This document shows, piece after piece, positions 1 through 64,000 of a stretch of DNA of 64,000 bases. Under the pieces are notes generated by a model, which did not search any database, had not been told where the DNA came from, and was given only the letters and a program-made list of their open reading frames with translations. The translations under genes and the position numbers were made by a program. How positions within the stretch are numbered: position 1 is the first letter of the stretch; each line of letters starts with the position of its first letter. The DNA comes from an uncultured candidatus Porisulfidus sp. (GTDB lineage: Bacteria > Pseudomonadota > Gammaproteobacteria > Poriferisulfidales > Poriferisulfidaceae), in NCBI GenBank assembly GCA_965221375.1, contig OZ244883.1:1107893-1171892 (forward strand), in the 5' to 3' direction.

Positions 1-382
1 TTCAGCATGTGCCGCAAACATCCCTGGGTCAGTTGGAAGGTCCCGCGCAGATTGGTCGCATACACCTCGTCCCACTCGGCATCCTTCATGCGTAGCAATA
101 AATTGTCGCGAGTGATGCCGGCATTGTTGACCAGAATGGTCGGCAATCGCTGCTGCTCACCCAGCCGCTCAAGCAATGCATCCACGGAGCCCGAATCCTG
201 CAGGTGCAGCAACTCCGCACTGGCCTGTGGGCTTACTTCTTGTAAAGTCGCCGCCAACTTCTCCACACCCTGCTCGGTGGTGGACGTTCCGGTCACGCAC
301 GCGCCCTGCCGAGCCAGCGCCAAAGCAATCGCCTTGCCGATGCCTCGACTGGCGCCCGTCACCAATGCGTGTTCATTCTCCA
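1..382 (-). CDS. fabG: 3-oxoacyl-[acyl-carrier-protein] reductase FabG, N-terminal ~127 codons (gene runs off the window start)
   Basis: Hand translation of the minus strand from ATG 382..380 gives [32 protein letters not shown]...ILVNNAGITRDNLLLRMKDAEWDEVYATNLRGTFQLT (SDR TGxxxGIG and NNAG motifs). Start overlaps the fabD stop (ATGGAGAATGA). Order matches the canonical fabD-fabG arrangement. Not in the ORF track because it is truncated by the window edge. Confidence 0.8.
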
Positions 383-1317
383 TCTGCAGTCGCCTCAAGA
401 GCCTGTTCCAAGGTTTCCGGAGTCTCTACACTCCACGCCGACGCGCCTTTGGCGATCCGCCGGTTCAAGCCTGTCAAAACGCGCCCGGGTCCCAGTTCCA
501 CCAATGTGTCGACGTTTTTCTCGATCATTTTGAGTATACCATCGAACCAGCGTACCGGCGCACAAAGTTGTCGAAACAAAGCATCGCGAATCCGGTCGGA
601 ATCAGTTTCGATTTGTACATCGACATTGTTGATGACAGCAACCTCCGGTGCTGCAAACGAAGTCTTCTCCAACGTCTGCTTAAAACGTTCCGCGGCCGAC
701 AGCATCAGACTGGAATGCGACGGCACACTGACATCCAGCACCACGGCACGACGAGCTCCCTTCTCGCGGCACACCTCGACCGCTTTCTCGACCGCCGTGA
801 CATGGCCCGACAGAACCACCTGCCCCGGCGCATTGAAATTGACCGCCTCCACAATATCCTCGGCAGTTGATAGACTCGCGCAGATTTCGCGAACGGCCTC
901 GTCGTCCAGACCCAGCACCGCCGCCATGCCTCCCACTCCCGGCGCGACCGCTTCCTGCATTAATTCACCGCGCCGACGCACCAACGCGACGGCATCCTCG
1001 AACGTCAAGACTCCCGCAGCCACCAAAGCCGTGTATTCCCCCAGACTGTGTCCGGCGAAATACTGGGGACGACCGCCTCCCTGTTCACACCATACCCGCC
1101 AGACCGAAATGCCCGCAGCCAGCAACGCCGGCTGGGTATTGTGAGTTTGATTCAGTTGCTCCTCCGGGCCTTGACTTGCCAGTTGCCACAGATCCTCATT
1201 CAAGACTTCCGAGGCTTCCGCAAACGTCTCGGACACCCGCGGATACGCCTCCGCCAAATCGGCCAACATGCCCACCCGTTGAGCACCTTGACCGGGAAAC
1301 AAGCAGGCAAAACTCAT
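373..1317 (-). CDS. fabD: malonyl CoA-acyl carrier protein transacylase
   Basis: 314 aa; [11 protein letters not shown]...GHSLGEY (active-site GHSLG) ...VPSHS, typical FabD. Followed by fabG. Confidence 0.9.
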
Positions 1318-1390
1318 GCGGATATTGGGGTTGGGTTGAGATTCAGAGCAATTCGCCTGATAATGTAGCCTTGATTTTCAAGCGGATTAG

Positions 1391-1610
1391 TATGCCGAAA
1401 GAAGAACACATTGAAATGGAAGGAGAGGTGACCGAGACCTTGCCGAATACGATGTTTCGGGTCAAACTGGAAAACGGTCACGTGGTAACCGCCCATATCT
1501 CAGGACGTATGCGCAAGCATTATATTCGCATCCTGACCGGAGACAAGGTAACCGTGGCATTGACTCCTTACGACTTGAGTAAAGGACGTATCGTCTACCG
1601 CGTACGCTAA
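1391..1610 (+). CDS. infA: translation initiation factor IF-1
   Basis: 72 aa [72 protein letters not shown], near-identical in pattern to enterobacterial InfA. Lies inside a longer spurious + frame ORF (867..1610). Convergent with clpA as in E. coli. Confidence 0.92.
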
Positions 1611-3880
1611 CTGACGGCCGGCACCAGGGCCGCAGAGGCCCGCGGTTTTGCCGTGATTTTCAGACCCGACTTGTTGGCGCTCAAACGCACCACCCCGCCC
1701 TCTTCCAGCAAACCGTCCAACAGTTTGTCGGCCAACGGCGCCCGCACGTGCTCGCGCACGACACGTTCCATCGGTCGCGCCCCCAACACCGGATCAAACC
1801 CCTCTCGCGCCAGCCAGCGACGGGCCCGCACATCCACCCGCAAATCAATGCCGCGCGGCTTCAATGACGCCTGTAGTTCTCCGACGATTTTGCCCACCAC
1901 CGCCAAAGTGCTGTCTTCATCCAGCGATCCAAACTGCACGATTGCATCCAGGCGATTGCGAAATTCCGGAGCAAATATCCGCTTCACTTCCTGAGTGTTT
2001 TCCTCGCCGTTGTCGGCCGGCGTAAAGCCCATGCGAGCTTGCTCGGCTGCACTGGTGCCGGCATTGCTGGTCAGCGCAATAACGAGATTGCGGAAATCCA
2101 CTTCGCGCCCGTTGCTGTCCGTCAAGCGTCCGTAATCCAAAACCTGCAGCAGCACATTCATCACATCCGGGTGGGCTTTCTCCGCTTCATCCAAAAGCAA
2201 CACCGCATGAGGTTGCCGGATGACCGCTTCCGTCAACAGGCCGCCTTCCTCATGGCCCACATAACCGGGCGGCGCTCCGATCAAACGAGCCGCCGCATGG
2301 CGTTCCATGTATTCCGACATGTCAAAGCGAAGCAGTTTCACCCCCATCGCCAAAGCCAACTGTCGGCACACCTCTGTTTTACCCACACCGGTCGGACCGC
2401 AAAACAAGAAAGAACCGATTGGCCGTTGCTCGGGATTCAATTTGGCACGCGCCACGCTCAGCGCCTGCATGAGTTGCGCAATGGCCGGATCCTGTCCGAA
2501 CACTGTCTCTTTTAGATGTTGCTCGATATGGAGTAAAGATTGCTGGGCAGAAACGCTCACCGTGTCTTGCGGAATACGCGCCATCAACGCCACGGTATGC
2601 TCCACATCCTGAAACTGCACGTCCAATACATCCTCATCCGCAGATTCCATTCGACATCGGGAGCCGGTCTCGTCCATGATGTCAATCGCCTTGTCCGGCA
2701 GACGCCTTCCCGGCAAATGCTTCACGGAAAGATCCACCATGCTCTGAATGACCTCTTTTGCGTAGTGGACCTGGTGATGCTGCTCATAACCCTCTTTCAC
2801 ACCCATCAGAATCTGACCGGTTTCTTTTACCGTCGGCTCCCGCACGTCAATGCTCTGAAAGCGACGCGCCAAAGCCGCATCCGGTTCAAACACGCGACGA
2901 TATTCACGCCAGGTGCACGCCCCAATGCAGCGTAATTCACCCGTGGTCAGGAACGGCTTTAGAAAATCAGCGGCGTCCATGGCCGTACCATTCGCCGCCC
3001 CCGCACCGATCAGCGTATGAATCTCATCGATAAACAGAATCGCATCGGAACGCCGGCGCAGGTCGCCCAATAGATTTTTCATGCGCTCTTCAAAATCCCC
3101 TCGATACCGCGTCCCTGCAACCAGGCCATTCAGATCCAACGACAACAACGTGGCATTGGCCAGTGCCGGAGGCACCTCATTGCGCTCAATATTCCAGGCC
3201 AATCCTTCCGCCAGAGCGGTCTTGCCCACACCCGGTTCGCCGACTAACACGACATTGTTTTTGCGACGGCGCCCCAATATCTGAATCATGCGTCGCATTT
3301 CGTCTTGCCGGCCGATCAGAGCCTCGATGGCGCCCTTTCGAACCTGCTGATTCAAGTTTGTGACGAAATGAGGAGCCGCCGCTTTCTTGCGGGCCGGCAC
3401 CCTCGCTTTTTGGGTGCCGCCTTCCTGTTTGACATCTTCTGCCTGATTCACACCGAAACGTGCGCGATCTACCCGCGCACGCAACTCCGATACCTGATCA
3501 CGATCAATCCCATGCTTGCGCAATAGCTGCACGGCGTAGGAATGCGGTTCCTCGAACAACATCTCCAACACATGAACTCCCGTCGGGATTTCAAAAATCA
3601 TCTGCGCCCGCGCCTGCACGCGACTCGCCCCACGAGTTTCCTCCATTTTTTGAACCGCCCGCTCGCCCCTCGGTGTATAACGCTCAATGAATTCCAGCAA
3701 CTCATCCTGAAAGATGGCGACCGACACATCGTTTTGCTGAAACAGCCCATGGGTCGCCGGCTCCTCCAGGGCGGCCAACACCACATGCTCCAAAGTCACG
3801 TAGTTGTGCCCGCGGGTCGCTGCTAGTCGCCGAATCTTGGCCAGCGAACGCTCAAAAGGTTCGCTAAATGTGCCGCTCAT
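1607..3880 (-). CDS. clpA: ATP-dependent Clp protease ATP-binding subunit ClpA
   Basis: 757 aa from ATG 3880 ([13 protein letters not shown]...), preceded by GGAGAGGG RBS. Two AAA+ modules (GEPGVGKTA and GPTGVGKTE Walker A). The ORF-track start at 3913 adds an 11-aa extension that is probably not translated. No clpS ORF of at least 60 aa upstream. Confidence 0.9.
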
Positions 3881-4046
3881 TCCACCCTCTCCTCGACACG
3901 AGCCTGCACCCACTTGATCCGCCTTATCCGTGTCAGTGTCATGGTCTATTCACCCGCACTCCATTTGACCTTTCGATTCGGAGCGCATCATAAAATATGC
4001 TTTCACTCTAGCATATTCATCTGCTGCTTGCCACACGATTCCTGTC

Positions 4047-4505
4047 ATGAGTTGGACCCCGCATCTGACGGTCGCCGCCATTGCCGAACGAGACGGCAAA
4101 TTTTTACTGGTCGAGGAACGTGTGGGAGATGCCGTGGTGATTAATCAGCCCGCGGGACACGTGGAAGCCCACGAATCTTTGGTTGAAGCCTGCGCTCGAG
4201 AAATTCGCGAAGAAGCCGCCTGGGACTTTCGACCGGAAGCGTTGGTCGGCATTTATCAATACGAACCTCCCAGCACTGCCGATCAGCACATGTATCTGCG
4301 TTTTGCTTTTTGTGGCCGCCTGCTCCAAGATTACCCTGAGCAAAGCTTGGATGACACCATCATGCGGGCCTTATGGTTGACACGCGACGAAGTCGCGAGC
4401 CTGCCGGAACAACAAAAACGCAGCCCCATGGTTTTGCAGTGCATCGATGATTATCTGTCCGGCACTCGACATCCACTGACCTTGCTGCACACCCAAGCGC
4501 CCTGA
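4047..4505 (+). CDS. NUDIX hydrolase (NudJ-like)
   Basis: 152 aa with Nudix box GHVEAHESLVEACAREIREEAAW. Sits immediately upstream of mnmA, as nudJ does in E. coli. Confidence 0.75.
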   Translation: MSWTPHLTVAAIAERDGKFLLVEERVGDAVVINQPAGHVEAHESLVEACAREIREEAAWDFRPEALVGIYQYEPPSTADQHMYLRFAFCGRLLQDYPEQSLDDTIMRALWLTRDEVASLPEQQKRSPMVLQCIDDYLSGTRHPLTLLHTQAP

Positions 4506-4509
4506 AGTC

Positions 4510-5586
4510 ATGACCGCGACCCTCCTGGTCGGACTCTCCGGTGGCGTGGATTCGGCGGTGGCCGCCTGGAAGTTGCGCGAGGCTGGCCACTCCGTCGAGG
4601 CCCTCTTCATGAAGAACTGGGAAGAGGACGATACGGAGGAATATTGCGCAGCCGCCACCGATCTGCACGATGCGCAACAAATCTGCGAACAACTAAACCT
4701 TCGCCTTCACACCGTTAATTTTTCAGCCGATTACTGGGAGCGTGTGTTTGAGCAGTTTCTGGCCGAATACGCCGCCGGGCGCACACCCAATCCCGATATC
4801 CTGTGCAACCGCGAAATTAAGTTTCGTGCGTTTCTGGACTACGCACGCAACCTCGGAGCTCAAAGCATCGCCACCGGTCACTATGCGGGGATTCGCCCCG
4901 GCACTCCGACGCAACTCATCCAGGCAAAAGACGCCGCTAAAGATCAAACCTACTTCCTACATCTTCTCAATCAGGAACAACTGAAAGCCAGTATGTTCCC
5001 GCTGCAGCCCTTGCTCAAACAGGAAGTCCGCGAGATCGCCCGAAAATTAAAACTGCCGGTACATGACAAGAAAGACAGTACTGGAATCTGTTTTATTGGC
5101 GAGCGCAGGTTTCAGGATTTTCTAGCGCAATACATCCCTTCCGACCCCGGACCCATCGTCGATGACGCCGGTCAGGTGCTCGGTGAACATATCGGTCTCC
5201 CCTTCTACACACTGGGCCAGCGTACTGGTCTGGGCATCGGCGGAGTGGCCGGTGCCCGGGAAGCCCCGTGGTATGTCGTCGGCAAAGACTCCAGTGACCA
5301 GCGCCTGATGGTGACCCAAAATCGCCAGCACCCTGTACTAAATATCCGCAAACTGCAGATTAACCCGCCACACTGGATTGCGGAAACACCGCCCTATACA
5401 AACTCACTCCAGGTACGCATTCGACACCGACAACCCCTTCAGACCTGCACGCTGGAACTGGATCAAAGCCAGCCCATCGTGCATTTCGATCTGCCCCAAT
5501 GGGCGCCCGCTCCTGGACAGTCAGTGGTCTTTTATCAGGACGATATTTGCCTGGGGGGAGGCGTGATTACCCGAAATCTGTACTGA
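4510..5586 (+). CDS. mnmA: tRNA-specific 2-thiouridylase MnmA
   Basis: 358 aa; PP-loop VGLSGGVDSAV, conserved CNREIKF, C-terminal beta-barrel region; MnmA/TrmU family. Confidence 0.9.
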   Translation: MTATLLVGLSGGVDSAVAAWKLREAGHSVEALFMKNWEEDDTEEYCAAATDLHDAQQICEQLNLRLHTVNFSADYWERVFEQFLAEYAAGRTPNPDILCNREIKFRAFLDYARNLGAQSIATGHYAGIRPGTPTQLIQAKDAAKDQTYFLHLLNQEQLKASMFPLQPLLKQEVREIARKLKLPVHDKKDSTGICFIGERRFQDFLAQYIPSDPGPIVDDAGQVLGEHIGLPFYTLGQRTGLGIGGVAGAREAPWYVVGKDSSDQRLMVTQNRQHPVLNIRKLQINPPHWIAETPPYTNSLQVRIRHRQPLQTCTLELDQSQPIVHFDLPQWAPAPGQSVVFYQDDICLGGGVITRNLY

Positions 5587-5601
5587 ACGCTCTCGGCGAC
5601 T

Positions 5602-5621
5602 TTTTCGCATGTATGCGAAAA
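5602..5621. promoter_or_regulatory. 20-bp inverted repeat TTTTCGCATGTATGCGAAAA between mnmA and acnA (candidate operator or weak terminator)
   Basis: Read directly: 9-bp arms TTTTCGCAT / ATGCGAAAA with a 2-nt centre, 16 nt after the mnmA stop and ~80 nt before the acnA start. Confidence 0.35.
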
Positions 5622-5698
5622 TATGCGCCTCATTTCAGTGGGACATAATGCCCAAGCCTACAGGACAACCAATAAAAATTTGATGAGAAAACAATATT

Positions 5699-8368
5699 AT
5701 GGTAAATAGTTTTGAAACAAAATCTACGTTGAAAATCCACGGAGAAGACTATCAGATCTATCGCTTGAGCGGCCTTGAAGGTGCCGAACGACTGCCCTTC
5801 TCGCTGAAAATTTTGCTGGAAAACCTGTTGCGCTTTGAAGACGGCCGCACCGTCACCCGCGACGATATTGAGGCCCTGCTGAACTGGAACCCGACGGCGG
5901 ACTCCAATCAGGAAATCGCCTTTCGACCGGCCCGCGTCCTAATGCAGGACTTTACCGGCGTACCGGCCGTTGTCGATCTCGCCGCCATGCGCAGCGCCAT
6001 CAGCTCCCTGGGAGGAAACCCGGAGCGTATCAACCCACTACAGCCCGCGGAACTGGTAATCGACCACTCGGTACAAGTCGACCAGTTCGCTAACGACCAG
6101 GCATTCGACCTCAATGCCAAACTGGAATTCGACCGGAATCAGGAACGCTACCGATTCCTGAAATGGGGACAGGACGCCTTCAGCAATTTCAAGGTCGTTC
6201 CCCCCGACACCGGCATCGTTCATCAGGTCAACCTGGAATATCTGGCGCGAGTGATTTTTGCCCAGGAACGCGATGGCGTTCTGGAAGCTTATCCTGACAC
6301 CCTGGTGGGCACCGACTCGCACACCACCATGATCAATGGCATTGGCGTATTGGGCTGGGGCGTCGGCGGCATTGAGGCAGAAGCTTCGATGCTGGGCCAA
6401 CCGATCTCCATGCTGATTCCCCGAGTCGTCGGTTTCAAATTAACCGGCGCTCTGCCGGAGGGTGCGACCAGCACGGATTTGGTGTTGACGATTGTGCAGA
6501 TGCTGCGCGCCCATGGGGTTGTCGGCAAGTTTGTGGAATTCTACGGAGACGGACTGGATCATCTCTCTATCGGCGATCGCGCCACCATCGCCAACATGGC
6601 CCCCGAATATGGCGCCACTTGCGGGCTGTTCCCTATTGATGGGGAAACACTGGAATATCTGCGCCTGACCAACCGCGATCCTAACTTGATTGCCCGTGTG
6701 GAAGCCTATGCGAAAGAACAAGGCATGTGGCGAGGAATCCAGGATGACGCCGTTGTCTACAGCGAGGCGCTGGAATTGGAACTGGGCACAGTAGAACCCA
6801 GCCTGGCCGGACCCAAGCGTCCTCAGGACCGCGTGCCGCTGCGCGAAGCCGCCCAACAATTCCAGACGCAATTGACGGAAATCAATCAGCAGCGAGGCAA
6901 AACCGAAGCCGCCCGCACCCACGCTGAACTGGGTGGAGAGTCTTGCGAAATTGGAGACGGGATGGTGGCGATTGCAGCCATCACCTCCTGCACTAACACC
7001 TCGAACCCCGCCGTGATGATCGGAGCGGGGCTGGTCGCGAAAAAAGCGGTGGAGCTGGGCCTGAAAACACAACCCTGGGTCAAAACGTCATTGGCCCCCG
7101 GCTCACGTGTCGTCACCGATTATCTGGAGAATGCGGGTTTGATGGACGCCTTGGAAACACTCGGCTTTCATTTGGTCGGGTACGGCTGCACGACCTGCAT
7201 CGGCAACTCCGGCCCCCTGCCGGAGGAGATTTCCGAACTGATTTCCGAAAACAATCTGACCGCGGTTTCCGTGTTGTCCGGCAACCGAAATTTTGAAGGC
7301 CGCATTCATGCGCAAGTCCTGATGAACTACCTGGCCTCTCCGCCGCTGGTCGTTGCCTACGCCATCGCCGGCAGTATGGACTTGGATCTGTACAACGACG
7401 CACTGGCGACCACTGAAGACGGCAAAGAAGTTTTCCTGAAGGATATATGGCCAACGCAGCAGGAAATCTCGGAGGTCATGAATAATGCCCTGGATGCCGC
7501 ACAGTTTCAGAAAAGCTACCAGAGCGTCTTCGAAGGCGATCAGAATTGGGGCGAATTAGCCTCGGCTGCAAGTCGACTGTATGAGTGGCCCGACTCCACT
7601 TACGTCTCCCATCCGCCGTACTTTGAAAACATGTCCATGGAAATTGGCGATGTCACGGACATCACCGGAGCGCGCGTACTCGCCTATTTAGGCGATTCCG
7701 TCACGACCGACCATATTTCACCCGCCGGCGCCATCGCCGAAGACAGCCCCGCCGGAAAGTATCTAAAAGAACGCGGCGTCCTGCCCGCCGACTTCAACTC
7801 TTACGGTTCACGACGGGGCAACCACGAAATCATGATGCGTGGTACTTTCGCCAATATCCGCCTGCGCAATCAACTGGCCAACGGCGTGGAAGGAGGAGTC
7901 ACCTGTCACCTCCCCAGCGGTGAACTGATGCCGATTTTTGATGCAGCCATGAAATACCGGGAAGAAGGTACTCCCTTAATCGTGCTTGCAGGCCAAGAGT
8001 ACGGATGCGGCTCTTCCCGCGACTGGGCGGCCAAAGGCCCTCGTCTGCAGGGAGTGCGCGCCGTTATTGCCGAAAGCTATGAACGTATTCACCGCTCCAA
8101 CCTGATTGGCATGGGCATCCTGCCATTGCAGTTTTCAGAAGGTGAGAGCGCGGAATCTTTGGGACTCAGCGGCAAAGAGCACTTCGACATCACCGGGCTT
8201 TCCGACGCTCAGGAAATGCCCAAGCAATTGACTGTGACCGCCCGCTCCGGAAATGGCAGCGAAGACAAATCATTTTCGGTCGTCGTGCGCATTGATACGC
8301 CGCAGGAAGTGGAGTACTACCGCCACGGCGGCATTCTGCACTACGTGCTCCGGCAGCTGGCTGCCTGA
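5699..8368 (+). CDS. acnA: aconitate hydratase A
   Basis: 889 aa; AcnA/IRP family pattern including the Fe-S ligand region [10 protein letters not shown] ... [10 protein letters not shown] and the C-terminal swivel domain. Confidence 0.92.
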
Positions 8369-8373
8369 GCGAA

Positions 8374-9759
8374 TTATTCGCGGATGCCGCCCTGCGTCAG
8401 CGCAACGGCATCCAGTAAGCGGCGTAAATCATCTTCCGATAAATCCGTCTGCTCGCGTGCGACATCCAGCACCGGGCGCATTTCCGCATACGCCTGCTTC
8501 GCGATCGCCGCACCTTTCTCATAGCCGATCACCGTATTGAGCGCCGTCACCAAAATCGGATTGCGCTCCAAAGGCTGCTGTAAAGCCATTTCATTGACGG
8601 TAAAACCGGCAATCGCCCGGTCCGCCAGAATGCGTGAAGCATTACCCAATATCTCAATGCTTTGTAAAAGGTTATAGGCAATCACCGGCAGCATGACATT
8701 GAGCTGAAAATTCCCGGATTGACCCGCCACCGTAATGGTGGCGTCATTGCCGATCACTTGTGCTGCCGCCATCGCCACAGATTCCGGAACCACCGGGTTG
8801 ACCTTCCCCGGCATGATGCTGCTACCGGGCTGTAATGCCGGTAAGCATATTTCGCCCAGCCCTGCCAAAGGCCCGGAATTCATCCAACGCAGATCGTTGG
8901 CGATTTTCATCAGACTCACCGCAACCGTTTTCAGTTGCCCGCTCATCTCGACTGCCGCGTCTTGAGCCGCCAGACCTTCGAATTTGTCCGGTTTTGAGGA
9001 AAACCGAACCCCGGTGTTTTCTTGGAGAACTGCAACAAAGGTCGCGGCGAATTCTTCCGGGGCATTAATTCCACTGCCGACCGCCGTGCCTCCCTGTGCC
9101 AGCTCATGCAGGCGTGTCAAAGCATTTTCCACGCGGTCGATGCCGTAGCCGATTTGATGCTTCCAGGCATGCACTTCCTGTGACATGCGAACCGGCATCG
9201 CATCCATCAGATGCGTGCGGCCCGTCTTGACATATTTCTCCAACTCCTCCGCCTTGGTCTGCAGGGTCTGTTGGAGGTGGGCCAAAGCCGGCAGCATCTG
9301 CTTGTCAATCAAAATACAGGCGCTCACGTGGATGGCCGTCGGAATCACGTCATTTGAACTCTGACTCATATTCACGTGATCGTTCGGATGTATTCCAGTT
9401 CCCGCCAATTGGGCAATCACTTCATTCACATTCATATTCGTGCTGGTGCCGGAACCGGTTTGAAACACATCCACCGGAAAGTGCTCATCATGCAGTCCGT
9501 CCGCTACTTCTTGCGCGGTCTTTGCAATAGCCGCCGCCTGTTTATGGGACAGGAGATCCAATTTCTCGTTCGCCTGCGCGCAGGCGCGTTTTACTTCACC
9601 CAAGCCACGCAGGAAACTGCGGGGCATCCGTAATCCGCTCACCGGGAAATTTTCGACAGCGCGCTGGGTCTGCGCACCATAAAGCGCATCTTGGGGCACT
9701 TCCACTTCGCCCATGCTGTCCTTTTCAATTCGAGACGCGGCCATAGTCCTGACACTCAA
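8374..9759 (-). CDS. fumC: class II fumarate hydratase (aspartase/fumarase superfamily)
   Basis: 461 aa; RIEKDSMGEVEVP...GAQTQR N-terminus, GSSIMPGKVNP signature, VTALNTVIGYEKGAAIAKQA C-terminal motif typical of FumC rather than AspA. Start could instead be the Met 5 codons in (MAASRIEK). Confidence 0.8.
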   Translation of the reverse strand: MSVRTMAASRIEKDSMGEVEVPQDALYGAQTQRAVENFPVSGLRMPRSFLRGLGEVKRACAQANEKLDLLSHKQAAAIAKTAQEVADGLHDEHFPVDVFQTGSGTSTNMNVNEVIAQLAGTGIHPNDHVNMSQSSNDVIPTAIHVSACILIDKQMLPALAHLQQTLQTKAEELEKYVKTGRTHLMDAMPVRMSQEVHAWKHQIGYGIDRVENALTRLHELAQGGTAVGSGINAPEEFAATFVAVLQENTGVRFSSKPDKFEGLAAQDAAVEMSGQLKTVAVSLMKIANDLRWMNSGPLAGLGEICLPALQPGSSIMPGKVNPVVPESVAMAAAQVIGNDATITVAGQSGNFQLNVMLPVIAYNLLQSIEILGNASRILADRAIAGFTVNEMALQQPLERNPILVTALNTVIGYEKGAAIAKQAYAEMRPVLDVAREQTDLSEDDLRRLLDAVALTQGGIRE

Positions 9760-9812
9760 AGTTGTATGTGCGGAAAGTATAATAAACCTTTATTGCCGAA
9801 ACCGCCTTACTT

Positions 9813-11186
9813 TTGTTGGAACTCTCACCGTTGACCGCCCTGTCGCCAGTGGATGGGCGCTATTTCCAAAACAGCGGAAACCAACTCCGCCAACTCTTCT
9901 CCGAATTCGGATTAATCAAACACCGCCTGGAAATTGAGGTCGCATGGCTAATTTCTTTGTCTGATCACCCGAACATTTCTGAAGTCCCCGCGCTTGCCGA
10001 AACAGGCCGAGAAAAACTGCAGGCTTTAGTCGCGCAGTTTTCTGTGGAGCAGGCGCAAACAGTCAAAAATATCGAGAAAGACACCAACCACGATGTCAAG
10101 GCGCTGGAATACTATCTGCGCCAGCACTTGGTTGAAGACCCCGAACTGGCTCCCCTGGAAGGTTTTATTCATTTCGCTTGTACCTCCTGGGATGTCAACC
10201 ATCCCGCCTATGCGCTGATGCTCAACCGCGCGCGCAGCGAGGTGTTGCTGCCGGCACTGGAACAATTGACCCAGCAAATTCGTGACATGGCCCATGCCCA
10301 CGCAGACCAGCCCACGCTGTCACGCACCCATGGGCAACCGGCATCTCCCACCACGTTGGGCAAAGAATTGGCCGTCACCGTTGCCCGTCTGCAGCGGCAA
10401 CTGCAACATCTACACGAAATGCAATTCCTGGCCAAGATGAGTGGCGCCACCGGTAACTACAACGCGCACCTGGCCGCCTATCCGGAAATAGACTGGCCAG
10501 CCCACGCCGCGCAGACCCTGCAGTCGTTGGGACTCGAAATGAATCCGTGGACCACACAAATCGAACCCTACGACCAGTTTGCGGAATTCTTTCATGCCCT
10601 GATTCGTATCAACAATGTATTGACCGATTTTGCTCGTGACATTTGGCAATACATCTCCTTGGGTTATTTCCAGCAGAAGACCAAAGAAGGCGAAGTGGGC
10701 TCCTCCACGATGCCCCACAAAGTCAACCCGATTGATTTTGAAAACGCGGAAGGCAATCTGGGATTGGCCAACGCCGAACTGAATTACTACGCAAGCAAAC
10801 TGCCCATCTCACGCCTGCAACGGGACTTGAGTGACTCTACCGTGCTGCGCAACATGGGTACCACATTGGCCTCCAGTGTCAACGCCTATGGAGCGCTGTC
10901 GCGCGGCCTCAACAAGTTGGAAGTCGATGCGGCAGTGCTTGAGAAGGACTTGGCGGACTGTCCTGAAGTCTTGGCCGAGGCCATACAAACCGTAATGAAA
11001 CGCTATGGCTTGCCGGATCCCTATGAACAATTAAAAACCTTCACGCGAGGCCAGCGCATCACTTTAGAAAGTCTCCACGAATTGATCGCCACATTAGAGT
11101 TGCCGGATGATGTCAAGGAACGGCTCATGAAAATGGAAGCAAAAGATTACATCGGCCACGCCGCCGAGCTCGCACGTAAGATCTGA
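9813..11186 (+). CDS. purB: adenylosuccinate lyase
   Basis: 457 aa; MLELSPLTALSPVDGRY N-terminus, SRTHGQPASPTT, GSSTMPHKVNPIDFEN signature; collinear with E. coli PurB. Confidence 0.93.
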   Translation: MLELSPLTALSPVDGRYFQNSGNQLRQLFSEFGLIKHRLEIEVAWLISLSDHPNISEVPALAETGREKLQALVAQFSVEQAQTVKNIEKDTNHDVKALEYYLRQHLVEDPELAPLEGFIHFACTSWDVNHPAYALMLNRARSEVLLPALEQLTQQIRDMAHAHADQPTLSRTHGQPASPTTLGKELAVTVARLQRQLQHLHEMQFLAKMSGATGNYNAHLAAYPEIDWPAHAAQTLQSLGLEMNPWTTQIEPYDQFAEFFHALIRINNVLTDFARDIWQYISLGYFQQKTKEGEVGSSTMPHKVNPIDFENAEGNLGLANAELNYYASKLPISRLQRDLSDSTVLRNMGTTLASSVNAYGALSRGLNKLEVDAAVLEKDLADCPEVLAEAIQTVMKRYGLPDPYEQLKTFTRGQRITLESLHELIATLELPDDVKERLMKMEAKDYIGHAAELARKI

Positions 11187-11224
11187 AAGCACGCCCACGG
11201 CCTGGGCGCAAAAATATATGGCCC

Positions 11225-12349
11225 TTAGGCCTGCATTTTTCCTCCAATCACTTCCTCTATATTCGCAAGTGTCGGCTCGACACTGAGCAATTCAACGCCC
11301 TCCACCACACTGGGGTCCTTCAGACCATGCCCCGTCAAAGTGCACACCACGGTACTGCCATCTTCAATCTTTCCACTTTTAATATCACGCATCGCACCGG
11401 CCACTGACGTGGCGGAAGCCGGTTCGCAAAAAATACCCTCCCGACTCGCCAATTGGCTTTGCATGTCCAAGATTTCTTCATCGGTGCATTCATCAAACCA
11501 GCCTTCGGATTCGCGACTGGCCGCCCACGCATAATCCCAACTTTGAGGATGCCCGATGCGAATCGCCGTCGCACGTGTTTCCGGTTTATCCACCCAAGTC
11601 CCGCGCAAAAACGGTGCACTGCCAGCCGCCTGGTAACCCAACATGCGCGGACGTGAATCGGTTTTCTGAAAAGGCGTGAACTCACAGACGTCCTGGCAAA
11701 ACATGCAGGCTTCCGTCGCTGGGTCCCGTTGCCCAACCAGTTCACAATAGCCAATCCAATGCGCCGTAATATTCCCGGCATTACCCACCGGCAGGCAGTG
11801 ATAATCCGGAGCCGCACCCAAAGCGTCTGCAATCTCAAACGATGCGGTTTTTTGACCTTGCAGCCGATACGGATTAATCGAATTGACAATCGTCACCGGC
11901 ATAGATTCGGAAACCTCGCGCACCAGGCGCATGCCATCGTCAAAGTTTCCTTTAATTTGCAAAATGGTGGCACCGTGCATGATTGCCTGAGCAATCTTCC
12001 CCAACGCCACATTCCCTTCCGGAATGAGCACGAAACATTCCATGCCCGCCCGAGCCGCGTAAGCGGCTGCGGACGCGGAAGTATTTCCGGTCGAAGCACA
12101 GATAATCGCTTTGCTGCCTTCCTCGTAGGCCCGTGTCACCGCGACCGTCATGCCCCGGTCCTTAAAAGAACCGGTGGGATTCAATCCCTCGAATTTGGCA
12201 AACACCTTGCAGGTCGTGCCCCACAGGCGCGGCAGGTTCTTCAACTCGATTAGAGGGGTGTCCCCTTCACACAAAGTCACCGCCGGGGTGTCTTCGCGAA
12301 TCGGCAATACGGCCCGATAACGGTCAATCAGTCCGGTGTAATGAGCCAT
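11225..12349 (-). CDS. thrC: threonine synthase
   Basis: 374 aa; PLP-lysine motif [10 protein letters not shown], short-type ThrC; downstream of hom in the aminotransferase-hom-thrC arrangement. Confidence 0.88.
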
Positions 12350-12361
12350 GCCACTTGCTTG

Positions 12362-13684
12362 TCAGCGCAACGTTTCGATACGAATTCTCTGCACTTGAGA
12401 AACCACATCATCCAATTCCTCAATCCGCGCAATCGCCTTGTTGATGCGCTCTTCCGGCACCTTATGCGTCAGGAAAATGACCGGGACGCCCTGCTGAGTT
12501 TCCCCATTTTCGGGCTCCTGTTGGCGAATCGCTTCGATGCTGATCTCCAGGTCGCCCAAAATATGAGTCACCGCAGCCAACACGCCCGGGCGGTCCATTG
12601 CCAACAGTTTTAAGTAACAAGGCGTGTCGACTTGCCCCATTGGCACAACCGGCAAGTCATCCAGCGCATGAGGCTGGTAGGCCAAGTGAGGAACCCGATT
12701 CTCAGCGTCAGTGGTCAGAGTACGAACAACATCCACCAGGTCGGCGATCACCGCCGAAGCGGTAGGGTCTCCTCCGGCTCCCGCGCCGTAATACAGGTGG
12801 GCACCCGCGGCATCCGCTTTGACAACGACCGCATTCATCACCCCGTCGACGTTCGCGATCAGGCGCGAACGCGGAATCAAGGTTGGATGCACTCGTAACT
12901 CCACTCCGTCATCCACACGTTTGGCGATCCCCAAGTGCTTGATCCGGTAACCCAGGTCTCGGGCATCTGCAATGTTCTCGGTGGTGATGGCTTCGATTCC
13001 TTCCACATAGACGCGCTCGAAAGATAACGGAAACCCAAAAGCGATGGATGCCAGGATGGTCAGTTTATGCGCGGCATCCGTACCGTTGACATCGAACGCC
13101 GGGTCCGCCTCCGCATATCCCAACCGCTGCGCCTCCCGCAGAATCTCGTCATAAGAGCTTCCCTGGCGTTCCATGGCCGTCAGCATGTAGTTGCAGGTGC
13201 CATTGATGATTCCCGCAACCCACTCAATGCGATTGCCGCTCAAACTCTCACGAATGTTTTTGATGATGGGGATACTGCCGGCAACCGCCGCTTCAAAAGC
13301 CACATTGATCCCTTGCTGCTCGGCGCACGCAAAGATTTCGCTTCCATGCAGAGCAATCAAATGCTTGTTCGCCGTAATGACCGGCTTGTTGTTCTCAATC
13401 GCGCGAAGCACCAGCTCCCGCGCCGGCTCCACGCCTCCAATCAATTCGATGACCACATCAATTTCAGGATCATTCACAATCTCCCAGGGATCCTGAGTCA
13501 ACCGAACCTCTGTCAGATCACAGTCGCGCTGCTGCTGCAGGTCACGCGCACAGGCTGCCGTAATGCGCAGATGCCGACCGGCGCGCCGCTCGATTTCCTC
13601 CTGATTGCGGGTCAACGCACGAATGACGCCGCTGCCGACGCATCCCAGGCCAAGAAGTCCCACCCGCATCATGTTCGCTGTCAT
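12362..13684 (-). CDS. hom: homoserine dehydrogenase
   Basis: 440 aa; MRVGLLGLGCVGSGV NAD-binding N-terminus, catalytic core, C-terminal ACT domain. True start probably the MMRVG Met 4-5 codons downstream of the ORF-track start. Confidence 0.88.
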   Translation of the reverse strand: MTANMMRVGLLGLGCVGSGVIRALTRNQEEIERRAGRHLRITAACARDLQQQRDCDLTEVRLTQDPWEIVNDPEIDVVIELIGGVEPARELVLRAIENNKPVITANKHLIALHGSEIFACAEQQGINVAFEAAVAGSIPIIKNIRESLSGNRIEWVAGIINGTCNYMLTAMERQGSSYDEILREAQRLGYAEADPAFDVNGTDAAHKLTILASIAFGFPLSFERVYVEGIEAITTENIADARDLGYRIKHLGIAKRVDDGVELRVHPTLIPRSRLIANVDGVMNAVVVKADAAGAHLYYGAGAGGDPTASAVIADLVDVVRTLTTDAENRVPHLAYQPHALDDLPVVPMGQVDTPCYLKLLAMDRPGVLAAVTHILGDLEISIEAIRQQEPENGETQQGVPVIFLTHKVPEERINKAIARIEELDDVVSQVQRIRIETLR

Positions 13685-14865
13685 TATGCGTTCCTCAGCA
13701 TGGCTTTGATATTGCGCAATGCCTGTCGCGTACGTTGCGTGTTTTCAATCAAACTGAAACGCACGTGTCCGTTACCATTTTGGCCGAAGCCGACCCCCGG
13801 AGACACCGCAACGTGTGCATGCTTGAGCAGGCGCTTGCTGAATTCCAAGGATCCCAAATCAGCGAATTCCGGCGGAATGGGTGCCCATACAAACATCGTA
13901 GCGCGAGGCTTCTCAACTTGCCAACCCATGGCGTTGAGCCCCTCGCACAAGACATCGCGCCGTCGCTGGTACATCTGGCGGATTTCCTGCACACAATCCT
14001 GCGGACCTTCGAGCGCGGCGATGGCGGCCACTTGAATCGGGGTGAAAAGACCATAGTCAACATAAGATTTAATGCGGGCCAACGCACTCACCAGTCGAGT
14101 ATTCCCGCACATAAAGCCGACCCGCCAACCCGGCATGTTATAGGACTTGGACAAGGTGTAGAACTCCACCGCAACTTTTTTCGCATCCTTCACCTGCAAA
14201 ATGGAAGGCACCTCGTAGTCATCGAACGTCAGCTCCCCATATGCAATATCCTGAACCACCCACATTTTATGTTCCCGCGCAATGTCGACAACCGCTCGAT
14301 AAAAATCCAGCCCCACGCAATGTCCCGTCGGATTGCACGGGAAATTAAGCAGTAACATTCTCGGACGCGGCCAGCAGTTTTCAATGGTCTTCTGCAACGA
14401 TTCCAGAAACTGCTCCTCATCCTCATCAATAGGCACGTAATTGAGTTCGGCGCCGGCGATTACACAACTGTAGGGGTGGATGGGGTACGCGGGATTCGGC
14501 ACCACCGCCGTATCGCCCGGCGACAACACCGCCTGCGCCAAGTGCGCCAATCCTTCCTTGGAGCCAATCGTCACAATCGCTTCGCGTTCCGGGTCAATCT
14601 CAACATCGAATTTGCGTCGGTACCAGTTCGCCACCGCCGAACGCAACCGCGGAATGCCCCGCGAACTGGAATAGCGGTGCGTGTCGCCCCGTGCAACCGT
14701 TTCACAGAGCTTGTCAACAATATGCTGCGGCGTGGGCTGATCCGGATTGCCCATGCCAAAATCAATGACATCTTCGCCTCGTTGGCGGGCTTGAGTTCTT
14801 AAGTCGCTGACTATGCTGAATACATAGGGAGGCAAGCGCGAGATGCGCTGAAATTCTTCAGTCAC
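13684..14865 (-). CDS. class I pyridoxal-phosphate aminotransferase (AlaC-like alanine/aspartate aminotransferase)
   Basis: 393 aa; FGMGNPDQPTP, NPxNPTG-like (NFPCNPTG), PLP-lysine YTLSKSYNMPGWRVGF; gene immediately precedes hom-thrC as in many beta/gamma-proteobacteria. Confidence 0.8.
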   Translation of the reverse strand: MTEEFQRISRLPPYVFSIVSDLRTQARQRGEDVIDFGMGNPDQPTPQHIVDKLCETVARGDTHRYSSSRGIPRLRSAVANWYRRKFDVEIDPEREAIVTIGSKEGLAHLAQAVLSPGDTAVVPNPAYPIHPYSCVIAGAELNYVPIDEDEEQFLESLQKTIENCWPRPRMLLLNFPCNPTGHCVGLDFYRAVVDIAREHKMWVVQDIAYGELTFDDYEVPSILQVKDAKKVAVEFYTLSKSYNMPGWRVGFMCGNTRLVSALARIKSYVDYGLFTPIQVAAIAALEGPQDCVQEIRQMYQRRRDVLCEGLNAMGWQVEKPRATMFVWAPIPPEFADLGSLEFSKRLLKHAHVAVSPGVGFGQNGNGHVRFSLIENTQRTRQALRNIKAMLRNA

Positions 14866-14951
14866 GGAGCCAAGCAGTCCAAAATTTTGCTAAGTACAAT
14901 GGGAGAAAGGCGGCAAACACCTTATTTAACTGCCATTATAGTCAAATCACC

Positions 14952-15326
14952 ATGCGTTTCGCAGAAGATCGCGCCCCGGCAGATTTTGTGATTCAGTCCT
15001 GCTCTTCGGACGGACTCATCATCAATGATCAACGCCATACGGAAAGCGTGTTGCTTCTGCCCGCCCAGCCCTTGCAGGTCTGGCCGGCCCAGGCGGACAC
15101 GCTGTTGACTCTGCAGCACTTTTCATCCGTTCTTGCCTGCCAGCCTGAATTGCTCCTTCTCGGCACCGGCCCTACCCTGAAATTGCCGGACCCGGAAATT
15201 TATGGAACCCTGCTGGAGCAAAAAATCGGTTTGGAGGCCATGACCACCGCCGCCGCCTGCCGCACCTACAACCTGCTCGCCCAAGATGGCCGAAAAGTCG
15301 CCGCCGGCCTCATCTTGCCGGCCTGA
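14952..15326 (+). CDS. Mth938-like / DUF498 family small protein
   Basis: 124 aa; LLLGTGPTLKLP...LEQKIGLEAMTTAAACRTYNLLAQDGRKVAAGLIL matches my memory of the Mth938-like fold family consensus. Confidence 0.55.
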   Translation: MRFAEDRAPADFVIQSCSSDGLIINDQRHTESVLLLPAQPLQVWPAQADTLLTLQHFSSVLACQPELLLLGTGPTLKLPDPEIYGTLLEQKIGLEAMTTAAACRTYNLLAQDGRKVAAGLILPA

Positions 15327-15348
15327 CCCAGACCGCATTTTGCGCTGA

Positions 15349-16107
15349 TCAGCGCTTAGGCAGGTATTTCAAAGGATTGACCGGCGTTCCTTTACGCCGC
15401 ATCTCAAAATGCAACTGCGGCCGATCCGCGCCTGTCTTGCCCATATAGGCAATGGTTTGTCCTGCTCGGATTTGTTCACCCTCGGCCACCAATAGACGAT
15501 CATTGTGGGCATATGCAGTTAAGAATTCATTGGCATGCTGCACGATGACCAGACGCCCGTACCCAATCAGCCCTTCACCGCTGTAGACCACCGTCCCTCC
15601 TGCGGAAGCCACGATCTTTTGATTCATTTTCCCGGAAATAAGAATGCCCTGCTTGCCGGATGATTTGGGTGAAAATTTTCGAATCACCTTGCCTTGGGTC
15701 GGCCAAAGCCAAGTGATTTTTCCGGAAGAAGATCCCCCGCTCGATGCATAGGCAGGTTGCTTGGGCTTTTGGCTCTTGGGCTTTTGTGGCTTGCTGGCAA
15801 CATTCCATGTTTTCGCCGGAATTGTCAACTTCTGTCCGGCTTTTAATTTGTCAGGTTGCTTGATTTTGTTATAACTCGCAATGCGGTGCCAGTCCGTTTT
15901 AAAACATTGCGCAATCTCACTGAGGGTATCGCCTTGGCGAACAACGTAGGCAATAGGTTTATTCCCAACCGGGCGACACGTCACAGCAGAAGGCTCCAGC
16001 ATGTCTTCAATAAAATTTCGAGTGTCGGACCAAAGTGAACATCCGGAAGTGCTGGCGAGCAGCATCACTAGGAATAGGTTCCGGAAAACTCTTGAAATCA
16101 CTGCCAT
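15349..16107 (-). CDS. nlpD: LysM + M23 peptidase lipoprotein (NlpD-like murein hydrolase activator)
   Basis: 252 aa; signal peptide ending LLASTSGCS (lipoprotein-like), LysM (YVVRQGDTLSEIAQCF), Pro/Lys-rich linker, C-terminal M23 domain (HANEFLTAYAHN...GQTIAYMGKTG). Confidence 0.8.
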   Translation of the reverse strand: MAVISRVFRNLFLVMLLASTSGCSLWSDTRNFIEDMLEPSAVTCRPVGNKPIAYVVRQGDTLSEIAQCFKTDWHRIASYNKIKQPDKLKAGQKLTIPAKTWNVASKPQKPKSQKPKQPAYASSGGSSSGKITWLWPTQGKVIRKFSPKSSGKQGILISGKMNQKIVASAGGTVVYSGEGLIGYGRLVIVQHANEFLTAYAHNDRLLVAEGEQIRAGQTIAYMGKTGADRPQLHFEMRRKGTPVNPLKYLPKR

Positions 16108-16667
16108 TCATGCAGCAGGATGACTGCAACCAGCAACCCGGCCAACAACCAACCAATCCACTCGATGTGACGCCGTAGCCAAGGCTCAAAGCGCCCGCCC
16201 ACCCAACGCAACAATCCCGCAACCAGAAAATAGCGGGCACCACGCCCGACGATGGAAGCAATGACAAACAGCGGGAGCGACAACGACATGACGCCGGCGC
16301 TGATCGTAAACGCTTTATAAGGAATCGGCGTGAATGCCGCCACCAGCACAATCCAAACTCCCCATTCGATAAACATCTGCTGAGCCTGAACGAAATGACT
16401 GCCCGTCAGCCAAGGCTCCAACCATCCAAAAACCAACACCCCCAGAAAATAACCGACGACCCCACCGAGGACAGAGGTCACTGTCGCCAGCGCGGCATAT
16501 TCAATCCATCGCCTTGAGTGTGCCAGTACCATCGGCGCAAGCAGCACATCGGCAGGAATCGGAAAAAAAATAGCCTCGACAAAGCTGACCCCACCCAAAA
16601 ACCAACGAGCGCGTTTATGTGCGGCCCAGCTAAGCGTTCGCTCATAAAGAGGATTGAATATGCGCAC
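16098..16667 (-). CDS. yqaA: YqaA-family inner membrane protein (DedA/VTT-related, COG1238)
   Basis: 189 aa; LYERTLSWAAHKRARWFLGGVSFVEAIFFPIPADVLLAPM plus four or more hydrophobic helices; 10-nt overlap with the nlpD-like start suggests co-translation. Confidence 0.7.
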   Translation of the reverse strand: MRIFNPLYERTLSWAAHKRARWFLGGVSFVEAIFFPIPADVLLAPMVLAHSRRWIEYAALATVTSVLGGVVGYFLGVLVFGWLEPWLTGSHFVQAQQMFIEWGVWIVLVAAFTPIPYKAFTISAGVMSLSLPLFVIASIVGRGARYFLVAGLLRWVGGRFEPWLRRHIEWIGWLLAGLLVAVILLHEWQ

Positions 16668-16791
16668 TACAAACTAGTCTTTCCCCCGGAAATATGTAAG
16701 CAAAGCCAAGTGGTTTTGGTGAGGGTGGACTCGGCGGTGGAGCCGCCGAGCACCCAAATCTTCCAGATGATTGCCGAAATTAAGCCAAGTT

Positions 16792-17520
16792 TTACTGGAG
16801 CTGTGTAATAAATGTCAGCGCCGCAATCACCAAACTCGCGGAAATGAAAGAGTACCACATAATCAAAGCTTGCATTTTCGAACTCACCGCGTCAATCTTC
16901 GTATCCATACTTTGGATTTTCCCAGTCATGTCTGCACGCAACGTCTGGATTTCTCCAGTCATGTCTGCGCGCAACGTCTGGATTTCTCCTCGCAGCTCTT
17001 TATGCGCACCGTCCATATCCGAACGTAATGTCTGGATTTCTCCTCGCAGCTCTTTATGTGCACCGTCCATATCCGAGCGCAACGTCTGGATTTCTCCTCG
17101 CAGCTCTTTATGCGCACCGTCCATATCCGAGCGTAATGTCTGGATTTCCCCAGTCATGTCTGTGCGCAACGTTTGGATTTCCCCAGTCATGTCCGCTCGC
17201 AACGTTTGGATTTCCCCAGTCATGTCTGCGCGCAACGTTTGGGTTTCCCCAGTCATGTCTGCGCGCAACGTTTGGGTTTCCCCAGTCATGTCTGCGCGCA
17301 ACGTTTGGGTTTCCCCAGTCATTTCCGAGCGCAACGCTTCAATTTTGCTATCCAAGTGGCGAACATTTTCTTTGGTGGCCAAATGCGGAATCTGTGCCTC
17401 AATACTCGTCAAGCGTTCCGAGATATTGATCACCGCGGCCGATTCAGCCACCAGCTCGGGCACCGGTTCTTGCGAAGACATTGAGGGATTGGCGGGTTGG
17501 GGTTGTGAGGTCATGACCAT
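16792..17520 (-). CDS. membrane-anchored coiled-coil protein, DUF1640-like, with expanded internal tandem repeats
   Basis: ORF-track start 17547 is a TTG; the most likely start is ATG 17520 (MVMTSQ), which has GGAG 7 nt upstream. N-terminus LATKENVRHLDSKIEALRSEM and C-terminal hydrophobic anchor ALIMWYSFISASLVIAALTFITQL resemble bacterial DUF1640 (CCDC90/MCUR1-like) proteins. The middle is 11-aa (TQTLRADMTGE) and 18-aa (IQTLRSDMDGAHKELRGE) repeats. Confidence 0.6.
   Translation of the reverse strand: MVMTSQPQPANPSMSSQEPVPELVAESAAVINISERLTSIEAQIPHLATKENVRHLDSKIEALRSEMTGETQTLRADMTGETQTLRADMTGETQTLRADMTGEIQTLRADMTGEIQTLRTDMTGEIQTLRSDMDGAHKELRGEIQTLRSDMDGAHKELRGEIQTLRSDMDGAHKELRGEIQTLRADMTGEIQTLRADMTGKIQSMDTKIDAVSSKMQALIMWYSFISASLVIAALTFITQLQ
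16922..17340. repeat. in-frame coding tandem repeat array: 2 x 33 bp, 3 x 54 bp, then about 5-6 x 33 bp units
   Basis: Read directly on the + strand: CCAGTCATGTCTGCGCGCAACGTCTGGATTTCT (33 bp) and CCTCGCAGCTCTTTATGCGCACCGTCCATATCCGAACGTAATGTCTGGATTTCT (54 bp). Units differ by only a few point substitutions, with a gradient of divergence. Confidence 0.9.
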
Positions 17521-17885
17521 TTTCTCCATAGGCAAGGCCAAAGTCAAGAGAAGCGCATGGCTGTGGACCTGAGTCTCGCCACTGGGGCGCTTCCGATTAT
17601 ACCCCGCCGCACGAAGCGAATCTTCGGCGAAGGGGAGGATTCCTCATCCTATGTCAGTGATAATCCGAAGTCCAGAAAAAACGGTCAGACCAACCTGCAC
17701 ATTTTTTTTTCACATTTAAATCAATAGATTAACCTTGTTTTTAAGGTTCTGTAGAGACAGATTTTGGCAAGAATGGGCGCGAAAATGCGCTTTTTCAGGG
17801 TGTTCGAGAATATGTCCGAACCCGTTTCAACTTGATTCGTTCAAGTGACACAGGGAAAGGCGGCCCGAATTTGATGGCGTGGCAC

Positions 17886-18566
17886 TTATTTATGGGACAT
17901 GGCATTCGCCTCCCGTACCAAAGGCACAAACAATACATCCGCCAACACTTGCCGCGCCATCCCAGTCTTTCTGCGGGTGTAGCGCACTAGCACTTGTGTC
18001 TCGTGCGGATGCCCTTCCGGCATTACCAAGCATCCGTCTGGCGCCAGTTGCTCGACCAGCGCTTTCGGGATTTTGGGTGTCGCCGCGGTTAGCATAATCG
18101 CATCAAAAGGAGCCCTCTGGGGCCACCCTTCACTCCCATCACCCAACCGCGTAACAACATTACGCAAACCGAGCTCCTTCAGCTTTGAAGTTGCCTGCTG
18201 ATAAAGCTGCGGAATGCATTCGATACTGTAAACCCGCGAGACCAGCTGCGCCAAAATAGCGCATTGGTAACCGGAACCTGTACCAATTTCCAATACTTTT
18301 TTAGGAATCTTCGACTCAAGCAGGGCTTGGGTCATCAGCGCCACAACATAAGGCTGAGAAATCGTTTGCTCATACCCGATCGGCAAGGCGCTGTCCCGGT
18401 ATGCATGATGGGCAACCGCGTCATTTAAAAACCGGTGGCGCGGGGTGCTCAGTATGGCCTGCAGAACCGCTTCATTCGTAATCCCCTTTTTACGTAAGCG
18501 CTCAACCAATCCTTCGCGATGCCGCCGGGCAGTCATCCCGATGCCTTCGTCACGCAATCGCTTCAT
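17886..18566 (-). CDS. pcm: protein-L-isoaspartate O-methyltransferase
   Basis: 226 aa; SQPYVVALMTQAL, SAM motif VLEIGTGSGYQCAILA; 4-nt overlap with surE (surE-pcm operon). Confidence 0.9.
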   Translation of the reverse strand: MKRLRDEGIGMTARRHREGLVERLRKKGITNEAVLQAILSTPRHRFLNDAVAHHAYRDSALPIGYEQTISQPYVVALMTQALLESKIPKKVLEIGTGSGYQCAILAQLVSRVYSIECIPQLYQQATSKLKELGLRNVVTRLGDGSEGWPQRAPFDAIMLTAATPKIPKALVEQLAPDGCLVMPEGHPHETQVLVRYTRRKTGMARQVLADVLFVPLVREANAMSHK

Positions 18567-19318
18567 AACGCGATCTGCCGCAACCAGCCCGCCATTGAAT
18601 CCAGTTCGCTATGCCTCGTTAAATCGACTTTCAAGGGCGTAACAGACACAAACCCCTCACGCACAGCATGAAAATCCGTACCTTCTCCTCCATCCTTGTC
18701 CGCGCCGGGCGGTCCCACTCGCCACACTTGATCACCGCGACCGTCGCGGGTGCAAACAGCCGGTTCAGCGCGGTGTCGATGACCCAAGCGTGTGATGGTC
18801 ATGCCCTTTAGCGCAGATAAAGGCAAATCCGGCACATTGACGTTCAAAATAATTTCGGAAGGCAGTGCGTGTCTTGCCAATTGCCGCACCAGACAATAGG
18901 CGATATGAGCCCCAGTGTCATAGTGCTGGGGTTCAAAAGAATTCATGGAGATTGCGATGGCCGGCAACCCCAAAGTGCGCCCTTCCATGGCCGCCGCGAC
19001 GGTCCCCGAATAAATCACATCATCCCCCAGATTGGGGCCGCTGTTGATGCCGGATACGACCATGTCCGGATCGGATTCCAACAACCCGGTGATTCCCAGG
19101 TGGACACAATCCGTCGGCGTGCCTTCTTCGACGTAATAAAACCCGTTGCTCGCCTCGCGAATATATAAATCCCGGCCCAGTGTCAAAGAATTACTGGCGC
19201 CACTGCGATCGTGCGACGGCGCGATGACAGTCAATTTCGCCAGTTCCTCCAGTCGCTCTGCCAGGCACTCCAGACCCGGCGCGTCATAACCATCATCGTT
19301 ACTGAGCAAAAGATACAT
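18563..19318 (-). CDS. surE: 5'/3'-nucleotidase SurE
   Basis: 251 aa; MYLLLSNDDGYDAPGL N-terminus (DDG metal site), SGINSGPNLGDDVIYSGTVAAAMEG; SurE family. Confidence 0.9.
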   Translation of the reverse strand: MYLLLSNDDGYDAPGLECLAERLEELAKLTVIAPSHDRSGASNSLTLGRDLYIREASNGFYYVEEGTPTDCVHLGITGLLESDPDMVVSGINSGPNLGDDVIYSGTVAAAMEGRTLGLPAIAISMNSFEPQHYDTGAHIAYCLVRQLARHALPSEIILNVNVPDLPLSALKGMTITRLGHRHRAEPAVCTRDGRGDQVWRVGPPGADKDGGEGTDFHAVREGFVSVTPLKVDLTRHSELDSMAGWLRQIAL

Positions 19319-19506
19319 CGCGTCGAATTATCCAAAAAACTACTTGAGCATAACGTATGCAGAAAAAACTAAGGAAGCCCTCAAATAAGTGAGTCGGCGG
19401 GCACAAATCACGCATCCATACGCAACAAATACCGCCTGTCTCAAGTATAGCATTGACCCGCCCTTCAACCCTTATTCCCGTATGATATGTTTGGCGAAGC
19501 CATAAC

Positions 19507-20046
19507 ATGGATGTCGCGATGACTTATGACACGGATGACGATCACGCCACATTTGAAAAAGCCATGGAAGACGTGGCGCCGCTTGGCCAGCGTTCTAAAT
19601 CCGCTCGCTCAGGACACCCTCTCAAAGCGCCTCCGGTCACATCCAAACCGAGTTTCTCTTCACCCGGCCTGCAGGTTGATTTACGCCGCGTTTCACCCAT
19701 TGCAGGGGATTTGATACTGGACTGGAAACGCGCTGGGCTGCTCAACAAGGAGTACCATAAATTGTGCACCGGGCGGCTGACGCCCTCACCCAAAGAATTC
19801 GACCTGCATGGACTGCATATGCACGAAGTCGTGGAACAAATCCACCAGGCAATCTTCGAAACCCACCAGGCGCGGCGACACTCGTTGTGCCTGGTGCATG
19901 GCAAAGGCCTGCGGTCGGGTACAGGCGACTCGCTGGCCAAAGGCGTCGTGGTCGCCGTACTACGCACGCATCCCGAAGTGATGGGCTTTCATAGCGTGCC
20001 GCGCAATACCGGGGCCGTGAATGTCCTGCTGCGGAGACCACGATGA
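19507..20046 (+). CDS. Smr-domain protein (SmrA-like)
   Basis: 179 aa; C-terminal Smr domain DLHGLHMHEVVEQIHQ...LCLVHGKGLRSG; N-terminus low-complexity. Stop overlaps the moeA start (ATGA). Confidence 0.75.
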   Translation: MDVAMTYDTDDDHATFEKAMEDVAPLGQRSKSARSGHPLKAPPVTSKPSFSSPGLQVDLRRVSPIAGDLILDWKRAGLLNKEYHKLCTGRLTPSPKEFDLHGLHMHEVVEQIHQAIFETHQARRHSLCLVHGKGLRSGTGDSLAKGVVVAVLRTHPEVMGFHSVPRNTGAVNVLLRRPR

Positions 20047-21308
20047 AACAGACTTCCCCGGCAGCCAGCTGCATGGACGATTTTGATGCGCAATCGATTT
20101 TGCCCGAACAAGCGCATGCCCATATTCAAGCCTCGGTACAACCTGTCGGTGACACCGAAAAGATCCCGATTGGAGACGCACTCGATCGTATCCTCGCCGT
20201 GGAGGTGCATTCGGGAATTGATGTGCCCGGTGATGTCAATTCAGCCATGGACGGGTACGCCTTGCGTGGGCAGGATCTACCGGAACAATCACCGGCCTCC
20301 TTCAAACTGATCGGTTCCTCCTTTGCAGGACATCCTTTTGAAAGCCCCGTAGGCCAAGGCGAGTGCGTGCGCATTATGACGGGCGGCATCATGCCGGACG
20401 AGACCGATACGGTGGTCATCCAAGAGCGAGTGCGTGTGATCGATCCCGAGACCATAGAAATTCCTGCCACGGAGTCGGCAGGTCAAAACGTTCGCGGCGC
20501 GGGTGAAGATATTGCCGCCGGTCATGTAATTCTCCCTCAGGGACGCCAATTGACACCTGCAGACCTCGGATTGCTGGCCTCCACCGGGATTACCCATGTC
20601 GAAGTGAATCGACGACTGCGCGTGGCGTTCTTTTCTACCGGCGATGAGCTCCGCGAAATTGGAGAACCGCTGGATAAAGGATGCATCTACAACAGCAATC
20701 GCTACACCCTGCGAGGCATGCTGCAGAGGCTGCATGTAGAACCACTTGACCTCGGAACAGTCCCGGACCGACGTGAGGCCGTCGCAGAGACTCTGCATCA
20801 GGCGGTCGAGCAAGCCGATATGGTTATCACCTCGGGTGGTGTATCCGTGGGCGAGGCCGATTATGTCACGGACGTCTTGGAAGAATTGGGCCAAGTTAAA
20901 TTCTGGAAAGTCGCCATCAAACCAGGACGACCTTTGACCTTTGGGTGGCTTGGATCGGCTTGTTTTTTTGGACTACCGGGAAATCCCGTGTCCGTGATGG
21001 TGACGTTTTACTTGTTTGTGCGCCCTGCTTTGTTGCGCATGATGGGAGCGCAGGAATCTGCCCCACTATCACTGACCGTGCCTGTCTCGACGCCTTTGCG
21101 GAAGCGTCCCGGAAGAGTCGAGTACCAGCGAGGCATCCTCAGCCGTGATGCTGAAGGGAATTACACAGTCGCGCGCACCGGAGCTCAAGGCTCCGGCATC
21201 TTGACCTCTATGAGTCAAGCCAATTGCTTTATCGTCTTATCTCTGGAACAGGATAACGTTGATGTGGGAACGAAAGTCGAAGTGATTCCTTTCGACAGTA
21301 TCGCTTAA
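20043..21308 (+). CDS. moeA: molybdopterin molybdotransferase MoeA
   Basis: 421 aa; DVPGDVNSAMDGYALRG, MoeA/gephyrin-E core GGVSVGEADY; the first ~10 aa may be an extension (alternative start MDDFD). Confidence 0.88.
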   Translation: MKQTSPAASCMDDFDAQSILPEQAHAHIQASVQPVGDTEKIPIGDALDRILAVEVHSGIDVPGDVNSAMDGYALRGQDLPEQSPASFKLIGSSFAGHPFESPVGQGECVRIMTGGIMPDETDTVVIQERVRVIDPETIEIPATESAGQNVRGAGEDIAAGHVILPQGRQLTPADLGLLASTGITHVEVNRRLRVAFFSTGDELREIGEPLDKGCIYNSNRYTLRGMLQRLHVEPLDLGTVPDRREAVAETLHQAVEQADMVITSGGVSVGEADYVTDVLEELGQVKFWKVAIKPGRPLTFGWLGSACFFGLPGNPVSVMVTFYLFVRPALLRMMGAQESAPLSLTVPVSTPLRKRPGRVEYQRGILSRDAEGNYTVARTGAQGSGILTSMSQANCFIVLSLEQDNVDVGTKVEVIPFDSIA

Positions 21309-21318
21309 AGATTCGTAT

Positions 21319-21765
21319 TCATCCGGGGGTATTGTTCTTGACCCACCGGTGGCTGCCATCCTCAAGTTCTTCGCGTTTCCAAAAAGGCGCATGAGATTTT
21401 AATTCTTCCATAATCAGACGATTGCTTTCATAAGCCGCCTTGCGGTGCGCCGCCCATGTCGCAACCAGCACAATCGAATCGCCAGGCTGCAGATCTCCGA
21501 CACGGTGTCGCAATAATACGGCTCCCAGATCATATTGTTGCTGGACTTGAGCAACCATTTCTTCCAGATAGGACTGCGTCATTTTGGAGTAGTGATCCAA
21601 AAACATAGACCGCACCGTATCGCCCTCGTTATGGTCGCGCATCGTGCCGACGAAAACCGCCATGGCCCCGCATTCCGCAGCCAAATGACTGTGTTTTTTC
21701 TGAAAATCATGAATTTCTTGCCACACTTCAAGAAGTTCTTCGACCAGCTGGATATCTGCAATCAT
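21319..21765 (-). CDS. moaE: molybdopterin synthase catalytic subunit MoaE
   Basis: 148 aa; VGTMRDHNEGDTV ... HAPFWKRE; MoaE family. No moaD ORF of at least 60 aa adjacent. Confidence 0.85.
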   Translation of the reverse strand: MIADIQLVEELLEVWQEIHDFQKKHSHLAAECGAMAVFVGTMRDHNEGDTVRSMFLDHYSKMTQSYLEEMVAQVQQQYDLGAVLLRHRVGDLQPGDSIVLVATWAAHRKAAYESNRLIMEELKSHAPFWKREELEDGSHRWVKNNTPG

Positions 21766-21828
21766 TATCTATTTATTTTCATATCCTCTTTATATTTCAT
21801 TGAATTCCCTTTCAGTCGCGCAAGATAA

Positions 21829-23058
21829 TCAGGAGCTCAATTTTTGACGGACCTCGCTGCGTCCGAGTTCAGGCTTCTGAAAATGGCGCAGGAGCGCCGA
21901 TGGCCCCTGTGCTTGAAACTCTTCGAGTGAAGGCCCCTTGTACTGGCAGTAGGACGTGCTGGTTTCGTGAATTTCCAATTCTTCCAGAGCCGGCAAATAA
22001 TCAATCAATCGCTCCCATATCCATGCGGCCAGGAATTCGGTACTGGAGCGCCATGCCAATTCCGGCGCCGCATAGTTGAGCGTATGATGATCCAAGGCGC
22101 GGATGACACGTGCATCGATGATGTGCTTGAGGATACCGTAATCCATCACAAAGCCATGGGCGGGATCGATGCGGTCATGAATCTTGAAATGCGCCGCATA
22201 GTGCCCCCCATGAAGATTGGCGCATGATCCGGGATGATCCGTGATGAAATGCGCTGCATCGAAGCCTCGCTCCTTGACAACGGTTGCCCGTGGCCCGTCA
22301 CCGCAGAATCGGTCGTCTTGTCCGGGGATTTCCCGCAACGACGTCTGCAGCGCCTGACACAATCGTTGTGTGTCCTCCAAACTTCGGGTCCGCAACCATA
22401 CCCGGTCGTCCAACGGCTCCAGTTTCTGGAGGTTGACACCGTGCTTATCCAGCAACCACTGACATAAGGCATCAAACTCTTGACTGGCCGGTGCTTGGAA
22501 AAAAATGTAACCCGCCTGAGGTGACGCACAGCACGTCACCACCACCGCTACGTAGCGGTCGCGGTCTTCGTCGGATAATTCAGCAAACTCCACCGGGGTA
22601 ATGGCTTCCTGATTGGATCGTTTCAATACGTTGCGGGCAACCATCCGATGGCTTCCGCCGGCGATGGAGTATTCCTGGCGAAACACAAAACCCAACGGCT
22701 GCAGATGTTGCTGCATCCACAAAAGCGCATCAAGGCTGCGAATTTCCCCCGGAATCACTTGCCAGACCTCGTCTTCATCCAAACGGCCTGCCGTTCGGGC
22801 CGCTCCCAAAACAATACGTCCGTCGTGATGGTTTGGATCGGAGGCGTGCGGGTAATCCTCAGGATTTTCTTCCTGATCTGCCTTGTGCGCCGGAACCAAC
22901 GTATCCAGCATCACACCGTGGCGCAGAGCATATTCCTGCAGTGTCAAGCCGCAACATGCGAGCAAATGCTCGTCCAAAATTTCAATATCTGTCTGGCATT
23001 CGGGGCATTTCATAAGCACAAATCCGCAGGGGACGCCTTTCGTTTCATTGTACGGCAA
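21829..23058 (-). CDS. fusion protein: N-terminal uncharacterised domain (Cys-rich zinc-ribbon-like start) + C-terminal 6-pyruvoyl-tetrahydropterin synthase (PTPS/QueD-fold) domain
   Basis: 409 aa. The last ~125 aa (FDAAHFITDHPGSCANLHGGHYAAHFKIH...LDHHTLNYAAPELAWRSSTEFLAAWIWERL) carry the PTPS/QueD signature (His triad, LDHxxLN). The first ~270 aa start MKCPECQTDIEILDEHLLACCG, a family I do not recognise. Lies at the edge of the H4MPT gene block. Confidence 0.6.
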   Translation of the reverse strand: MPYNETKGVPCGFVLMKCPECQTDIEILDEHLLACCGLTLQEYALRHGVMLDTLVPAHKADQEENPEDYPHASDPNHHDGRIVLGAARTAGRLDEDEVWQVIPGEIRSLDALLWMQQHLQPLGFVFRQEYSIAGGSHRMVARNVLKRSNQEAITPVEFAELSDEDRDRYVAVVVTCCASPQAGYIFFQAPASQEFDALCQWLLDKHGVNLQKLEPLDDRVWLRTRSLEDTQRLCQALQTSLREIPGQDDRFCGDGPRATVVKERGFDAAHFITDHPGSCANLHGGHYAAHFKIHDRIDPAHGFVMDYGILKHIIDARVIRALDHHTLNYAAPELAWRSSTEFLAAWIWERLIDYLPALEELEIHETSTSYCQYKGPSLEEFQAQGPSALLRHFQKPELGRSEVRQKLSS

Positions 23059-23075
23059 AGGTCACCGGCAGACCT

Positions 23076-23107
23076 AAAAAAAAGCGCCGCATAAGCGGCG
23101 CTTTTTT
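23076..23107 (-). terminator. rho-independent terminator after fae (bidirectional-type hairpin)
   Basis: A8 - AGCGCCGC - ATAA - GCGGCGCT - T6 read directly; sits 19 nt downstream of the fae stop on the minus strand. Confidence 0.8.
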
Positions 23108-23125
23108 CCGAACGAATCGGCGGGC

Positions 23126-23650
23126 TTAGAAGCCTTGGAAGGGGTGATCGGTGCTGTCTTTGGCAGAAAGCACATCATCAACCGAAGGAGTTCCAGCAAC
23201 AGCATTTGCAATCGCCTGCTTGGTCGCCTTGTAGTTGTTTTCATAAATCGCCGCATCGCTGGCTGCTTCCCAGTGAATGAAGACACCTACGCACACGTAG
23301 AGATTGTCACATTCATCTTTGGGGATAACGCCTGCTTCCACGGAATCCGCGACTGCCATGGCCACAGCTTTCTGTGCGGGGCCAAACATTTGCACGGCTT
23401 GCTTTGCGCCTTTGATCGTCACCTTGTTGTACATCATGGTGTCGGGTTTGCACGGCAGGTTCGGGCCAACCACAGCCAGCAGGGTGGTGAAACCGTCCTT
23501 GTTGTTCACCAAGCCATTGCAGAATGCGGTTTCCGCCGCGGAGCCGCGCGGTCCAATGATGAGATCGATGTGGGCGATTTCGGCCATAGTCCCGGAGGGA
23601 TCATTGTCATTGACCAAAGCCTCGCCAACGAGAACTTTATCGATTGCCAT
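23126..23650 (-). CDS. fae: formaldehyde-activating enzyme (5,6,7,8-tetrahydromethanopterin hydro-lyase)
   Basis: 174 aa from ATG 23650 (GGAG 8 nt upstream): [16 protein letters not shown]...[44 protein letters not shown]...[17 protein letters not shown]...IHWEA, collinear in my memory with Methylobacterium Fae. The ORF-track start at 23680 adds a spurious 10-aa extension. Confidence 0.9.
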
Positions 23651-23670
23651 TATTAAAACTCCAAAAATTT

Positions 23671-23684
23671 TTGTTTGCAAACAA
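23671..23684. promoter_or_regulatory. perfect 14-bp palindrome TTGTTTGCAAACAA in the fae 5' region
   Basis: Read directly, 21-34 nt upstream of the fae ATG and 29 nt downstream of the orf7-like stop; flanked by AAAAATTTTT. Confidence 0.4.
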
Positions 23685-23712
23685 CGGGCACGCAGTTTTA
23701 AGACGCCCCCGA

Positions 23713-24630
23713 TTAGATTCGAGAATCACTTCCCGAGGTCAGGACATCGCTGTCCCGATCATCGCTCCACCCCGCAAGCCGCGCCGCAAACACTCCTGCG
23801 AGTGTTAAATCCGCCGTGGTTCCGGGGCTGATACCGGAGCTTTTCCACAAAGCATCCAGTTCCAGGAGCCGTGACTGATAAGTTTGCGGAACTTTTGCAT
23901 CGCAAAACTTATCTGCCAGCGACTTAATCTTACCACTAATTGCGTCCGCCGTAGCCGCACCATGCACACGGGCGACATGAGAATCCGGATAATGCGCCAG
24001 CATATGCAGAAACGTTCCGACCATCGCCCAGCGCGGGTCTTTCCAACGTTGGCACAAGTTTTCCCACTGCGGCTGCGCTTGATTTAGAACAAGTTCGAAG
24101 CCGTTGCAGTACTCGGCTGCGATGCGATCGCGGGACGACGCCAACTCCATCGCGGCGCGCAAAGAAATCCTGGGCGCGTCCTGAATATCCGCTTTTTCAA
24201 CCTGACCCAGGCCCACCGGCTGCATGAGTCGGATGGCGCGATAAACATCGCGTGCATCGGTCACTGTGGTCGCCTCCAATACCTGGGGAAGACATTTCGA
24301 CCACTTTTCTTCGGCACAGCGGTAATACGCCTCCACCATGGGAGCAACCAGCAGCAATATGCCGATATTCGTATTGCAGCCCACGACTTCCCAGGTCGCT
24401 TGCGCGGCTTGCCACACACGCTTCCCCAAAGTCCAGTTCGGCCGAGTCACCAACTCTGCGGAGGCTTGGGCACTTTGCCGAAAATCTCGACATGTTTTAC
24501 CGTGCCCTTCTCCATGCAAGCCGACATTCCCTGGTTTTAGCGACTGCAAATCAAGCAAACAGGCGTAAAGGTATTGACGTGAAACAAACCGCCACGTCGG
24601 TTCATAGTGAGCACGCAGATAACGAAACAC
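23713..24630 (-). CDS. triphosphoribosyl-dephospho-CoA synthase (CitG/MdcB)-like protein of the H4MPT cluster (Orf7-like)
   Basis: 305 aa; family assignment is from the overall CitG-like pattern and its fixed position between fae and the RimK-like ATP-grasp gene in methylotroph H4MPT islands. Weaker than neighbouring calls. Confidence 0.55.
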
Positions 24631-24641
24631 TGCAGAAAACT

Positions 24642-25544
24642 TTACGCTTCCTTATGACAATGCGCCAAGAAACCTTCAATCAACAATTCGGAAATATCCT
24701 GCTGACTGACTTGCTGGAGACCCCGCCATGCCGGAATGCTATTGATTTCGGTCACCCAAAACGCACCCTCCCGATCCTGCATCAGGTCGACTCCCGCATA
24801 GGACATGTCCACGGCCGATGTCGCGCGCTGGGCCAAATCCGACAACTGACTATCCAGAGCGGCAGGATAGCCTTGACCTCCATTGGCGATATTGCTGATC
24901 CAATCATTCCCTTCTCTTCGCATCGCTGCCTGTGCCCGGCCTTTCACCACCAACACCCGCCAGTCGCAACTGCCCGAAGCTGCCGACTCAATGTATTCCT
25001 GCAGATAGTACATGCCGTGATACAAATCATAATTCGGATGCGGCGTCTCACGGGTCAACCGCATCAATCCTTTGCCTTGAGATCCAAAGATAGGTTTCGC
25101 AACAATACTCTCGTGAGTCTCAAACCAATGCGCCAGGAAGGCGCGAGTTTGGCGAAGACTTCGGGCCACGAAAGTGCGCGGAGTCGGAATGCCGTGGTGG
25201 GCGAATAAAAAACTGGCGCGTACTTTGTCTACACTGCGCTCAATCGCACCGGCATCGTTGTAGACACCAATGCCCTTGGCCTCCAAGGCGTGAAGCACAT
25301 CCAAATAAAAAATAACCTCTTCAAGAGTGCCTCCCGGCACTTCTCGAACAAAAACACCTGCCGGCAATTGACCGTCGAAACCGGGCAAGTCAATGTGCGC
25401 GCCTTTGTGATCAATCTCGATACGGCACTCGCGCAAACTGACAAAACAGCTGTCCCGATCATGTCGCTTGAGCGCCTGCTGAAGTTGTTGCCCGTGCCAG
25501 CCCGGATGGTCCGTTACGATGGCGTAACGCCCAGGTGCGGTCAT
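24642..25544 (-). CDS. RimK-like ATP-grasp ligase, tetrahydromethanopterin:alpha-L-glutamate ligase-like (Orf5/MptN-like)
   Basis: 300 aa; ATP-grasp features IVAKPIFGSQGKGLMRL, DWRVLVVKGRAQAAMRR, WISNIANGG, GVDLMQD...WVTEINSIP; overlaps the mch start by 4 nt. Confidence 0.75.
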   Translation of the reverse strand: MTAPGRYAIVTDHPGWHGQQLQQALKRHDRDSCFVSLRECRIEIDHKGAHIDLPGFDGQLPAGVFVREVPGGTLEEVIFYLDVLHALEAKGIGVYNDAGAIERSVDKVRASFLFAHHGIPTPRTFVARSLRQTRAFLAHWFETHESIVAKPIFGSQGKGLMRLTRETPHPNYDLYHGMYYLQEYIESAASGSCDWRVLVVKGRAQAAMRREGNDWISNIANGGQGYPAALDSQLSDLAQRATSAVDMSYAGVDLMQDREGAFWVTEINSIPAWRGLQQVSQQDISELLIEGFLAHCHKEA

Positions 25545-26500
25545 TCTTCAAACGACTGCTTCAAAAGATCAGCATCCAAGGCTCCGGCCGCAAAGGAGCG
25601 GCCCGTCTGAATATTACTGACCAGTACCCGTGCCGGACTGAATAACATCGGATCGATTTTGAAAAAGTCGTATTCGTAATCTTTGAATATCGTGGCAAAA
25701 GGCTTGCCGTAATCGCGCGAAGTACTGCTCGGTAATTGTGTTGCTAAACGCTCCGCTTCCTCATCGCTCGATTGGACAAACAGTTTGACCTGTCCGCCGA
25801 ACAAAATCGCATCGTTGGTGCGACCCATCATTTTCACCATATCGGAACTATTCAGGGGTGGGACCGGCGCACTGCCGATGCCATCGATGACCTGTTGCAG
25901 ATCAAACCCCAATACATGCGTTTTATGCAGCGCCACTTCCAATACCCGACCCACAACCTGCACCGTGCCCGCGAGACTGGTGGTAGGTGTCAAAATCAAT
26001 GTGAGATTTTCGGGTTCGACATTACAGTCTCGACAGATTTTCTGGCGCACGGAAAGCGGCGGCACCCGGTCCACTTCCATCACCAGAGTCGTTGTGTCGT
26101 GCTCATCCCGATAGTCGAGCTCACTAAACAACTCTTCACGCTGCGCCAGGCAACGCGCCGGACCCGAGCCCAAGGCATGAAATTTTTCTTCCGAATCGTT
26201 CAAGCTCCAGCCGGCATACTGGCTCGCCAGGCAAGCCAATACCGGATGCTGGGTATGTATGTGAATGGACAACGGCCAATCATCCGGACGATCATAGGTG
26301 AAGGTCGCCTGTCCCAACCCGCCTAGACAAATTTCAGTAATTTGACGACCGGCTTCAATACCGCCCACCGTCTCAATGCCCGCATCAATAATCCGTACAC
26401 CTTCTTCCGTCCGGGATTTTTTGATGCGTAAATTTTCGGCATCCTCCACTAAATGACACACCAATGGATCGGCCAGTTGATTAATGCTAATGCGCGACAT
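25541..26500 (-). CDS. mch: methenyltetrahydromethanopterin cyclohydrolase
   Basis: About 319 aa from MSRISINQLADPLV; RIIDAGIETVGGIEAGRQITEICLGGLG matches Mch. The ORF-track start at 26533 adds 11 aa and lengthens the overlap with the upstream gene. Confidence 0.88.
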   Translation of the reverse strand: MSRISINQLADPLVCHLVEDAENLRIKKSRTEEGVRIIDAGIETVGGIEAGRQITEICLGGLGQATFTYDRPDDWPLSIHIHTQHPVLACLASQYAGWSLNDSEEKFHALGSGPARCLAQREELFSELDYRDEHDTTTLVMEVDRVPPLSVRQKICRDCNVEPENLTLILTPTTSLAGTVQVVGRVLEVALHKTHVLGFDLQQVIDGIGSAPVPPLNSSDMVKMMGRTNDAILFGGQVKLFVQSSDEEAERLATQLPSSTSRDYGKPFATIFKDYEYDFFKIDPMLFSPARVLVSNIQTGRSFAAGALDADLLKQSFEE

Positions 26501-27647
26501 GGACAACCTCTTGTGGTAGCTGTGCGGAGTCAAAATGTGCGGATAATTTTTCCAATACGTCGGCGCGCAAATCTTCTAATTCGGCAAGCACCGTGTCGGC
26601 ATCACTCCCGCGGCTGTGTACCGTGCATAAGGGATTCCCTTTTGACACTCTGGTTTGGGCGTGCGGCCGGTCTGCGGCCGCATCCGGCCACTGACAATGT
26701 GCGGAAATAATGACTTCTTGGGGCGCATAGACAACCCGCATCCCGTTCACGCCGCCTGCGTCAGGCACCAACACATCCCGCGCGATGTTCTTATCAAGAC
26801 ACGTTTGGATATGTGCTTGCATATAACCGTGCAGAAAACGTTCCTGATACAGCTCGCATGTTGCAGTTAAGCGGGGATTGAGATCAAGCATGAAGATACG
26901 GTGATCAGAAGTGAGAACAAAATCAAAGCCACAAAGGCCAAGCAAGCCCAAATCACACGTCAGATTGTCAGCAATCCATTGTACTTGCTCCAGCGCTTCG
27001 GGCGGCAATTCCACCGACCCAATGGCGCCGCCCCACATATAAGGCGTTGCCGCCTCTTCCGCCGCCAGCAGGCGGCTGACCCCAATCAATTCCGCCTCGG
27101 TCCCACCCGCCAAAAACAAGGCTGAATGTACGTCTCCCTCGCAATAACGCTGCCAATAAATCTCTTGATCGCGCCCCTCATACGAATCTGCCGGATGCAC
27201 ATGCGCTCCACCCGAACGCCGGTTACGTTTGACTAACCAACCCGATTGTGACTCGGGTGCAGTGTGACGCATCTCCGGCATCGGTATCTGCAAAACATCG
27301 CAGCGCGAAGTCAGTGATCGTGCATCCGTGCACTGGCGCAGGACTTCCTCGGAATTTCCAAGCACGTTGACATGCCTTTTCAGTTGAGTCAAGAGTCCCG
27401 GGTCTGCTTCGAAGCCCGAGCCGTAGATCAGCCGGTCGCCCGATTGGCTGCGCTCGCTGACCTGCCGCACAATTTCCGCAGTGAATTGCCCTTCCCGCAA
27501 CGGCACGACACGGCACTCATCGGCCTGCAGATCTTCGTCTGCAAACCCATCCAAAGCAATCACTGGACAATGCAGGTGCGCGGCCGCCTGGGCATGCGCC
27601 CGCGCTGAAGCCGACAGCACAAACAGGCGGCTTATTTGGCTGCGCAC
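26487..27647 (-). CDS. ATP-grasp superfamily protein of H4MPT-linked C1 clusters (OrfY/COG2232-like)
   Basis: 386 aa; ATP-grasp-like central region (LVKRNRRSGGAHVH, GLCGFDFVLTSDHRIFMLDLNPR). Position between mch and mtdB is typical for methylotroph H4MPT islands. Family assignment is moderate. Confidence 0.55.
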   Translation of the reverse strand: MRSQISRLFVLSASARAHAQAAAHLHCPVIALDGFADEDLQADECRVVPLREGQFTAEIVRQVSERSQSGDRLIYGSGFEADPGLLTQLKRHVNVLGNSEEVLRQCTDARSLTSRCDVLQIPMPEMRHTAPESQSGWLVKRNRRSGGAHVHPADSYEGRDQEIYWQRYCEGDVHSALFLAGGTEAELIGVSRLLAAEEAATPYMWGGAIGSVELPPEALEQVQWIADNLTCDLGLLGLCGFDFVLTSDHRIFMLDLNPRLTATCELYQERFLHGYMQAHIQTCLDKNIARDVLVPDAGGVNGMRVVYAPQEVIISAHCQWPDAAADRPHAQTRVSKGNPLCTVHSRGSDADTVLAELEDLRADVLEKLSAHFDSAQLPQEVVHVAH

Positions 27648-28531
27648 TGGCGCGCTACTTCAAACGCATGTTCGAAATGGTAATACACCGGCTCGTCCGT
27701 TTCGCGCATCTGTCGCAACAAAGTCTGTTGCGTCTGGTACTTCACATTGCCAATCGCCAAAGCGCCGATACCGACAGCGCCACTGCCGGAGTCCTCGATG
27801 GGTTTCGCATCATCCATCACCCCCAGGCCATGAATTCCCGAAGGCGGAACCGCATTGACATCCGCCGCCACTTTCAGACGTGGTGCACTTGCAATCTGTT
27901 CTTTTGACATCAATTGAATGCCTGCCGCGGCAGATGCAAAAATCACATCCGTCTCATTGAGCAAGGTATCCAACTGATCGTTGGCCTCACCGTCAATCGA
28001 CGTGCCGGCTTCGTATTTCTGATTGCATAGCTGCGCCGCCTGCTCACTTTTTTCTTTCTTGCGCCCCAAAATGGTGACGTGTGCGCCTGCGTCTGCGGCA
28101 ATGACCGCGGCGGCGGAGCCGACCGGTCCAGTGCCCCCGAGAGCCAAAATGCGCTGGTCTGAAAGTTCTGTGCCATGTACATCGCGAAGTGATTTTTCGA
28201 CTTTTGCGACCATGGCCGCTGCCGTCGTAAATGCCCCACTGGGATCCGCGAAAGCGGAAATCACAAAAGGCGGAACCATGGATTTCTGGCAGATTTCCAG
28301 CATTTCCATGGCCTGATGCATGTCACGACCGCCAATAAACAGCCCGGTCCGGCGCACGCCGCTGGGCCCGCGTGAAAAAATTGCATCTTCCACCAGTCCT
28401 TTGGTGTCTTCCACTTCCACCTGGATATACGGAATGCAGGCATCCCAGCCTGCGTCGTAAGCCATGTTGGCGTCAAAGGGGCTCAGATTCTTCGCAGAAG
28501 TGAGCATATGCAGTAAATATTTTTTGTCCAT
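27632..28531 (-). CDS. mtdB: NAD(P)-dependent methylene-tetrahydromethanopterin dehydrogenase
   Basis: 299 aa; GGRDM, LGGTGPVGSAAAVIAADAGAHVTILGRK Rossmann segment, overall collinear with MtdA/MtdB. Confidence 0.85.
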   Translation of the reverse strand: MDKKYLLHMLTSAKNLSPFDANMAYDAGWDACIPYIQVEVEDTKGLVEDAIFSRGPSGVRRTGLFIGGRDMHQAMEMLEICQKSMVPPFVISAFADPSGAFTTAAAMVAKVEKSLRDVHGTELSDQRILALGGTGPVGSAAAVIAADAGAHVTILGRKKEKSEQAAQLCNQKYEAGTSIDGEANDQLDTLLNETDVIFASAAAGIQLMSKEQIASAPRLKVAADVNAVPPSGIHGLGVMDDAKPIEDSGSGAVGIGALAIGNVKYQTQQTLLRQMRETDEPVYYHFEHAFEVARQCAAK

Positions 28532-28563
28532 AAAAAATGTATTCGAAAATTGAAGAGGTAATT

Positions 28564-29550
28564 TTAAGAAATTTGGCGCTGCAGCGGAATCCCTTCCGCC
28601 ATCTCACCTGTCATGACCTGGTGCCCATGGTTGCAGGCACGCACAACATGAACCAACACGTCCGGTTCCGCAAGCTGCAATTCGCGGGAAAGTTTTTGCG
28701 CCTGGGTTTCGCTCTCGGTCAACACAAACCCCGTGGGGCCCCACGAACTTTGTCCTATGCCGGCGAAGCCCAACTGTTCTGCTTTATTCAAACTCGAAGC
28801 AATGGCCGGATGGGTGAAGCGGCCTCCTTGAACCGGAGCGAAATGATCTCCGACCGTCTTCTGCAACTCACCGATGCCCTGCGCAAAGGGTTCGAAATTC
28901 CCCTCAAACAACGCCGGTAAAACACGCATCAAGGTCAACCGACATAGGTGGGCGGCTTTTGCTTCCGGAAGTTTCGGCAAATCATCAAAAGCGGTCCGCT
29001 CCGCGGTTCCCGACAATCCTTCCTCGCCACTTTTTGCTTGCAGCAATACAATCCGCCAATGCTCGGGAAAAGTCTGGCGCACGATAATGGGAGGCAATTT
29101 GGCAGGCTCGCCCCGGCCCCCATCCAGCAAAAATCCTCCTTGCTGAAACGCACCCCATCCAATGCCCGACCTGGATCCTCGGCCCAGTTCAATGCTGATA
29201 TCCCGAAGGCTCATCTCAATGTCAAACAGATATTTAATCGCTGCACCCACGGCCAATGCCAACTGCGTCCCGGATCCTAGTCCCACATGCCCCGGAATGG
29301 CTTCATGCATATGAATTTGGACCGCACCCGGACAATGATAATGCTGCATGACTCGACGCGCATAGTCACAGGCTCGCTGCGCATCCGGGCCGGTCGCTGA
29401 GAATTCGCCGGCAGGCTCGCAGGACAAGTGCGTGCAAAGTTCGCTCAGTGCTACCCCCATGCTTCCGAAATGCCGCCCCAGTCCCCCATGCATATCCAGA
29501 AAACCAAGGTGTAGTCGACCTTGAGTCTTGATTTGAACCGCTTTATTCAT
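28564..29550 (-). CDS. mptG: beta-ribofuranosylaminobenzene 5'-phosphate synthase (H4MPT biosynthesis), GHMP-kinase fold
   Basis: 328 aa; GHMP motif IPGHVGLGSGTQLALAVGAA; fixed member of the H4MPT island. Confidence 0.75.
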   Translation of the reverse strand: MNKAVQIKTQGRLHLGFLDMHGGLGRHFGSMGVALSELCTHLSCEPAGEFSATGPDAQRACDYARRVMQHYHCPGAVQIHMHEAIPGHVGLGSGTQLALAVGAAIKYLFDIEMSLRDISIELGRGSRSGIGWGAFQQGGFLLDGGRGEPAKLPPIIVRQTFPEHWRIVLLQAKSGEEGLSGTAERTAFDDLPKLPEAKAAHLCRLTLMRVLPALFEGNFEPFAQGIGELQKTVGDHFAPVQGGRFTHPAIASSLNKAEQLGFAGIGQSSWGPTGFVLTESETQAQKLSRELQLAEPDVLVHVVRACNHGHQVMTGEMAEGIPLQRQIS

Positions 29551-29667
29551 CGATCCGAGGAATGCGTCATCCGGAAATGATACCGGCGCGATTATGGAAA
29601 TATCCTAGCATAGTAGGACTCCCTCAACAATTCTAAAAATGAACGTGGCAACGCGGTAGTTCCGAGA

Positions 29668-32600
29668 TCAAGCCACCCAAGCCCGAGCATTTCGAAATAA
29701 CCGCAGCCAAGGTGCTTCGTCGCTCCATTCCGAGGGATGCCAAGAGTGCTGCACAGTTCGAAAAACACGTTCGGGATGCGGCATCATAATCGTAAAACGC
29801 CCATCCGTATTGGTGAAAGCCGTCAAACCGCCCGCAGACCCATTGGGGTTGTGGGGGTAGTGCTCCGTCGCCTCGCCGTGCGCATCAACGAACCGCAGGC
29901 AAGCCGACACATTTAGGCGTTGCTTTTCGTCTGAAAAATCCGCACACCCTTCTCCGTGAGCCACCACAATGGGTACGCGGCTCCCTGCCATGCCCTGGAG
30001 CAGAATTGACGGAGATTCAAGAATCTCAACCTGACTCAATCGGGCTTCGAACTGTTCACTGGAATTTTTCACGAACCGCGGCCAGCACTCGGCACCCGGA
30101 ATAATATCCTTCAACTGGGACATCATCTGGCAACCATTGCACACCCCCAGCGCGAAAACATCAGGCCGCTCAAAAAACCTCTGAAATAAGTCACGCAATT
30201 TATTGTGAAACAATATATTTTTAGCCCACCCTCCTCCAGCCCCCAAGACGTCACCGTAGGAAAATCCGCCACAGGCCGCCAAACCGACCGTATCTTCAAG
30301 CAGCTCCGGAGAGGCCTGTAGATCGTTCATACATACGTCACGACATTCAAAACCAGCCTGGGCGAAAGCGGCCGCCATCTCAACCTGGCCATTGACACCC
30401 TGCTCCCGAAGAATGGCCACAACCGGCTTGGCTCCCACACCGACGTGAAGTGCTGCGGGGTTTTCGCAAGGATCAAAAGAGACTTCGGCAAATAAAGGCG
30501 GTCGACCCCACGTGCGACTCTCCTCATATTCGCTCCGCGCACACTCTTCATTGTCCCGACGACGCGCGATTTCATAACTGGTGCGGCTCCACAATTGATG
30601 CAGGTCCGTAAGCGACCATGTACGCACGTGGTGTCCTTGGCAATGCAAACTCAATTCCGGAGACTGCTGTATCTCCCCAATTCGCTCGCAAACAAGCCCT
30701 ACCTGTTCAAAACGACGGCAAATCGTCTCTACCTCCGCATCGCGCACTTGCACCACTGCCCCGATCTCTTCGTTGAATAAATAGCTCAAGACATCCTTTT
30801 CATCAGTGGGAATATCCAGGCTCAAACCCAATCGAGCGGCAAAGGCGCATTCGCACAGGCAGGCCCACAAACCTCCATCGGAGCGATCGTGATACGCCAG
30901 TAATTGATCCTCTTCCAGCAATGCCTGAACCAGATCAAAAAAAGCGGCCAATTGTTGCGCGTCTTCAACATCGGGAGTATCGGACCCCACTTGGGCATAG
31001 GCTTGCGCCAGAGCGGATCCCCCTAGGCGGCGCTGCTCATCCAGCGCAATGAGCAACAGACTGGTACTTTCCTCGTCGCGCAATTGAGGCGTAATATGGC
31101 GACGTACATGGTCGACAGGTGCGAATGCCGAGATCACCAACGAAACAGGCGAAAGCACGCGCTGATCGCCCCAAGCTGCTTGCATGGACAAGGAATCTTT
31201 GCCTACCGGAATGACAATCCCCAACTGGGGACAAAACTCCATGCCGACAGTCTCCACCGCGGCGCGCAATCCCTGAAGAGACTCGGTGTCGGAACTGGCG
31301 GCCATCCAGTTGGCCGACAAACAGATTCTTTGACGATTCCGAACTTTGACACTTGCCATATTGGTCAGGGCTTCCGCGACCGCCATGCGGGCGGATGCTG
31401 CCGGCTGGTGGATAGCAAGCATCGGACGCTCTCCCATGGACATGGCCTCTCCGGAAAACCCTTGAAAATCACTGGCGGTGACCGCCGCATCAGCGACCGG
31501 GACCTGCCACGGTCCAATCATCTGATCGCGAACGGTCAGTCCTCCGACCGAGCGATCGCCGATGGTAATCAAAAATGCCTTCGAGCCGACACTGGGCATC
31601 GCCAGTACCCGATCGACTGCTTCCTCGAAAACAATACCGACGCTATCGAAGGGGGTAGCTGTTTTTGTGGTGGACTTGATATCCAGATGAAGATTCGCCG
31701 ATTCTCCGAATAAAACAGACAACGGCATATCAATCACCACATTTTTCAGCATGCGGTCGGATAACCGCAGACGACCGGCGTCGGTCGCGTAGCCGACGAC
31801 CGCATAAGGACTGCGTTCGCGTTGGCAAATTTTCGCGAAATCGTCCAACGACTCGGGCCGAATCGCCAGCACATAACGCTCCTGCGCCTCATTGCACCAA
31901 ATTTCGCGTGGCGACATGCCGCTGTCGGCACAGGGAATATCCCGCAATTCCAGCTCAGCACCTCCCGGTTTTCCATCGACCAATTCCGGAATTGCGTTCG
32001 ATAACCCGCCCGCACCCACATCATGGATCGACAAGATCGGATTCTTTTCACCATGGGCCACACACTGCTCAATTACTTCCTGGGCTCTGCGCTGCATCTC
32101 CGGATTACTGCGCTGCACCGAGGCAAAATCCAGTTCTTCGTGGCTGGCCCCAGTATGCTGTGATGATGCCGCCCCTCCTCCCAGCCCAATCAGCATGGCC
32201 GGGCCTCCCAGCACAACAATCGCAGCCCCTTCGGGAATGGTTTGTTTGTGGATATGACCTGCTTGGATGCTGCCCAATCCGCCGGCAATCATGATTGGCT
32301 TGTGATAACCATAAGTACGTCTGCCTGAAGAGGACGGCACCTCCATCTCCAGTGTGCGGAAATAACCACTCAAGCACGGTCGGCCGAATTCGTTATTAAA
32401 GGATGCCGCACCGATAGGACCTTCAATCATGATGTCAAGCGGTCGCGCCATACGAGGAGAATGTCCCCGTTCCGGACGCTCCCACGGCTGTATCCAATTG
32501 GACAGGTTCAGATTAGACACTGTGAAACCGCATAACCCAGCCTTAGGTCTCCCACCACGGCCGCAAGCCGTCTCGTCACGAATTTCTCCCCCACTCCCGG

Positions 32601-33516
32601 TTGCTGCCCCCGGAAAAGGCGAAATGCCCGTGGGGTGGTTATGGGTCTCAACTTTAATCACGATGCCATATTCACCGTCTGACGATTTCCACAAGCGGCT
32701 CTCTGGGTCCACCGCCATGCGGCTGTAGCGGCCCGCCTGCATCACTGCCGCATTGTCTTGATAAGCCGACAGAACACCCTCCGGGGAAACCTCGAAGGTA
32801 TTGCGAATCATGTCAAACAAACTTCGCTCAATAGGCTTGCCGTCGATTGTCCAAGATGCGTTGAAAATCTTGTGGCGGCAATGTTCGGAATTGACTTGAG
32901 CAAACATCATCAGCTCTGCATCCGTTGGATATTTCCCTATTTTTTCATAGGCTTGATGCAAATAGGCAATATCCGCTTCAGATAAGGCCAAACCATAACG
33001 CGCATTCGCGTCACGCAAGATCGATACCCCATCATTCTGAAAATCAACGGTTTCAAGGGGCTGAGGCTCAGAGGACTGAAACAACTGAGCAATTTCCTTC
33101 ACATCCGCCAAAATGGTCTCGGTCATCGGATCGTGCAGCATGAGCAACAATTCCGGCTTCAGCCGTTCCACTCCTTCGATGCGATATTCAATGCCCCGCT
33201 CGATGCGCCTCACCGTTGTCAGGCCGCAAACACGAAAAATCTCTGTTGCTTTACTGGACCAGGGCGAAATCGTGCCCAGCCGCGGAATCGCAAAACATGG
33301 GGATCCGGAAGTTATTTCCTCACTCGCCGGAGCGTAATCAAGCAAAGCGCCCAATACGAGTTCTTCGCTTTGGGTGAAATCTGCGTCGCAATCTACAAAA
33401 TGATAGTACCGGGCACTGACAATAGTGCCGGAATGCTTTGCCGTAAGTCTCGCATTGAGTTTGCGGAGAAAACTACCGGACAGTGCCTGGCCGCCTGGAT
33501 AGATGCGTACGGGCAT
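29668..33516 (-). CDS. purL: phosphoribosylformylglycinamidine synthase (single-chain large PurL)
   Basis: 1282 aa; N-terminal domain, FGAM synthase PurM-like repeats, C-terminal class-I glutamine amidotransferase (GVCNGCQ). Confidence 0.93.
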   Translation of the reverse strand: MPVRIYPGGQALSGSFLRKLNARLTAKHSGTIVSARYYHFVDCDADFTQSEELVLGALLDYAPASEEITSGSPCFAIPRLGTISPWSSKATEIFRVCGLTTVRRIERGIEYRIEGVERLKPELLLMLHDPMTETILADVKEIAQLFQSSEPQPLETVDFQNDGVSILRDANARYGLALSEADIAYLHQAYEKIGKYPTDAELMMFAQVNSEHCRHKIFNASWTIDGKPIERSLFDMIRNTFEVSPEGVLSAYQDNAAVMQAGRYSRMAVDPESRLWKSSDGEYGIVIKVETHNHPTGISPFPGAATGSGGEIRDETACGRGGRPKAGLCGFTVSNLNLSNWIQPWERPERGHSPRMARPLDIMIEGPIGAASFNNEFGRPCLSGYFRTLEMEVPSSSGRRTYGYHKPIMIAGGLGSIQAGHIHKQTIPEGAAIVVLGGPAMLIGLGGGAASSQHTGASHEELDFASVQRSNPEMQRRAQEVIEQCVAHGEKNPILSIHDVGAGGLSNAIPELVDGKPGGAELELRDIPCADSGMSPREIWCNEAQERYVLAIRPESLDDFAKICQRERSPYAVVGYATDAGRLRLSDRMLKNVVIDMPLSVLFGESANLHLDIKSTTKTATPFDSVGIVFEEAVDRVLAMPSVGSKAFLITIGDRSVGGLTVRDQMIGPWQVPVADAAVTASDFQGFSGEAMSMGERPMLAIHQPAASARMAVAEALTNMASVKVRNRQRICLSANWMAASSDTESLQGLRAAVETVGMEFCPQLGIVIPVGKDSLSMQAAWGDQRVLSPVSLVISAFAPVDHVRRHITPQLRDEESTSLLLIALDEQRRLGGSALAQAYAQVGSDTPDVEDAQQLAAFFDLVQALLEEDQLLAYHDRSDGGLWACLCECAFAARLGLSLDIPTDEKDVLSYLFNEEIGAVVQVRDAEVETICRRFEQVGLVCERIGEIQQSPELSLHCQGHHVRTWSLTDLHQLWSRTSYEIARRRDNEECARSEYEESRTWGRPPLFAEVSFDPCENPAALHVGVGAKPVVAILREQGVNGQVEMAAAFAQAGFECRDVCMNDLQASPELLEDTVGLAACGGFSYGDVLGAGGGWAKNILFHNKLRDLFQRFFERPDVFALGVCNGCQMMSQLKDIIPGAECWPRFVKNSSEQFEARLSQVEILESPSILLQGMAGSRVPIVVAHGEGCADFSDEKQRLNVSACLRFVDAHGEATEHYPHNPNGSAGGLTAFTNTDGRFTIMMPHPERVFRTVQHSWHPSEWSDEAPWLRLFRNARAWVA

Positions 33517-33600
33517 AAAAAATTGCTAAATTACACCAAGAATGACGCGCATATTACCAAGATTACTGAGTAAATGCCGAAGTAGACAGCTTTTTGCCAT

Positions 33601-33630
33601 CTTGCTCTTTGCTGTTGTTCCTATGTATAA
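33601..33630 (+). promoter_or_regulatory. sigma70-type promoter for ssrA (TTGCTC -35, 18 nt, TATAAT -10)
   Basis: Read directly; the -10 ends 21 nt upstream of the mature tmRNA 5' end. Confidence 0.6.
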
Positions 33631-33651
33631 TTACTGTTGATAAGTTCGACT

Positions 33652-34006
33652 TGGGGGTGACCCGGTTTCGACGGCGGTTACGGACTCCAAGGCGCATGCC
33701 GAGGCGGTAGCGACCTCGTAAAAAATGGCTGCAAAACATTAGTTGCCAACGACGACAACTACGCACTAGCGGCTTGATCCGCTAGTCATCCTTCCGGGAG
33801 ATGCTTGTGGATCCTGTTTGGATGTCGACTACACAAGCTCGCCTTGCAACCTGCCTGGAGTTGAAAGGTTAAACGAAACATCCAGACTGGCGATCATTAA
33901 GTCCTGTCCGTCGGGCGTTGATCGTAAGATAAAAGACGGTGCTAAGCATGTAGTGCCGAAGAGAAAGAACTGTTGGACGCGGGTTCGATTCCCGCCACCT
34001 CCACCA
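33652..34006 (+). ncRNA. ssrA: transfer-messenger RNA (tmRNA, SsrA)
   Basis: 5' GGGGGUGAC...UUCGACGG and 3' GGACGCGGGUUCGAUUCCCGCCACCUCCACCA form the tRNA-Ala-like acceptor/T-arm. Resume codon region GCAUGCCGAGG...; tag ORF GCC AAC GAC GAC AAC TAC GCA CTA GCG GCT TGA = ANDDNYALAA*. Collinear with E. coli ssrA. Confidence 0.93.
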
Positions 34007-34030
34007 ATCACCGGCTTCAAGAATTTCCAT

Positions 34031-34066
34031 AAGGCCTCGTAAAAAAGCTTTGCGAGGCCTTATCTT
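34031..34066 (+). terminator. rho-independent terminator after ssrA
   Basis: AAGGCCTCG - loop TAAAAAAGCTTTG - CGAGGCCTT followed by ATCTT, read directly. Confidence 0.7.
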
Positions 34067-34188
34067 ATGTGACTAGCGCGCAATATAGGCTTAAGGCATC
34101 CTTCTATATTTTGCATTTTAATAATATAAATGGTAATATTCTTCCATGTTATAATTTTTAAACATATAAGACCCAATTTGGGGTCCTT

Positions 34189-35346
34189 ATGTCAAAATCT
34201 AGTCAAATGGAACGAAGTGGCCACTTTCGGCATGTGCCTGCGGGGTATAGAGCATTCTTTCCTGCACTACTGCCACCCACGCCCCCTATTGCGATTGAGG
34301 GTAGCCTGCAACAGCTCCTTTCGAAGGCTGATCAAACCATGAGCGTGTTAAATGTGGTTTTTAGTGTTCTGCCTAACCCCGACCAATTAGTAGGAATGTT
34401 CATGCAGAAAGAGGCCTTGCTCAGCTCGCAGATTGAGGGTACCCAATCGTCCCTGATAGATGTGCTGGGAGTCGAAGAAGGTAATCCTCCAACAGCAGAT
34501 GTGGGAGAGGTCTTGAACTACCTGGCCGCCATGCGTCATGGCATGCAGCGTCTGCAAAAAAACGAACTTCCTCTGTGTGCTCGCCTGCTCAAAGAATTAC
34601 ATCTGAAATTGATGGCAGAGACAAGAGGAGGCGGCCCTCATCTCACTCCAGGTGAATTTCGCACTATGCAGAACTGGATTGGCGGCAGTAGCCCCGCCAA
34701 CGCTCGCTTTGTGCCACCCCCGGCCGATGAACTGGGCGTAATGTTCGGAGAGCTGGAGAAGTATTTCCATACCGAGAATGATACGCCGCCATTGGTGCAG
34801 TGTGCCCTGATTCACTACCAGTTTGAAACCCTGCATCCCTTCAATGATGGCAACGGGCGCTTGGGACGTTTGTTAATCAGCCTGTTTTTGTTAAGCAGAG
34901 GTGTGTTGGATCAGCCCATGCTGTATCTCAGCGCCTACCTGAAAATTCATCAACAAGAATATTACGATCGCCTGCAACAAGTGCGCACTGACGGTAGTTA
35001 TGAGAAATGGTTGACCTTTTTCTTGGAAGGTATTGTGGCTGTTAGTGATATGGTCATTGACACTACCCGCCGGATTCAAGCATTAGAGCGCAGTGATACA
35101 GACGCGATGACCACTGCCGGAACTGGCAGCGAAAGCATTGCCTTTATTCGTGCCCTGCTACAGCAGCCTGTTGTTTATGTAAGGGATATTGAAAGGCACT
35201 TGAACATCTCTTATGCCAAGGCCAATCAAATGGTGGCGTTGGCCGAAAAGATGGATATCCTGAAGCAAATCAGTCATGGCAAACGAAACCGGAAATACGG
35301 TTATCAAAAATATATTGAAATTTTGTCTGAAGGAACCGAAATCTAA
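34189..35346 (+). CDS. Fic-family protein (AMPylator-type, class II with N-terminal inhibitory motif) with C-terminal winged-helix domain
   Basis: 385 aa; Fic motif HPFNDGNGRLGRLL; inhibitory-helix-like SSQIEGTQ ((S/T)xxxE(G/N)) upstream of the active site; C-terminal ~70 aa HTH-like. Preceded by an AT-rich 120-bp spacer. Start could be ATG 34207. Confidence 0.85.
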   Translation: MSKSSQMERSGHFRHVPAGYRAFFPALLPPTPPIAIEGSLQQLLSKADQTMSVLNVVFSVLPNPDQLVGMFMQKEALLSSQIEGTQSSLIDVLGVEEGNPPTADVGEVLNYLAAMRHGMQRLQKNELPLCARLLKELHLKLMAETRGGGPHLTPGEFRTMQNWIGGSSPANARFVPPPADELGVMFGELEKYFHTENDTPPLVQCALIHYQFETLHPFNDGNGRLGRLLISLFLLSRGVLDQPMLYLSAYLKIHQQEYYDRLQQVRTDGSYEKWLTFFLEGIVAVSDMVIDTTRRIQALERSDTDAMTTAGTGSESIAFIRALLQQPVVYVRDIERHLNISYAKANQMVALAEKMDILKQISHGKRNRKYGYQKYIEILSEGTEI

Positions 35347-35542
35347 TGCCAAGGCCGCACTTTATATTCCTGGATAAATTACCCCTGTTTCCAAGTGCTT
35401 CACAGAATTGTCATAAAACATAAAACACATATAATAAATGAGCCGTCAACTTATCTGGTTACAGCGCTAGGAGAGTTTCTGCAGCAACTTAATTAGCTTC
35501 CTGCAGGCATAAACGTCAGGTGCTTTATCCAAGAGGTCCCTT

Positions 35543-38074
35543 ATGAAAAACAAACCGACAAAACACTGCAGCCGGACTGGACTTTTCTATGTCCTAGGCT
35601 ATCTGCTACTCGCTATAGCCCCTCCCCTTCACGCCGAGGAAGCTGAAAACGAGGAAGCCGCGGAAACTCCCGTTATCCCAATTAAAGTGGAAGCCGCTGA
35701 GATCAGCACCCAGCCTGGCCATACGAAATATGACGCCGAAGTAATTCAGAACATGCCTACGGGAGACTCTCACCTGTCCGACCTGTTGCGCCTGAATCCG
35801 GCTGTGGACTTTTCCCGAGAAAGCGACATATCCGGCAGTGCCACTCTACGTCCCGACGAAATTTCCATACATGGACAACGGTTTTACCAGAACCTTTTTC
35901 TTATTGACGGCATTGATACTACCAACGACTTGAATCCTGCATCGACTAATGACATTTTCAGTAACCCCAGTCTCTTCTTTCCGAATGGGGGAAGTTCCCC
36001 CCAGGGGTATTACGTTGACGTAGAACTGCTAGATAATGTCCAAGTTTTCGACAGTAATATTCCAGTCGAGTACGGGGGCTTCACCGGTGGAGTAATCTCT
36101 GCCGAACTGAAATCCTACGAGGGCGAAGACAAGTTTTCATGGCGCTTTGGAATAAAGCGAGATGAATGGGAGAGATATCATGTCAATGAGGGCGACCTTA
36201 CAGCTGCAGATTACTACGGTGGAGTCTACACACCCGACTATCAAAAAACCAATTTTAGAGTTAATGTGCAGCGGGAGATTGCTGAGAATTGGGGTTTAAA
36301 CTTAAGCGTGTCGCGACGTGTTTCACGCTTTGATCAGCGTTACGACAAAATAATTTCTGCAACAGGCCCTGTAGAAGACCGTACTGATAGACGGACCATC
36401 GAATACGAGGATAGAGTCGACAATATTCTCGGGCGAGTGGACACCGTGTGGGAAGGGAAAAAACTCGGACTCTCGTTCCGCTACGCTCGACGTCGACACG
36501 ATGGTCTAACCGCAACAAATTACGATGGGAGATTCGAGAAAGACCACGACGGTTACGGAATAACTGCTGACCTTGAAGGTGAGCGACCTTCCGGCCTATG
36601 GAAACTTAAGTTTGGCGCCGATCAGTTATCCGATGAATTAGACAGCGAGGACAATCTCTTTAGCTCCCATGAATCTGCGGAAGCGAGCCTGCTAGACTTG
36701 CAATACGAAGGTTCATACGGTGACACCAAGCAGAGGCAAACACGTCTCACTTTGAAACCGAAGTGGATTTTTAATACGCAGCATTTTTCTGGTGCCGAGC
36801 ACGACATTACTGCAGGTGGCGAAATGCGCTATACGAAAAGTTTCTACGAACGGCCGAGCAAGGTCGTCTATGAAAAATACGATTGCCGAACAGATAGTGC
36901 CGACCGTCTCGGTTGCCAAGACTATGATGGAGATGGTATCAGTGACCGTGGCGACGAATACCTTGCCCGAGTTGTCGACTATCTTCCCGGTAAAGTGAAT
37001 CTCAGCTACGGTGAATGGGCACTCTATGCTGAAGATCGGATGAACTTTGGACGGTTAAAGGTCAACGCTGGTTTGCGGGCAGATCGTAACAGCTTTCTCG
37101 AAAATCTGGATGTAGCACCACGCCTTTCCTTGGACTGGAACGTCTTTGGCGATGGACGAACTCACATCACTGCCGGTGCCAATCGCTACTATGGGCGTAG
37201 TTTCATGCGCCTTCAGCTGAACGATGCGATCTATGGGTGGCGAGAATGGCGTGATTACAACCAAGACGGCTCTTTAAGGCGTCTCCGCACCTACGACAAC
37301 AGAAGCGGAGCTTCGGACTTGGACACCCCCTATTCAGATGAGTGGATGCTCGGTTGGAGCCAAATATTCGGCCCGCTTACTCTCCGCATGCAGTATGTTG
37401 ATCGTAAAAGTCGGGATGGGATAACTCGCCGATATGAAAATATCGATGATGACAGTGCCCGCGAATACTACTACACAAACGACGGACGCAGTTCGACTGA
37501 AAGTACGACATTTGAAGTGACCACTGAAACCCCCAAAAGCCCTGGCGCTGCTTGGACCCAATTCACACTGGCGTTGAATTACAAAGATTCTGAAAGCAAC
37601 TCCCAAGATGACGCTGGCTACGACGAAGCAATCGACGAAGAACTCATTTATTACAAAGGTCGAGTGATTTCATTTGACCAACTCCCAGCATGGGATTACA
37701 ACATTCCATTCGGAGCTCGTTTGTTTGCAACGACCCATATCCCCCAGTGGAACGTGGTTTGGTCGAACTTTTTCAACCTGCGCCGGGGTGGAACCATTGC
37801 CCAAGATTCACGTAGGGACTGCGACGATAGAGACCCAGTTACAGGTGAAGTTTATTGTGACGGCGATTATGACATCTACGAAGATACTGACTTCAAAAGT
37901 TTGGTCATCGTAGACACCAAAATTCAATGGCAACCCCGTATCCTCGACCAGTCATTCTACGTGAAAGTTGAAGTCAAAAACGTGTTTGATAAAGTCATCA
38001 ACGTCAGCACCACCACTCGCAGATCCTACACAAGTGGGCGACTTTGGTGGATTGAGACGGGCATGGATTTCTGA
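35543..38074 (+). CDS. TonB-dependent outer-membrane receptor
   Basis: 843 aa; signal peptide ...APPLHA, TonB-box-like ETPVIPIKVEA, plug motif VEYGGFTGGVISAELKS, long beta-rich body, C-terminal aromatic residue (..GMDF). Spot GC count ~40%. Confidence 0.8.
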   Translation: MKNKPTKHCSRTGLFYVLGYLLLAIAPPLHAEEAENEEAAETPVIPIKVEAAEISTQPGHTKYDAEVIQNMPTGDSHLSDLLRLNPAVDFSRESDISGSATLRPDEISIHGQRFYQNLFLIDGIDTTNDLNPASTNDIFSNPSLFFPNGGSSPQGYYVDVELLDNVQVFDSNIPVEYGGFTGGVISAELKSYEGEDKFSWRFGIKRDEWERYHVNEGDLTAADYYGGVYTPDYQKTNFRVNVQREIAENWGLNLSVSRRVSRFDQRYDKIISATGPVEDRTDRRTIEYEDRVDNILGRVDTVWEGKKLGLSFRYARRRHDGLTATNYDGRFEKDHDGYGITADLEGERPSGLWKLKFGADQLSDELDSEDNLFSSHESAEASLLDLQYEGSYGDTKQRQTRLTLKPKWIFNTQHFSGAEHDITAGGEMRYTKSFYERPSKVVYEKYDCRTDSADRLGCQDYDGDGISDRGDEYLARVVDYLPGKVNLSYGEWALYAEDRMNFGRLKVNAGLRADRNSFLENLDVAPRLSLDWNVFGDGRTHITAGANRYYGRSFMRLQLNDAIYGWREWRDYNQDGSLRRLRTYDNRSGASDLDTPYSDEWMLGWSQIFGPLTLRMQYVDRKSRDGITRRYENIDDDSAREYYYTNDGRSSTESTTFEVTTETPKSPGAAWTQFTLALNYKDSESNSQDDAGYDEAIDEELIYYKGRVISFDQLPAWDYNIPFGARLFATTHIPQWNVVWSNFFNLRRGGTIAQDSRRDCDDRDPVTGEVYCDGDYDIYEDTDFKSLVIVDTKIQWQPRILDQSFYVKVEVKNVFDKVINVSTTTRRSYTSGRLWWIETGMDF

Positions 38075-38142
38075 CCACGGGTATGCTGCTGGCGACAGCA
38101 GAGACACAGCTTTGATTTGGATGTATGCTCGGCAGAGCATGA

Positions 38143-39117
38143 TTGGCTAGATGCCAAACATCATGCCCCGCTGAACTCAAATTTAATTTTCGGCTGGCAT
38201 TTATGAATATTCCAAGTGATTTGAGTGCCGGCACTAAAGGCGCAATCGCCTCTCGCCACTGGTTTGCCTCCACCGCAGCGGCAAGTTTGCTGCATATATG
38301 CGTCTTGGGGTTACTCTCTTTGACCACTGTCGAGGGAGCCGAAGATCAAGGCGAACAAGGTGTTGAAATTGACTTCGGCATGCTTGGCGACATGGGCGAA
38401 ATGGTGGAAACTTTAGCGCAGAGCCAAGCCGCCGCCGAAGCCTATTCGAAGGTGATGCCCGAAGAAAAAATTGAAGAGCCCATAGACCCGCCTAAAGCAC
38501 CCGAGCCTGTGCCTGAACCGGAAACCGAGACTAAACCCAAAGAAGAAAAAAAGATAGTCAAAAAGGCGGAAGTCGTCCAGCCCGTCATAGAATCGGTTCA
38601 AAAAAAGAAATCCGAAAAAAACATTAGAAAGCCTGTCCCGGAGTTTGTACATAAACCTGCCCCACCATGGCCAAAGACGCATACCCAACCCGCCAAACCG
38701 GTAACCGCACGTCAGAAGCCGGCACAAACACCGAGCCGGCCTGCGATCGATTCGCCTGCCGTAGCGAAAATATCTACCGGACAGGCCCAGGCAAAATCGA
38801 TGGGAGGTAACCCCGGTGCGGAACGCGCCTATCTTGCCTTGCTGGCCGCCAAATTGCGTAGCAAGAAATTTTATCCGCTATCGGCAAGACTCAACAAAGA
38901 TGAAGGGGAAGTAACTCTGCTCCTTACGCTCGGCCGCGATGGGCAGGTCCTGGATGCACGCATCGGCAGAAGCTCCGGGATTTCTGTGCTCGACGAATCT
39001 GTTCTGCAGATGCTGGAGAAAGCCAAACCCCTGCCCCCTTTCCCGTCGAGCATGCAGCAATCAAGATTTACTGTACGTATTCCTGTTTCTTTTAAACTGG
39101 ACCAGTTTTTTAACTAG
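38143..39117 (+). CDS. tonB: TonB energy-transducer
   Basis: 324 aa (or ~304 from MNIPSD at 38203); N-terminal TM with SxxxH (ASLLH), Pro/Glu/Lys-rich spacer (PEPVPEPETETKPKEEKK), C-terminal TonB domain (YPLSARLNKDEGEVTLLLTLGRDGQV). Confidence 0.8.
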   Translation: MARCQTSCPAELKFNFRLAFMNIPSDLSAGTKGAIASRHWFASTAAASLLHICVLGLLSLTTVEGAEDQGEQGVEIDFGMLGDMGEMVETLAQSQAAAEAYSKVMPEEKIEEPIDPPKAPEPVPEPETETKPKEEKKIVKKAEVVQPVIESVQKKKSEKNIRKPVPEFVHKPAPPWPKTHTQPAKPVTARQKPAQTPSRPAIDSPAVAKISTGQAQAKSMGGNPGAERAYLALLAAKLRSKKFYPLSARLNKDEGEVTLLLTLGRDGQVLDARIGRSSGISVLDESVLQMLEKAKPLPPFPSSMQQSRFTVRIPVSFKLDQFFN

Positions 39118-39185
39118 CGGAATCGGGTCCAAGCGATTTGGCGTCAGGTCTCTGGCGGAATCCTACCTTGCCCGTGTCTATGTAA

Positions 39186-40271
39186 CTAGCGCCCTGGTAG
39201 TTGAGGGGGTCTCACAATGTGGGGACGGCGACCTAGCGTGCCGAGAAAAGCTTCGAGGGCCTGAATTTCGCTTTCTTCCAAGTCCAGAGGCCTGATAAGT
39301 GGAGAAAGTTCAGGTTCCTCGGGAACTCTTTTTTTTGAAAACGAGATGCCGCGGTTATACATGCGAAGAATACCCGTGAGATTGTCAAACAATCCGTTAT
39401 GCATCCAAGGCCCGGTAAATGCGAGGTCCCGCAATGAGGGGGTGCGAAATTTGCCGCGGTCGCTCACTTCACCAGTTACGTAAAAGCGGCCCAAATCCTC
39501 AAACCGACGACCGGTATAACTGAGTCCTGTGTGATGAAATTGGCCATCCGAAAACAGCGAGCCATGATGGCAGTTCATGCATCGCGCCTTGGTGCGAAAT
39601 AAATGCAGTCCTTCAATTTCCTGATCTGATAACCGGTCGTATTCCCCTCGGACGAATTGATCAAACGGACTGGTCCGAGACCGAATCGTTCGGATAAATG
39701 CGCTCATTGCTTGAGCGATGCGATCGAGATTAATTTCGGGAGTGCCAAACGCATTTTGAAATTCCGTAGCGTAACCATCAATCTTGGATATCCGCTCGAT
39801 CACGTGATCCAAGTTTGCCTTCATCTCAATAGAACTTGCAATCGGTATGGGAATCAATGACAGCAGGTCGTCCGCCCGCCCGTCCCAAAAGAGCTTGTCG
39901 AAATACGCCACATTCAGGAGCGTCATCGTATTGCGGCGTCCGGAGAGGCGATCGTGTCCGAAAGCCACTTCTCGGCCATCAGTCCAGCCAAGTTGTGATT
40001 CGTGGCAGTTCGCACAAGCAATCTGTTGGGAGCCCGACAAGCGTGGGTCAAAAAACAGGATTCTGCCAAGTCGCTCAATTTCTTTAGTCTGCCACGAGAC
40101 TTTAGCTGGGGGTTGAAGTTCTCCCAACTCGACAGCATGGACCCCCGCATCTACTTCAAAAGGAGGCCATGCCTCGACACCTTGTCGATACTGATCTACC
40201 AGACCTGCCGAAAGCCCAGTGCAGGCCGATAGGCATACATGAAACAAAATCAGTTTATGTACAAATTTCAT
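39186..40271 (-). CDS. di-haem cytochrome c peroxidase family lipoprotein (CCP/MauG/MbnH family)
   Basis: 361 aa; lipoprotein signal ...CLSAC, two CxxCH haem sites (CANCHE, CMNCHHG), conserved PSLRD and W/M residues of bacterial CCPs. Confidence 0.85.
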   Translation of the reverse strand: MKFVHKLILFHVCLSACTGLSAGLVDQYRQGVEAWPPFEVDAGVHAVELGELQPPAKVSWQTKEIERLGRILFFDPRLSGSQQIACANCHESQLGWTDGREVAFGHDRLSGRRNTMTLLNVAYFDKLFWDGRADDLLSLIPIPIASSIEMKANLDHVIERISKIDGYATEFQNAFGTPEINLDRIAQAMSAFIRTIRSRTSPFDQFVRGEYDRLSDQEIEGLHLFRTKARCMNCHHGSLFSDGQFHHTGLSYTGRRFEDLGRFYVTGEVSDRGKFRTPSLRDLAFTGPWMHNGLFDNLTGILRMYNRGISFSKKRVPEEPELSPLIRPLDLEESEIQALEAFLGTLGRRPHIVRPPQLPGR

Positions 40272-40411
40272 GATTGTCCGCAGTTCCTGCGCTGCTTACT
40301 CGCGTAACACCTCGCTACTCCATGCACATCTTTATTTTACTTTCAAACGTATGAAAGCGTCTCGACCGCCTCAACTGTACCTGCAAAACCCCCATAGAAA
40401 AGAACCGCACA

Positions 40412-40834
40412 TCAACTTTCTTCCGGCCTGCTGAATAAAGTAACTTTAGAAATTTGAAGCTGGCGCAGAATCTCGAACAATCGGTCCAGATTTTTAGCCT
40501 TAACCTCTTTATCTGCTTTCACGATGACCCCTTCTGAACCTGCATTTGTTGCTCCCAAAATATCCGCATCCAAAGATTCGTACGTGACAGGCTTGCCATT
40601 GATACTGAGTGAATTATCTGTTTCCAGAATCAGCACAACCGGAGCATGTACTAATGGTTTTTTACTACTTGAAACCGGAGGATCAATATTACGTCCTCGA
40701 GGATCCGTAATCTGCCCAGCAATCATATAAAACACCAGCATCAAAAACACGATGTTGACAAGTGGAATCATGTTATCGTCACCACCACGTTTAGAACGTG
40801 GCGTATATAACTCGTTCGAAAACATACCGCCCAC
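40412..40834 (-). CDS. exbD: ExbD/TolR-family biopolymer transport protein
   Basis: 140 aa; N-terminal MIPLVNIVFLMLVFYMI TM, periplasmic ExbD domain. Confidence 0.8.
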   Translation of the reverse strand: MGGMFSNELYTPRSKRGGDDNMIPLVNIVFLMLVFYMIAGQITDPRGRNIDPPVSSSKKPLVHAPVVLILETDNSLSINGKPVTYESLDADILGATNAGSEGVIVKADKEVKAKNLDRLFEILRQLQISKVTLFSRPEES

Positions 40835-40841
40835 AATGAAC

Positions 40842-41264
40842 TTATTCAGTTTTTTCAGAGAATGAGTTCCCCAAGGTCACATGTTTGAGACCAATCCTCT
40901 TGAGACTTTCAATGGCGGAGAGGATGGTTTGCAGATTTGCATTTTCTTCCGGCAAGACGACATGGGACTTTTCGAATTCGAACTCAAAAATGCTTGGGTC
41001 TGTGAGTTCTTTGTAGTGCGCAACTGAAAAAGTGCTGTCGTGGAACCTCAGGCCACCCACTTCATCCAGCCACACAATTTGCGGCAACTGAACATCCTCA
41101 CTAAAACTTGAAGTCGGAGAATGAAGGTCTACTGCCCGCCATTGAGTAAACGTAAAGGACAGCATGAAAAACAGCAATAATATGAATACTACGTCAATTA
41201 GCGCGGTTAAACTGATTGTGTGACGCCTTGCGCGATAAAGCGGCTCCGCATTCATAGATGCCAT
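40842..41264 (-). CDS. exbD: ExbD/TolR-family biopolymer transport protein (second paralogue)
   Basis: 140 aa; LTALIDVVFILLLFFML TM segment; tandem ExbD as in ExbB-ExbD1-ExbD2 systems. Confidence 0.78.
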   Translation of the reverse strand: MASMNAEPLYRARRHTISLTALIDVVFILLLFFMLSFTFTQWRAVDLHSPTSSFSEDVQLPQIVWLDEVGGLRFHDSTFSVAHYKELTDPSIFEFEFEKSHVVLPEENANLQTILSAIESLKRIGLKHVTLGNSFSEKTE

Positions 41265-41279
41265 CTCAAATCACGTCAC

Positions 41280-41948
41280 TTACTGCCCATTGGCTCTTGC
41301 CTGGATCGTAAACAGGCGTTCCAAATCATCTTGTATCCCCGCAGCATACCGCTCAACCCGGCGCTCAAACCAACTATGAGCCAGCGCAACCGGGATGGCG
41401 ACTGCCAAACCCACCGCCGTCGTCAACAGAGCCTTCCATATCCCTCCGGAGAGTACTGCAGGATTAACTTGCGAACCGGCTGCCTCCATAGCCTGAAAAG
41501 CCTCAATCATGCCCAGAACCGTGCCAAATAACCCCAAAAGCGGGGATAAAGTGAAAATCACTTCGAGCGGACGCAGATAATTCCCTAATTTCCGAATCAC
41601 CGTTTTAGCAACGCGCATGGACTCCGCTCTTACTTCGTCCAAGGAAAGATTCGAATTTTCAAAAAGCTTCAAAGTTTCATATGAAATATACGCGCGCGGG
41701 TCCTTTTGCCCCTGCAGCAGTAACATCGCCTGTGGTCTGTCTCCACTTTCAATAAGGTCGAGGGCTTGAGTGCTATCCGTCTTCGAAGTTTGCCTTATCG
41801 AAAAAAATTGCCAAAATTTGACCAGACTGATAGTAAGGGCAACTACTGAAAAACAACCTAATAGCCAAACAACGGGTCCCCCGAGAACCAAAAATTTACT
41901 AAGGTTTTCAAACATGACATGCATGTAAGCCATAATGAAACTTGCCAA
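41280..41948 (-). CDS. exbB: ExbB/TolQ/MotA-family proton-channel protein
   Basis: 222 aa; three TM segments, LSPLLGLFGTVLGMIEAF signature. Confidence 0.82.
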   Translation of the reverse strand: MASFIMAYMHVMFENLSKFLVLGGPVVWLLGCFSVVALTISLVKFWQFFSIRQTSKTDSTQALDLIESGDRPQAMLLLQGQKDPRAYISYETLKLFENSNLSLDEVRAESMRVAKTVIRKLGNYLRPLEVIFTLSPLLGLFGTVLGMIEAFQAMEAAGSQVNPAVLSGGIWKALLTTAVGLAVAIPVALAHSWFERRVERYAAGIQDDLERLFTIQARANGQ

Positions 41949-42174
41949 ATGCGGGTTTGTCTAAGAAAAAATAGGAATTATTTAACTAAAAGAACGAGAA
42001 TAGCTCTTTTCAGTACAAGTATTATAGATTGCGTTTCGCCAGATCCGTGGAATGCCGATGAAGATACTGCTTCTTTTCTCTAGTTTCCGGGATAGAGAGG
42101 CTTACATTTTCTCCGAAATTATTAAAATACGCAATAACGCCAATTCCTCACGTCTCTATAAGAAACCTCGCGCT

Positions 42175-42498
42175 ATGACTTTTGTTGTGACCGAAGACTG
42201 CATCAAATGCAAATACACCGATTGTGTAGAAGTCTGCCCGGTCGAATGCTTCCATGAAGGCCCGAATTTTCTCGTCATAGACCCGGAGGAATGCATTGAC
42301 TGTGCACTGTGTGTGCCGGAATGTCCGATTGATGCGATTGTGCCGGAGAAAGACTTGCCTGAAAATCAAAAAGACTTCCTTGAACTGAATGCCAACCTCT
42401 CAAAAGAATGGCCGGTGATCGCTCTGCAGAAGCCTCCCCCTCCCGATGCGGACGAGTGGCGCAACATACCAAATAAAAGAGACTTGCTTGAGGCTTGA
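42175..42498 (+). CDS. fdxA: 7Fe ferredoxin (Azotobacter FdxA-type)
   Basis: 107 aa from ATG 42175: [51 protein letters not shown], i.e. CxxCxxxC...CP and CxxCxxCxxxCP. The ORF-track N-terminal 41 aa (from 42052) do not look like coding sequence. Confidence 0.85.
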
Positions 42499-45357
42499 GT
42501 GAAACTGCTCATATGCCCCACGCACCAATTACTGAGTGCTTATTGCGCGGAAACGATTATTAACCGGCATGCCGAACTGCTGCCGGACCTGACTCGATTA
42601 ACGCTGCTCACTCCAAATGCAACCTCGGCTGTTGCTTTTCGACGGGCCTTACTTCTCGAAGCTCAAAAAAGAGACTTTACCGGGTTGATATTGCCCGATA
42701 TTCAGCCTCTGCGCACTTGGGTCCAAACGAGTCAAGACGCCCCCAAAGCTGAAAGCTCTTTGTCCGAACTGTTGGATTTGTGGCAGGCGTTGCGCACTTC
42801 TCCACATGTGCTCAACCAGTCTAATCCTTGGGCCACCGCTCGCGAACTACTCACACTGTTCGAAGGCCTTTGGCTAAGCGACGATTATTTTCTGCAGGAT
42901 GAGGACCAGATGACAGCTCGGTTGCAGCAAGCCTATGGCATTCCTGACAGCTCCTCTGTAAAGTTCCGAAATGAAACCCATGTTGTCCACAATCTGTGGC
43001 GGGCCTGGGAAGCTGGATCAAAAGAACTGCTAAGTTCCAGTCAGCAATATCGTGAAGCCCTTCGAAAGGTCCCGGAAGCAGTAGAGACGGAAGCTTTATA
43101 CCTGTGCGGCTATGAACGATTGATGCCTGCGGAAATACAAGCGCTGCAGCAAATAAGCCGAAACATACCCGTGACCTGTCTGACGCGACCGCGTCATTAC
43201 ATTCGATCAGATCTGCCTGTGGAGGAAATTTCTGCGGCCCCTTCGCCGTATGCGTATGCCCTTGAGCAGGCATTTAATCTTGGTAGCGAGGAAAATTTGA
43301 GAAAGCGGGCACAGGCCTGCCGAAAAATCTACCCTCAAAGCCCTCTCTCCGGTCGATTGCATTTTTTTGCCGCTGAGCAAGCCGAGCCTCATGCCAGTGC
43401 AATTACACTCCAAATCCGCCGCTGGATTCACGAAAAGAGGCAAAACATCGGGCTTGTAACCGAAGACCGAAAACTGGCACGCCGGATACGTGCTCTTTTG
43501 GAACGCCACGACATTTACGTCAATGATTTTGCGGGTTGGGCTCTGTCGACCACGAGTGTCGCCGGTGTCATCGTGCATTGGCTGGATTGCCTTGATCAAG
43601 ATTTTTACTATCGCGTGATGCTCGATGTATTGAAATCACCATTTGTGAAATTCAAGAATATTAAGCCCCATCATCTAAAACAGGTCAAAGAACTGGAAAC
43701 GCTGCTGCACAGAAACCACACCTCCCAAGGTTGGGCGCATTATGAATGTCTGGCAACTCAAAAACCGGAACTGCAGAATTTATTGCGTGCGGTAAACCAA
43801 GCTGCCGAGCCTTTAACAACCCTTCGATCAAACCCCACCGGGCCCGAATACATCACTGCCCTACTCAAAAGCCTTGACCGGCTGGGTTGCATCGCGAGTT
43901 TTTCTGATGACGAGGCGGGTCGTCAAGTTTTGGAGAAGCTTGAAGCCATTCGTTTTCAGTTAACCGACAACACCGCAAATTTGCCCAAACATCAGTGGCG
44001 TTCAATTATTTGCCATTTCCTGGAAAACCAGGATTTCCGGCCTGAAACTTCACAGCCTGGCGTGTCTTTGATTAATCTCAATCAATCCCATATGGCTCAA
44101 TTCGATTATTTGATTGTTGCCGGTATGGATGCTCGGCATTATCCTCACACTTCTTCATCTTTCATTTTTAACGACACCGTCCGGAAAGATTTGGGCTTGC
44201 CAACTGAAGCTGAACAGCGGGAACTGGATTTGCAGCGCTTTTCAGCCTTGCTGATGTCCACCGAAAAAGTGTTGATGACATATCAGAAAAACGAGGAGGA
44301 CGAGCCTTTGCTGCCAAGCACCTGGTGGACTCAAATAAAGGTTTTCAACAAACTTGCTTACAAGAAACCGCTGGACGATCAATGGCTTCCCTCCATGCTC
44401 TCCTGGCAAACAAATGAATCTCTCTACCCACCCCAGAAAGCCCCTCGCCCTGATTCCGTCCAATCCATGCCGCAGCCTGCAGCATGTGCGGACTTGCTCC
44501 CCGAAAAAATATCAGCGAGGGCTCACCAGGACCTAATCCACTGCCCTTATCGTTTTTATGTGCATTACATGCTGGATATTCGAAAGATTGACACGATCCG
44601 TGAAGAAATGAATCCCGCAGATTTTGGCAACTTTGTCCATAGATGTCTTGAAGCTTTTCACAAGGATGTTCCAGGCCTTCCCGGACCTTGGGAAAAGCCT
44701 ATCACCGGGAATGAAGGTGATGCGCTGGATACGCTGGAAAAAATTGGTCGGCACAGTATCGAACGCCATGATGACAACCTTCCCCGAAAAGTTTTTTTGG
44801 AACGCTGGAGACAAATTTCACGACGTTATCTGGAAATGCAGAAAAATATCGAAACCGAAAGAAGTATTGTTGAAGTTGAAAATAAATCCGAGCGTGACCT
44901 TGGGGGCCTCACTCTGCATGGGCGCATTGATCGCATCGACCAGACTCGGAATTCAAACAAAATTGTGATCGACTACAAGACCGGAAGTACTCCCATTAAA
45001 AATCCAGAAATACAAGCGGGAGAAGACGTTCAGTTAATCAGCTATACCTTGATACACGATGCGATTGATCAAGTCGAATATTGGTGGCTCAATTCCAGCA
45101 ACACGTACACATCTCATGAACGCACTACCCTATCGAACAAAACATTGCTCGATGTGCGCAACAAAGTTTGCGACCGGCTGTTAAGCCTCTACCAGCGCCT
45201 GCAGGAAAACGCGAGTCTCCCGGCGAACGGCAGTCAAGAAGCATGTAAGTATTGCGATGCGAAAGGCATTTGCCGAAAAGATGTCTGGCAAGATCAAGAC
45301 CAGACAATAAAGCAAGCAGGAATAACTATTGAGACGAAGACGGCAACTCTTCCATGA
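42499..45357 (+). CDS. AddB-like PD-(D/E)XK nuclease with Fe-S 'iron staple', N-terminal inactivated-helicase-like region
   Basis: 952 aa starting with GTG directly after the fdxA stop (TGA GTG). No Walker A seen. C-terminal RecB-type nuclease motifs (GRIDRID...IVIDYKTG) flanked by Cys before (HCPYRFY) and CxxCxxxxxC after (CKYCDAKGIC), the AddB four-Cys arrangement. No AddA/UvrD-like partner in the window. Confidence 0.65.
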   Translation: MKLLICPTHQLLSAYCAETIINRHAELLPDLTRLTLLTPNATSAVAFRRALLLEAQKRDFTGLILPDIQPLRTWVQTSQDAPKAESSLSELLDLWQALRTSPHVLNQSNPWATARELLTLFEGLWLSDDYFLQDEDQMTARLQQAYGIPDSSSVKFRNETHVVHNLWRAWEAGSKELLSSSQQYREALRKVPEAVETEALYLCGYERLMPAEIQALQQISRNIPVTCLTRPRHYIRSDLPVEEISAAPSPYAYALEQAFNLGSEENLRKRAQACRKIYPQSPLSGRLHFFAAEQAEPHASAITLQIRRWIHEKRQNIGLVTEDRKLARRIRALLERHDIYVNDFAGWALSTTSVAGVIVHWLDCLDQDFYYRVMLDVLKSPFVKFKNIKPHHLKQVKELETLLHRNHTSQGWAHYECLATQKPELQNLLRAVNQAAEPLTTLRSNPTGPEYITALLKSLDRLGCIASFSDDEAGRQVLEKLEAIRFQLTDNTANLPKHQWRSIICHFLENQDFRPETSQPGVSLINLNQSHMAQFDYLIVAGMDARHYPHTSSSFIFNDTVRKDLGLPTEAEQRELDLQRFSALLMSTEKVLMTYQKNEEDEPLLPSTWWTQIKVFNKLAYKKPLDDQWLPSMLSWQTNESLYPPQKAPRPDSVQSMPQPAACADLLPEKISARAHQDLIHCPYRFYVHYMLDIRKIDTIREEMNPADFGNFVHRCLEAFHKDVPGLPGPWEKPITGNEGDALDTLEKIGRHSIERHDDNLPRKVFLERWRQISRRYLEMQKNIETERSIVEVENKSERDLGGLTLHGRIDRIDQTRNSNKIVIDYKTGSTPIKNPEIQAGEDVQLISYTLIHDAIDQVEYWWLNSSNTYTSHERTTLSNKTLLDVRNKVCDRLLSLYQRLQENASLPANGSQEACKYCDAKGICRKDVWQDQDQTIKQAGITIETKTATLP

Positions 45358-46009
45358 CTTCACACAAAAACATAAGGTCCGCAAACGATTGAGCCTTGTT
45401 GCGAGGACTTCGAATCAAATAAGCCGGGTGGTAGGTCGGAACCACGAAAATATTTGAGTCCGGCAAAGCGTGAGCTTGGCCACGTAATTTCCCGATCGGT
45501 GTTTGCACATCCAGAAGATTTTGGGCGGCGATGGCGCCGAGCGCCAAAATAACTTTCGGTTTGATCAGTTCGATTTGCTGGTTGAGGTGCTTACGGCATT
45601 GATGGGCTTGTTCGGGTGTAGGGTTTGCATTATGGGGAGGACGGCATTTCAAAATATTCGCGATATAAACCTGCTCCCGCTTCAAACCGATGGCTTTGAG
45701 CATGCTGTTGAGCAGTTGGCCGGCTCGTCCTACAAACGGTTCACCTTGAGCATCTTCATCGGCTCCAGGTGCTTCACCCACCAGCATCAACTGGGCATTT
45801 TGATCCCCTACTCCGAATACCGTGTTTTTCCGCTCCCTATGCAGTTCGCAGTCCACACAAGACTCTACTTCCCTCTGCAGTTTGCGCCAGTGTCGCAACG
45901 GCAGCATTTCGGGGTCCAGGGTCAGCGTGGACGACCCGCGACGTTTCCATCGATTGAGTTCCAATTCGCGCAAGTGCGCATCCGTCGGAGCGCGTTGAGG
46001 CTCTGGCAT
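45326..46009 (-). CDS. family-4 uracil-DNA glycosylase (4Fe-4S type)
   Basis: 227 aa; CVDCELH...VFGVGDQNAQLMLVGEAPGADEDAQGEPFVGRAGQLL...HPAYLIR, signature of UdgA-type UDGs. The N-terminal ~35 aa may be an extension. Convergent 32-nt overlap with the AddB-like gene. Confidence 0.85.
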   Translation of the reverse strand: MPEPQRAPTDAHLRELELNRWKRRGSSTLTLDPEMLPLRHWRKLQREVESCVDCELHRERKNTVFGVGDQNAQLMLVGEAPGADEDAQGEPFVGRAGQLLNSMLKAIGLKREQVYIANILKCRPPHNANPTPEQAHQCRKHLNQQIELIKPKVILALGAIAAQNLLDVQTPIGKLRGQAHALPDSNIFVVPTYHPAYLIRSPRNKAQSFADLMFLCEVMEELPSSSQ

Positions 46010-46017
46010 ACTACGAT

Positions 46018-47556
46018 TTATATGTGATCCAATTGCGGATGAGTCCGTTCGGCAGCACGCGCCAATTTCCTGATCGCATTCAGGTAGGATTGCGCTGAAG
46101 CAATCACGATATCGGTATGTGCGCCGTTTCCATTGACAACGGCGCCATCTTTCTGAAGACGAACGGTGACCTCGCCCTGCGCATCGGTTCCAGTCGTAAT
46201 GTTATTGACCGAATAAAGCAGCAACTCGGATTCGGAATGCACCACATCCTCAATCGCTTTGAATGAGGCGTCCACGGGGCCTCCTCCGGATGCCTCACCA
46301 TGGTACTGCTGGCCATTTTTCTCCAGCACAATGTGGGCCACGGCTGTCTTTCCTACTTTTGAGGTGACCTCCAAATCCACCAAATAGTAGAGATCCTGGT
46401 CCGGAGCGTCGACTCCCTGTCTGGCCAAACTGCGCAGATCTTCATCAAAGATCTGATGCTTTCGATCTGCCAGTTCTTTGAAATCGGCAAAGAACTGGTC
46501 CAATTCACCTTCGTTGATGTGGATATCCAATTTTTGGATATGATCCATAATCGCTCGGCGTCCGGAATGTTTCCCCAACACGATGCGGTTGGCGGACCAA
46601 CCCACATCCTGCGCACGCATGATTTCGTAGGTTTCACGAGATTTTAAGACACCGTCCTGATGAATGCCGGATTCATGGGCAAACGCATTGGCCCCCACGA
46701 TTGCTTTATTGGGCTGCACCGGAAATCCCGTCACACTCGCCACGAGACGCGATGTCGGCACGATTTGTGTCGCATCAATGGTCGTATTACATGCAAATGT
46801 ATCCTGGCGCGTACGCACTGCCATGACGATTTCTTCTAGCGCGGCATTCCCTGCACGTTCCCCCAAACCGTTGATGGTACATTCCACCTGGCGTGCGCCG
46901 TGCTGCACTGCGGCCAGTGAATTCGCAACCGCCAACCCCAAGTCATTGTGGCAATGCACTGAAAAAACGGCCTGATCGGAATTGGGCACACGCTCAATCA
47001 GTTGCCCGATGCGCTCGCCGAATTGAAACGGCAAACTGTAGCCGACCGTATCCGGCACATTAATCGTCCGTGCGCCTGCGGCGATGACCGCTTCAATGAC
47101 ACGGCACAAAAAATCGATATCCGAACGTCCGGCGTCTTCCGGCGAAAATTCCACATCATCGGTATAGCGCTGTGCACGTTTTACCGCGGCCACCGCGTGC
47201 TCAATGACTTCATCCGGCTGCATTCGCAGTTTTTGCTCCATATGAATCGGTGACGTTGCGATAAACGTATGAATACGACCACGAGCCGCAGTTTTAATCG
47301 CCTCACCGGCTCGATCGATATCCTTGTCAAGAGCGCGAGCCAACCCGCACACGGTGCTATCCGTGATTACTTTGCCAATCTCTCGCACGGATTCAAACTC
47401 GTCGGGGCTGGCGATAGGAAACCCTGCCTCGATAACATCCACACGCATCTTCTCCAACGCGCGGGCAATATTCATTTTCTCCTCGCGCGTCATTGACGCA
47501 CCGGGGCTTTGCTCACCGTCACGAAGCGTCGTGTCAAAAATAATTAACTTGTCCAT
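46018..47556 (-). CDS. leuA: 2-isopropylmalate synthase
   Basis: 512 aa; [23 protein letters not shown], HxH metal site ([13 protein letters not shown]), C-terminal LeuA regulatory domain. Confidence 0.93.
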
Positions 47557-47663
47557 GTTCGTCTCAAATCAAACCGCGCATTCTTGTCGTAGAGCGCAGC
47601 GTTAATGTCTGTTGATTGGGCGTCTAGGTGCGCCAGCCCTTGGTGTATGAATAAGTGAATCTT

Positions 47664-47768
47664 TTATGCCGCTAGCCGCGGCAGGAGAAGTTCAGCCAGG
47701 GTAAAGGATAGCGCCACGGTTCGGGGTGTCGCCGTCGTAGAGTTCAAAAAAGTGTTCCTGAATTGCAT
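47664..47768 (-). promoter_or_regulatory. candidate leucine-rich leader peptide ORF in the leuA 5' region (34 codons, 7 Leu including CTT-CTC-CTG run)
   Basis: Hand translation of the minus strand: MQFRNTFLNSTTATPRTVALSFTLAELLLPRLAA*, ending 107 nt upstream of the leuA ATG. No convincing terminator hairpin found downstream. Confidence 0.3.
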
Positions 47769-47851
47769 TTTTCCTGCAGATTCGGTCAATTCAACCGAGG
47801 TGCATAGATTACCGCATATTTTCAGCTTTGCCTAATGGCACTCAAAGGGTC

Positions 47852-48649
47852 TTATGCAAATGAAGGACGACGACGGTGGTAGTGTTTTACATCCCGAAAG
47901 TTCCCGCTTTCGGATCCCAAGTACAGCTCTTTCACATCTGCGCGGTCCAACAAATCCTTGGCATCGCCGCGCAACATGACGCGCCCATTTTCCACCACAT
48001 ACCCTTCGGTGGCATAGCGCAGGGCAATCATGGCATTCTGCTCGGCAACCAGGAAACTGACGCCCTCTTTTTTGTTGAGGTTGTTGACAATTTCAAATAC
48101 CTCTTCGACCAACTGGGGCGCGATTCCCATTGAAGGCTCATCAAGCAAAATCAACTGCGGCCGCGACATCAATGCGCGACCGATTGCGATCATCTGCTGT
48201 TCCCCGCCCGAAGTGAAACCGGCCTGGCTTTTGCGTCGTACTTTAATGCGCGGGAAATATTCGTAAATCAGTTCCAAGTCTTTTTTTGCTTCCGAACGAT
48301 TCTGGCGGATGAACGAGCCGGACAGCAGGTTCTCTTCAACTGTCAAGTGCGCAAAGCAGTGACGACCTTCCAACACCTGCACCATGCCGCCTTTCACCAA
48401 ATCGTAAGCGCTCATGCCGGCAATATCTCTGCCCATGAATTCAATGGAGCCCTTGCTGACTTGCCCGCGCTCAGCAGGCAACAGGTTGGAGCACGCCTTG
48501 AGGGTGGTCGTTTTGCCGGCGCCATTGGCGCCCAACAGAGAAACGATACTACCCTTTTTCATTTGCAGACTGATTCCACGCAACGCCAAAATGACGCGGT
48601 TGTAGGTCACTTCAATGTTATTGATGGAAAGCAGCAAATCGTCGCTCAT
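47852..48649 (-). CDS. HAAT-family ABC transporter ATP-binding protein (LivF-like)
   Basis: 265 aa; Walker A GANGAGKTT, signature SGGEQQMIAIGRAL, Walker B LILLDEPS; last gene of the operon. Confidence 0.85.
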   Translation of the reverse strand: MSDDLLLSINNIEVTYNRVILALRGISLQMKKGSIVSLLGANGAGKTTTLKACSNLLPAERGQVSKGSIEFMGRDIAGMSAYDLVKGGMVQVLEGRHCFAHLTVEENLLSGSFIRQNRSEAKKDLELIYEYFPRIKVRRKSQAGFTSGGEQQMIAIGRALMSRPQLILLDEPSMGIAPQLVEEVFEIVNNLNKKEGVSFLVAEQNAMIALRYATEGYVVENGRVMLRGDAKDLLDRADVKELYLGSESGNFRDVKHYHRRRPSFA

Positions 48650-48827
48650 GGGGTTCCTTTTTGTATGAGTGATATTTGGAAAATCAGGAGTCTGAGGCGA
48701 AGCAGGTCATGCTTGGCGTCAGAGACATTGGTTCGATATAAAGTTGTCTTGTTCGGTAGAAAAAGATGCGGCGGGAGGTTGGACCTTCCCGCCGCTCTTT
48801 TCAGCTTTTCAGCTTAAACGCATTTGA

Positions 48828-50183
48828 TCAGACATCAAAGTTGTCTCGATCTCCCTCGTCGTTGCAGTCACGCGGAGTGATCTCCTCATCGTTGATGGCG
48901 CGTTCCGCCTTCGCATCGATGAGAGACTGCGACAGTTCAACGTCGCCGTCAATCCAGTCGGTCACAACCCGCCACTGGGTAGCGGAGTAGTCCCACTGAA
49001 TGAACTTGGCCTGGTGGCCGCCCACGTGGTCCATGCAGTTGGTCTTGATTTCCGGAACCAGACCATTTGCACCCAACTCAGTCAGGCGCGCGGTGTCCAG
49101 GTTCAGGTTCTCAAAGCCCCAACGCACTTGCGCGGAGTTGACGTCTGCACCAAAACGAGCCTGCGCCACGCGAACCGCCTCAAGGTGGATCACGCCAGCC
49201 ATCACGCCCAGATTCCAGTAGTTGGAACCAATACGCGATTTGTCCTGCAGGTCGCCCTTGCCGGCGCCATACACTTTGCTGTCGATTTCATCAATGAGCG
49301 GTGCCACACGACCCGTCGGGTGGGTGGTGATGGCCTGATAACCATTGGCAGAAGAGCCAGCCGGTTTCACGTCACCATCGTCATTGCTCCAGATGTTACC
49401 GATCAGGTTGTTGATGTCGAAGCCCATGCGCACACCGGTCTGCATTGCCACCGGGTTCATGACACCCCAGCCGCGCAGCAGCACGTAGTCAGGCTTCATG
49501 CGGCGAATTTTCAGCCACTGTGAAGTCTGCTCGTTACCCGGATGCGGTACTTCGATAGCGTGGTGTTCGCAACCATGCTTCTCGCACAGCATGTCCATGA
49601 AGTCAATAGCTTCACGACCATACGGCGAACCGTGGTACAGCATTGCCACTTTCATGCCGGCCAACTTGTCCATGCCGCCTTCCAACTGACCAATGTAGGC
49701 CATCATGATGGAATGCTCGTCATAGGTGTTGATGCCAGGCATGAAGTAGTACGGGAACACGTCCCCGCGCTGACCTTCGGTACGACCATGGTTGACTGCG
49801 ATGATTGCGATCTTGTCCTTGCGGCCCTGAGAAATCAGAGCGGACGAGATACCAACAGACAGCGGATCGAAGAACAGAGCTTGTTTGCCCTGATATTCTT
49901 TCATCCGGTGATAGCACTCAACGCCTTTTTGTTGGTTGTATTCCGTTTCGCACTCATTCCAGATGATTGTCTTACCGCCAATACCGCCCTGCGTCATGTT
50001 GATCAGGGTGTAGTAGTCGATAATACCGCCAAAATAGCCGCTACCGCCAGTTGCGTAGGGACCAATCCGGTAGACCGGCATCGGGATATAGACTTCTCCC
50101 TCAGCGGCCACGGGCCCCGTCGCAGACATGGCAACCGCCATCGCAACGCCTGTTACCCAAAGTTTAGTTTTCATAGTTTTCAT
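48828..50183 (-). CDS. periplasmic substrate-binding protein, type-I PBP of HAAT (LivK/amide/urea-like) family
   Basis: 451 aa; N-terminal signal peptide (MKTKLWVTGVAMAVAMSATGPVAA), PBP type-1 pattern. Larger than canonical LivK; substrate unknown. Confidence 0.7.
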   Translation of the reverse strand: MKTMKTKLWVTGVAMAVAMSATGPVAAEGEVYIPMPVYRIGPYATGGSGYFGGIIDYYTLINMTQGGIGGKTIIWNECETEYNQQKGVECYHRMKEYQGKQALFFDPLSVGISSALISQGRKDKIAIIAVNHGRTEGQRGDVFPYYFMPGINTYDEHSIMMAYIGQLEGGMDKLAGMKVAMLYHGSPYGREAIDFMDMLCEKHGCEHHAIEVPHPGNEQTSQWLKIRRMKPDYVLLRGWGVMNPVAMQTGVRMGFDINNLIGNIWSNDDGDVKPAGSSANGYQAITTHPTGRVAPLIDEIDSKVYGAGKGDLQDKSRIGSNYWNLGVMAGVIHLEAVRVAQARFGADVNSAQVRWGFENLNLDTARLTELGANGLVPEIKTNCMDHVGGHQAKFIQWDYSATQWRVVTDWIDGDVELSQSLIDAKAERAINDEEITPRDCNDEGDRDNFDV

Positions 50184-50330
50184 GCCCTCCTATAAGAGGC
50201 TTTTAATTTAGACTTGCAGTTAACTGCTTTATCAGCAAGTCCCTTTTACACCCAAAATCGGTTTTTGGCAAGAACCCAAACGCCGATTTTGTGAGTCTTT
50301 TGCTTCAGCCATTGAAGAATAACTGAAAAA

Positions 50331-51425
50331 TCAATGCGGAAACGGCCATGTCCGCAGCTTCTGTTTAATATTCAGCCACAGGGCCGCCAAACCGCCCGGC
50401 TCCCGAATCAACAACGTAATGATCAAAATTCCGTACAGGATTTTGGCCACGTTCTGCACCACGGCAGTGTCGAAAGCGCCGGCGAAAACGTAGTCGCCGA
50501 GCCACGAGAAGAAGATCGGAAATTCATAGACCAGTATGGTCCCGTAGAACGAACCGGCAATAGAGCCCAGCCCGCCGATGATTACCATAAAGAGAACCGT
50601 GAAGGAACGGTCCATTTCAAAGGTTCGAATACTGAGACTGTTCAGGTACGCATAGCAGAACAGTGCGCCCCCCACGCCGCAGTAGAAACAGCTGACGAAA
50701 AACGCCAGCATTTTAGTACGCACGACTCGAATCCCAATCACACTGGCGGCAATGTCCATGTCGCGCACGGCCATGAAGTTGCGTCCCGTTGCACTGCGCA
50801 TTAAATTCTTGGCAAACCAAGTCAGCATCACCACCATGACCAGCGACAGCAAATATTTGGCCTCGTAACTGGCCATGTCGACCCCAAAGGTATCCCCGAT
50901 GTAGAAGTAGTCATACATCCGGTCCGGGAAGACCACGTAGGCGGTCGCATAATTCATGAAGTACGGATAGGAGCGGAAGAACCACAACGCAAAATACTGC
51001 GCCGCAAGGGTCGACACCAACAGATAAAACCCTTTAATACGAATGCTCGGCAAGCCGAAAATAACGCCCATGATTCCGGAGACCACCCCACCCAACAGCA
51101 TGGCCACCGGCCAACTGATGAACGTATCCGGAATTCGCAACAGGAAGTTGTACGTTGCAAAGGCGCCAAAACACATGAAACCCGCCGTGCCCAATGACAA
51201 CTGGCCCGTCATGCCGGTCAGCAGATTGAGCCCCAAGGCCGCACAGCCATAGGCGAGAATCGGAATCAGGTGGGCCGCCAGCCAATAATCGGTCGCGATA
51301 AAGGGAACGACGAATGCCATAAACGCCAGAAAAACCGCAATCGCCCATTTGTCGAACGGGATCGAAAAGATACCGCGGTCGTCCAAATAATTGGTGCTGT
51401 AGGTGCCGGTTTCGCGGTAAAACAT
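50331..51425 (-). CDS. HAAT-family ABC transporter permease (LivM-like)
   Basis: 364 aa polytopic membrane protein with LivM-like pattern (GYAGQLSLG-like GMTGQLSLGTAGFM). Confidence 0.8.
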   Translation of the reverse strand: MFYRETGTYSTNYLDDRGIFSIPFDKWAIAVFLAFMAFVVPFIATDYWLAAHLIPILAYGCAALGLNLLTGMTGQLSLGTAGFMCFGAFATYNFLLRIPDTFISWPVAMLLGGVVSGIMGVIFGLPSIRIKGFYLLVSTLAAQYFALWFFRSYPYFMNYATAYVVFPDRMYDYFYIGDTFGVDMASYEAKYLLSLVMVVMLTWFAKNLMRSATGRNFMAVRDMDIAASVIGIRVVRTKMLAFFVSCFYCGVGGALFCYAYLNSLSIRTFEMDRSFTVLFMVIIGGLGSIAGSFYGTILVYEFPIFFSWLGDYVFAGAFDTAVVQNVAKILYGILIITLLIREPGGLAALWLNIKQKLRTWPFPH

Positions 51426-51427
51426 GT

Positions 51428-52369
51428 TCAGACCCTCTCAATATGCTTCAGACCAAATATCCCGGAGGGTCGGAATAACAAAAAGATCAAGGCAATGAAA
51501 TAGGAGAACCAGATCTCAATCCCCTGCTCACCAATCAGGTCGCCAATGTAAATTTCGCCAAGTTTCTCGCCGACGCCAATAATCAAGCCACCCACAATAG
51601 CGCCGGGGATGGAGGTCAGACCACCGATCAAAATCACCGGTAACGCTTTCATCACCGCCTCAACCAACGTGAAGGAGACACTGACACGCTCCGCCCATAG
51701 CAGTCCGGCGATCAAGGCAATGATGCCGGTCACCGCCCACACCAGCGCCCATACTCGGGACAACGGAATCCCCACCGCCATCGCCGCCAAGTGATCATCG
51801 GAAACAGCGCGCAACGACATGCCGGTCGCGGTCTTTTGGAAGAAAACCGCCAACACCAGAATCATTGTGCCGGCAACGATAGAGGCAAAAATATCAAATT
51901 TTGAAATCAGGATATCCAGCCAACTGATGTAATCCGACACGAAAATGGTCATGTTGACCGGGTCCAACAGGGCCAGATCAAGAAAATCCGCCAACTGCAG
52001 GCCATGGATGGCAGAATCCCAAACATACTGCGACATTCCTTCGATCAGGGTTGCCAAGCCGACTGTCGCCATAAATAACGACAGCAGGGACTGGTTGGCC
52101 AGCGGGCGCATCATAAAGCGCTCCACCAGCATGCCCAAGACCACCATGGTCGCCATCGTGACCAGCAGGGCCACCCAGAAGTTGACTCCTCCCTCCGTCA
52201 TCTTGACGAAGGTCAAAGCCGCAAACAACAGCAACGTGCCCTGGGCAAAATTGAAGATGCCGGAAGATTTATAAATAAGCACGAAGCCGATCGCAACCAG
52301 CGAATACATCACGCCGGACAGCAATCCGCCGACGATGACCTCAATAAAAAAGACCCAGTCAAATCCCAT
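51428..52369 (-). CDS. HAAT-family ABC transporter permease (LivH-like)
   Basis: 313 aa; LivH-like N-terminus (GLLSGVMYSLVAIGFVLIYKSSGIFNFAQG). Confidence 0.8.
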   Translation of the reverse strand: MGFDWVFFIEVIVGGLLSGVMYSLVAIGFVLIYKSSGIFNFAQGTLLLFAALTFVKMTEGGVNFWVALLVTMATMVVLGMLVERFMMRPLANQSLLSLFMATVGLATLIEGMSQYVWDSAIHGLQLADFLDLALLDPVNMTIFVSDYISWLDILISKFDIFASIVAGTMILVLAVFFQKTATGMSLRAVSDDHLAAMAVGIPLSRVWALVWAVTGIIALIAGLLWAERVSVSFTLVEAVMKALPVILIGGLTSIPGAIVGGLIIGVGEKLGEIYIGDLIGEQGIEIWFSYFIALIFLLFRPSGIFGLKHIERV

Positions 52370-52380
52370 GATGTCCCCGC

Positions 52381-53163
52381 CTAGTGGCTTACACCCAGGT
52401 AAGCGTCAATCACCTTCTGATTGCTTTTCACTTCTGCTGGCGTGCCATCCCCAATCTTCTCGCCGTAGTCGAGCACAACGACATGGTCGGAAATGTCCAT
52501 CACCACACTCATGTCATGCTCAATCAGCACGATTGTGGTTCCAAACTCGCGGTTGACCTCCAGAGCAAAGCAAGCCATGTCTCTTTTCTCTTCCAGATTC
52601 ATACCTGTCATGGGCTCATCCTGAAGCAGCATCACCGGCTCCGAAGCGAGGGCTCGCGCCAACTCCACACGTTTCTGCAGTCCATAGGGAAGTTTGCTCA
52701 CCGGCGTTTTACGAATTTCCTGCAGATGCAGGAATTCAATAATTTCTTCGACGGCCTGACGATTTTCAATTTCTTCGCGTCGCGCCCGTCCGATGTTCAA
52801 GCCTTGCTCAACCCAGGTCGACTTGATCTTCAAATTGCGACCGGTCATGATATTTTCCAGCACGGTCATCCCCTGGAACAAGGCAATGTTTTGGAAGGTA
52901 CGGGCCATTCCCATTTCAGCAATTTTTCGAGGGCGTTTGCGCGTGCATTCCACCCCTTGAAAAATAACCCGCCCTTTTTGCGGCACATACACGCAGTTGA
53001 TCACATTCAGCATGGAACTTTTGCCAGCGCCGTTCGGGCCGATCACTGCACAAATCTCGCCCTTTCTGACATTGAAGCTGATGTCATCCAAGGCCGTCAC
53101 ACCACCGAACGCCAGGGTGATGTTATGAATTTCCAGAATCTGCTCGTGCTCAGCCATGTTCAA
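52381..53163 (-). CDS. HAAT-family ABC transporter ATP-binding protein (LivG-like)
   Basis: 260 aa; Walker A GPNGAGKSS, signature, Walker B MLLQDEP; 4-nt overlap with the upstream acyl-CoA synthetase gene. Confidence 0.85.
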   Translation of the reverse strand: MNMAEHEQILEIHNITLAFGGVTALDDISFNVRKGEICAVIGPNGAGKSSMLNVINCVYVPQKGRVIFQGVECTRKRPRKIAEMGMARTFQNIALFQGMTVLENIMTGRNLKIKSTWVEQGLNIGRARREEIENRQAVEEIIEFLHLQEIRKTPVSKLPYGLQKRVELARALASEPVMLLQDEPMTGMNLEEKRDMACFALEVNREFGTTIVLIEHDMSVVMDISDHVVVLDYGEKIGDGTPAEVKSNQKVIDAYLGVSH

Positions 53164-55022
53164 ACGTTCTCCAATCGAATGGTGTACGAGCGATTGTCCA
53201 CCGCGTCTTCATAAGTGTACTCCGTCGCTTCACTATACAGGGCGTCGATGAGTTCTCTTTGTTGCTCGGCAATCGTCGCCCAGCGCAGTTTGCGTGACAT
53301 GGAGATTTCTCCGGTACGCTCCCGGAATTCCCGATTGAGAATCGCAAAGCGACGCACCTGCATCCCCCGGGTCTGTTCATCTTCCGCCAACAACGCATTG
53401 ACTTCGTGCATTTGTGCACGAATCAGATCCTGCACTTCGGCATGCGCCGTCAAATCCGCATATCCGGTATAGCGCAGGTTGCGTCGGTCTGCCCATGTCT
53501 GCGTGATGACACCATCCACGGAAATAATCGCCGCTACTGAGTCGCGGCTGTCTCCGAAAGCAATCGCATACTTGATAAAGGGCGAAGAACGCAGTTTGCT
53601 TTCCACCACTTCCGGTTGAAACGCACTCCCGTTGGTCAAGGCGCCTCGCCGGTGAATTTTGCCCTGCACATGGAGGCGGCCTTCGGCATCGATATGACCC
53701 ACATCAGAGGTGCGGACCCAACCATCCTCGGTCACCCGTCGAGCCGTCTCTTCCGGATTCTTGTAAATGCCTTTCATGCGCCCGGCGCTTCGAAACCAAA
53801 TCTCACTGTTCTCATCCACCCGCAATTCCGTATTAGGCAGAGGTTGACCCACCGATTCGGAATTCCAGTCTTCTCCCATCTGCACGGTCAGACAGGCATT
53901 GCTTTCGGTCAATCCGTAGGTTTCACGCAAATCGATGCCAATCGCCCGGAAAAAATGAAAAACGGTCGGTGCAATCACCTGACTGCCGCACAAGGCCAAG
54001 CGAATGTTGCTCAAGCCGTAGACATTGCGAAACGGATTGAAGGTCGTGATGCGAGCCAAACCGGCCAATAGTCGCACCAGGAACGGGGCCGGTTTGTCGT
54101 CAATGTGATAACGGACCTCGTTCATCACCGCCTGATACGCCCACTTGTAGATTTGGGTATCCACAGCCTCTGCGCTCTCAATTCGATTGGAAGCGTGCGT
54201 GAAAATGTACTTGTATACATAGGCCGGCCCATACATCACGGTCGGCCCAATTTCCTGCATGTTCTCCAGCACGGTCTCTTCACTTTCCGGACAGTTCATG
54301 CAGCAGCCGGAGGTCATCGTCAACGCATAAGCAAAAGTCAAATCCCCAACTGAAGAAAGGGGCAAATAGGCCATCACATTATCTTTGGGGGTAATGGATT
54401 TGCACTCTACGATGCCGCGAGCGGTTGCGATCAGGCCTTCTTGTGAAAGTTCCACCAGGCAGGAGTTCGGGCTGGATCCCGACGTCGACACAATCGCTGC
54501 ACATTGATCGGCCTGGAGTTGGGTTTGTAAATCTTGAAGATAGTCTGTTGAAGGTTCGATGCCTTCCAAAATGGTATCCAGCAAGACCATTTCGGAATGT
54601 TGATAACCGTCCATGCCTCGGGGGTTGCTGTAATAAATCTCACGCACACGCCCTTGACCACATTCCAGCAAGGCATCAACATGTTGCTGTTCTACCGACA
54701 TCACGAGCTCGACATCCGCACCTTCCACCAAAGTCTTCAAATCGATTCCATAAGTGCTGGTACTGATCGGCACCACCACGGCCCCCAAACTGTGGGCGGC
54801 CAAATAAGTTACGTACATGTCATCACGGTTCGGTCCGAAGACGCCGAGATGAGTCCCGGAGCCCACACCGCGTCGACTCAAGGCCTGCGCCATTACCGAA
54901 ACTCGGTCGCGCAACTGCGCCCATGTCAACTCCACCCATATCCCCAAACGCTTGGAACGTATCGCAGGCGCTTGCGGTTGACGGTCCGCCTGCTCCAACA
55001 ATAAAGAAAGAAACGTATCCAT
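53160..55022 (-). CDS. AMP-forming acyl-CoA synthetase / long-chain-fatty-acid-CoA ligase-like (first gene of the ABC operon)
   Basis: 620 aa; adenylate-forming enzyme pattern (Ser/Thr/Gly-rich P-loop-like IVSTSGSSPNS, ETYGLTES, VRTSDVGHIDAEGRLHVQGKIHRRG). Confidence 0.75.
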   Translation of the reverse strand: MDTFLSLLLEQADRQPQAPAIRSKRLGIWVELTWAQLRDRVSVMAQALSRRGVGSGTHLGVFGPNRDDMYVTYLAAHSLGAVVVPISTSTYGIDLKTLVEGADVELVMSVEQQHVDALLECGQGRVREIYYSNPRGMDGYQHSEMVLLDTILEGIEPSTDYLQDLQTQLQADQCAAIVSTSGSSPNSCLVELSQEGLIATARGIVECKSITPKDNVMAYLPLSSVGDLTFAYALTMTSGCCMNCPESEETVLENMQEIGPTVMYGPAYVYKYIFTHASNRIESAEAVDTQIYKWAYQAVMNEVRYHIDDKPAPFLVRLLAGLARITTFNPFRNVYGLSNIRLALCGSQVIAPTVFHFFRAIGIDLRETYGLTESNACLTVQMGEDWNSESVGQPLPNTELRVDENSEIWFRSAGRMKGIYKNPEETARRVTEDGWVRTSDVGHIDAEGRLHVQGKIHRRGALTNGSAFQPEVVESKLRSSPFIKYAIAFGDSRDSVAAIISVDGVITQTWADRRNLRYTGYADLTAHAEVQDLIRAQMHEVNALLAEDEQTRGMQVRRFAILNREFRERTGEISMSRKLRWATIAEQQRELIDALYSEATEYTYEDAVDNRSYTIRLENV

Positions 55023-55131
55023 GAATTGCGTGGTGGTGACCCTTAGTTAAGCAAAACCCGTCCTCGTTGCTACCGGCATTTGCCTAAAGGACTAATGGGG
55101 GCGCATTATACCCCAAAGTGGAGTGATGGCA

Positions 55132-55593
55132 TCAACGTCGCGCTTGAAAGAAATTTTGTAAGCGGGCTGCGCAGAGCTCCGCGCAAACACCCGAGACGAC
55201 CTCAAATTGGTGATTGAGAAATCCCAGCGTCCGGGCGTCAAACGCGCCCCCCAGGCAGCCGGCTTTCGGATCCACAGCGCCGAATACCAAGCGTGCCACC
55301 CGAGCCTGCACCGCGGCACCGACACACATCAGGCACGGCTCCAGCGTGACATACAAAGTCGCACCTGTTAAACGATAATTGCCGACACGGGCGCCCGCAT
55401 CACGCAAGGCCACAATTTCGGCATGTGCGGTTGCATCCGCATCCTGAATACTCCGGTTGTAGCCTGTCCCAATAATCGCATCGTCGTGCACCAGCACCGC
55501 CCCCACCGGCACCTCTCCCTCGGCAGCCGCTTGGTCCGCCAGTGCCAATGCCTTGTGCATCCATAGCTCATCGTTGGTTTGTGTAGATGTCAT
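55132..55593 (-). CDS. tadA: tRNA-specific adenosine deaminase
   Basis: 153 aa; HAEIVAL and PCLMCVGA zinc-ligand motifs. Confidence 0.9.
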   Translation of the reverse strand: MTSTQTNDELWMHKALALADQAAAEGEVPVGAVLVHDDAIIGTGYNRSIQDADATAHAEIVALRDAGARVGNYRLTGATLYVTLEPCLMCVGAAVQARVARLVFGAVDPKAGCLGGAFDARTLGFLNHQFEVVSGVCAELCAARLQNFFQARR

Positions 55594-55660
55594 ACCCGCT
55601 GGATTTTAAACGACTCCAAAAAAATAATTTAACGGGATGGGTTTTGTGCAGGTCTAGCAT

Positions 55661-56920
55661 TTAAGCAAGAGAAAGCGCCTCTCTGAGGTCATCATGCTCG
55701 AAGGCCGAGGCCATACGATCAATCTCTGCTTTTGCAAGACCCATCCGCATTGCCTCTTCACGCCAAGTTGCCACGGCCTGCCCCACTTCGGCGGCAATAG
55801 TTCGTGCCTTATTTTCATCCAGTTCAAAGTAACCAGTCACACTCCTCGCCAGGCCGAGCGAGGCCGAGGTGTTATCGAGATCAATAGCCGTCGTCAGAAT
55901 TCGCGGCTTGATGTCTGTAGGTGTCGGATTGAGATCATAAGCTGGAGCCAATCGCCAACCGCCCGCATCGGCATGAAGAAAAGCATGATTGCGTAAATGG
56001 TCATCGGTATTGGAAATCAGAATATTGAAAACGATACGTCGCCAAAGATTATGCATATCCTGTTTTGGGCTTGCGCCATAGCGGCGCAACGCATCAACAA
56101 ATTCCAGATAACTGCGCGATTCATTATCGCTGGCCCCCAACATGCTCATGGCAGAAAGAAAGGGGATGCGCTGATCTTGCATCCGATCGAAGCGACGCAA
56201 TAGCAGTACCGGCTTGTTCGCGACAGGCTCAATGCGCCAATCCGGTATCGGGATGCCGGCTTTTGCCGCAAGCCGAAGCGCGACCGCCTCCCACAAGACC
56301 ACATTATTCTCATCGTCTTTATGCGGAAACTTGACAATCGCCAGATGCCCATCCCGATCACGAACGGATGCTTTGGGACGCGTCCCGCCCAATGACGAAC
56401 CGGGCGCCAACAACAGTCGCAGATCCTCGTCGCTGTCCGTATCACCCGCAACATGCTCCGCTGCCGAAAGTAATCGCGGCAAATCAATCAGAGGTGGGAT
56501 GCAAGCACCTTCATATTCAGCAAGAAATGGACCCTCCTCCCGTCTGGAGAAGCGCAAAGCGCCCAGGCGGGCTTCATCATCGACCATGAGCAGGTAGTCA
56601 ATCTCCATCAAGGTCCGCGGCGTCTCGCCCGCGCGTTCTGCTCGGCGCCGTTCTGCCCGACGCATCAGAACCCGTCCCCAACGGTCCGGAGCTGAGTCAC
56701 CTATGGCGCCATAGAGGGGTCTACCTGGAGGTGTATGGAAAGGACCCGCGCCAAGCATGAGAGCCGGCTCCAGTGAGAAATGCTCGGCATCCTCAATCCA
56801 ACTTGAATCATATTCGAAGGTGGAGCTTTCTTTGCTCTTGCGTACATGGGCCCACAGTCTCCCGACCAAATGCGGCGCGCCCGCAATATCCATGTAGACA
56901 AGCACTTCTGTTTCCATCAC
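55661..56920 (-). CDS. hipA: HipA-family serine/threonine kinase toxin (long, three-domain form)
   Basis: 419 aa; N-terminal HipA coupling domain, catalytic motif ISNTDDHLRNHAF, AYDLNP; 4-nt overlap with the upstream hipB. Confidence 0.88.
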   Translation of the reverse strand: MMETEVLVYMDIAGAPHLVGRLWAHVRKSKESSTFEYDSSWIEDAEHFSLEPALMLGAGPFHTPPGRPLYGAIGDSAPDRWGRVLMRRAERRRAERAGETPRTLMEIDYLLMVDDEARLGALRFSRREEGPFLAEYEGACIPPLIDLPRLLSAAEHVAGDTDSDEDLRLLLAPGSSLGGTRPKASVRDRDGHLAIVKFPHKDDENNVVLWEAVALRLAAKAGIPIPDWRIEPVANKPVLLLRRFDRMQDQRIPFLSAMSMLGASDNESRSYLEFVDALRRYGASPKQDMHNLWRRIVFNILISNTDDHLRNHAFLHADAGGWRLAPAYDLNPTPTDIKPRILTTAIDLDNTSASLGLARSVTGYFELDENKARTIAAEVGQAVATWREEAMRMGLAKAEIDRMASAFEHDDLREALSLA

Positions 56921-57288
56921 GCCTTGTCCTTGTTGCGATCATCGGGGCGGGTGGAGCTGAATTTGCTCCGGCGCGATCTGCGAATGCGCTGCGGTAAACG
57001 CTGTTCTTCGAGCCCAAGACCCACTGCGTCCGTTGTAACGTCCGCCAATTCACCCAATCGCTCCGCCATTCCCAAAACAAAGAGCACATTGGCGTAGTTC
57101 CCAAGAGAAACGCCCGGGTCTCCCTTTTCGATTTTGTTCAGGGTCGTCCGGCTGATAGAAGCCCTTTCCGCCATGATGGCGGTAGGAATGCGCCGCCTGA
57201 GTCGGGCATCTCGAATATCCTGGCCGAGCTTACGCAGAGCCCGCCGGACCGGAATCGGCAACATCAAATCCAGTTGCGTTTCTCTCAT
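56917..57288 (-). CDS. hipB: HipB-like XRE-family HTH antitoxin
   Basis: 123 aa; HTH IPTAIMAERASISRTTLNKIEKG, basic C-terminal tail. Confidence 0.75.
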   Translation of the reverse strand: MRETQLDLMLPIPVRRALRKLGQDIRDARLRRRIPTAIMAERASISRTTLNKIEKGDPGVSLGNYANVLFVLGMAERLGELADVTTDAVGLGLEEQRLPQRIRRSRRSKFSSTRPDDRNKDKA

Positions 57289-57309
57289 TTTTCGTCCATT
57301 TTTATAATC

Positions 57310-57326
57310 ACAATATATATTATTGT
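57310..57326. promoter_or_regulatory. inverted repeat ACAATA-TATAT-TATTGT upstream of hipB (candidate operator)
   Basis: Read directly in the AT-rich hipB 5' region, 22 nt from the hipB start. Confidence 0.4.
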
Positions 57327-57387
57327 ATATAATAATGGACGATATGTATATCTATTTCCTGCCCTTTCCAACTCTAAATATAACTTT

Positions 57388-57407
57388 ACGTCTATTATAT
57401 TAGACGT
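57388..57407. promoter_or_regulatory. inverted repeat ACGTCTA-N6-TAGACGT upstream of hipB (candidate operator)
   Basis: Read directly; 7-bp perfect arms, 100 nt upstream of hipB. Confidence 0.4.
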
Positions 57408-57546
57408 AATATGATTTTATACCTAGAATAATGCCTTGCGCATCCACAACTCATCGCGGGTCTGTAGGGTGTCCTCAAAACCTTTCGTCAATGCCATCCT
57501 GTCATCTCTTGTCGCTTCCGAGCGAACATCATGAGACGTGGACATA

Positions 57547-58236
57547 TCAATAGTGAAAATCGCTCTTCTTCAATCTGAAAAACACAAAAAGATTTACGTC
57601 TGTCACCGGCACAAACAAAGGGAAGTAACTGCCTTTTACATTTGTGTAAGCCCTCATGATTCGGATCAGGTTTTGGCAAGAATTGACATGTTCCCGAGTC
57701 ATCATCAAATCAATATCTCTCGACGACTTCCCATGCAACCTCATTGCTTTTTTTCTGCCGACCAGCTGCCCGAGTCTCCACGCCCAGCCCGGGTCACAAG
57801 GAATCGCGATATCTAACTGACCCTCTTCCTCCAACAGACCCACCCATTTCAGCAGGGTCCCCTCCGGGTCATCTACATGCTCCCATACATGCGAAGCAAT
57901 AACTCTTGAAAACAACATCCCTTTTTCACTGAAGAATTTGTAGTCCGGATCCTCCTCAAAGAAATGTTTCTTAATCTCCATATCCGAAATGTCGGTGTTT
58001 TTATCAAAAACCTCGTGCGAATCACTCATCCAATATTCCTCAACACCTTCCAGAGAAACCACCGAACCATGGGGTTTCGCGGCACCGCCTATTTCCAAAA
58101 TCTTTCTGTTGACTTCGTTGGGAACATTTTTCGACAGGATTCGATGGTTTTGACGCATCGCCAATCCCTGCAGACCTGTATACAAGTAGTCATCGTATAC
58201 ATCGAAATGAAAATTCTTTTTTTCTGTAGAAATCAC
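57547..58236 (-). CDS. class I SAM-dependent methyltransferase (low-GC, likely acquired)
   Basis: 229 aa; motif I-like LEIGGAAKPHG, post-I acidic, VIASHVWEHVDDP. Markedly AT-rich codon usage compared with neighbours; flanked by AT-rich spacers. Confidence 0.6.
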   Translation of the reverse strand: MISTEKKNFHFDVYDDYLYTGLQGLAMRQNHRILSKNVPNEVNRKILEIGGAAKPHGSVVSLEGVEEYWMSDSHEVFDKNTDISDMEIKKHFFEEDPDYKFFSEKGMLFSRVIASHVWEHVDDPEGTLLKWVGLLEEEGQLDIAIPCDPGWAWRLGQLVGRKKAMRLHGKSSRDIDLMMTREHVNSCQNLIRIMRAYTNVKGSYFPLFVPVTDVNLFVFFRLKKSDFHY

Positions 58237-58349
58237 GAGTGCCCTTCCGCTGAATTGCGCAGGATATAGCTTTTATTTTACTTAACCAACACCATGCCAA
58301 TAAATCCACATATCCCCAAGACTATGGGCAAAGATCGCGCTATTGCCTG

Positions 58350-59906
58350 TCACTCCCATTCCACCGTCGCCGGCGGTTTGCTGGAGATGTCATAGCACAC
58401 GCGCGCAATGCCATCCACTTCATTAATAATGCGTCGGGCGCAGCGGTCGAGAAATTCATCCGGCAAGCGCGCCCAACGGGCGGTCATAAAATCCTGTGTC
58501 TCTACCGCACGCAAACTGACAACGTAATCGTAACGGCGCCCATCGCCCATGACGCCGACCGCCCGCACCGGTAAAAACACCACAAAGGCTTGTGCAACCT
58601 GATCATAGAGATCAGCGGCATGCAACTCCTCGATGAAAATACGATCGGCCGCGCGCGCCAATTCCGCATATTCGGCTCGCACTTCACCCAGAATGCGCAC
58701 CGCCAGTCCCGGTCCCGGGAACGGATGACGACCGATCAATTCCGCCGGCAACCCCAGCACCCGACCGATTCGCCGCACCTCATCCTTGAACAATTCGCGC
58801 AACGGCTCCACCAACTTCAGATGCAACGTCTCGGGCAGCCCTCCGACGTTGTGGTGCGATTTAATTAAATGAGCCTTGTTGGTCGCAGCAGCAGCAGATT
58901 CGATTACATCCGGGTAAATCGTGCCCTGAGCCAACCAGCGCACATTGGGCAGTTGCTCGGCCTCCTCCTGAAACACATGAATAAATTCACGACCGATAAT
59001 CCGTCGTTTCTCTTCGGGCTCCTCGACACCGGCCAATGCCTGAAGGAACCGTTCCCGTGCATTGACCTGGCGTACTTGGACGCCGAGTTCCCCGAAGGTT
59101 TGCATGACCTGCTCCGCCTCTCCGGCACGCAGCAGACCGTTATCCACGAACACACAGGTTAATTGCGAGCCGATGGCCCGACCCAGCAACGCCGCCACCA
59201 CCGAGGAGTCCACACCTCCCGACAACGCCAGCACCACTCCGTCTTCTCCCACTTGGGCACGTACTGCCTCGATGCGGTCCTCCACAATCGCGTCCGGCTG
59301 CCACAGGCCATGACACTGGCATTGCGTGCGAACAAAATGCTCGATTAATCGGGGACCCCCGGGGGTGTGCGTGACTTCCGGATGAAACTGCAGACCAAAC
59401 CAGGGCTTGGATTCGTGGGCAATTGCCGCGATGGGTACGCTTTCCGTCGCCGCCAACACCCGAAAACCTTCCGGCAAGGTGTCGACATGATCGCCATGCG
59501 ACATCCATACCGGTACTGAGTCTTCCTCACCGAGGGCATCAAGTAGCGCGTGGGGTCCCTGCCGCTGCAGGGTGGCATGGCCGAATTCTCGGCGTCGACC
59601 GGCATGGACCTGAGCCCCAAAACGCCGGGCCAAAGCCTGCATGCCGTAGCAGATTCCCAGAATCGGCACCTCCGACTCCAATACCACTTCCGGCACTGGT
59701 GGGTGAGCATCGGAGGTGGTGGTCTCGGGGCCGCCGGACAAAATAACTCCGCGCGGCTGAAAATCACGAATCCGCTGCGGCTCTGCGTCGCAGGCGTAGA
59801 TTTCGCAGTAGCAACCGGCTTCCCGGATTCGCCGTGCAATTAACTGAGCATATTGCGAGCCGAAATCCAAGACCAGGATCCGCTCCCCATGAATGTCCAC
59901 CGACAC
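58350..59906 (-). CDS. guaA: GMP synthase (glutamine-hydrolysing)
   Basis: 518 aa; GATase ICYGMQ, PP-loop SGGVDSSV, C-terminal KPPATIEWE. Confidence 0.95.
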
Positions 59907-59908
59907 AA

Positions 59909-61390
59909 TCAGATCTCGGTACGGTAGTTTGGCGCCTCTTTGGTAATCAGCACGTCATGTGCATGGCTTTCACGCAAGCCTGCCGAAGTCACTCGCACCA
60001 GCTTCGCCTGGCGATGCAGATCGTCTAGCGTGTGGGCGCCCACATAGCCCATGCCGGAACGCAAGCCTCCGATCAGTTGGTGCACCACGCCCGAGAGCGG
60101 CCCTTTATAAGGCACTCGACCTTCAATGCCTTCCGGCACCAGTTTCGTGCGCTCGGTGCCATCCTGGAAATAGCGCTCTCCGGAACCCTGCTGCATGGCT
60201 CCGATTGAACCCATGCCTCGATACAACTTGTAGGAACGCCCCTGAAACAGTTCCACTTCACCCGGGGCTTCGCGAACCCCTGCCAACAGGCTGCCAATCA
60301 TGACAGTGGAAGCTCCGGCGGCCAATGCTTTGACGGCATCGCCCGAATAACGCACACCGCCATCCGCAATGACCGGAATCTTTCGTTTCTTCAACGCCGC
60401 ACAGGCTTGGGTGATTGCCGTAATCTGCGGTACTCCGACTCCCGCCACCACCCGCGTCGTGCAGATGGAGCCCGGGCCGACTCCGACTTTGACGGCATTG
60501 GCGCCGGCATCGGCCAAAGCGGTCGCCCCTTCCCCGGTGGCCACATTGCCCGCGATAATCGGCATTCCCGGATAAGCGGCGCGAATGTCGCGCACCCGCT
60601 GCAGAACCCCTTCGGCATGACCATGCGCACTGTCGACCACCACGACATCCGCCCCGGCAGCCACCAGCGCGTCGACTCGATCCATGCCCGATGTGTCGGC
60701 TCCGGCTGCCGCCCCCACACGCAAGCGCCCCTGCTCATCCTTGCAGGAGTTCGGATAGTCTTTGGCCTTTTGAATATCCTTGACCGTCACCATGCCGCGG
60801 AGGTGAAAATCCTGATCCACCATCAACAGTTTTTCAATGCGGTGTTCGCGCAGAAGATCCTGCACCGTTTCCAAATCGGTTCCTTCAGGTGCGGTCACCA
60901 GACGCTCTTTGGGCGTCATGACCGTATCCACCGCACGATCCAGATGGGTTTCGAAACGAACATCGCGATGCGTGACGATTCCGACCAATTCATCGCCATC
61001 GACGACCGGCACTCCGGAAATATTGTGGGCCCGTGTCAGTTCCAGCACTTCGCCGATGGTCGCCGAAGAGTGAATGGTCAACGGTTCGCGAATGACCCCG
61101 CTTTCGAATTTTTTGACGCGGCGCACCTCATCCGCTTGCGCCTCAACACCCAAATTTTTATGAATGATTCCCAAGCCGCCTTCCTGCGCCATCGCAATGG
61201 CCAACTCCGCTTCCGTCACCGTATCCATGGCCGCCGACACGAACGGCATATTCAGTTCGATTTCCGCCGTGAGCGGCGCAATCAGATTGACATCACCAGG
61301 CAAAACCTTCGAGTAACCGGGCACCAGCAACACGTCATCAAACGTCAGCGCTTCTTCCAAAGGTTGAACCATACGCTCCGATTCCATCAA
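59909..61390 (-). CDS. guaB: IMP dehydrogenase
   Basis: 493 aa (possibly starting 6 codons in at [13 protein letters not shown]); CBS pair, catalytic GSICTT loop. Confidence 0.93.
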
Positions 61391-61470
61391 AAACTATAAA
61401 TTCGTGCGGGTATCATAGTCTATCCGTAGAAAATACGCCGTCTCAAGCCTCTGCAAACCCGGCCTTCATC

Positions 61471-62349
61471 ATGCCCATTTCCGCTCCTCTGACCGCTGTT
61501 ATCCGCCTGGTTCGCCTGGATCGCCCCATCGGCATCTGGCTGCTGCTGTGGCCACCCCTGTGGAGCCTGTGGCTGGCCGCCGAAGGAATGCCGCCTTTGG
61601 ATTTGCTGGTGATTTTCGTGCTCGGAGTGGTGTTGATGCGCTCCGCCGGCTGCGCGATTAATGACTATGCCGATCGGGATTTGGACCGCCGGGTCGCGCG
61701 TACCCGCGACCGCCCTCTGGCGCGAGGCGACTTAAAACCCGAGACGGCTTTATGGGTTACCGCCGCCCTGTTGCTGGCAGCGTTGGGGCTGGCATGGCTG
61801 CTGCCTCTTCTCAGTCTGGTGCTGGCGGTGCCGGCTGCGTTGCTTGCACTCACCTATCCGTTCGCCAAACGTTTTCATCACCTTCCGCAGCTTCATCTGG
61901 GCATTGCCTTTGCCTGGTCCATTCCCATGGCCATCACAGCGGTCACCCATGCCTGGCCGCCGGTCTGGGGCTGGTTGCTGTTTACCGCCACCGTGCTGTG
62001 GGTGGTCGCCTATGACACGTTGTACGCGATGGCGGATCGCGCCGAAGATCTGATCGCCGGCAACCGCTCCACCGCCATTTTGCTGGGGGAGGCCGACTTA
62101 GCCGCGGTGGCGCTGCTGCAGAGACTTTTCATGATCGCCCTGATTTTGCTGGGCCTGCAGTTGCACTTGGGTATCGCCTATTACCTTGGACTCGGCGTCG
62201 CCGGCGCCTGCATCGGCTGGCAGTTGCGCATTGCCCGCAGCCGGCAATCGGCCCACTGCTTCAAAGCGTTTACGAACAATGCCTGGGTCGGCGCCGCGAT
62301 TTGGGTCGGCCTGGTTGCAGCCTTGTGGGACACTCCGTCGGGTATGTAG
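61471..62349 (+). CDS. ubiA: 4-hydroxybenzoate polyprenyltransferase
   Basis: 292 aa; NDYADRDLD Asp-rich motif, multiple TM helices. Confidence 0.9.
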   Translation: MPISAPLTAVIRLVRLDRPIGIWLLLWPPLWSLWLAAEGMPPLDLLVIFVLGVVLMRSAGCAINDYADRDLDRRVARTRDRPLARGDLKPETALWVTAALLLAALGLAWLLPLLSLVLAVPAALLALTYPFAKRFHHLPQLHLGIAFAWSIPMAITAVTHAWPPVWGWLLFTATVLWVVAYDTLYAMADRAEDLIAGNRSTAILLGEADLAAVALLQRLFMIALILLGLQLHLGIAYYLGLGVAGACIGWQLRIARSRQSAHCFKAFTNNAWVGAAIWVGLVAALWDTPSGM

Positions 62350-62381
62350 GCGCACATATAATGACAAGCGCAATTTGACCC

Positions 62382-63374
62382 TTGCTTCCCATGCCCGCCT
62401 CCCCTCCTTTGCGTTACGACTGGACCTCTCAAGAGATTCAGAAACTCCTGGGGCTGCCCTTCAATGATTTAATTCATCAGGCCCAGACACTGCACCGCCG
62501 TCGTCACGATCCCAACCGAGTACAAATCAGCACCCTTCTGTCCATTAAAACCGGAGGCTGCCCCGAGGACTGCGCCTACTGCCCGCAAAGCGCCCATTAC
62601 ACCACGGGACTTGAACGCGAAAAACTGCTGGACCTGGACGCCGTGCGCGTCGCCGCCCGTCGCGCAGCGGATCAAGGGGCCGAACGTTTCTGCATGGGGG
62701 CGGCCTGGCGCGCCCCGACCGATCAGGACCTGGACGAAGTGATTCAAATGATTGAGGTCGTCCGCCAGGAAGGCCTGGAGACCTGCGTGACGCTGGGCAT
62801 GTTGACCCAGCCCCAGGCCGAACGTCTGGCCGACTGCGGATTGGATTACTACAACCACAACCTTGACACCTCCCCGGAGTTCTACGGCGAGATCATTACG
62901 ACCCGTACCTACCAGGCGCGCCTGGAGACGCTGCAGCATGTGCGCGAAGCCGGCATCCGGGTCTGCTGCGGAGGAATTTTGGGCATGGGCGAGTCCCGCG
63001 CCGACCGCGCCGGTCTGCTCATGCAGCTTGCCACGCAAAACCCCCATCCGGAATCCGTGCCGATCAATATGCTGATCCGGGTCGAAGGCACGCCTTTGGG
63101 AGAAGCCGCCGCTTTGGATCCGTTGGAATTTGTGCGCACCGTCGCCACGGCGCGTATCGTTATGCCCGACTCGACGGTACGCCTGTCCGCCGGACGGGAA
63201 GACATGAGCGACGAACTGCAGGCCTTGTGCTTTCTGGCCGGCGCCAACTCCATCTTTTACGGCGAAACCCTGCTTACCACCCCCAACCCCAACATGCACC
63301 GCGACCAGGCCTTGTTTTCCCGCCTCGGCCTCAATGCCCCGCTCGATGAGATGTCAGCGGCCACGGATGCATAA
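62382..63374 (+). CDS. bioB: biotin synthase
   Basis: 330 aa; radical-SAM [19 protein letters not shown]. Confidence 0.93.
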
Positions 63375-63464
63375 CTGTTTTTCTGCTGGATGTCACACCC
63401 AAAAATCGCTTGACTCCCTGCCCTGTGTGATAAAAACGGCCGAGGCATCCTTGCCTTGCCGACC

Positions 63465-64000
63465 ATGAAAGACTGGCACCAGCCGCGCCCCACCTCCATG
63501 CAAAGGCAACGCCTGTTGCGGGGCACATCCGATGCACACGCCGACAGCTACGACGGCTCCCCGTCCCTGACTTTCTGCGACAACGACTACCTAGGATTCA
63601 GCCGTGATGCTCGCGTGTGCGAGGCCATGATTCAGGCGACTCGCCGCTACGGGGCCGGCTCCGGTGCATCGGCCTTGATTACCGGTTATACCGACCTCCA
63701 CCGGCAGCTAGAAGAACACCTGGCAGCATTTACCGGACGCGATCGGGCACTGGTCTTCTCCTCGGGCTATCTGACTAACCTCGGCATCCTGCAGGCCTTG
63801 GCAGAACGCCATGATCGACTGGTGGAAGACCGCCTGAATCACGCTTCGCTTCTGGATGCCGCGCGTTTGTCCCGAGCCCGTTGCTGGCGCTTTCAACATG
63901 CCGACGCAGCCGATGCTGAACGATTGGTGCAGACCCATCAAGCTCAATTTTTGGTGACGGACGGAGTCTTCAGCATGGATGGCGATGAAGCTCCCATCAC
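63465..64000 (+). CDS. bioF: 8-amino-7-oxononanoate synthase, N-terminal part (runs off window end)
   Basis: Hand translation from ATG 63465: MKDWHQP...FCDNDYLGF...SGASALITGYTDLHRQLEEHLA...VFSSGYLTNLGILQAL...FSMDGD, class-II aminotransferase BioF pattern; follows bioB. Not in the ORF track (no stop in window). Confidence 0.85.
   Translation, partial: MKDWHQPRPTSMQRQRLLRGTSDAHADSYDGSPSLTFCDNDYLGFSRDARVCEAMIQATRRYGAGSGASALITGYTDLHRQLEEHLAAFTGRDRALVFSSGYLTNLGILQALAERHDRLVEDRLNHASLLDAARLSRARCWRFQHADAADAERLVQTHQAQFLVTDGVFSMDGDEAPI

Follow-up and report, generated by a model that had tools for sequence, protein, structure and literature searches.

The genes for tRNA and tmRNA are targets of tyrosine integrases, and the position after their CCA end is the classic one according to Williams 2002 (NAR 30:866) as cited in PMC10250203. 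An ssrA-flanked core defence hotspot, cDHS2, has been described in Pseudomonas aeruginosa (PMC10250203). Two protein systems are also close to the DNA examined here. SoFic is described as an abortive-infection AMPylase (PMC12249575). The FusA/YddB family of TonB-dependent transporters has a sporadic distribution, and Grinter et al. 2019, who presented the YddB crystal structure from E. coli, noted FusA homologues that occur without FusC and are associated with cytochrome c peroxidases (PMC6793856).

In the window analysed here (the whole 64,000-nt stretch, numbered from its first nucleotide), the available evidence supports positions 34007-42174 as foreign, lineage-specific DNA located exactly at the tmRNA 3′ end. 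This block is probably a composite accessory insertion (genomic islet) specific to its lineage, acquired after the split from its nearest sequenced relatives at a recurrent hotspot between the ssrA 3′ end and fdxA, and devoid of mobility genes of its own. The type of hotspot is itself well known, and the locus is a real but ordinary further example. As in tRNA/tmRNA islands, variable accessory DNA of foreign composition, absent from relatives and including defence-type cargo (SoFic, HNH), lies directly 3′ of ssrA between conserved core genes, and the cargo varies by genome (a Fic gene and a TonB module here, an HNH nuclease gene in the related genome L090). Unlike those islands, the locus has no integrase, att direct repeat or other mobile-element gene, the inserts are very small (8.2 kb here, 1.2 kb in L090), and the cargo of the block is mostly for nutrient uptake rather than for defence or virulence.

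Boundaries of the block and empty sites in relatives

The features of the locus are as follows (strand and basis in brackets).

33653-34006 (+): ssrA (tmRNA), left anchor of the insertion (ARAGORN; Rfam RF00023, 216 bits; junction sequences)
34007-42174: inserted accessory block, 8,168 nt, 48.2% GC (contexts in relatives, junction sequences, blastn breakpoints, composition)
34029-34063 (+): terminator-like hairpin after ssrA (inverted repeat I20)
34101-35347 (+): solo Fic cassette, the Fic gene preceded by 88 nt of AT-rich DNA (74.5% nucleotide identity to L088)
34189-35346 (+): Fic gene, 385 aa (Pfam Fic_N and Fic)
35408-35435 (+): strong sigma-70-like promoter match upstream of the transporter gene, TTGTCA-16-TATAAT, 11/12 (consensus match only)
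35543-38074 (+): FusA/YddB-family TonB-dependent transporter, 843 aa (Pfam Plug; PDB matches)
38143-39117 (+): dedicated TonB (Pfam TonB_C, residues 242-319; TIGR01352; PDB TonB/HasB)
39186-40271 (-): periplasmic di-haem cytochrome c peroxidase/MauG-family protein (Pfam CCP_MauG, E = 4e-50)
40412-40834 (-): ExbD, second copy in transcription order (Pfam ExbD)
40842-41264 (-): ExbD, first copy in transcription order (Pfam ExbD)
41280-41948 (-): ExbB proton-channel subunit (Pfam MotA_ExbB)
42175-42498 (+): fdxA, 107 aa, native right flank (NCBIfam FdxA_Protbact, above cut-off)
42499-45357 (+): AddB-like PD-(D/E)XK nuclease gene, native and fast-evolving (synteny in all relatives)

Nucleotide homology to the relatives ends at 34006 and returns at 42170-42175 in blastn. 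The last 30 nt of ssrA, which encodes the tag peptide ANDDNYALAA, are identical in the window, L082, L083 and L084, and the foreign DNA starts at 34007, the first base past the CCA of ssrA. The terminator-like hairpin lies within the inserted DNA, with no counterpart in the relatives' spacers, and is followed by the AT-rich DNA that a preliminary description of this stretch, made from the sequence alone, had placed after the ssrA terminator; GC over 34007-34188 is 34.6%. That description had put the segment at 34067-42050, no more than about 60-125 nt away from the true breakpoints, and had left its right boundary open; the boundary is now settled at the fdxA start, which is 42175, the open reading frame start at 42052 being spurious.

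None of the seven related genomes examined contains the block; they have the gene order on the fdxA side in common, five of them on the purL side as well. Synteny is otherwise conserved from the H4MPT genes and purL through leuA and the ABC transporter (PurL 67-71% identical, LeuA 81-86%), and fdxA is 86% identical to its counterparts in L082 and L083. It had been proposed to look in relatives for ssrA directly before fdxA or leuA, and adjacency to fdxA was found in six of the seven, with spacers of 32-66 nt (L082, 42 nt; L083, 39; L092, 64; L094, 66; L084, 53; L093, 32); these six empty sites span two clades, in a comparison whose nearest relative has a PurL about 70% identical. The tree derived from protein and ssrA identities is ((L082,L083),window),L084, which makes the ssrA-fdxA adjacency ancestral. 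At the same junction, L090 carries a different insert of 1,211 nt (45.7% GC in a 56% locus) that codes for a single gene, an HNH_2 nuclease, and retains perfectly the 15-nt ancestral spacer motif CCAATCCGATATACT on the fdxA side of the insert; neither an integrase nor an attR was found for it. The six empty sites together with the different insert in L090 therefore indicate that the block is derived and entered at a hotspot 3′ of ssrA that is used recurrently, and the ssrA-fdxA junction appears to be such a hotspot, without an integrase, in the host's bacterial family.

The opposite polarity, in which the block was ancestral at ssrA-fdxA and was cleanly deleted in all the relatives examined, is very improbable. 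Presence and absence alone give no direction without a rooted tree, but on the tree above the deletion reading requires a minimum of two separate, near-precise losses, in the sister clade and again in the outgroup clade with 42% AddB identity, and it is at odds with the different insert in L090, with the foreign composition of the block, and with the occurrence of both its cargo units in unrelated contexts elsewhere.

Wider scans added few loci. A contig scan anchored on PurL gave, among the matches listed, only sequences 51-55% identical and no useful synteny, with purL-ssrA adjacency kept in only four distant loci, and a metagenome scan with AddB alignment gave two loci only, one of them L090.

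Composition of the block and its right flank

Measured against the 64-kb window of the source genome, the block is the lowest-GC stretch (48.2% vs 54.3%). The lowest-GC segment of 8,168 nt begins at 34001, and segments of this length that do not overlap 34007-45357 have a minimum of 52.1%, a mean of 54.3% and a standard deviation of 1.0%. GC3 of the seven block genes is 0.39-0.52, each below all 43 genes outside 34.0-45.4 kb (Mann-Whitney U = 0, p = 1e-8), and codon-bias z-scores are positive in all seven. After normalisation for GC, tetranucleotide usage at 34-38 kb correlates least with that of the remaining window (r = 0.695 vs about 0.90). The GC and tetranucleotide check suggested in the preliminary description singles out the block on both measures. 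The GC dip reported there for the transporter, TonB and ExbD genes is real, and within the window well outside what chance would give, but milder than the 40-45% given: only the two ExbD genes, the lowest in the block, fall at 43-45%, while the transporter gene has 49.0%, TonB 51.6%, the peroxidase 50.8%, ExbB 48.0% and Fic 48.9%, compared with 54.5% for purL and 53.0% for leuA in the flanks.

The suggestion that the island might extend over fdxA and the AddB-like gene did not hold, as both keep their syntenic place in every relative and their tetranucleotide signature is native. The low GC3 of the AddB-like gene (0.493) and its identity of only 49% had also raised the candidate of a co-transfer or replacement of fdxA and AddB; it was rejected because of this native signature, because relative rates match those of a fast-evolving gene inherited vertically, and because AddB is the lowest-GC3 gene in L082 as well. 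Since a native gene here also has a low GC3, low GC alone is not diagnostic. It was a misleading boundary marker at this locus, where tetranucleotide usage and synteny gave the correct boundary, and the annotation is thereby fixed, with the breakpoints known to a few bases, fdxA given its true start, and native genes told apart from acquired ones.

Two cargo units: a Fic cassette and a TonB/peroxidase module

The block consists of two independent cargo units, one being the solo Fic cassette and the other a TonB/peroxidase module of six genes, as the two have different closest relatives and occur separately elsewhere. The Fic gene is the first gene of the block, as had been described. Its product is, judging from motifs and profile matches, a class II, SoFic-type enzyme. 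Class II Fic proteins reportedly carry the motifs of Engel et al. 2012, HxFx(D/E)GNGRxxR (catalytic) and (S/T)xxxE(G/N) (inhibitory), and the translation shows HPFNDGNGRLGR for the former and, in its N-terminal part, SSQIEG for the latter. The PADLOC SoFic model matched at E = 6.5e-105 over residues 19-381, and the SoFic structures in PDB at E of about 1e-29 to 1e-30. The protein resembles SoFic (PADLOC; PMC12249575; PDB 3EQX, 3ZCN) in its full-length match to the PADLOC model, in having Fic_N, Fic and C-terminal domains, in its catalytic and inhibitory motifs, and in being a solo AT-rich gene of patchy distribution. It differs in falling short of the NCBIfam SoFic equivalog (154 bits, cut-off 550), in its low identity to the solved structures, and in the absence of a conserved AS1-like small antitoxin gene downstream, the ORFs there being 25-33 aa long and unconserved. 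The closest homologues (75% amino acid identity) are solo genes in unrelated contexts, that of L088 being AT-rich compared with its host, and relatives on 196 plasmid records were all at most 44% identical. The gene would encode a self-inhibited AMPylase acting as a toxin or in abortive-infection defence.

The transporter of the second unit has a signal peptide, a plug domain and a C-terminal Phe. Its credible PDB matches are 6OFR (E = 2.4e-80, residues 58-843), which we take to be the YddB crystal structure of Grinter et al. 2019, and FusA, 4ZGV (E = 7e-67); a third match was marginal (E = 3e-4) and to an unrelated protein. Identity to E. coli genes annotated yddB is about 29%, and the plasmid and phage search gave only distant homologues of 25-29% identity, yddB-annotated genes included. 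The TonB uptake system noticed earlier is indeed present and its TonB-ExbB-ExbD complex is complete, with MotA_ExbB, ExbD (in two genes) and the TonB C-terminal domain all found by Pfam; in NCBIfam these proteins scored below the equivalog cut-offs, with the exception of the tonB_Cterm domain. The real start of TonB is probably an internal ATG near 38203.

The di-haem peroxidase gene at 39186-40271(-) was missing from the preliminary description. Its product has two CxxCH motifs (CANCH and CMNCH), and in PDB it is closest to canonical bacterial CcpA enzymes (E = 2e-44), followed by the MbnH-like 6E1C (E = 2e-31) and MauG (E about 1e-23). It differs from the di-haem enzymes MauG and MbnH both in score, being below the NCBIfam equivalogs (TIGR03791, 224 vs 444 bits; TIGR04039, 194 vs 363 bits), and in gene neighbourhood, as no MbnP or MADH partner gene was found in the block by Pfam.

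In the Fus cluster, FusB is a dedicated TonB-family gene. The module shares with the Fus/YddB systems a transporter that is a full-length homologue of 6OFR and of FusA 4ZGV, a dedicated TonB-family gene in the cluster like FusB, and a sporadic, niche-specific distribution, and its di-haem peroxidase in place of the protease corresponds to a variant in PMC6793856; the pairing of transporter and peroxidase was already noted there and is not new. The module differs in that the block holds neither an M16 protease (FusC/PqqL) nor an ABC exporter, in having its own ExbB-ExbD-ExbD energiser, and in its host, an uncultured gammaproteobacterium with H4MPT genes rather than a plant or animal pathogen.

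Without the Fic gene, the module also occurs in L087, at ftsK-lolA-rarA and with an identical internal arrangement, and in L085 and L086, where it lies at mdh/csrA-alaS-recA with all genes co-directional. The di-haem peroxidase has the partner position in 3 of 3 distinct genomes. In L085, L086 and L087 the module GC departs from that of the host, in L085 upward. As it moves between genomes of very different GC, the module looks like a self-contained, transferable nutrient-piracy unit. We infer that it would draw on the proton-motive force to bring a large iron or haem substrate, probably bound to protein, through the outer membrane, and that the di-haem enzyme would process the imported cargo by periplasmic redox chemistry, standing in for the M16 protease of the classical Fus and YddB-PqqL systems. 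A scan for Fur boxes gave no site near the module promoters, the best matches (14/19) lying elsewhere, so iron uptake is a putative role. The module is an environmental example of the peroxidase-associated FusA/YddB branch, in a lineage with contigs of only about 1.6-2 Mb (1.64 Mb for the source contig, 1.57-2.02 Mb for related ones), and a reasonable candidate for the idea that a di-haem enzyme replaces the protease in cargo processing.

Mobility signs and route of entry

The preliminary description had reported no integrase, transposase or direct repeat of the ssrA 3′ end, and the Pfam and attR searches agree. All seven genes of the block belong to families other than integrases, recombinases and transposases, and the intergenic gaps, of at most 226 nt, leave no room for a decayed integrase. 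The last 60 nt of ssrA and the next 60 nt had no second match in the 64 kb at any of five stringencies (14/14, 15/16, 16/18, 17/20 and 20/24), the other repeats flanking the block were only short, chance-like matches, and plasmid and phage searches for a vehicle found no close one.

These results bear on the reading of the segment as an old or degenerate island at the tmRNA site, in its strict form a single classical integrase-borne island in the ssrA 3′ end whose integrase and attR were since lost by deletion or decay. The site, directly after the CCA, is the classic tyrosine-integrase target in Williams 2002 as cited in PMC10250203, the insert brings its own terminator hairpin after ssrA as an attP-derived end would, the composition is foreign, and Fic is typical island cargo. 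Foreignness and site have thus held up, but a single integrase-borne island is doubtful: there is no recombinase domain or space for a pseudogene, no attR-like repeat even at relaxed stringency, and two cargo units with different closest relatives where one island is assumed, and the single-gene insert of L090 likewise lies at this junction without an integrase or attR. Decay of attR is no easy excuse, since the 15-nt ancestral spacer motif is still perfect beside the L090 insert, and a hotspot accounts for that insert no less well than a decayed island does.

A further alternative is that the TonB/peroxidase module is native to the family and was relocated or exchanged by homologous recombination to ssrA-fdxA, with no distant donor. 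The L087 copy, with its matching internal arrangement, has flanks that are family-like in tetranucleotide usage (r = 0.90 with the sister-clade L094), L087 and L094 come from one sample, ERZ25084491, at similar coverage (3.60x vs 3.89x), and the window and L087 are 54-73% identical in the module, which lies inside the 45-93% spanned by housekeeping genes when the window is compared with the sister clade. The module is, however, the most deviant DNA of the window, its GC of 48.7% being below both the window core (54.3%) and the L087 copy (58%), and this unlikeness to the host composition argues against long residence, because a resident cluster should have converged on its host. The L085 copy is clearly foreign, with GC above its host. 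It also counts weakly against a native module that none of the nine contigs from the sister clade with a length of 1.5 Mb or more is among the carriers of the best 120 of 151 transporter homologues, taking the longest contig per cluster. A family-native module is unlikely, and a composite accessory insertion remains the preferred reading.

Several routes could have led to this composite insertion. Site-specific integration at the tmRNA 3′ end, with integrase and attR lost or supplied in trans, is quite conceivable, if short of an even chance, and exchange at the hotspot by recombination without an integrase is only slightly less so; relocation or intra-family exchange of a family-native module is an unlikely route. 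There is also a slight chance that the post-CCA junction is the target of a precise mechanism, integrase-independent or acting in trans, that inserts small cassettes, from a single gene to a few, and leaves no duplicated att. Two inserts would fit it, the SoFic gene with the TonB module here and the HNH nuclease gene in L090, and, if true, the hotspot would be loaded in a way that differs from classical tRNA/tmRNA islands.

As a separate observation, L001 was included as a control for a canonical ssrA island. No integrase was found next to its ssrA; the neighbouring features were OGFr_N, GGDEF, ParE and a phage CRI fragment.

Boundaries and polarity of the insertion at ssrA

Among the matches listed, a genome scan anchored on PurL returned distant relatives only; anchoring on the AddB-like protein, which is poorly conserved, worked better and retrieved a sister clade (47–51% identity) and another clade (about 42%). 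The relatives keep synteny with the window over the H4MPT genes, GHMP kinase, purL, ssrA, fdxA, AddB, UDG, leuA and the ABC transporter, at identities of 67–71% for PurL, 81–86% for LeuA and 72–86% for FdxA. Features of the window are listed below, with protein families from Pfam.

Features of the window from purL to ExbB
29668–33516, minus strand, purL
33653–34006, plus strand, ssrA (tmRNA; tag peptide ANDDNYALAA), divergent from purL
34029–34063, hairpin terminator after ssrA
34189–35346, plus strand, Fic protein
35543–38074, plus strand, TonB-dependent receptor (TBDR)
38143–39117, plus strand, TonB
39186–40271, minus strand, di-haem cytochrome c peroxidase/MauG-family protein (CCP)
40412–40834, minus strand, ExbD
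40842–41264, minus strand, ExbD
41280–41948, minus strand, ExbB

An AT-rich spacer follows the hairpin (34.6% GC over 34007–34188). Beyond ExbB lie fdxA, an AddB-like PD-(D/E)XK nuclease, a UDG-family glycosylase and leuA (Pfam). The real start of fdxA is at 42175 (107 aa), and a longer ORF starting at 42052 was rejected as spurious.

From the CCA end of ssrA to the ATG of fdxA, the distance was 8,168 nt in the window vs 32–66 nt in six relatives (L082, 42 nt; L083, 39 nt; L092, 64 nt; L094, 66 nt; L084, 53 nt; L093, 32 nt). Nucleotide homology between window and relatives stops exactly at 34006 and restarts at 42170–42175, which places both breakpoints within a few bases, including the right-hand one that the preliminary description had found unclear. 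Pairwise identities of five proteins and ssrA gave the tree ((L082,L083),window),L084, by which direct ssrA–fdxA adjacency is ancestral and the block (34007–42174) is a derived insertion. The reverse polarity, an ancestral block deleted repeatedly and precisely, is highly improbable.

The Fic protein has only one other record, on a low-coverage metagenome contig of 9 kb; gene order there matches the window, and the contig effectively represents the same strain. In a protein-collection search, the best match to the AddB-like protein (42499–45357) was 51%, and the TBDR and Fic of the source contig were matched at 100%; the collection's record of the source genome seems incomplete.

Base composition

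The block (8,168 nt) has 48.2% GC, and the window of that size with the lowest GC in the whole 64 kb starts at 34001, whereas 8,168-nt windows outside 34007–45357 average 54.3% (sd 1.0%, minimum 52.1%). GC3 was lower in all seven inserted genes (0.39–0.52) than in all 43 genes outside 34.0–45.4 kb (U = 0, p = 1e-8), and codon-bias z-scores of the seven were positive throughout (0.5 to 2.2). GC-normalised tetranucleotide correlation with the rest of the window was at its minimum at 34–38 kb (r = 0.695 vs about 0.90) and was back at 0.875–0.93 over fdxA and AddB. The low-GC segment of the preliminary description is thus real, and the block deviates within the window in both sliding-window GC and tetranucleotide usage. 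The dip is milder than first described: the 40–45% GC once ascribed to the TBDR, TonB and ExbD genes applies to ExbD (43–45%), the only block genes that low, and not to TBDR and TonB, which lie with CCP, ExbB and Fic at 48–52% (flanking purL, 54.5%; leuA, 53.0%). AddB also has a low GC3 (0.493), and in the relative L082 AddB is likewise the gene with the lowest GC3; GC alone would therefore have misplaced the boundary.

Across the window and the seven relatives sharing its synteny, GC runs from 54% to 75%, with GC3 of about 0.97 in L084 and L093; for a single lineage this is a very broad span, and its contigs are no longer than about 1.6–2.0 Mb.

The ssrA–fdxA junction and the route of entry

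A different insert of 1,211 nt occupies the same junction in the relative L090 (LXNI01000015.1, 8467–9677). It has 45.7% GC vs 56% for the locus and codes for an HNH_2 nuclease alone, and this nuclease matches an HNH model of PADLOC. On the fdxA side of the insert the ancestral spacer motif CCAATCCGATATACT is kept, in common with the empty site of L094, and foreign DNA therefore entered directly after ssrA in L090. That mobile elements land at ssrA is well documented (Williams 2002; P. aeruginosa cDHS2, PMC10250203). The block is acquired DNA at an ssrA hotspot.

No integrase and no repeat of the ssrA 3′ end (attR) were found in the window or at L090, bearing out the preliminary failure to find either; intergenic gaps in the window, at most 226 nt, are too short to contain an integrase pseudogene. 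Site-specific integration, by a decayed or trans-acting enzyme, is a plausible if tentative route, given an insert that sits exactly after CCA and supplies the terminator. Recombination-driven exchange at the hotspot is possible but somewhat doubtful; in its favour, neither of the two independent inserts has an attR, and beside one of them an ancestral motif is perfectly preserved. The proposal of an island at the tmRNA site is therefore partly supported: the DNA was acquired and lies at the ssrA hotspot, but it is a composite islet lacking an integrase, not obviously one island, and a classical island is not demonstrable.

In the 2.02-Mb relative L092, an N6/N4 DNA methyltransferase gene and two small ORFs lie between GHMP kinase and purL (1642–3319) and a Peptidase_M78 (ImmA/IrrE, capP-like) gene between purL and ssrA (8359–9000), so the 5′ side of ssrA is variable too. 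In the clade of about 75% GC, a TraG/TrwB-like type IV coupling-protein homologue takes the place of purL immediately upstream of ssrA (L084:7632–9191, L093:7616–9211), with no further conjugation genes visible beside it at these two loci. Both L082 (15542–16495) and L083 (15563–16492) carry a TraB/PrgY/GumN-family gene between leuA and the ABC transporter; it is absent from the window (gap 47557–47851), L090, L092 and L094.

Fic cassette

The block is a composite of a Fic cassette and a TonB module, as Fic homologues occur solo elsewhere and the module recurs without Fic. The closest Fic homologues (75% aa; 74.5% nt over 34101–35347, a span that takes in 88 nt upstream of Fic) each stand alone on the chromosome, in unrelated surroundings where no mobility genes lie close by. 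The homologue at locus L088 is AT-rich relative to its host (GC3 0.44 vs 0.53–0.77 in flanking genes). Homologues at 62–65% identity in Desulfuromonadales and Geobacteraceae exceed the identity of PurL to any other gammaproteobacterial order, 55% or less among the matches listed, which indicates frequent transfer of Fic.

The catalytic motif HPFNDGNGRLGR and an N-terminal inhibitory motif, SSQIEG, mark the protein as class II. The PADLOC SoFic model matches it over its full length (E = 6.5e-105), and it also matches solved SoFic structures; its score on the NCBIfam SoFic equivalog model is below the cut-off (154 vs 550 bits). SoFic reportedly acts as a toxic AMPylase that gives abortive-infection defence (PMC12249575). 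Unlike E. coli SoFic, for which an AS1 antitoxin is reported, the window Fic has no conserved AS1-like gene beside it. A 25-aa ORF (35346–35423), whose start codon overlaps the Fic stop codon (TAATG), might by analogy with AS1 encode a small partner coupled to Fic in translation; the L088 homologue has no conserved counterpart of it downstream.

Recurrence and predicted roles of the TonB module

Without Fic, the six genes of the module are found again at two sites in other genomes. At L087, downstream of ftsK-lolA-rarA, its internal arrangement is identical to that in the window (identities: TBDR 57%, CCP 73%, ExbB 70%, ExbD 54–55%), and at L085/L086 it forms a co-directional operon, CCP-TBDR-ExbB-ExbD-ExbD-TonB, between mdh and csrA-lysC-alaS-recA. 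Module GC departs from host GC in all three genomes compared (window, L087, L085), the pattern expected of a transferable unit. An origin within the family, or relocation, is unlikely: module identities overlap housekeeping identities and L087 resembles a family member (sample shared with L094, similar coverage, tetranucleotide r = 0.90), but nothing else in the window deviates as strongly as the module, and its GC is below that of the L087 copy. In the 47%-GC genome of L085 (1.68-Mb contig, 8789–14938), the module lies above its host at 52–55% GC, opposite to the window and L087, which suggests a donor of higher GC there.

Among solved structures, the only credible relatives of the TBDR are 6OFR (E = 2.4e-80, full length), which we take to be the YddB crystal structure, and 4ZGV (E = 7e-67), which is FusA, the receptor for ferredoxin; E. 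coli genes annotated yddB match at about 29% identity. The peroxidase has two CxxCH motifs, most closely resembles the canonical CcpA enzymes of bacteria (E = 2e-44) and falls short of the NCBIfam cut-offs for MauG and MbnH. Grinter et al. (2019), in describing E. coli YddB and its crystal structure, reported that FusA homologues without the FusC protease often have a linked gene for a cytochrome c peroxidase, proposed that this enzyme acts on imported protein cargo through redox chemistry, and noted a sporadic, niche-specific distribution of the transporter family. The window module likewise pairs transporter and peroxidase; all block components belong to known families, and this pairing is already in the literature. 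With its dedicated TonB-ExbB-ExbD-ExbD set the module is self-sufficient in energising, and as no Fur-box-like site was found near its promoters, iron regulation stays putative.

Other features of the window

Elsewhere the window carries core metabolism (clp, aconitase, fumC, purB, thrC, hom, pcm, moeA/moaE), fae with the H4MPT genes, the branched-chain ABC transporter and guaA. Next to guaA, GC dips again over a short stretch (55661–58236) that is probably another small accessory patch, with a HipA-like kinase (55661–56920) and HTH partner (56917–57288) resembling a toxin-antitoxin pair and a methyltransferase-like ORF (57547–58236, 44% GC). At 16792–17547, a 251-aa coiled-coil protein with apolipoprotein-like repeats is a codon-usage outlier (z = 2.4) with strong local AT skew.

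What the first reader, a model, noticed from the sequence alone, without database searches (positions are those of the whole stretch)
35543..41948. TonB-dependent receptor / TonB / di-haem CCP-family lipoprotein / ExbB-ExbD-ExbD locus: candidate metal (Cu/Fe/haem) acquisition system
A full energy-transduction set (TonB, ExbB and two ExbD paralogues) is clustered with one outer-membrane receptor and a di-haem cytochrome c peroxidase/MauG-family lipoprotein. Di-haem CCP/MauG homologues of the MbnH type are known to pair with TonB-dependent transporters in copper-uptake loci of methanotrophs and other bacteria. There they oxidise a Trp of a partner protein MbnP. Here no MbnP-like ORF is present. 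The CCP may be a conventional peroxidase co-located by chance, or it may work on a different partner or on the receptor's substrate. The receptor has an unusually acidic, Asp-rich body. The whole locus sits in the low-GC segment.
Basis: inference. Interest (0 to 1): 0.55.

Follow-up and report, generated by a model that had tools for sequence, protein, structure and literature searches.

The report
FusA-type receptor with MauG-like haem partner
This is a conserved six-gene outer-membrane uptake cassette, probably for iron, in which a receptor of the protein-importing FusA/YddB class is paired with a MauG-type two-haem enzyme instead of the usual protease; the pairing was noted once in the literature but has never been studied.

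Summary
All six genes are present as described: receptor, TonB, di-haem CCP-family protein, two ExbD and ExbB.

- **Receptor.** It is not a generic receptor. By sequence and by predicted fold it belongs to the small FusA/YddB clade of protein-importing transporters.
- **Haem protein.** It is neither a housekeeping peroxidase, nor MbnH, nor MauG. It belongs to a separate clade with an invariant Tyr (Y305) at the position of MauG's Tyr294 haem ligand and no conserved Met, so it is MauG-type.
- **Linkage.** The cassette recurs as a unit in many gammaproteobacterial metagenome genomes with unrelated flanks. The same CCP clade also sits beside a more distant FusA-like receptor, and in Bacteroidota beside a TBDR–DUF4876–DUF6850 set. 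The nearest sister receptor carries an M16 protease in the partner slot.
- **Metal.** Fur-like boxes in relatives and one fusion to an EfeO/DUF1111/DUF1513 operon point to iron, not copper. There is no MbnP, no M16 protease and no Fur box in the window.

Grinter et al. (2019) mentioned CCP genes beside FusA homologues, so the pairing is known but uncharacterised. The mechanism, redox processing of imported cargo, is inferred.

The parts
35408..35435 (+). Sigma-70-like promoter (TTGTCA, 16 nt, TATAAT) upstream of the receptor-TonB operon. The CATAAAACATAAAACA repeat forms its spacer.
   Evidence: Matches 11 of 12 consensus positions; sequence read. This is a consensus match only. No Fur-like box lies here (best 10 of 19).
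35543..38074 (+). TonB-dependent outer-membrane transporter of the FusA/YddB (protein-import) clade, 843 aa. It has a signal peptide, a TonB-box-like ETPVIPIKV, a plug, a 22-strand barrel and a C-terminal Phe.
   Evidence: Pfam Plug only. phmmer against PDB gives YddB 6ofr E = 2.4e-80 and FusA 4zgv E = 7e-67, with no other transporter found. It is 28% identical to E. coli YddB over 801 aa. For the AF2 model (pLDDT 74), Foldseek gives FusA E = 1.8e-51 (TM 0.74) and YddB E = 1.5e-49 (TM 0.72/0.80), against E = 1e-24 (TM 0.56) for the next transporter.
36884..36958 (+). Insertion specific to this receptor family: a Cys448...Cys458 pair followed by DYDGDGISDRGDE (residues 460-472), which looks like a Ca-binding loop. 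It is absent from YddB.
   Evidence: C448, C458 and D460 are invariant or nearly so, as are G463, G465, D471 and E472, across 44 homologues. The region is a gap in YddB. Its function was not tested.
38203..39117 (+). TonB, about 304 aa from the ATG at 38203 (the ORF opens at TTG 38143). It has an N-terminal TM helix with an S..H motif, a Pro/Glu/Lys-rich linker and a C-terminal TonB domain.
   Evidence: Pfam TonB_C E = 2e-15; TIGR01352 at 67.9 bits, above the 27.1 cut-off. PDB hits are generic TonB/HasB C-terminal domains. Start codon read.
39186..40271 (-). MauG-type di-haem CCP-family protein, 361 aa, secreted. Last gene of the exbB-exbD-exbD-ccp operon and convergent with tonB.
   Evidence: PF03150 E = 4e-50. 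It scores below the MauG and MbnH NCBIfam cut-offs. Y305 aligns with MauG Tyr294 and is invariant in 87 homologues, whereas M304 varies. H106, N114, W129 and E149 are conserved. It lies outside the canonical bCCP clade. The AF2 model has the CCP/MauG fold.
40412..40834 (-). ExbD paralogue 2. The transmembrane Asp is replaced by Asn (LVNIVF).
   Evidence: Pfam ExbD E = 1.8e-18. The Asn at the Asp position recurs in 10 relatives.
40842..41264 (-). ExbD paralogue 1. It keeps the transmembrane Asp (LIDVVF).
   Evidence: Pfam ExbD E = 4.1e-10; D/N comparison.
41280..41948 (-). ExbB proton-channel subunit, first gene of the minus-strand operon.
   Evidence: Pfam MotA_ExbB E = 4.4e-27. It scores below the equivalog cut-offs for both TolQ and ExbB.

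Best explanation
The locus is a self-contained TonB-dependent import machine, and iron acquisition is its most probable purpose.

**Proposed working.**
- The outer-membrane transporter belongs to the FusA/YddB class. Its characterised members, or their proposed roles, involve taking a whole small metalloprotein into the periplasm.
- A dedicated TonB with an ExbB-ExbD1(Asp)-ExbD2(Asn) motor energises the transporter.
- A secreted MauG-type di-haem enzyme (His/Tyr-ligated second haem) occupies the partner slot that the M16 protease FusC/PqqL holds in classical systems.
- That enzyme probably acts by redox chemistry on what the transporter brings in, either the cargo protein or its metal cofactor, so that the metal is released or converted.

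**Shown here.**
- The gene content.
- The class of the transporter.
- The MauG-type ligand signature.
- The conserved linkage of this CCP clade with transporters.
- The protease-for-CCP exchange between sister transporter subfamilies.
- Fur-like boxes in relatives.

**Inferred.**
- That the cargo is a protein.
- That the metal is iron.
- That the enzyme works on the cargo.
For: **1. Transporter class.**
- phmmer against PDB finds only YddB (E = 2.4e-80) and FusA (E = 7e-67).
- The AF2 model matches FusA and YddB at E about 1e-50, against 1e-24 for every other transporter.
- Across 1.84 billion representatives, only 248 clusters match at E <= 1e-30.

**2. Linkage.**
- The cassette recurs with unrelated flanks in two arrangements.
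- The window-type arrangement is ExbB-ExbD-ExbD-CCP convergent with TonB-TBDR (L081, L082).
- The collinear arrangement is CCP-TBDR-ExbB-ExbD-ExbD-TonB (L002, L003, L005, L007, L010, L011, L084-L086, L094).
- Starting from the receptor side, 6 of 7 sampled loci have an adjacent CCP.
- CCPs not linked to a receptor form one nested subclade with 99% bootstrap, so linkage is ancestral.

**3. Partner swap.**
- The nearest receptor outside this subfamily (P0241, 41% identity) is followed by a PqqL-like M16 protease (E = 2e-59).
- A more distant FusA-like receptor (P0243, 33% identity) is followed by a CCP of the same clade. That CCP is 44% identical and has the same GHDR and MYN motifs.

**4. MauG-type signature.**
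- Y305 aligns with Tyr294.
- Y305 is invariant in 87 of 87 homologues, while M304 varies.
- The E-haem ligand is the criterion that separates canonical (His-Met) from MauG-type (His-Tyr) enzymes. MauG-type enzymes use H2O2 as an oxidant on protein substrates (PMC11892367).

**5. Iron.**
- Fur-like boxes lie upstream of the cassette in relatives: L083 16 of 19, L096 15, L086 14, L084 and L082 13. Only 4% of background segments reach 13.
- In L096 the CCP-TBDR pair continues an EfeO-like/DUF1111/EfeO-like/DUF1513 operon. Price et al. link that operon to iron uptake by cofitness (bioRxiv 072470).
- The yddB/pqqL operon is Fur-regulated (PMC6793856).

**6. Prior proposal.** Grinter et al. 2019 noted CCP genes where FusC is absent and proposed redox release of an iron cofactor.
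Against: - No substrate is known for any member, and no experiment exists on a CCP-linked system.
- The window's own promoters lack a recognisable Fur box. The best score is 10 of 19 in the receptor promoter region and 12 of 19 for the exbB-side scan, where the best match lies inside the neighbouring ORF.
- About half of the closest genome-derived CCP orthologues (6 of 13) sit away from any receptor. One receptor cassette, L095, has no CCP. The pairing is therefore not obligatory.
- MauG-type enzymes normally have a dedicated substrate protein encoded next door, and none is present here.
- Assigning Tyr305 as a haem ligand rests on alignment only. The protein also keeps His106, the distal-His loop typical of canonical activatable peroxidases.
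- By pairwise score and fold it is at least as close to canonical bCCPs as to MauG.
- The host carries H4MPT C1-pathway genes, so a copper role cannot be excluded on ecological grounds.
Confidence: 0.5

Rival explanations
1. The di-haem protein is a protective peroxidase. It is co-expressed with an iron importer to remove periplasmic H2O2 and limit Fenton damage while iron comes in, and it does not touch the cargo.
For: The fold and the N-terminal domain are closest to bona fide peroxidases: MacA E = 1.9e-44 and TM 0.62-0.66. His106, Trp129, Glu149 and the Ca-site Asn114/Thr277 are conserved. Orthologues also occur away from any receptor.
Against: The canonical Met ligand is absent and a Tyr is invariant in its place. 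MauG-type enzymes are poor peroxidases (PMC11892367). Protection does not explain why the same clade is tied to three unrelated transporter types, or why it replaces an M16 protease.
Confidence: 0.17
2. The enzyme handles the iron itself. On this view it is a periplasmic Fe(II)/Fe(III) oxidoreductase analogous to the haem peroxidase EfeB in EfeUOB or to DUF1111 in the imelysin operon, and the cargo is an iron chelate or mineral form rather than a protein.
For: In L096 the CCP-TBDR pair is collinear with EfeO-like, DUF1111 and DUF1513 genes. That operon is linked to ferrous iron uptake. In Bacteroidota the clade sits with TBDR-DUF4876 loci, a type that is strongly induced by iron starvation (PMC10434189).
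Against: Only one of about 20 gammaproteobacterial loci carries the imelysin genes. The receptor's nearest characterised relatives are thought to take proteins. No inner-membrane iron permease is encoded in the cassette.
Confidence: 0.15
3. This is copper acquisition of the MbnT/MbnP/MbnH or CorA/CorB type. The MauG-type enzyme would make a kynurenine copper site on a partner encoded elsewhere in the genome.
For: The haem signature is MauG-type. The host has H4MPT methylotrophy genes nearby. MbnH-like enzymes pair with TonB-dependent transporters in copper loci (PMC3621798).
Against: The protein scores 194 bits against the MbnH model cut-off of 363. No MbnP is found in the window or in any of the cassettes. 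The receptor is FusA/YddB-type. Relatives carry Fur-like boxes. Most relatives are Pseudomonadales-like metagenome genomes with no sign of methanotrophy.
Confidence: 0.05
4. The MauG-type enzyme modifies a component of the machine itself, for example by oxidising a Trp or Tyr of the receptor plug or of TonB into a protein-derived cofactor.
For: Known MauG-type enzymes act on a protein encoded beside them. Here the only non-motor neighbour is the receptor. The receptor family has many invariant Trp, His and Cys residues and a unique Cys-Cys/Ca-like loop.
Against: This is pure inference. Receptor cassettes exist without a CCP (L095), and CCP orthologues exist without a receptor. The MauG hole-hopping Trp199 is not conserved; the window protein has K228 at that position.
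Confidence: 0.05

Closest known systems
Fus ferredoxin-uptake system of Pectobacterium (FusA receptor, FusB TonB homologue, FusC M16 protease, FusD ABC transporter)
   Same: The receptor is of the same structural clade (Foldseek E = 1.8e-51, TM 0.74). A dedicated TonB homologue is encoded next to it, and a periplasmic processing partner sits in the same operon neighbourhood.
   Different: There is no M16 protease and no ABC transporter. The partner is a di-haem MauG-type enzyme. The locus also encodes its own ExbB and two ExbD. The TonB resembles generic TonB domains. The substrate is unknown.
YddB/PqqL/YddA of E. coli and the 'protease-associated import systems' of Grinter et al. 2019 (PMC6793856)
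   Same: YddB is the closest solved relative (E = 2.4e-80, 28% identity over 801 aa). The paper states that FusA homologues lacking FusC are often next to cytochrome c peroxidase genes, which is the arrangement seen here.
   Different: The CCP-linked variant was only mentioned in that paper, not analysed. It did not report the His/Tyr MauG-type signature, the separate CCP clade, the full TonB-ExbB-ExbD-ExbD set or the Bacteroidota counterpart. The window's receptor family also has an extra Cys-Cys/Ca-like loop that YddB lacks.
MauG (tryptophan tryptophylquinone maturation) and MbnH (kynurenine formation on MbnP)
   Same: It has the di-haem CCP fold and the inter-haem Trp (W129). A Tyr sits at the MauG Tyr294 position. 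It is 33% identical to MauG over 338 aa.
   Different: It scores below both family cut-offs. No mau or mbnP genes are nearby. It lacks the MauG Trp199 equivalent. It keeps the distal-His loop (H106), which MauG and MbnH lack. It forms its own clade.
Canonical bacterial di-haem cytochrome c peroxidases (P. aeruginosa CcpR, G. sulfurreducens MacA, N. europaea CCP)
   Same: These give the best pairwise and fold scores. The GH loop, the Ca-site residues and Glu149 are shared.
   Different: There is no Met ligand for the E haem; an invariant Tyr takes its place. The protein lies outside the canonical clade, which has 96% bootstrap. It has a conserved N-terminal YRQP..WPPF extension and is genetically tied to transporters.
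EfeUOB and the imelysin-DUF1111-imelysin-DUF1513 iron-uptake operons
   Same: A periplasmic haem peroxidase-type enzyme is embedded in an iron-uptake gene set. In L096 the two systems are physically fused.
   Different: Those systems use an inner-membrane permease or other components, and a DyP or DUF1111 enzyme. None of those genes is in the window.

Membership tests
FusA/YddB clade of TonB-dependent transporters | Sequence similarity to FusA/YddB that excludes other transporters | tested here: met
   phmmer against PDB returns only YddB (E = 2.4e-80, full length) and FusA (E = 7e-67) among transporters. tblastn with YddB gives 28% identity over 801 aa, E = 6e-84.
FusA/YddB clade of TonB-dependent transporters | Fold closest to FusA/YddB, including the loop architecture | tested here: met
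   For the AF2 model, Foldseek gives FusA E = 1.8e-51 and YddB E = 1.5e-49 (TM 0.72-0.80), against the next hit at E = 1e-24 and TM 0.56. The model is of medium confidence (pLDDT 74), and loop-by-loop comparison was not possible.
FusA/YddB clade of TonB-dependent transporters | Large open extracellular cavity and import of an intact protein | not testable with these tools
Protease-associated import system (Fus / YddB-PqqL) | M16 protease (FusC/PqqL) encoded with the receptor | tested here: not met
   tblastn with PqqL finds no hit in the 64 kb window. The cassette has no free coding space. The sister receptor P0241 does carry one.
Protease-associated import system (Fus / YddB-PqqL) | Associated ABC transporter (FusD/YddA) | tested here: not met
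   The only hit is a weak generic ATPase match at 48377-48601, which belongs to a branched-chain amino-acid ABC system.
MbnH (MbnP-modifying di-haem enzyme) | Score above the TIGR04039 cut-off | tested here: not met
   193.8 bits against a cut-off of 362.85.
MbnH (MbnP-modifying di-haem enzyme) | Adjacent MbnP partner gene | tested here: not met
   tblastn with Methylocystis MbnP gives a best E of 2.7. No extra gene appears in any related cassette.
MauG | Score above the TIGR03791 cut-off and a mau gene context | tested here: not met
   224.1 bits against a cut-off of 443.85. No mauA, mauB or amicyanin neighbours are present.
MauG-type bCcP (broad sense: His-Tyr E haem) | Tyr in place of the Met axial ligand of the E haem | tested here: met
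   Y305 aligns without gaps with MauG Y314, which is mature Tyr294. It is invariant in 87 homologues, while the adjacent M304 varies. hhalign places the Met of E. coli Ccp opposite Y305. This is met by alignment only; ligation itself has not been shown. One MAFFT run aligned the canonical peroxidases differently, but that alignment still leaves no conserved Met.
MauG-type bCcP (broad sense: His-Tyr E haem) | Formation of a bis-Fe(IV) state and oxidation of a protein substrate | not testable with these tools
   This needs spectroscopy and a known substrate.
Canonical bacterial cytochrome c peroxidase | Two CxxCH haem sites, inter-haem Trp and Ca site | tested here: met
   C86xxC89H90, C231xxC234H235, W129, N114 and T277 are invariant, and P278 nearly so.
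Canonical bacterial cytochrome c peroxidase | His-Met ligation of the E haem and membership of the canonical clade | tested here: not met
   No conserved Met sits at the ligand position. Canonical sequences form a separate clade with 96% bootstrap. That tree is neighbour-joining, has few references, and two of them are partial.
TonB-ExbB-ExbD energy transducer | TonB C-terminal domain, ExbB MotA/TolQ channel domain and ExbD domain | tested here: met
   All score above Pfam cut-offs. They score below the NCBIfam equivalog cut-offs for both Tol and Exb, so assignment to TonB rather than Tol rests on context and on the TonB_C hit.
TonB-ExbB-ExbD energy transducer | Protonatable Asp in the ExbD transmembrane helix | tested here: inconclusive
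   It is present in ExbD1 (LIDVVF) and replaced by Asn in ExbD2 (LVNIVF). The same split occurs in 10 relatives.

The most novel reading that the evidence does not exclude
A clade of MauG-type di-haem enzymes has been recruited repeatedly as the periplasmic processing partner of TonB-dependent transporters. The recruiting transporters are two FusA-like subfamilies in Proteobacteria and TBDR-DUF4876-DUF6850 sets in Bacteroidota. In these systems high-valent haem chemistry would replace proteolysis, either to dismantle an imported metalloprotein or to install a protein-derived cofactor on the transport machinery. This would be a previously unrecognised, redox-based mode of nutrient extraction from imported macromolecules.
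Probability: 0.25. Interest if true: 0.8.

Novelty: new variant of a known kind. Interest (0 to 1): 0.55.

Why it matters
FusA-type transporters are the only known route by which bacteria import whole proteins as nutrients. Their substrates are unknown outside Pectobacterium.

A widespread variant that swaps the protease for a MauG-type oxidant would show that cargo can be processed by redox chemistry. It would also give the orphan MauG-like enzymes a new physiological role. And it would offer a tractable handle on iron scavenging from proteins by environmental, probably marine, Gammaproteobacteria and by Bacteroidota: a six-gene cassette with clear mutant predictions.

The ExbD Asp/Asn pair may also bear on how asymmetric ExbB-ExbD motors work.

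Tried and rejected
- **Fur box in the window.** A 19-mer consensus scan of all five intergenic regions gave at most 11 of 19, which is background level. An AAATGAG half-site just after the -10 box at 35436 was noted but is not significant.
- **Genomic island at the tmRNA.** No direct repeat of the tmRNA 3' end was found in the scanned stretch up to 47 kb, and no integrase-family hit turned up among the ORFs scanned between 42 and 57 kb. Only the low GC and a Fic gene point to an island, so it is not supported.
- **MbnP, PqqL/FusC and YddA homologues in the window.** None found.
- **Imelysin, DUF1111 and DUF1513 in the window or other loci.** Present only in L096.
- **Riboswitch or small RNA in 33-43 kb.** Only the tmRNA was found.
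- **Metagenome scan with the receptor.** It returned a single locus.
- **Plasmid search with the receptor.** It returned only YddB-type hits and no CCP-linked example.
- **SusC/SusD linkage of the Bacteroidota homologues.** Seen in only a few loci. The general pattern there is TBDR-DUF4876-DUF6850-CCP.
- **Fold search of the CCP model.** It did not separate canonical from MauG-type enzymes.
- **Tree building.** A first bootstrap tree timed out and was redone with a faster distance routine.

Full report
**Observation.**
- 35543-38074 (+): Plug domain only.
- 38143-39117 (+): TonB_C. The likely ATG start is at 38203.
- 39186-40271 (-): CCP_MauG, E = 4e-50.
- 40412-40834 (-) and 40842-41264 (-): ExbD.
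- 41280-41948 (-): MotA_ExbB.

The genes form two convergent operons, receptor-tonB and exbB-exbD-exbD-ccp. Gaps between genes are 68-140 bp, so no further gene fits.

The low GC (0.46-0.52) and the acidic, Asp-rich receptor (10.1% Asp, pI 4.8) are real. The acidity is shared by the whole receptor family. The CATAAAACATAAAACA repeat is the spacer of a strong sigma-70-like promoter at 35408-35435. The CCP's lipobox (LSAC) is not conserved in orthologues.

**The receptor.**
- Against all PDB sequences the receptor hits only E. coli YddB (E = 2.4e-80, full length) and the Pectobacterium ferredoxin receptor FusA (E = 7e-67).
- It is 28% identical to YddB over 801 residues.
- An AlphaFold model (pLDDT 74) matches FusA and YddB at E about 1e-50 (TM 0.72-0.80). 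Every other transporter scores 1e-24 or worse (TM about 0.56).
- Among 1.84 billion representative proteins, only 248 clusters match at E <= 1e-30. The window's own subfamily collapses into one 50% cluster.
- The family carries an insertion that YddB lacks: a Cys448-Cys458 pair followed by a DxDGDGxSxxGDE loop.

FusA imports intact ferredoxin. YddB is proposed to import an unknown protein. Both work with a periplasmic M16 protease (PMC6793856).

**The haem protein.** It has two CxxCH sites, the inter-haem Trp (W129), the Ca-site residues and Glu149.

It fails both specific family models: MauG at 224 bits (cut-off 444) and MbnH at 194 bits (cut-off 363). Pairwise, it is about equally distant from all references:
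- 36% identical to MacA and to Paracoccus CCP, over the N-terminal region only.
- 34% identical to MauG.
- 32% identical to MbnH.

The criterion used in the field is the E-haem ligand, His-Met in canonical enzymes and His-Tyr in MauG-type enzymes (PMC11892367).
- Y305 aligns without gaps with MauG Tyr294. I checked the numbering: precursor Y314 minus the 20-residue signal peptide.
- Y305 is invariant in 20 gammaproteobacterial and 67 Bacteroidota homologues. The neighbouring M304 varies.
- A profile-profile alignment places the ligand-motif Met of E. coli Ccp opposite Y305.
- One MAFFT run aligned the canonical sequences three residues away. Even then the family has Leu, not Met, at the canonical position.

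In a neighbour-joining tree the canonical peroxidases form their own clade (96% bootstrap). The window's family is separate from MauG and MbnH too.

The family also keeps His106, the distal-His loop of activatable canonical enzymes, so it is a hybrid. The fold search could not discriminate: bCCPs gave TM 0.62-0.66, MbnH 0.60 and MauG 0.55-0.59.

I therefore call it MauG-type by ligand signature. It is a member of neither MauG nor MbnH.

**Linkage.** The pairing with the receptor is conserved.
- Of 13 gammaproteobacterial genome loci found with the CCP, 7 have the receptor next to it. Six of those show the full cassette CCP-TBDR-ExbB-ExbD-ExbD-TonB.
- The two closest metagenomic relatives, with CCPs about 70% and 63% identical to the window's in the family alignment, have exactly the window's convergent arrangement with different flanks.
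- Starting from receptor homologues, 6 of 7 loci have an adjacent CCP.
- 28 exact contig lengths are shared between the top-120 CCP and receptor hit lists.
- The six unlinked CCPs form one nested subclade (99% bootstrap), so linkage looks ancestral.

**Partner swap and recurrence.**
- The nearest receptor outside the subfamily (41% identity) sits in a FecI/FecR-controlled operon, directly followed by a PqqL-like M16 protease.
- A more distant FusA-like receptor (33% identity) is directly followed by a CCP of the same clade. That CCP is 44% identical and has the same YxQP..WP, GHDR and MYN motifs.
- In Bacteroidota, 54 of 67 loci place the homologous CCP (43-50% identity) at the end of a TBDR-DUF4876-DUF6850-CCP cassette. 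That receptor is unrelated to FusA by BLAST.
- DUF4876 proteins are predicted transporter lids (bioRxiv 2023.03.17.533168). DUF4876-TBDR loci are among the genes most strongly induced by iron starvation in P. gingivalis and B. thetaiotaomicron (PMC10434189).

**Which metal.**
- The window's own promoters have no recognisable Fur box.
- Relatives do have Fur-like boxes upstream of the first cassette gene: L083 GTAAATGATTATCATTAAC (16 of 19), L096 (15), L086 (14), and L084 and L082 (13). Only 4% of random 310-bp segments reach 13.
- In L096 the CCP-receptor pair continues an EfeO-like/DUF1111/EfeO-like/DUF1513 operon. Cofitness data tie that operon to iron uptake (bioRxiv 072470).
- No MbnP, M16 protease or YddA-like transporter is in the window.
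- The host does carry H4MPT C1-pathway genes 6-12 kb upstream.

**Mechanism.** I commit to this model. The transporter is a FusA-class importer driven by its own TonB and an ExbB-ExbD1-ExbD2 motor. It takes up an iron-bearing cargo, most likely a small metalloprotein. The MauG-type enzyme then acts on that cargo in the periplasm by redox chemistry, in place of the protease.
- Shown: the components, the transporter class, the ligand signature, the conserved and recurrent linkage, the protease/CCP exchange, and Fur-like boxes in relatives.
- Inferred: the nature of the cargo, iron as the metal, and the enzyme's target.

The rivals keep substantial weight. They are a protective peroxidase, an EfeB-like iron oxidoreductase, an MbnH-like copper role, and modification of the machine itself.

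**Novelty.** Grinter et al. (2019) wrote that FusA homologues lacking FusC are often next to cytochrome c peroxidase genes, and suggested redox release of an iron cofactor. I found no follow-up.

The window is therefore a member of a variant that has been noticed but not characterised. Four things appear to be new here:
- the partner is MauG-type and forms its own clade;
- this clade is tied to three different transporter types across two phyla;
- the cassette carries a complete dedicated motor;
- that motor has a conserved Asp/Asn ExbD pair.

**Limits.**
- The organism is unidentified.
- The trees are neighbour-joining with few references, two of them partial.
- Both AlphaFold models are of medium confidence, and no haem is modelled.
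- The Fur scan uses the E. coli consensus.
- Context sampling is small (about 20 gammaproteobacterial loci).

Noticed in passing
window 40412-40834 and 40842-41264: The two ExbD paralogues differ at the essential transmembrane Asp. The first gene keeps Asp (LIDVVF) and the second has Asn (LVNIVF). The same Asp/Asn split is seen in 10 related cassettes, which suggests an obligately asymmetric ExbD heterodimer.
   Followed up: partly
window 36884-36958 (receptor residues 448-472): The receptor family has an insertion that is absent from YddB: two invariant Cys residues followed by DYDGDGISDRGDE, which looks like a calcium-binding loop. Its position in the barrel and loops, and its function, are unknown.
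   Followed up: partly
L014-L080 (Bacteroidota genome loci), for example L014 about 4000-11038: In 54 of 67 loci the homologous CCP is the last gene of a conserved TBDR (Plug + CarboxypepD_reg)-DUF4876-DUF6850-CCP cassette. In two others (L040, L093) it follows SusC-SusD-Calx-beta. DUF4876-TBDR loci are strongly induced by iron starvation in published Bacteroidota transcriptomes.
   Followed up: partly
L096 1811-10487: EfeO-like (M75), DHOR/DUF1111, EfeO-like, DUF1513, CCP and a FusA-like receptor lie in one collinear run. Fur-like boxes sit upstream of the first gene (13 of 19) and in the CCP-receptor gap (15 of 19). No ExbBD-TonB is adjacent.
   Followed up: partly
L097 6393-13694 and L098 1840-12018: More distant FusA-like receptors carry an N-terminal STN signalling domain and are preceded by ECF sigma/FecR pairs. 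One is followed by a PqqL-like M16 protease and the other by a CCP of the window's clade. The window's receptor has no STN domain and no regulator.
   Followed up: partly
L095 2011-12953; window 42499-45357: A related receptor-ExbB-ExbD-ExbD-TonB cassette without a CCP lies directly downstream of AddB/AddA-like genes. The window's cassette is also next to an AddB-like PD-(D/E)XK gene, which hints at residual synteny.
   Followed up: no
window 21829-29550: A run of tetrahydromethanopterin C1-pathway genes: methenyl-H4MPT cyclohydrolase (MCH), an Mpt_N dehydrogenase, ATP-grasp proteins, and CitG-like, GHMP-kinase-like and PTPS-like genes. This suggests a methylotroph-like or formaldehyde-oxidising gammaproteobacterial host.
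   Followed up: no
window 33653-34006 and 34189-35346: A tmRNA gene (tag ANDDNYALAA) is followed by a Fic/DOC-family gene at the edge of the low-GC segment. No repeat of the tmRNA 3' end was found in the scanned stretch up to 47 kb, and no integrase-family hit turned up among the ORFs scanned, so an integrated island is not demonstrated.
   Followed up: yes
window 42052-42498: A 7Fe-type ferredoxin gene (Fer4 + DUF3470) lies just beyond exbB. The ORF's first 42 or so codons are probably not translated (MTFVVTEDC... starts at 42178). Its adjacency to a ferredoxin-receptor-like transporter is not conserved in relatives and is probably coincidental.
   Followed up: no
window 55661-56920: A HipA-like toxin kinase gene (HipA_C, E = 1e-50) lies in a second low-GC dip at about 56-59 kb.
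   Followed up: no
L082 12022-14759: In this relative the receptor is called as two ORFs (508 and 378 aa). This is either a frameshifted pseudogene or an assembly error.
   Followed up: no

Follow-up and report, generated by a model that had tools for sequence, protein, structure and literature searches.

Conserved fdxA-addB gene order in gammaproteobacteria points to a probable remnant of a mutS-fdxA-addB-addA repair cluster

AddAB enzymes combine two subunits, AddB, which carries a RecB-type nuclease at its C-terminal end with one cysteine before it and three after it, and AddA, a UvrD-type motor with a nuclease of its own. The N-terminal region of Bacillus subtilis AddB works within AddAB. 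The two genes need not be neighbors: in Helicobacter pylori, addA (HP1553) and addB (HP1089) are reportedly unlinked and lie at separate loci, which sets a precedent for such an arrangement. The Fe-S cluster of AddB is regarded as structural. In H. pylori the small ferredoxin FdxA (HP0277, YfhL-type) has been reported to interact with AddB HP1089 and with the Fe-S assembly proteins NifS/Nfu, there on two-hybrid evidence only, and a role in Fe-S maturation has been proposed for it (PMC8144621); its gene adjoins one annotated addB (PMC2984482). A further neighborhood is known from Pseudomonas aeruginosa, whose fdxA is described as encoded alongside mutS (PMC8744996), and the same order, with mutS upstream, recurs in many of the loci examined here. 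Our literature search found no paper describing a conserved fdxA-addB operon or a mutS-fdxA-addB-addA cluster, and a ferredoxin gene upstream is undescribed for the AddAB loci in the literature found. Here we analyze a 64-kb stretch of DNA (hereafter the window) from a clade related to the sponge symbiont Ca. Porisulfidus, in which fdxA is followed by addB and a convergent uracil-DNA glycosylase (UDG) gene. Profile matches for all three, together with the fold and motifs of AddB, bear out the identities given to these genes in the original prediction (fdxA ferredoxin, AddB-type protein and family-4 UDG). The locus differs from known AddAB loci in that addA is not adjacent and fdxA lies upstream.

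The addB gene (42499..45357, + strand) opens with GTG and encodes 952 residues, assigned by Pfam, fold and orthologues to the nuclease/Fe-S subunit of a proteobacterial-type AddAB. Residues 671-926 (44509..45276, +) match the RecB-family PD-(D/E)XK nuclease domain (Pfam PDDEXK_1, E 3.6e-34), and 81/81 relatives share without change the IDYKTG motif (D825-Y826-K827), D811, H714, Q845 and Y849; D811, D825 and K827 are the catalytic residues and Q845 and Y849 form the QxxxY motif. A 4Fe-4S iron staple is predicted from a single N-terminal cysteine, C682 (44542-44544, +; invariant in 81/81), and a C916-x2-C919-x5-C925 cluster (45244-45246, 45253-45255 and 45271-45273, +; each present in 80/81). 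The preceding region, residues 1-670 (42499..44508, +), resembles an inactive SF1 helicase: the Walker A pattern [AG]xxxxGK[ST] is absent from AddB, GK[ST] does not occur in it at all, and the motifs VTEDRKLARRxRALLER and GWALSTTS are conserved among relatives. The nuclease core, four-cysteine staple and lack of Walker motifs had been anticipated from the window alone. An AF2 model of the protein (pLDDT 82) returned B. subtilis AddB (PDB 3U4Q/4CEJ chain B) at the top of a Foldseek search of the PDB (4cej_B, 3u44_B and 3u4q_B; E ~1e-28, ~1090 aligned columns), followed by the helicase cores of AdnA, RecC and UvrD; the fold of the modeled chain matches B. subtilis AddB over the full length, whereas identity over the structural alignment is only 12-13% and the window protein is without Walker A. 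The tail, residues 930-952, is non-conserved and falls below pLDDT 50.

Judged by these sequence features, the protein is a genuine AddB, its N-terminal region resembling an inactive helicase and its RecB-type nuclease held by a four-cysteine 4Fe-4S staple. It represents a separate, divergent gammaproteobacterial subfamily, because it scores under the curated cut-offs of the NCBIfam AddB-type models: addB_alphas (TIGR02786; 180.6 bits against 486.5), TIGR03623 (104.5 against 299.6), addB_Gpos (34.2 against 903.7) and rexB (23.5 against 718). Proteins of this type are named only ‘PD-(D/E)XK nuclease family protein’ at NCBI and ‘helicase/nuclease subunit B’ at JGI.

The gene upstream, fdxA, encodes a 7Fe ferredoxin ([3Fe-4S]+[4Fe-4S]) of 107 aa, recognized by profile matches, cysteine pattern and homologues. 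Its start was originally placed at 42052, the beginning of the open reading frame (42052..42498, +). However, the match to the FdxA_Protbact equivalog (NCBIfam NF045490; 162.7 bits against a cut-off of 135) covers residues 42-143 of that frame and so begins only at residue 42, and homologues are annotated at 107 aa; the gene therefore most likely occupies 42175..42498 (+), and 42052..42174 is probably its leader/promoter region. A sigma-70-like sequence, CTTACA-16-TAAAAT (42101..42128, +), falls inside the longer frame at a position that suits a start at 42175; it is a candidate only, because 9/12 consensus matches such as this one occur at chance-level density. Pfam detects Fer4 and, at the C-terminal extension, DUF3470 (E 9e-17). 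The cysteines at positions 9, 12, 17, 21, 25, 40, 43, 46 and 50 reproduce the pattern of Azotobacter vinelandii ferredoxin I (FdI), to which identity is 61%. With its equivalog-level match and identical cysteine pattern, the window FdxA is the canonical, widespread proteobacterial 7Fe FdxA and not a nuclease-specific accessory.

The two genes meet at 42488..42501 (+), where the letters read GAG GCT TGA|GTG AAA: the fdxA stop abuts the addB start, and an SD-like GAGG lies 5 nt ahead of the GTG. This start is supported because the closest AddB homologues begin at the aligned position (MELVACP.../MKQTICP...). Both the TGA GTG abutment and the 952-aa frame can be read directly, as the original prediction had them, and the first in-frame ATG, expected about 135 codons on, is codon 138. 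Abutment is the habit of the clade: in 13 related loci the Porisulfidus-clade junctions are TGAATG, TAAATG or TAGATG (0-nt gap) or TAATG (1-nt overlap). An intervening terminator had been named among the observations that would refute the original proposal, and no terminator-like site was found between fdxA and addB in the window or in the three loci with the longest gaps. With both genes on the same strand, an abutting stop and start and the SD-like sequence inside fdxA, the arrangement is that of a translationally coupled operon, and fdxA and addB are likely to be co-transcribed and co-translated.

We compared the locus with 80 related genome loci (74 where addA downstream is concerned) and built a tree of 81 AddB proteins. 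The adjacency, whose conservation had been put forward for checking, is strongly conserved: fdxA lies immediately upstream of addB on the same strand in 68/80 loci (85%), with zero or short gaps and AddB identities of 31-49%, and the pairing spans Thiohalomonas, Thiogranum, Thioalkalivibrio, Sulfuricaulis, Sulfuriflexus, Acidiferrobacterales and other gammaproteobacterial lineages, with many sulfur oxidizers among its bearers. The FdxA products of these 68 loci are 60-86% identical to that of the window. Downstream of addB, a gene for AddA (UvrD + PDDEXK_1), in some copies so named by the sources, is present in 43/74 loci, and mostly directly so in relatives at 31-35% identity; upstream, about 40 loci have mutS in the same orientation. 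The window AddB is, on this comparison of sequences, orthologous to genes whose immediate downstream neighbor in most related lineages is addA, encoding, as in the known system, a UvrD-type motor that has a nuclease as well. From the frequencies of fdxA (68/80) and AddA (43/74) and the frequent mutS upstream, we infer that the ancestral order was mutS-fdxA-addB-addA. The expectation that fdxA sits near repair genes such as mutS in other proteobacteria agrees with the Pseudomonas report (PMC8744996) and with metagenomic fdxA loci, 14/46 of which have mutS upstream.

The cluster has come apart repeatedly. The addB|addA junction is broken in at least nine separate lineages, including the clade of the window, and addB is fully intact each time; intermediates retain addA at 5.1 kb (L073) or 2.7 kb (L079), and many loci have a non-coding spacer of 300-850 nt ahead of addA, compatible with an addA promoter of its own and easier relocation. 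The fdxA|addB junction, in turn, is kept in 27 loci without adjacent addA, against only 8 loci that keep addA without fdxA. Six or seven AddB lineages are without upstream fdxA, several having a SixA-like phosphatase and a CHAD protein in its place. The reading that we find reasonably probable is that the fdxA-addB pair is an operon of two genes, the surviving core of the older gammaproteobacterial repair cluster. On this account addB would lack a promoter of its own, being transcribed from that of fdxA and translated by coupling at TGA|GTG, and this dependence would suffice to make the fdxA|addB junction at least as stable as addB|addA. In the lineage of the window mutS and addA would have moved away, and AddB would still act as a member of AddAB, resecting double-strand breaks and loading RecA together with an AddA encoded at a different locus, an arrangement like that of H. 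pylori. The scores of the window AddB under the curated cut-offs speak against this account.

AddB had been described as ‘partner-less’, and within the window the description stands: a motif scan, tblastn and annotation of large ORFs found no UvrD/AddA-type ORF in the 64 kb, and in 14 Porisulfidus-clade loci no AddA lies within +/-10 kb of addB. As a biological property it is not supported, given that addA follows the orthologues in 43/74 loci and that the two have separated repeatedly; break-up of the cluster in this lineage would be enough to make AddB look partner-less. The absence of AddA from these neighborhoods, in chromosomes of only 1.6-2.0 Mb and with all nuclease and cysteine residues retained, could also be taken to mean that addA was lost in a reduced, symbiont-related genome and that the orphaned AddB is a Fe-S nuclease comparable to Cas4, working by itself or beside some other helicase. 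We consider such a loss improbable. The whole helicase-like N-terminal region of ~670 residues is kept with its invariant motifs, the corresponding region of B. subtilis AddB does its work inside AddAB, and the fold match spans the full AddB chain B. At least nine separations with intermediates are, moreover, more easily explained by relocation than by repeated loss with addB perfectly kept, and unlinked genes are known in H. pylori. Because addB remained fully intact after each of these breaks, the addA of the window organism is probably encoded elsewhere in its genome.

Conservation of the pair raises the question of whether FdxA serves AddB. A ferredoxin ‘dedicated’ to the repair nuclease, as originally proposed, is contradicted by the canonical FdxA match above the equivalog cut-off and by the reverse count: addB is next downstream in the window and its 68 related loci, whereas, of 68 metagenomic fdxA loci whose sequence extends far enough downstream, only 3 have addB behind fdxA. 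A looser functional coupling, in which FdxA, alongside other clients, donates electrons for reductive assembly or repair of the AddB 4Fe-4S staple or sets its redox poise on DNA, with equimolar co-translation under selection, seems to us rather unlikely. A pairing found in 85% of loci that survives the departure of mutS and addA is equally expected if AddB truly depends on FdxA, which speaks against the promoter-based account, and coupling would fit the abutting or overlapping stop and start across the clade of the window. The repair neighborhood of fdxA (mutS, addBA and, in L002, recA-recX nearby) and the H. pylori findings, namely the two-hybrid contact and the gene annotated addB beside HP0277, point the same way. 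Against it stand the fdxA loci without addB, the AddB lineages that do without fdxA and the view of the AddB cluster as structural. The H. pylori signals are growth-only and weak, and come from an epsilonproteobacterium whose FdxA is of another family (YfhL/Alvin-type, 2[4Fe-4S]) than the 7Fe protein of the window. Reliance of the operon on the promoter of fdxA accounts for the conservation just as well.

Beyond addB lies a typical family-4 (UdgA-type, 4Fe-4S) UDG of 227 aa (45326..46009, − strand), identified by TIGR00758 (UDG_fam4, NCBIfam; 210.7 bits against a cut-off of 125.3), Pfam UDG (2.3e-39) and the GEAPG and HPA motifs (VGEAPG and YHPAY in the translation); Cys51/54/122/138, in a CX2C...CX15C pattern, are its predicted 4Fe-4S ligands. 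Its sole peculiarity is the 32-nt convergent overlap with the 3′ end of addB (45326..45357), present as originally noted and covering the non-conserved, low-confidence AddB tail. All three genes belong to Fe-S-cluster families and lie side by side in the window and 14 related loci, which could suggest a three-gene Fe-S repair module whose ferredoxin also serves the UDG, but we regard this as very improbable. The UDG lies on the opposite strand, and the overlap is seen in the window alone, relatives having gaps of 7-171 nt. Outside the window and the Porisulfidus clade addB does not have the UDG beside it, and none was found there in ~65 more distant loci. Because the adjacency is confined to one clade whose flanks (ssrA, purL, leuA and liv genes) are also syntenic, it reflects inherited gene order, and ‘three Fe-S proteins in a row’ are not supported as a unit; the UDG would be a lineage-specific neighbor without demonstrated link to fdxA-addB.

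The locus itself is ordinary, encoding three proteins of well-known families. The comparative result lies in the mutS-fdxA-addB-addA order kept across many gammaproteobacterial lineages, in which the junction of ferredoxin and nuclease genes lasts no less well than that between the two AddAB subunits. It carries a caution for annotators: where these genomes show an AddB-like nuclease as an ‘orphan’, a split addAB of which it is one half is the probable explanation. Two older matters are touched as well, namely the function of the 7Fe ferredoxin FdxA together with the reason for its place among repair genes, and the contested proposal that the Fe-S clusters of repair enzymes are redox-active and not purely structural. 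It is a doubtful possibility that FdxA is a physiological AddAB partner in many sulfur-oxidizing and related gammaproteobacteria, its electrons building, repairing or redox-switching the AddB staple. If true, such a partnership would explain why fdxA and addB stay joined, in many cases by overlapping stop and start codons, once addA and mutS are gone, and why fdxA recurs beside repair genes (mutS, addBA) across Proteobacteria.

The 952-aa protein encoded at 42499..45357 (+) from a GTG start is, as judged from its predicted fold, its motifs and its cysteine staple, an AddB that belongs to a divergent gammaproteobacterial subfamily. Pfam finds PDDEXK_1 alone (residues 671-926, E 3.6e-34), and the best NCBIfam match, the proteobacterial AddB model, scores 180.6 bits, under its cut-off of 486.5. 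Searching the PDB by sequence, with the protein or its family profile, yielded no more than weak matches to the nuclease domain of AdnAB; AddB was recovered only through a predicted structure. The five best PDB fold matches of the AlphaFold model (mean pLDDT 82) are all Bacillus subtilis AddB chain B (4cej_B, 3u44_B, 3u4q_B, 4ceh_B and 4cei_B; E ~1e-28, about 1090 aligned columns), followed by AdnA and RecC. In an alignment of 81 AddB relatives H714, D811, D825-Y826-K827, Q845, Y849 and C682 show no variation; C916, C919 and C925, which with C682 form the iron staple of the predicted 4Fe-4S cluster, are kept in 80; AddB has no Walker A motif. The nuclease core, four-cysteine staple and missing Walker motif of the original prediction are thus borne out by Pfam, the alignment and the motif check.

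The ferredoxin gene upstream was called as an ORF at 42052..42498 (+). Its product matches FdxA_Protbact (NCBIfam; 162.7 bits, cut-off 135) and the Pfam DUF3470 and Fer4 domains, and is by these matches a canonical proteobacterial 7Fe ferredoxin. Since the FdxA_Protbact alignment begins at residue 42 of the ORF and homologues on related contigs are annotated at a length of 107 aa, we place the true fdxA at 42175..42498; on the strength of these family-model and homologue starts we reject the 148-aa reading from 42052 adopted earlier. A weak promoter-like candidate at 42101-42128 is compatible with the start at 42175, although the scan ran at chance density and carries little weight. The nine cysteines of FdxA (9, 12, 17, 21, 25, 40, 43, 46 and 50) follow the pattern of Azotobacter vinelandii ferredoxin I, to which FdxA is 61% identical.

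The two genes meet at GAG GCT TGA/GTG, with a GAGG motif 5 nt ahead of the GTG of addB. The next in-frame ATG is codon 138 and the closest AddB homologues begin at the position aligned with the GTG, so this start, and the coupling to fdxA that had been proposed from it, appear sound at the sequence level. No terminator-like site was detected between fdxA and addB in the window or in the three loci with the longest gaps (a scan at chance density, of little weight). Within the window's clade the fdxA stop codon directly adjoins the addB start codon (TGAATG, TAAATG, TAGATG) or overlaps it (TAATG), and outside it the gaps are short.

The adjacency is conserved among relatives, which were sampled by scanning the family alignment against one genome per GTDB species and using the best 80 of 395 AddB relatives. 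The nearest loci (41-49% identity) belong to 'Candidatus Porisulfidus' and related sponge-associated MAGs; the remainder (31-35% identity) include Thiohalomonas, Thiogranum, Thioalkalivibrio, Sulfuricaulis, Sulfuriflexus and Acidiferrobacterales. In 68 of the 80 loci the gene immediately before addB, and read in the same direction, is an fdxA 60-86% identical to that of the window; in this count one locus (L022) was entered as lacking fdxA though the sequence upstream of its addB is N-masked. Roughly 40 loci carry mutS upstream on the same strand, often immediately ahead of fdxA. Of the 74 loci with sufficient sequence downstream of addB, 43 have a same-strand gene for a 1110-1190-aa protein next; with UvrD-helicase, UvrD_C and PDDEXK_1 domains this protein has the make-up of an AddA, the name that some sources give it. 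Because fdxA, mutS and addA recur around addB in these loci, we take mutS-fdxA-addB-addA as the ancestral order.

Of the loci less than 40% identical to the window, 34 have both fdxA and addA around addB, 13 have fdxA alone, eight addA alone and two neither. A neighbour-joining tree built from the AddB proteins has nine or more separate lineages in which addB and addA no longer adjoin, including Thioalkalivibrio and the window with its Porisulfidus clade. The fdxA-addB junction is broken in about six or seven, which makes it at least as durable as the addB-addA one. Several of the lineages with a broken fdxA-addB junction have a SixA-like phosphatase and a CHAD protein at the place of fdxA: in Thiohalomonadaceae-type loci a SixA-like histidine phosphatase (His_Phos_1) lies between mutS and addB, in some together with a CHAD-domain protein (L046 9363-9875, L056 8565-9867, and L077, L081 and L025; related loci have their own coordinates). 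In Thioalkalivibrio thiocyanodenitrificans (L002 1-6350) recX, recA, cinA and mutS lie a few kb from fdxA-addB. This resembles the recA-recX...mutS-fdxA region of Pseudomonas, a likeness that suggests a very old repair-gene neighbourhood.

The original prediction called AddB partner-less. This holds for the window, whose 64 kb contain no UvrD/AddA-type gene, but not for the orthologues in the 43 loci with adjacent addA; its isolation is probably a quirk of local gene order. Two intermediates have addA 5.1 kb (L073) and 2.7 kb (L079) from addB, and wherever the junction is split AddB has lost none of its catalytic or cluster residues and still has the long helicase-like N-terminal region. The split would be better accounted for by addA having moved than by its repeated loss, and we infer that addA lies elsewhere in these genomes. 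Among the best 120 of 7243 matches to an AddA profile in the protein database, none lies on a Porisulfidus chromosome. That AddB is an orphan, working without AddA, seems improbable. In Helicobacter pylori, addA and addB are reportedly unlinked (Amundsen et al. 2008), a precedent for the separation. AddB is HP1089 there (PMC8144621), and the RecB-like AddA is HP1553.

Many related loci have a spacer of 300-850 nt between addB and addA (L024 12913-13758, L028 12865-13654, L034 12901-13513, L035 12901-13581, L037 12667-13289 and others). These spacers contain no consistent ORF and no Rfam match; a promoter for addA alone, or some element not described before, may lie in them. In Thioalkalivibrio a Ysc84-like gene follows addB in place of the addA of other lineages (L002 13064-13657, L062 11328-11906, L038 3072-3677); it is specific to that genus.

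What keeps fdxA and addB together is probably expression. Transcription from the fdxA promoter and translational coupling would be what addB relies on, a dependence that would by itself conserve the junction, and AddB would process double-strand breaks with AddA from another locus. The main rival, a functional link between FdxA and the AddB cluster, could draw on the durable junction, the repair-gene neighbourhood of fdxA, and H. pylori, where two-hybrid data place HP0277 in contact with AddB, NifS and Nfu (PMC8144621) and HP0277 adjoins a gene annotated addB (PMC2984482). HP0277, however, is a YfhL-type ferredoxin, a different protein from 7Fe FdxA; several AddB lineages lack an upstream fdxA, and promoter dependence accounts for the pattern equally well. 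Moreover, fdxA mostly occurs without addB. When the question was turned round and 80 metagenomic fdxA loci (64-75% identical) were taken as the starting point, only 3 of the 68 that extend 600 nt or more downstream had an addB-like gene behind fdxA, and mutS stood upstream in 14 of 46. We therefore regard FdxA as a general ferredoxin often found among repair genes, and addBA is placed behind it in one gammaproteobacterial radiation. The functional link seems unlikely, and a physiological role for FdxA as redox or maturation partner of AddB is doubtful. Of the earlier claims, a ferredoxin dedicated to Fe-S repair nucleases is not supported by the 3 of 68, and the placing of fdxA beside mutS stands, matching Pseudomonas aeruginosa, where a mismatch-repair review describes the two as neighbours and predicted to be operonic (PMC8744996).

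The convergent uracil-DNA glycosylase gene (45326..46009, -) encodes a genuine family-4 enzyme (TIGR00758, 210.7 bits, cut-off 125.3). That it forms a three-gene Fe-S module with fdxA and addB is very hard to credit: it lies on the opposite strand and adjoins addB in the window's own clade only, where the wider flanks are syntenic too. Its 32-nt overlap with addB falls in the non-conserved, low-confidence AddB tail and, occurring in the window alone, is ruled out as significant.

The window also carries ssrA (33653-34006, +; tag peptide ANDDNYALAA) between purL and the fdxA region. In Porisulfidus relatives (ssrA at L001 9279-9634, L009 9255-9612 and L013 9278-9632) ssrA ends about 42 nt ahead of fdxA, making ssrA-fdxA-addB contiguous; relative to these the window has an insertion of about 8.2 kb (34007-42174; GC 0.46-0.49 against 0.52-0.55). 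It encodes a Fic protein (34189-35346), a Plug-domain TonB-dependent receptor without NCBIfam match (35543-38074), a TonB-like protein (38143-39117), a di-haem CCP/MauG-like peroxidase (39186-40271, -), and two ExbD/TolR proteins with ExbB (40412-41948, -). The insertion looks like an island next to ssrA; no integrase was found in it, and no att-like direct repeats of at least 14 nt join its ends. In a syntenic relative, purL is flanked by tetrahydromethanopterin-linked C1 pathway genes (MCH, Mpt_N, ATP-grasp, GHMP kinase; L001 1-4716); the equivalent position in the window is 24000-29600.

The fdxA, addB and glycosylase genes are new members of known families. Our literature search found no paper on an fdxA-addB(-addA) operon, and papers mentioning Porisulfidus hold nothing on its repair genes; the conserved cluster is thus a modest comparative observation, one that yields a testable hypothesis on the function of FdxA.
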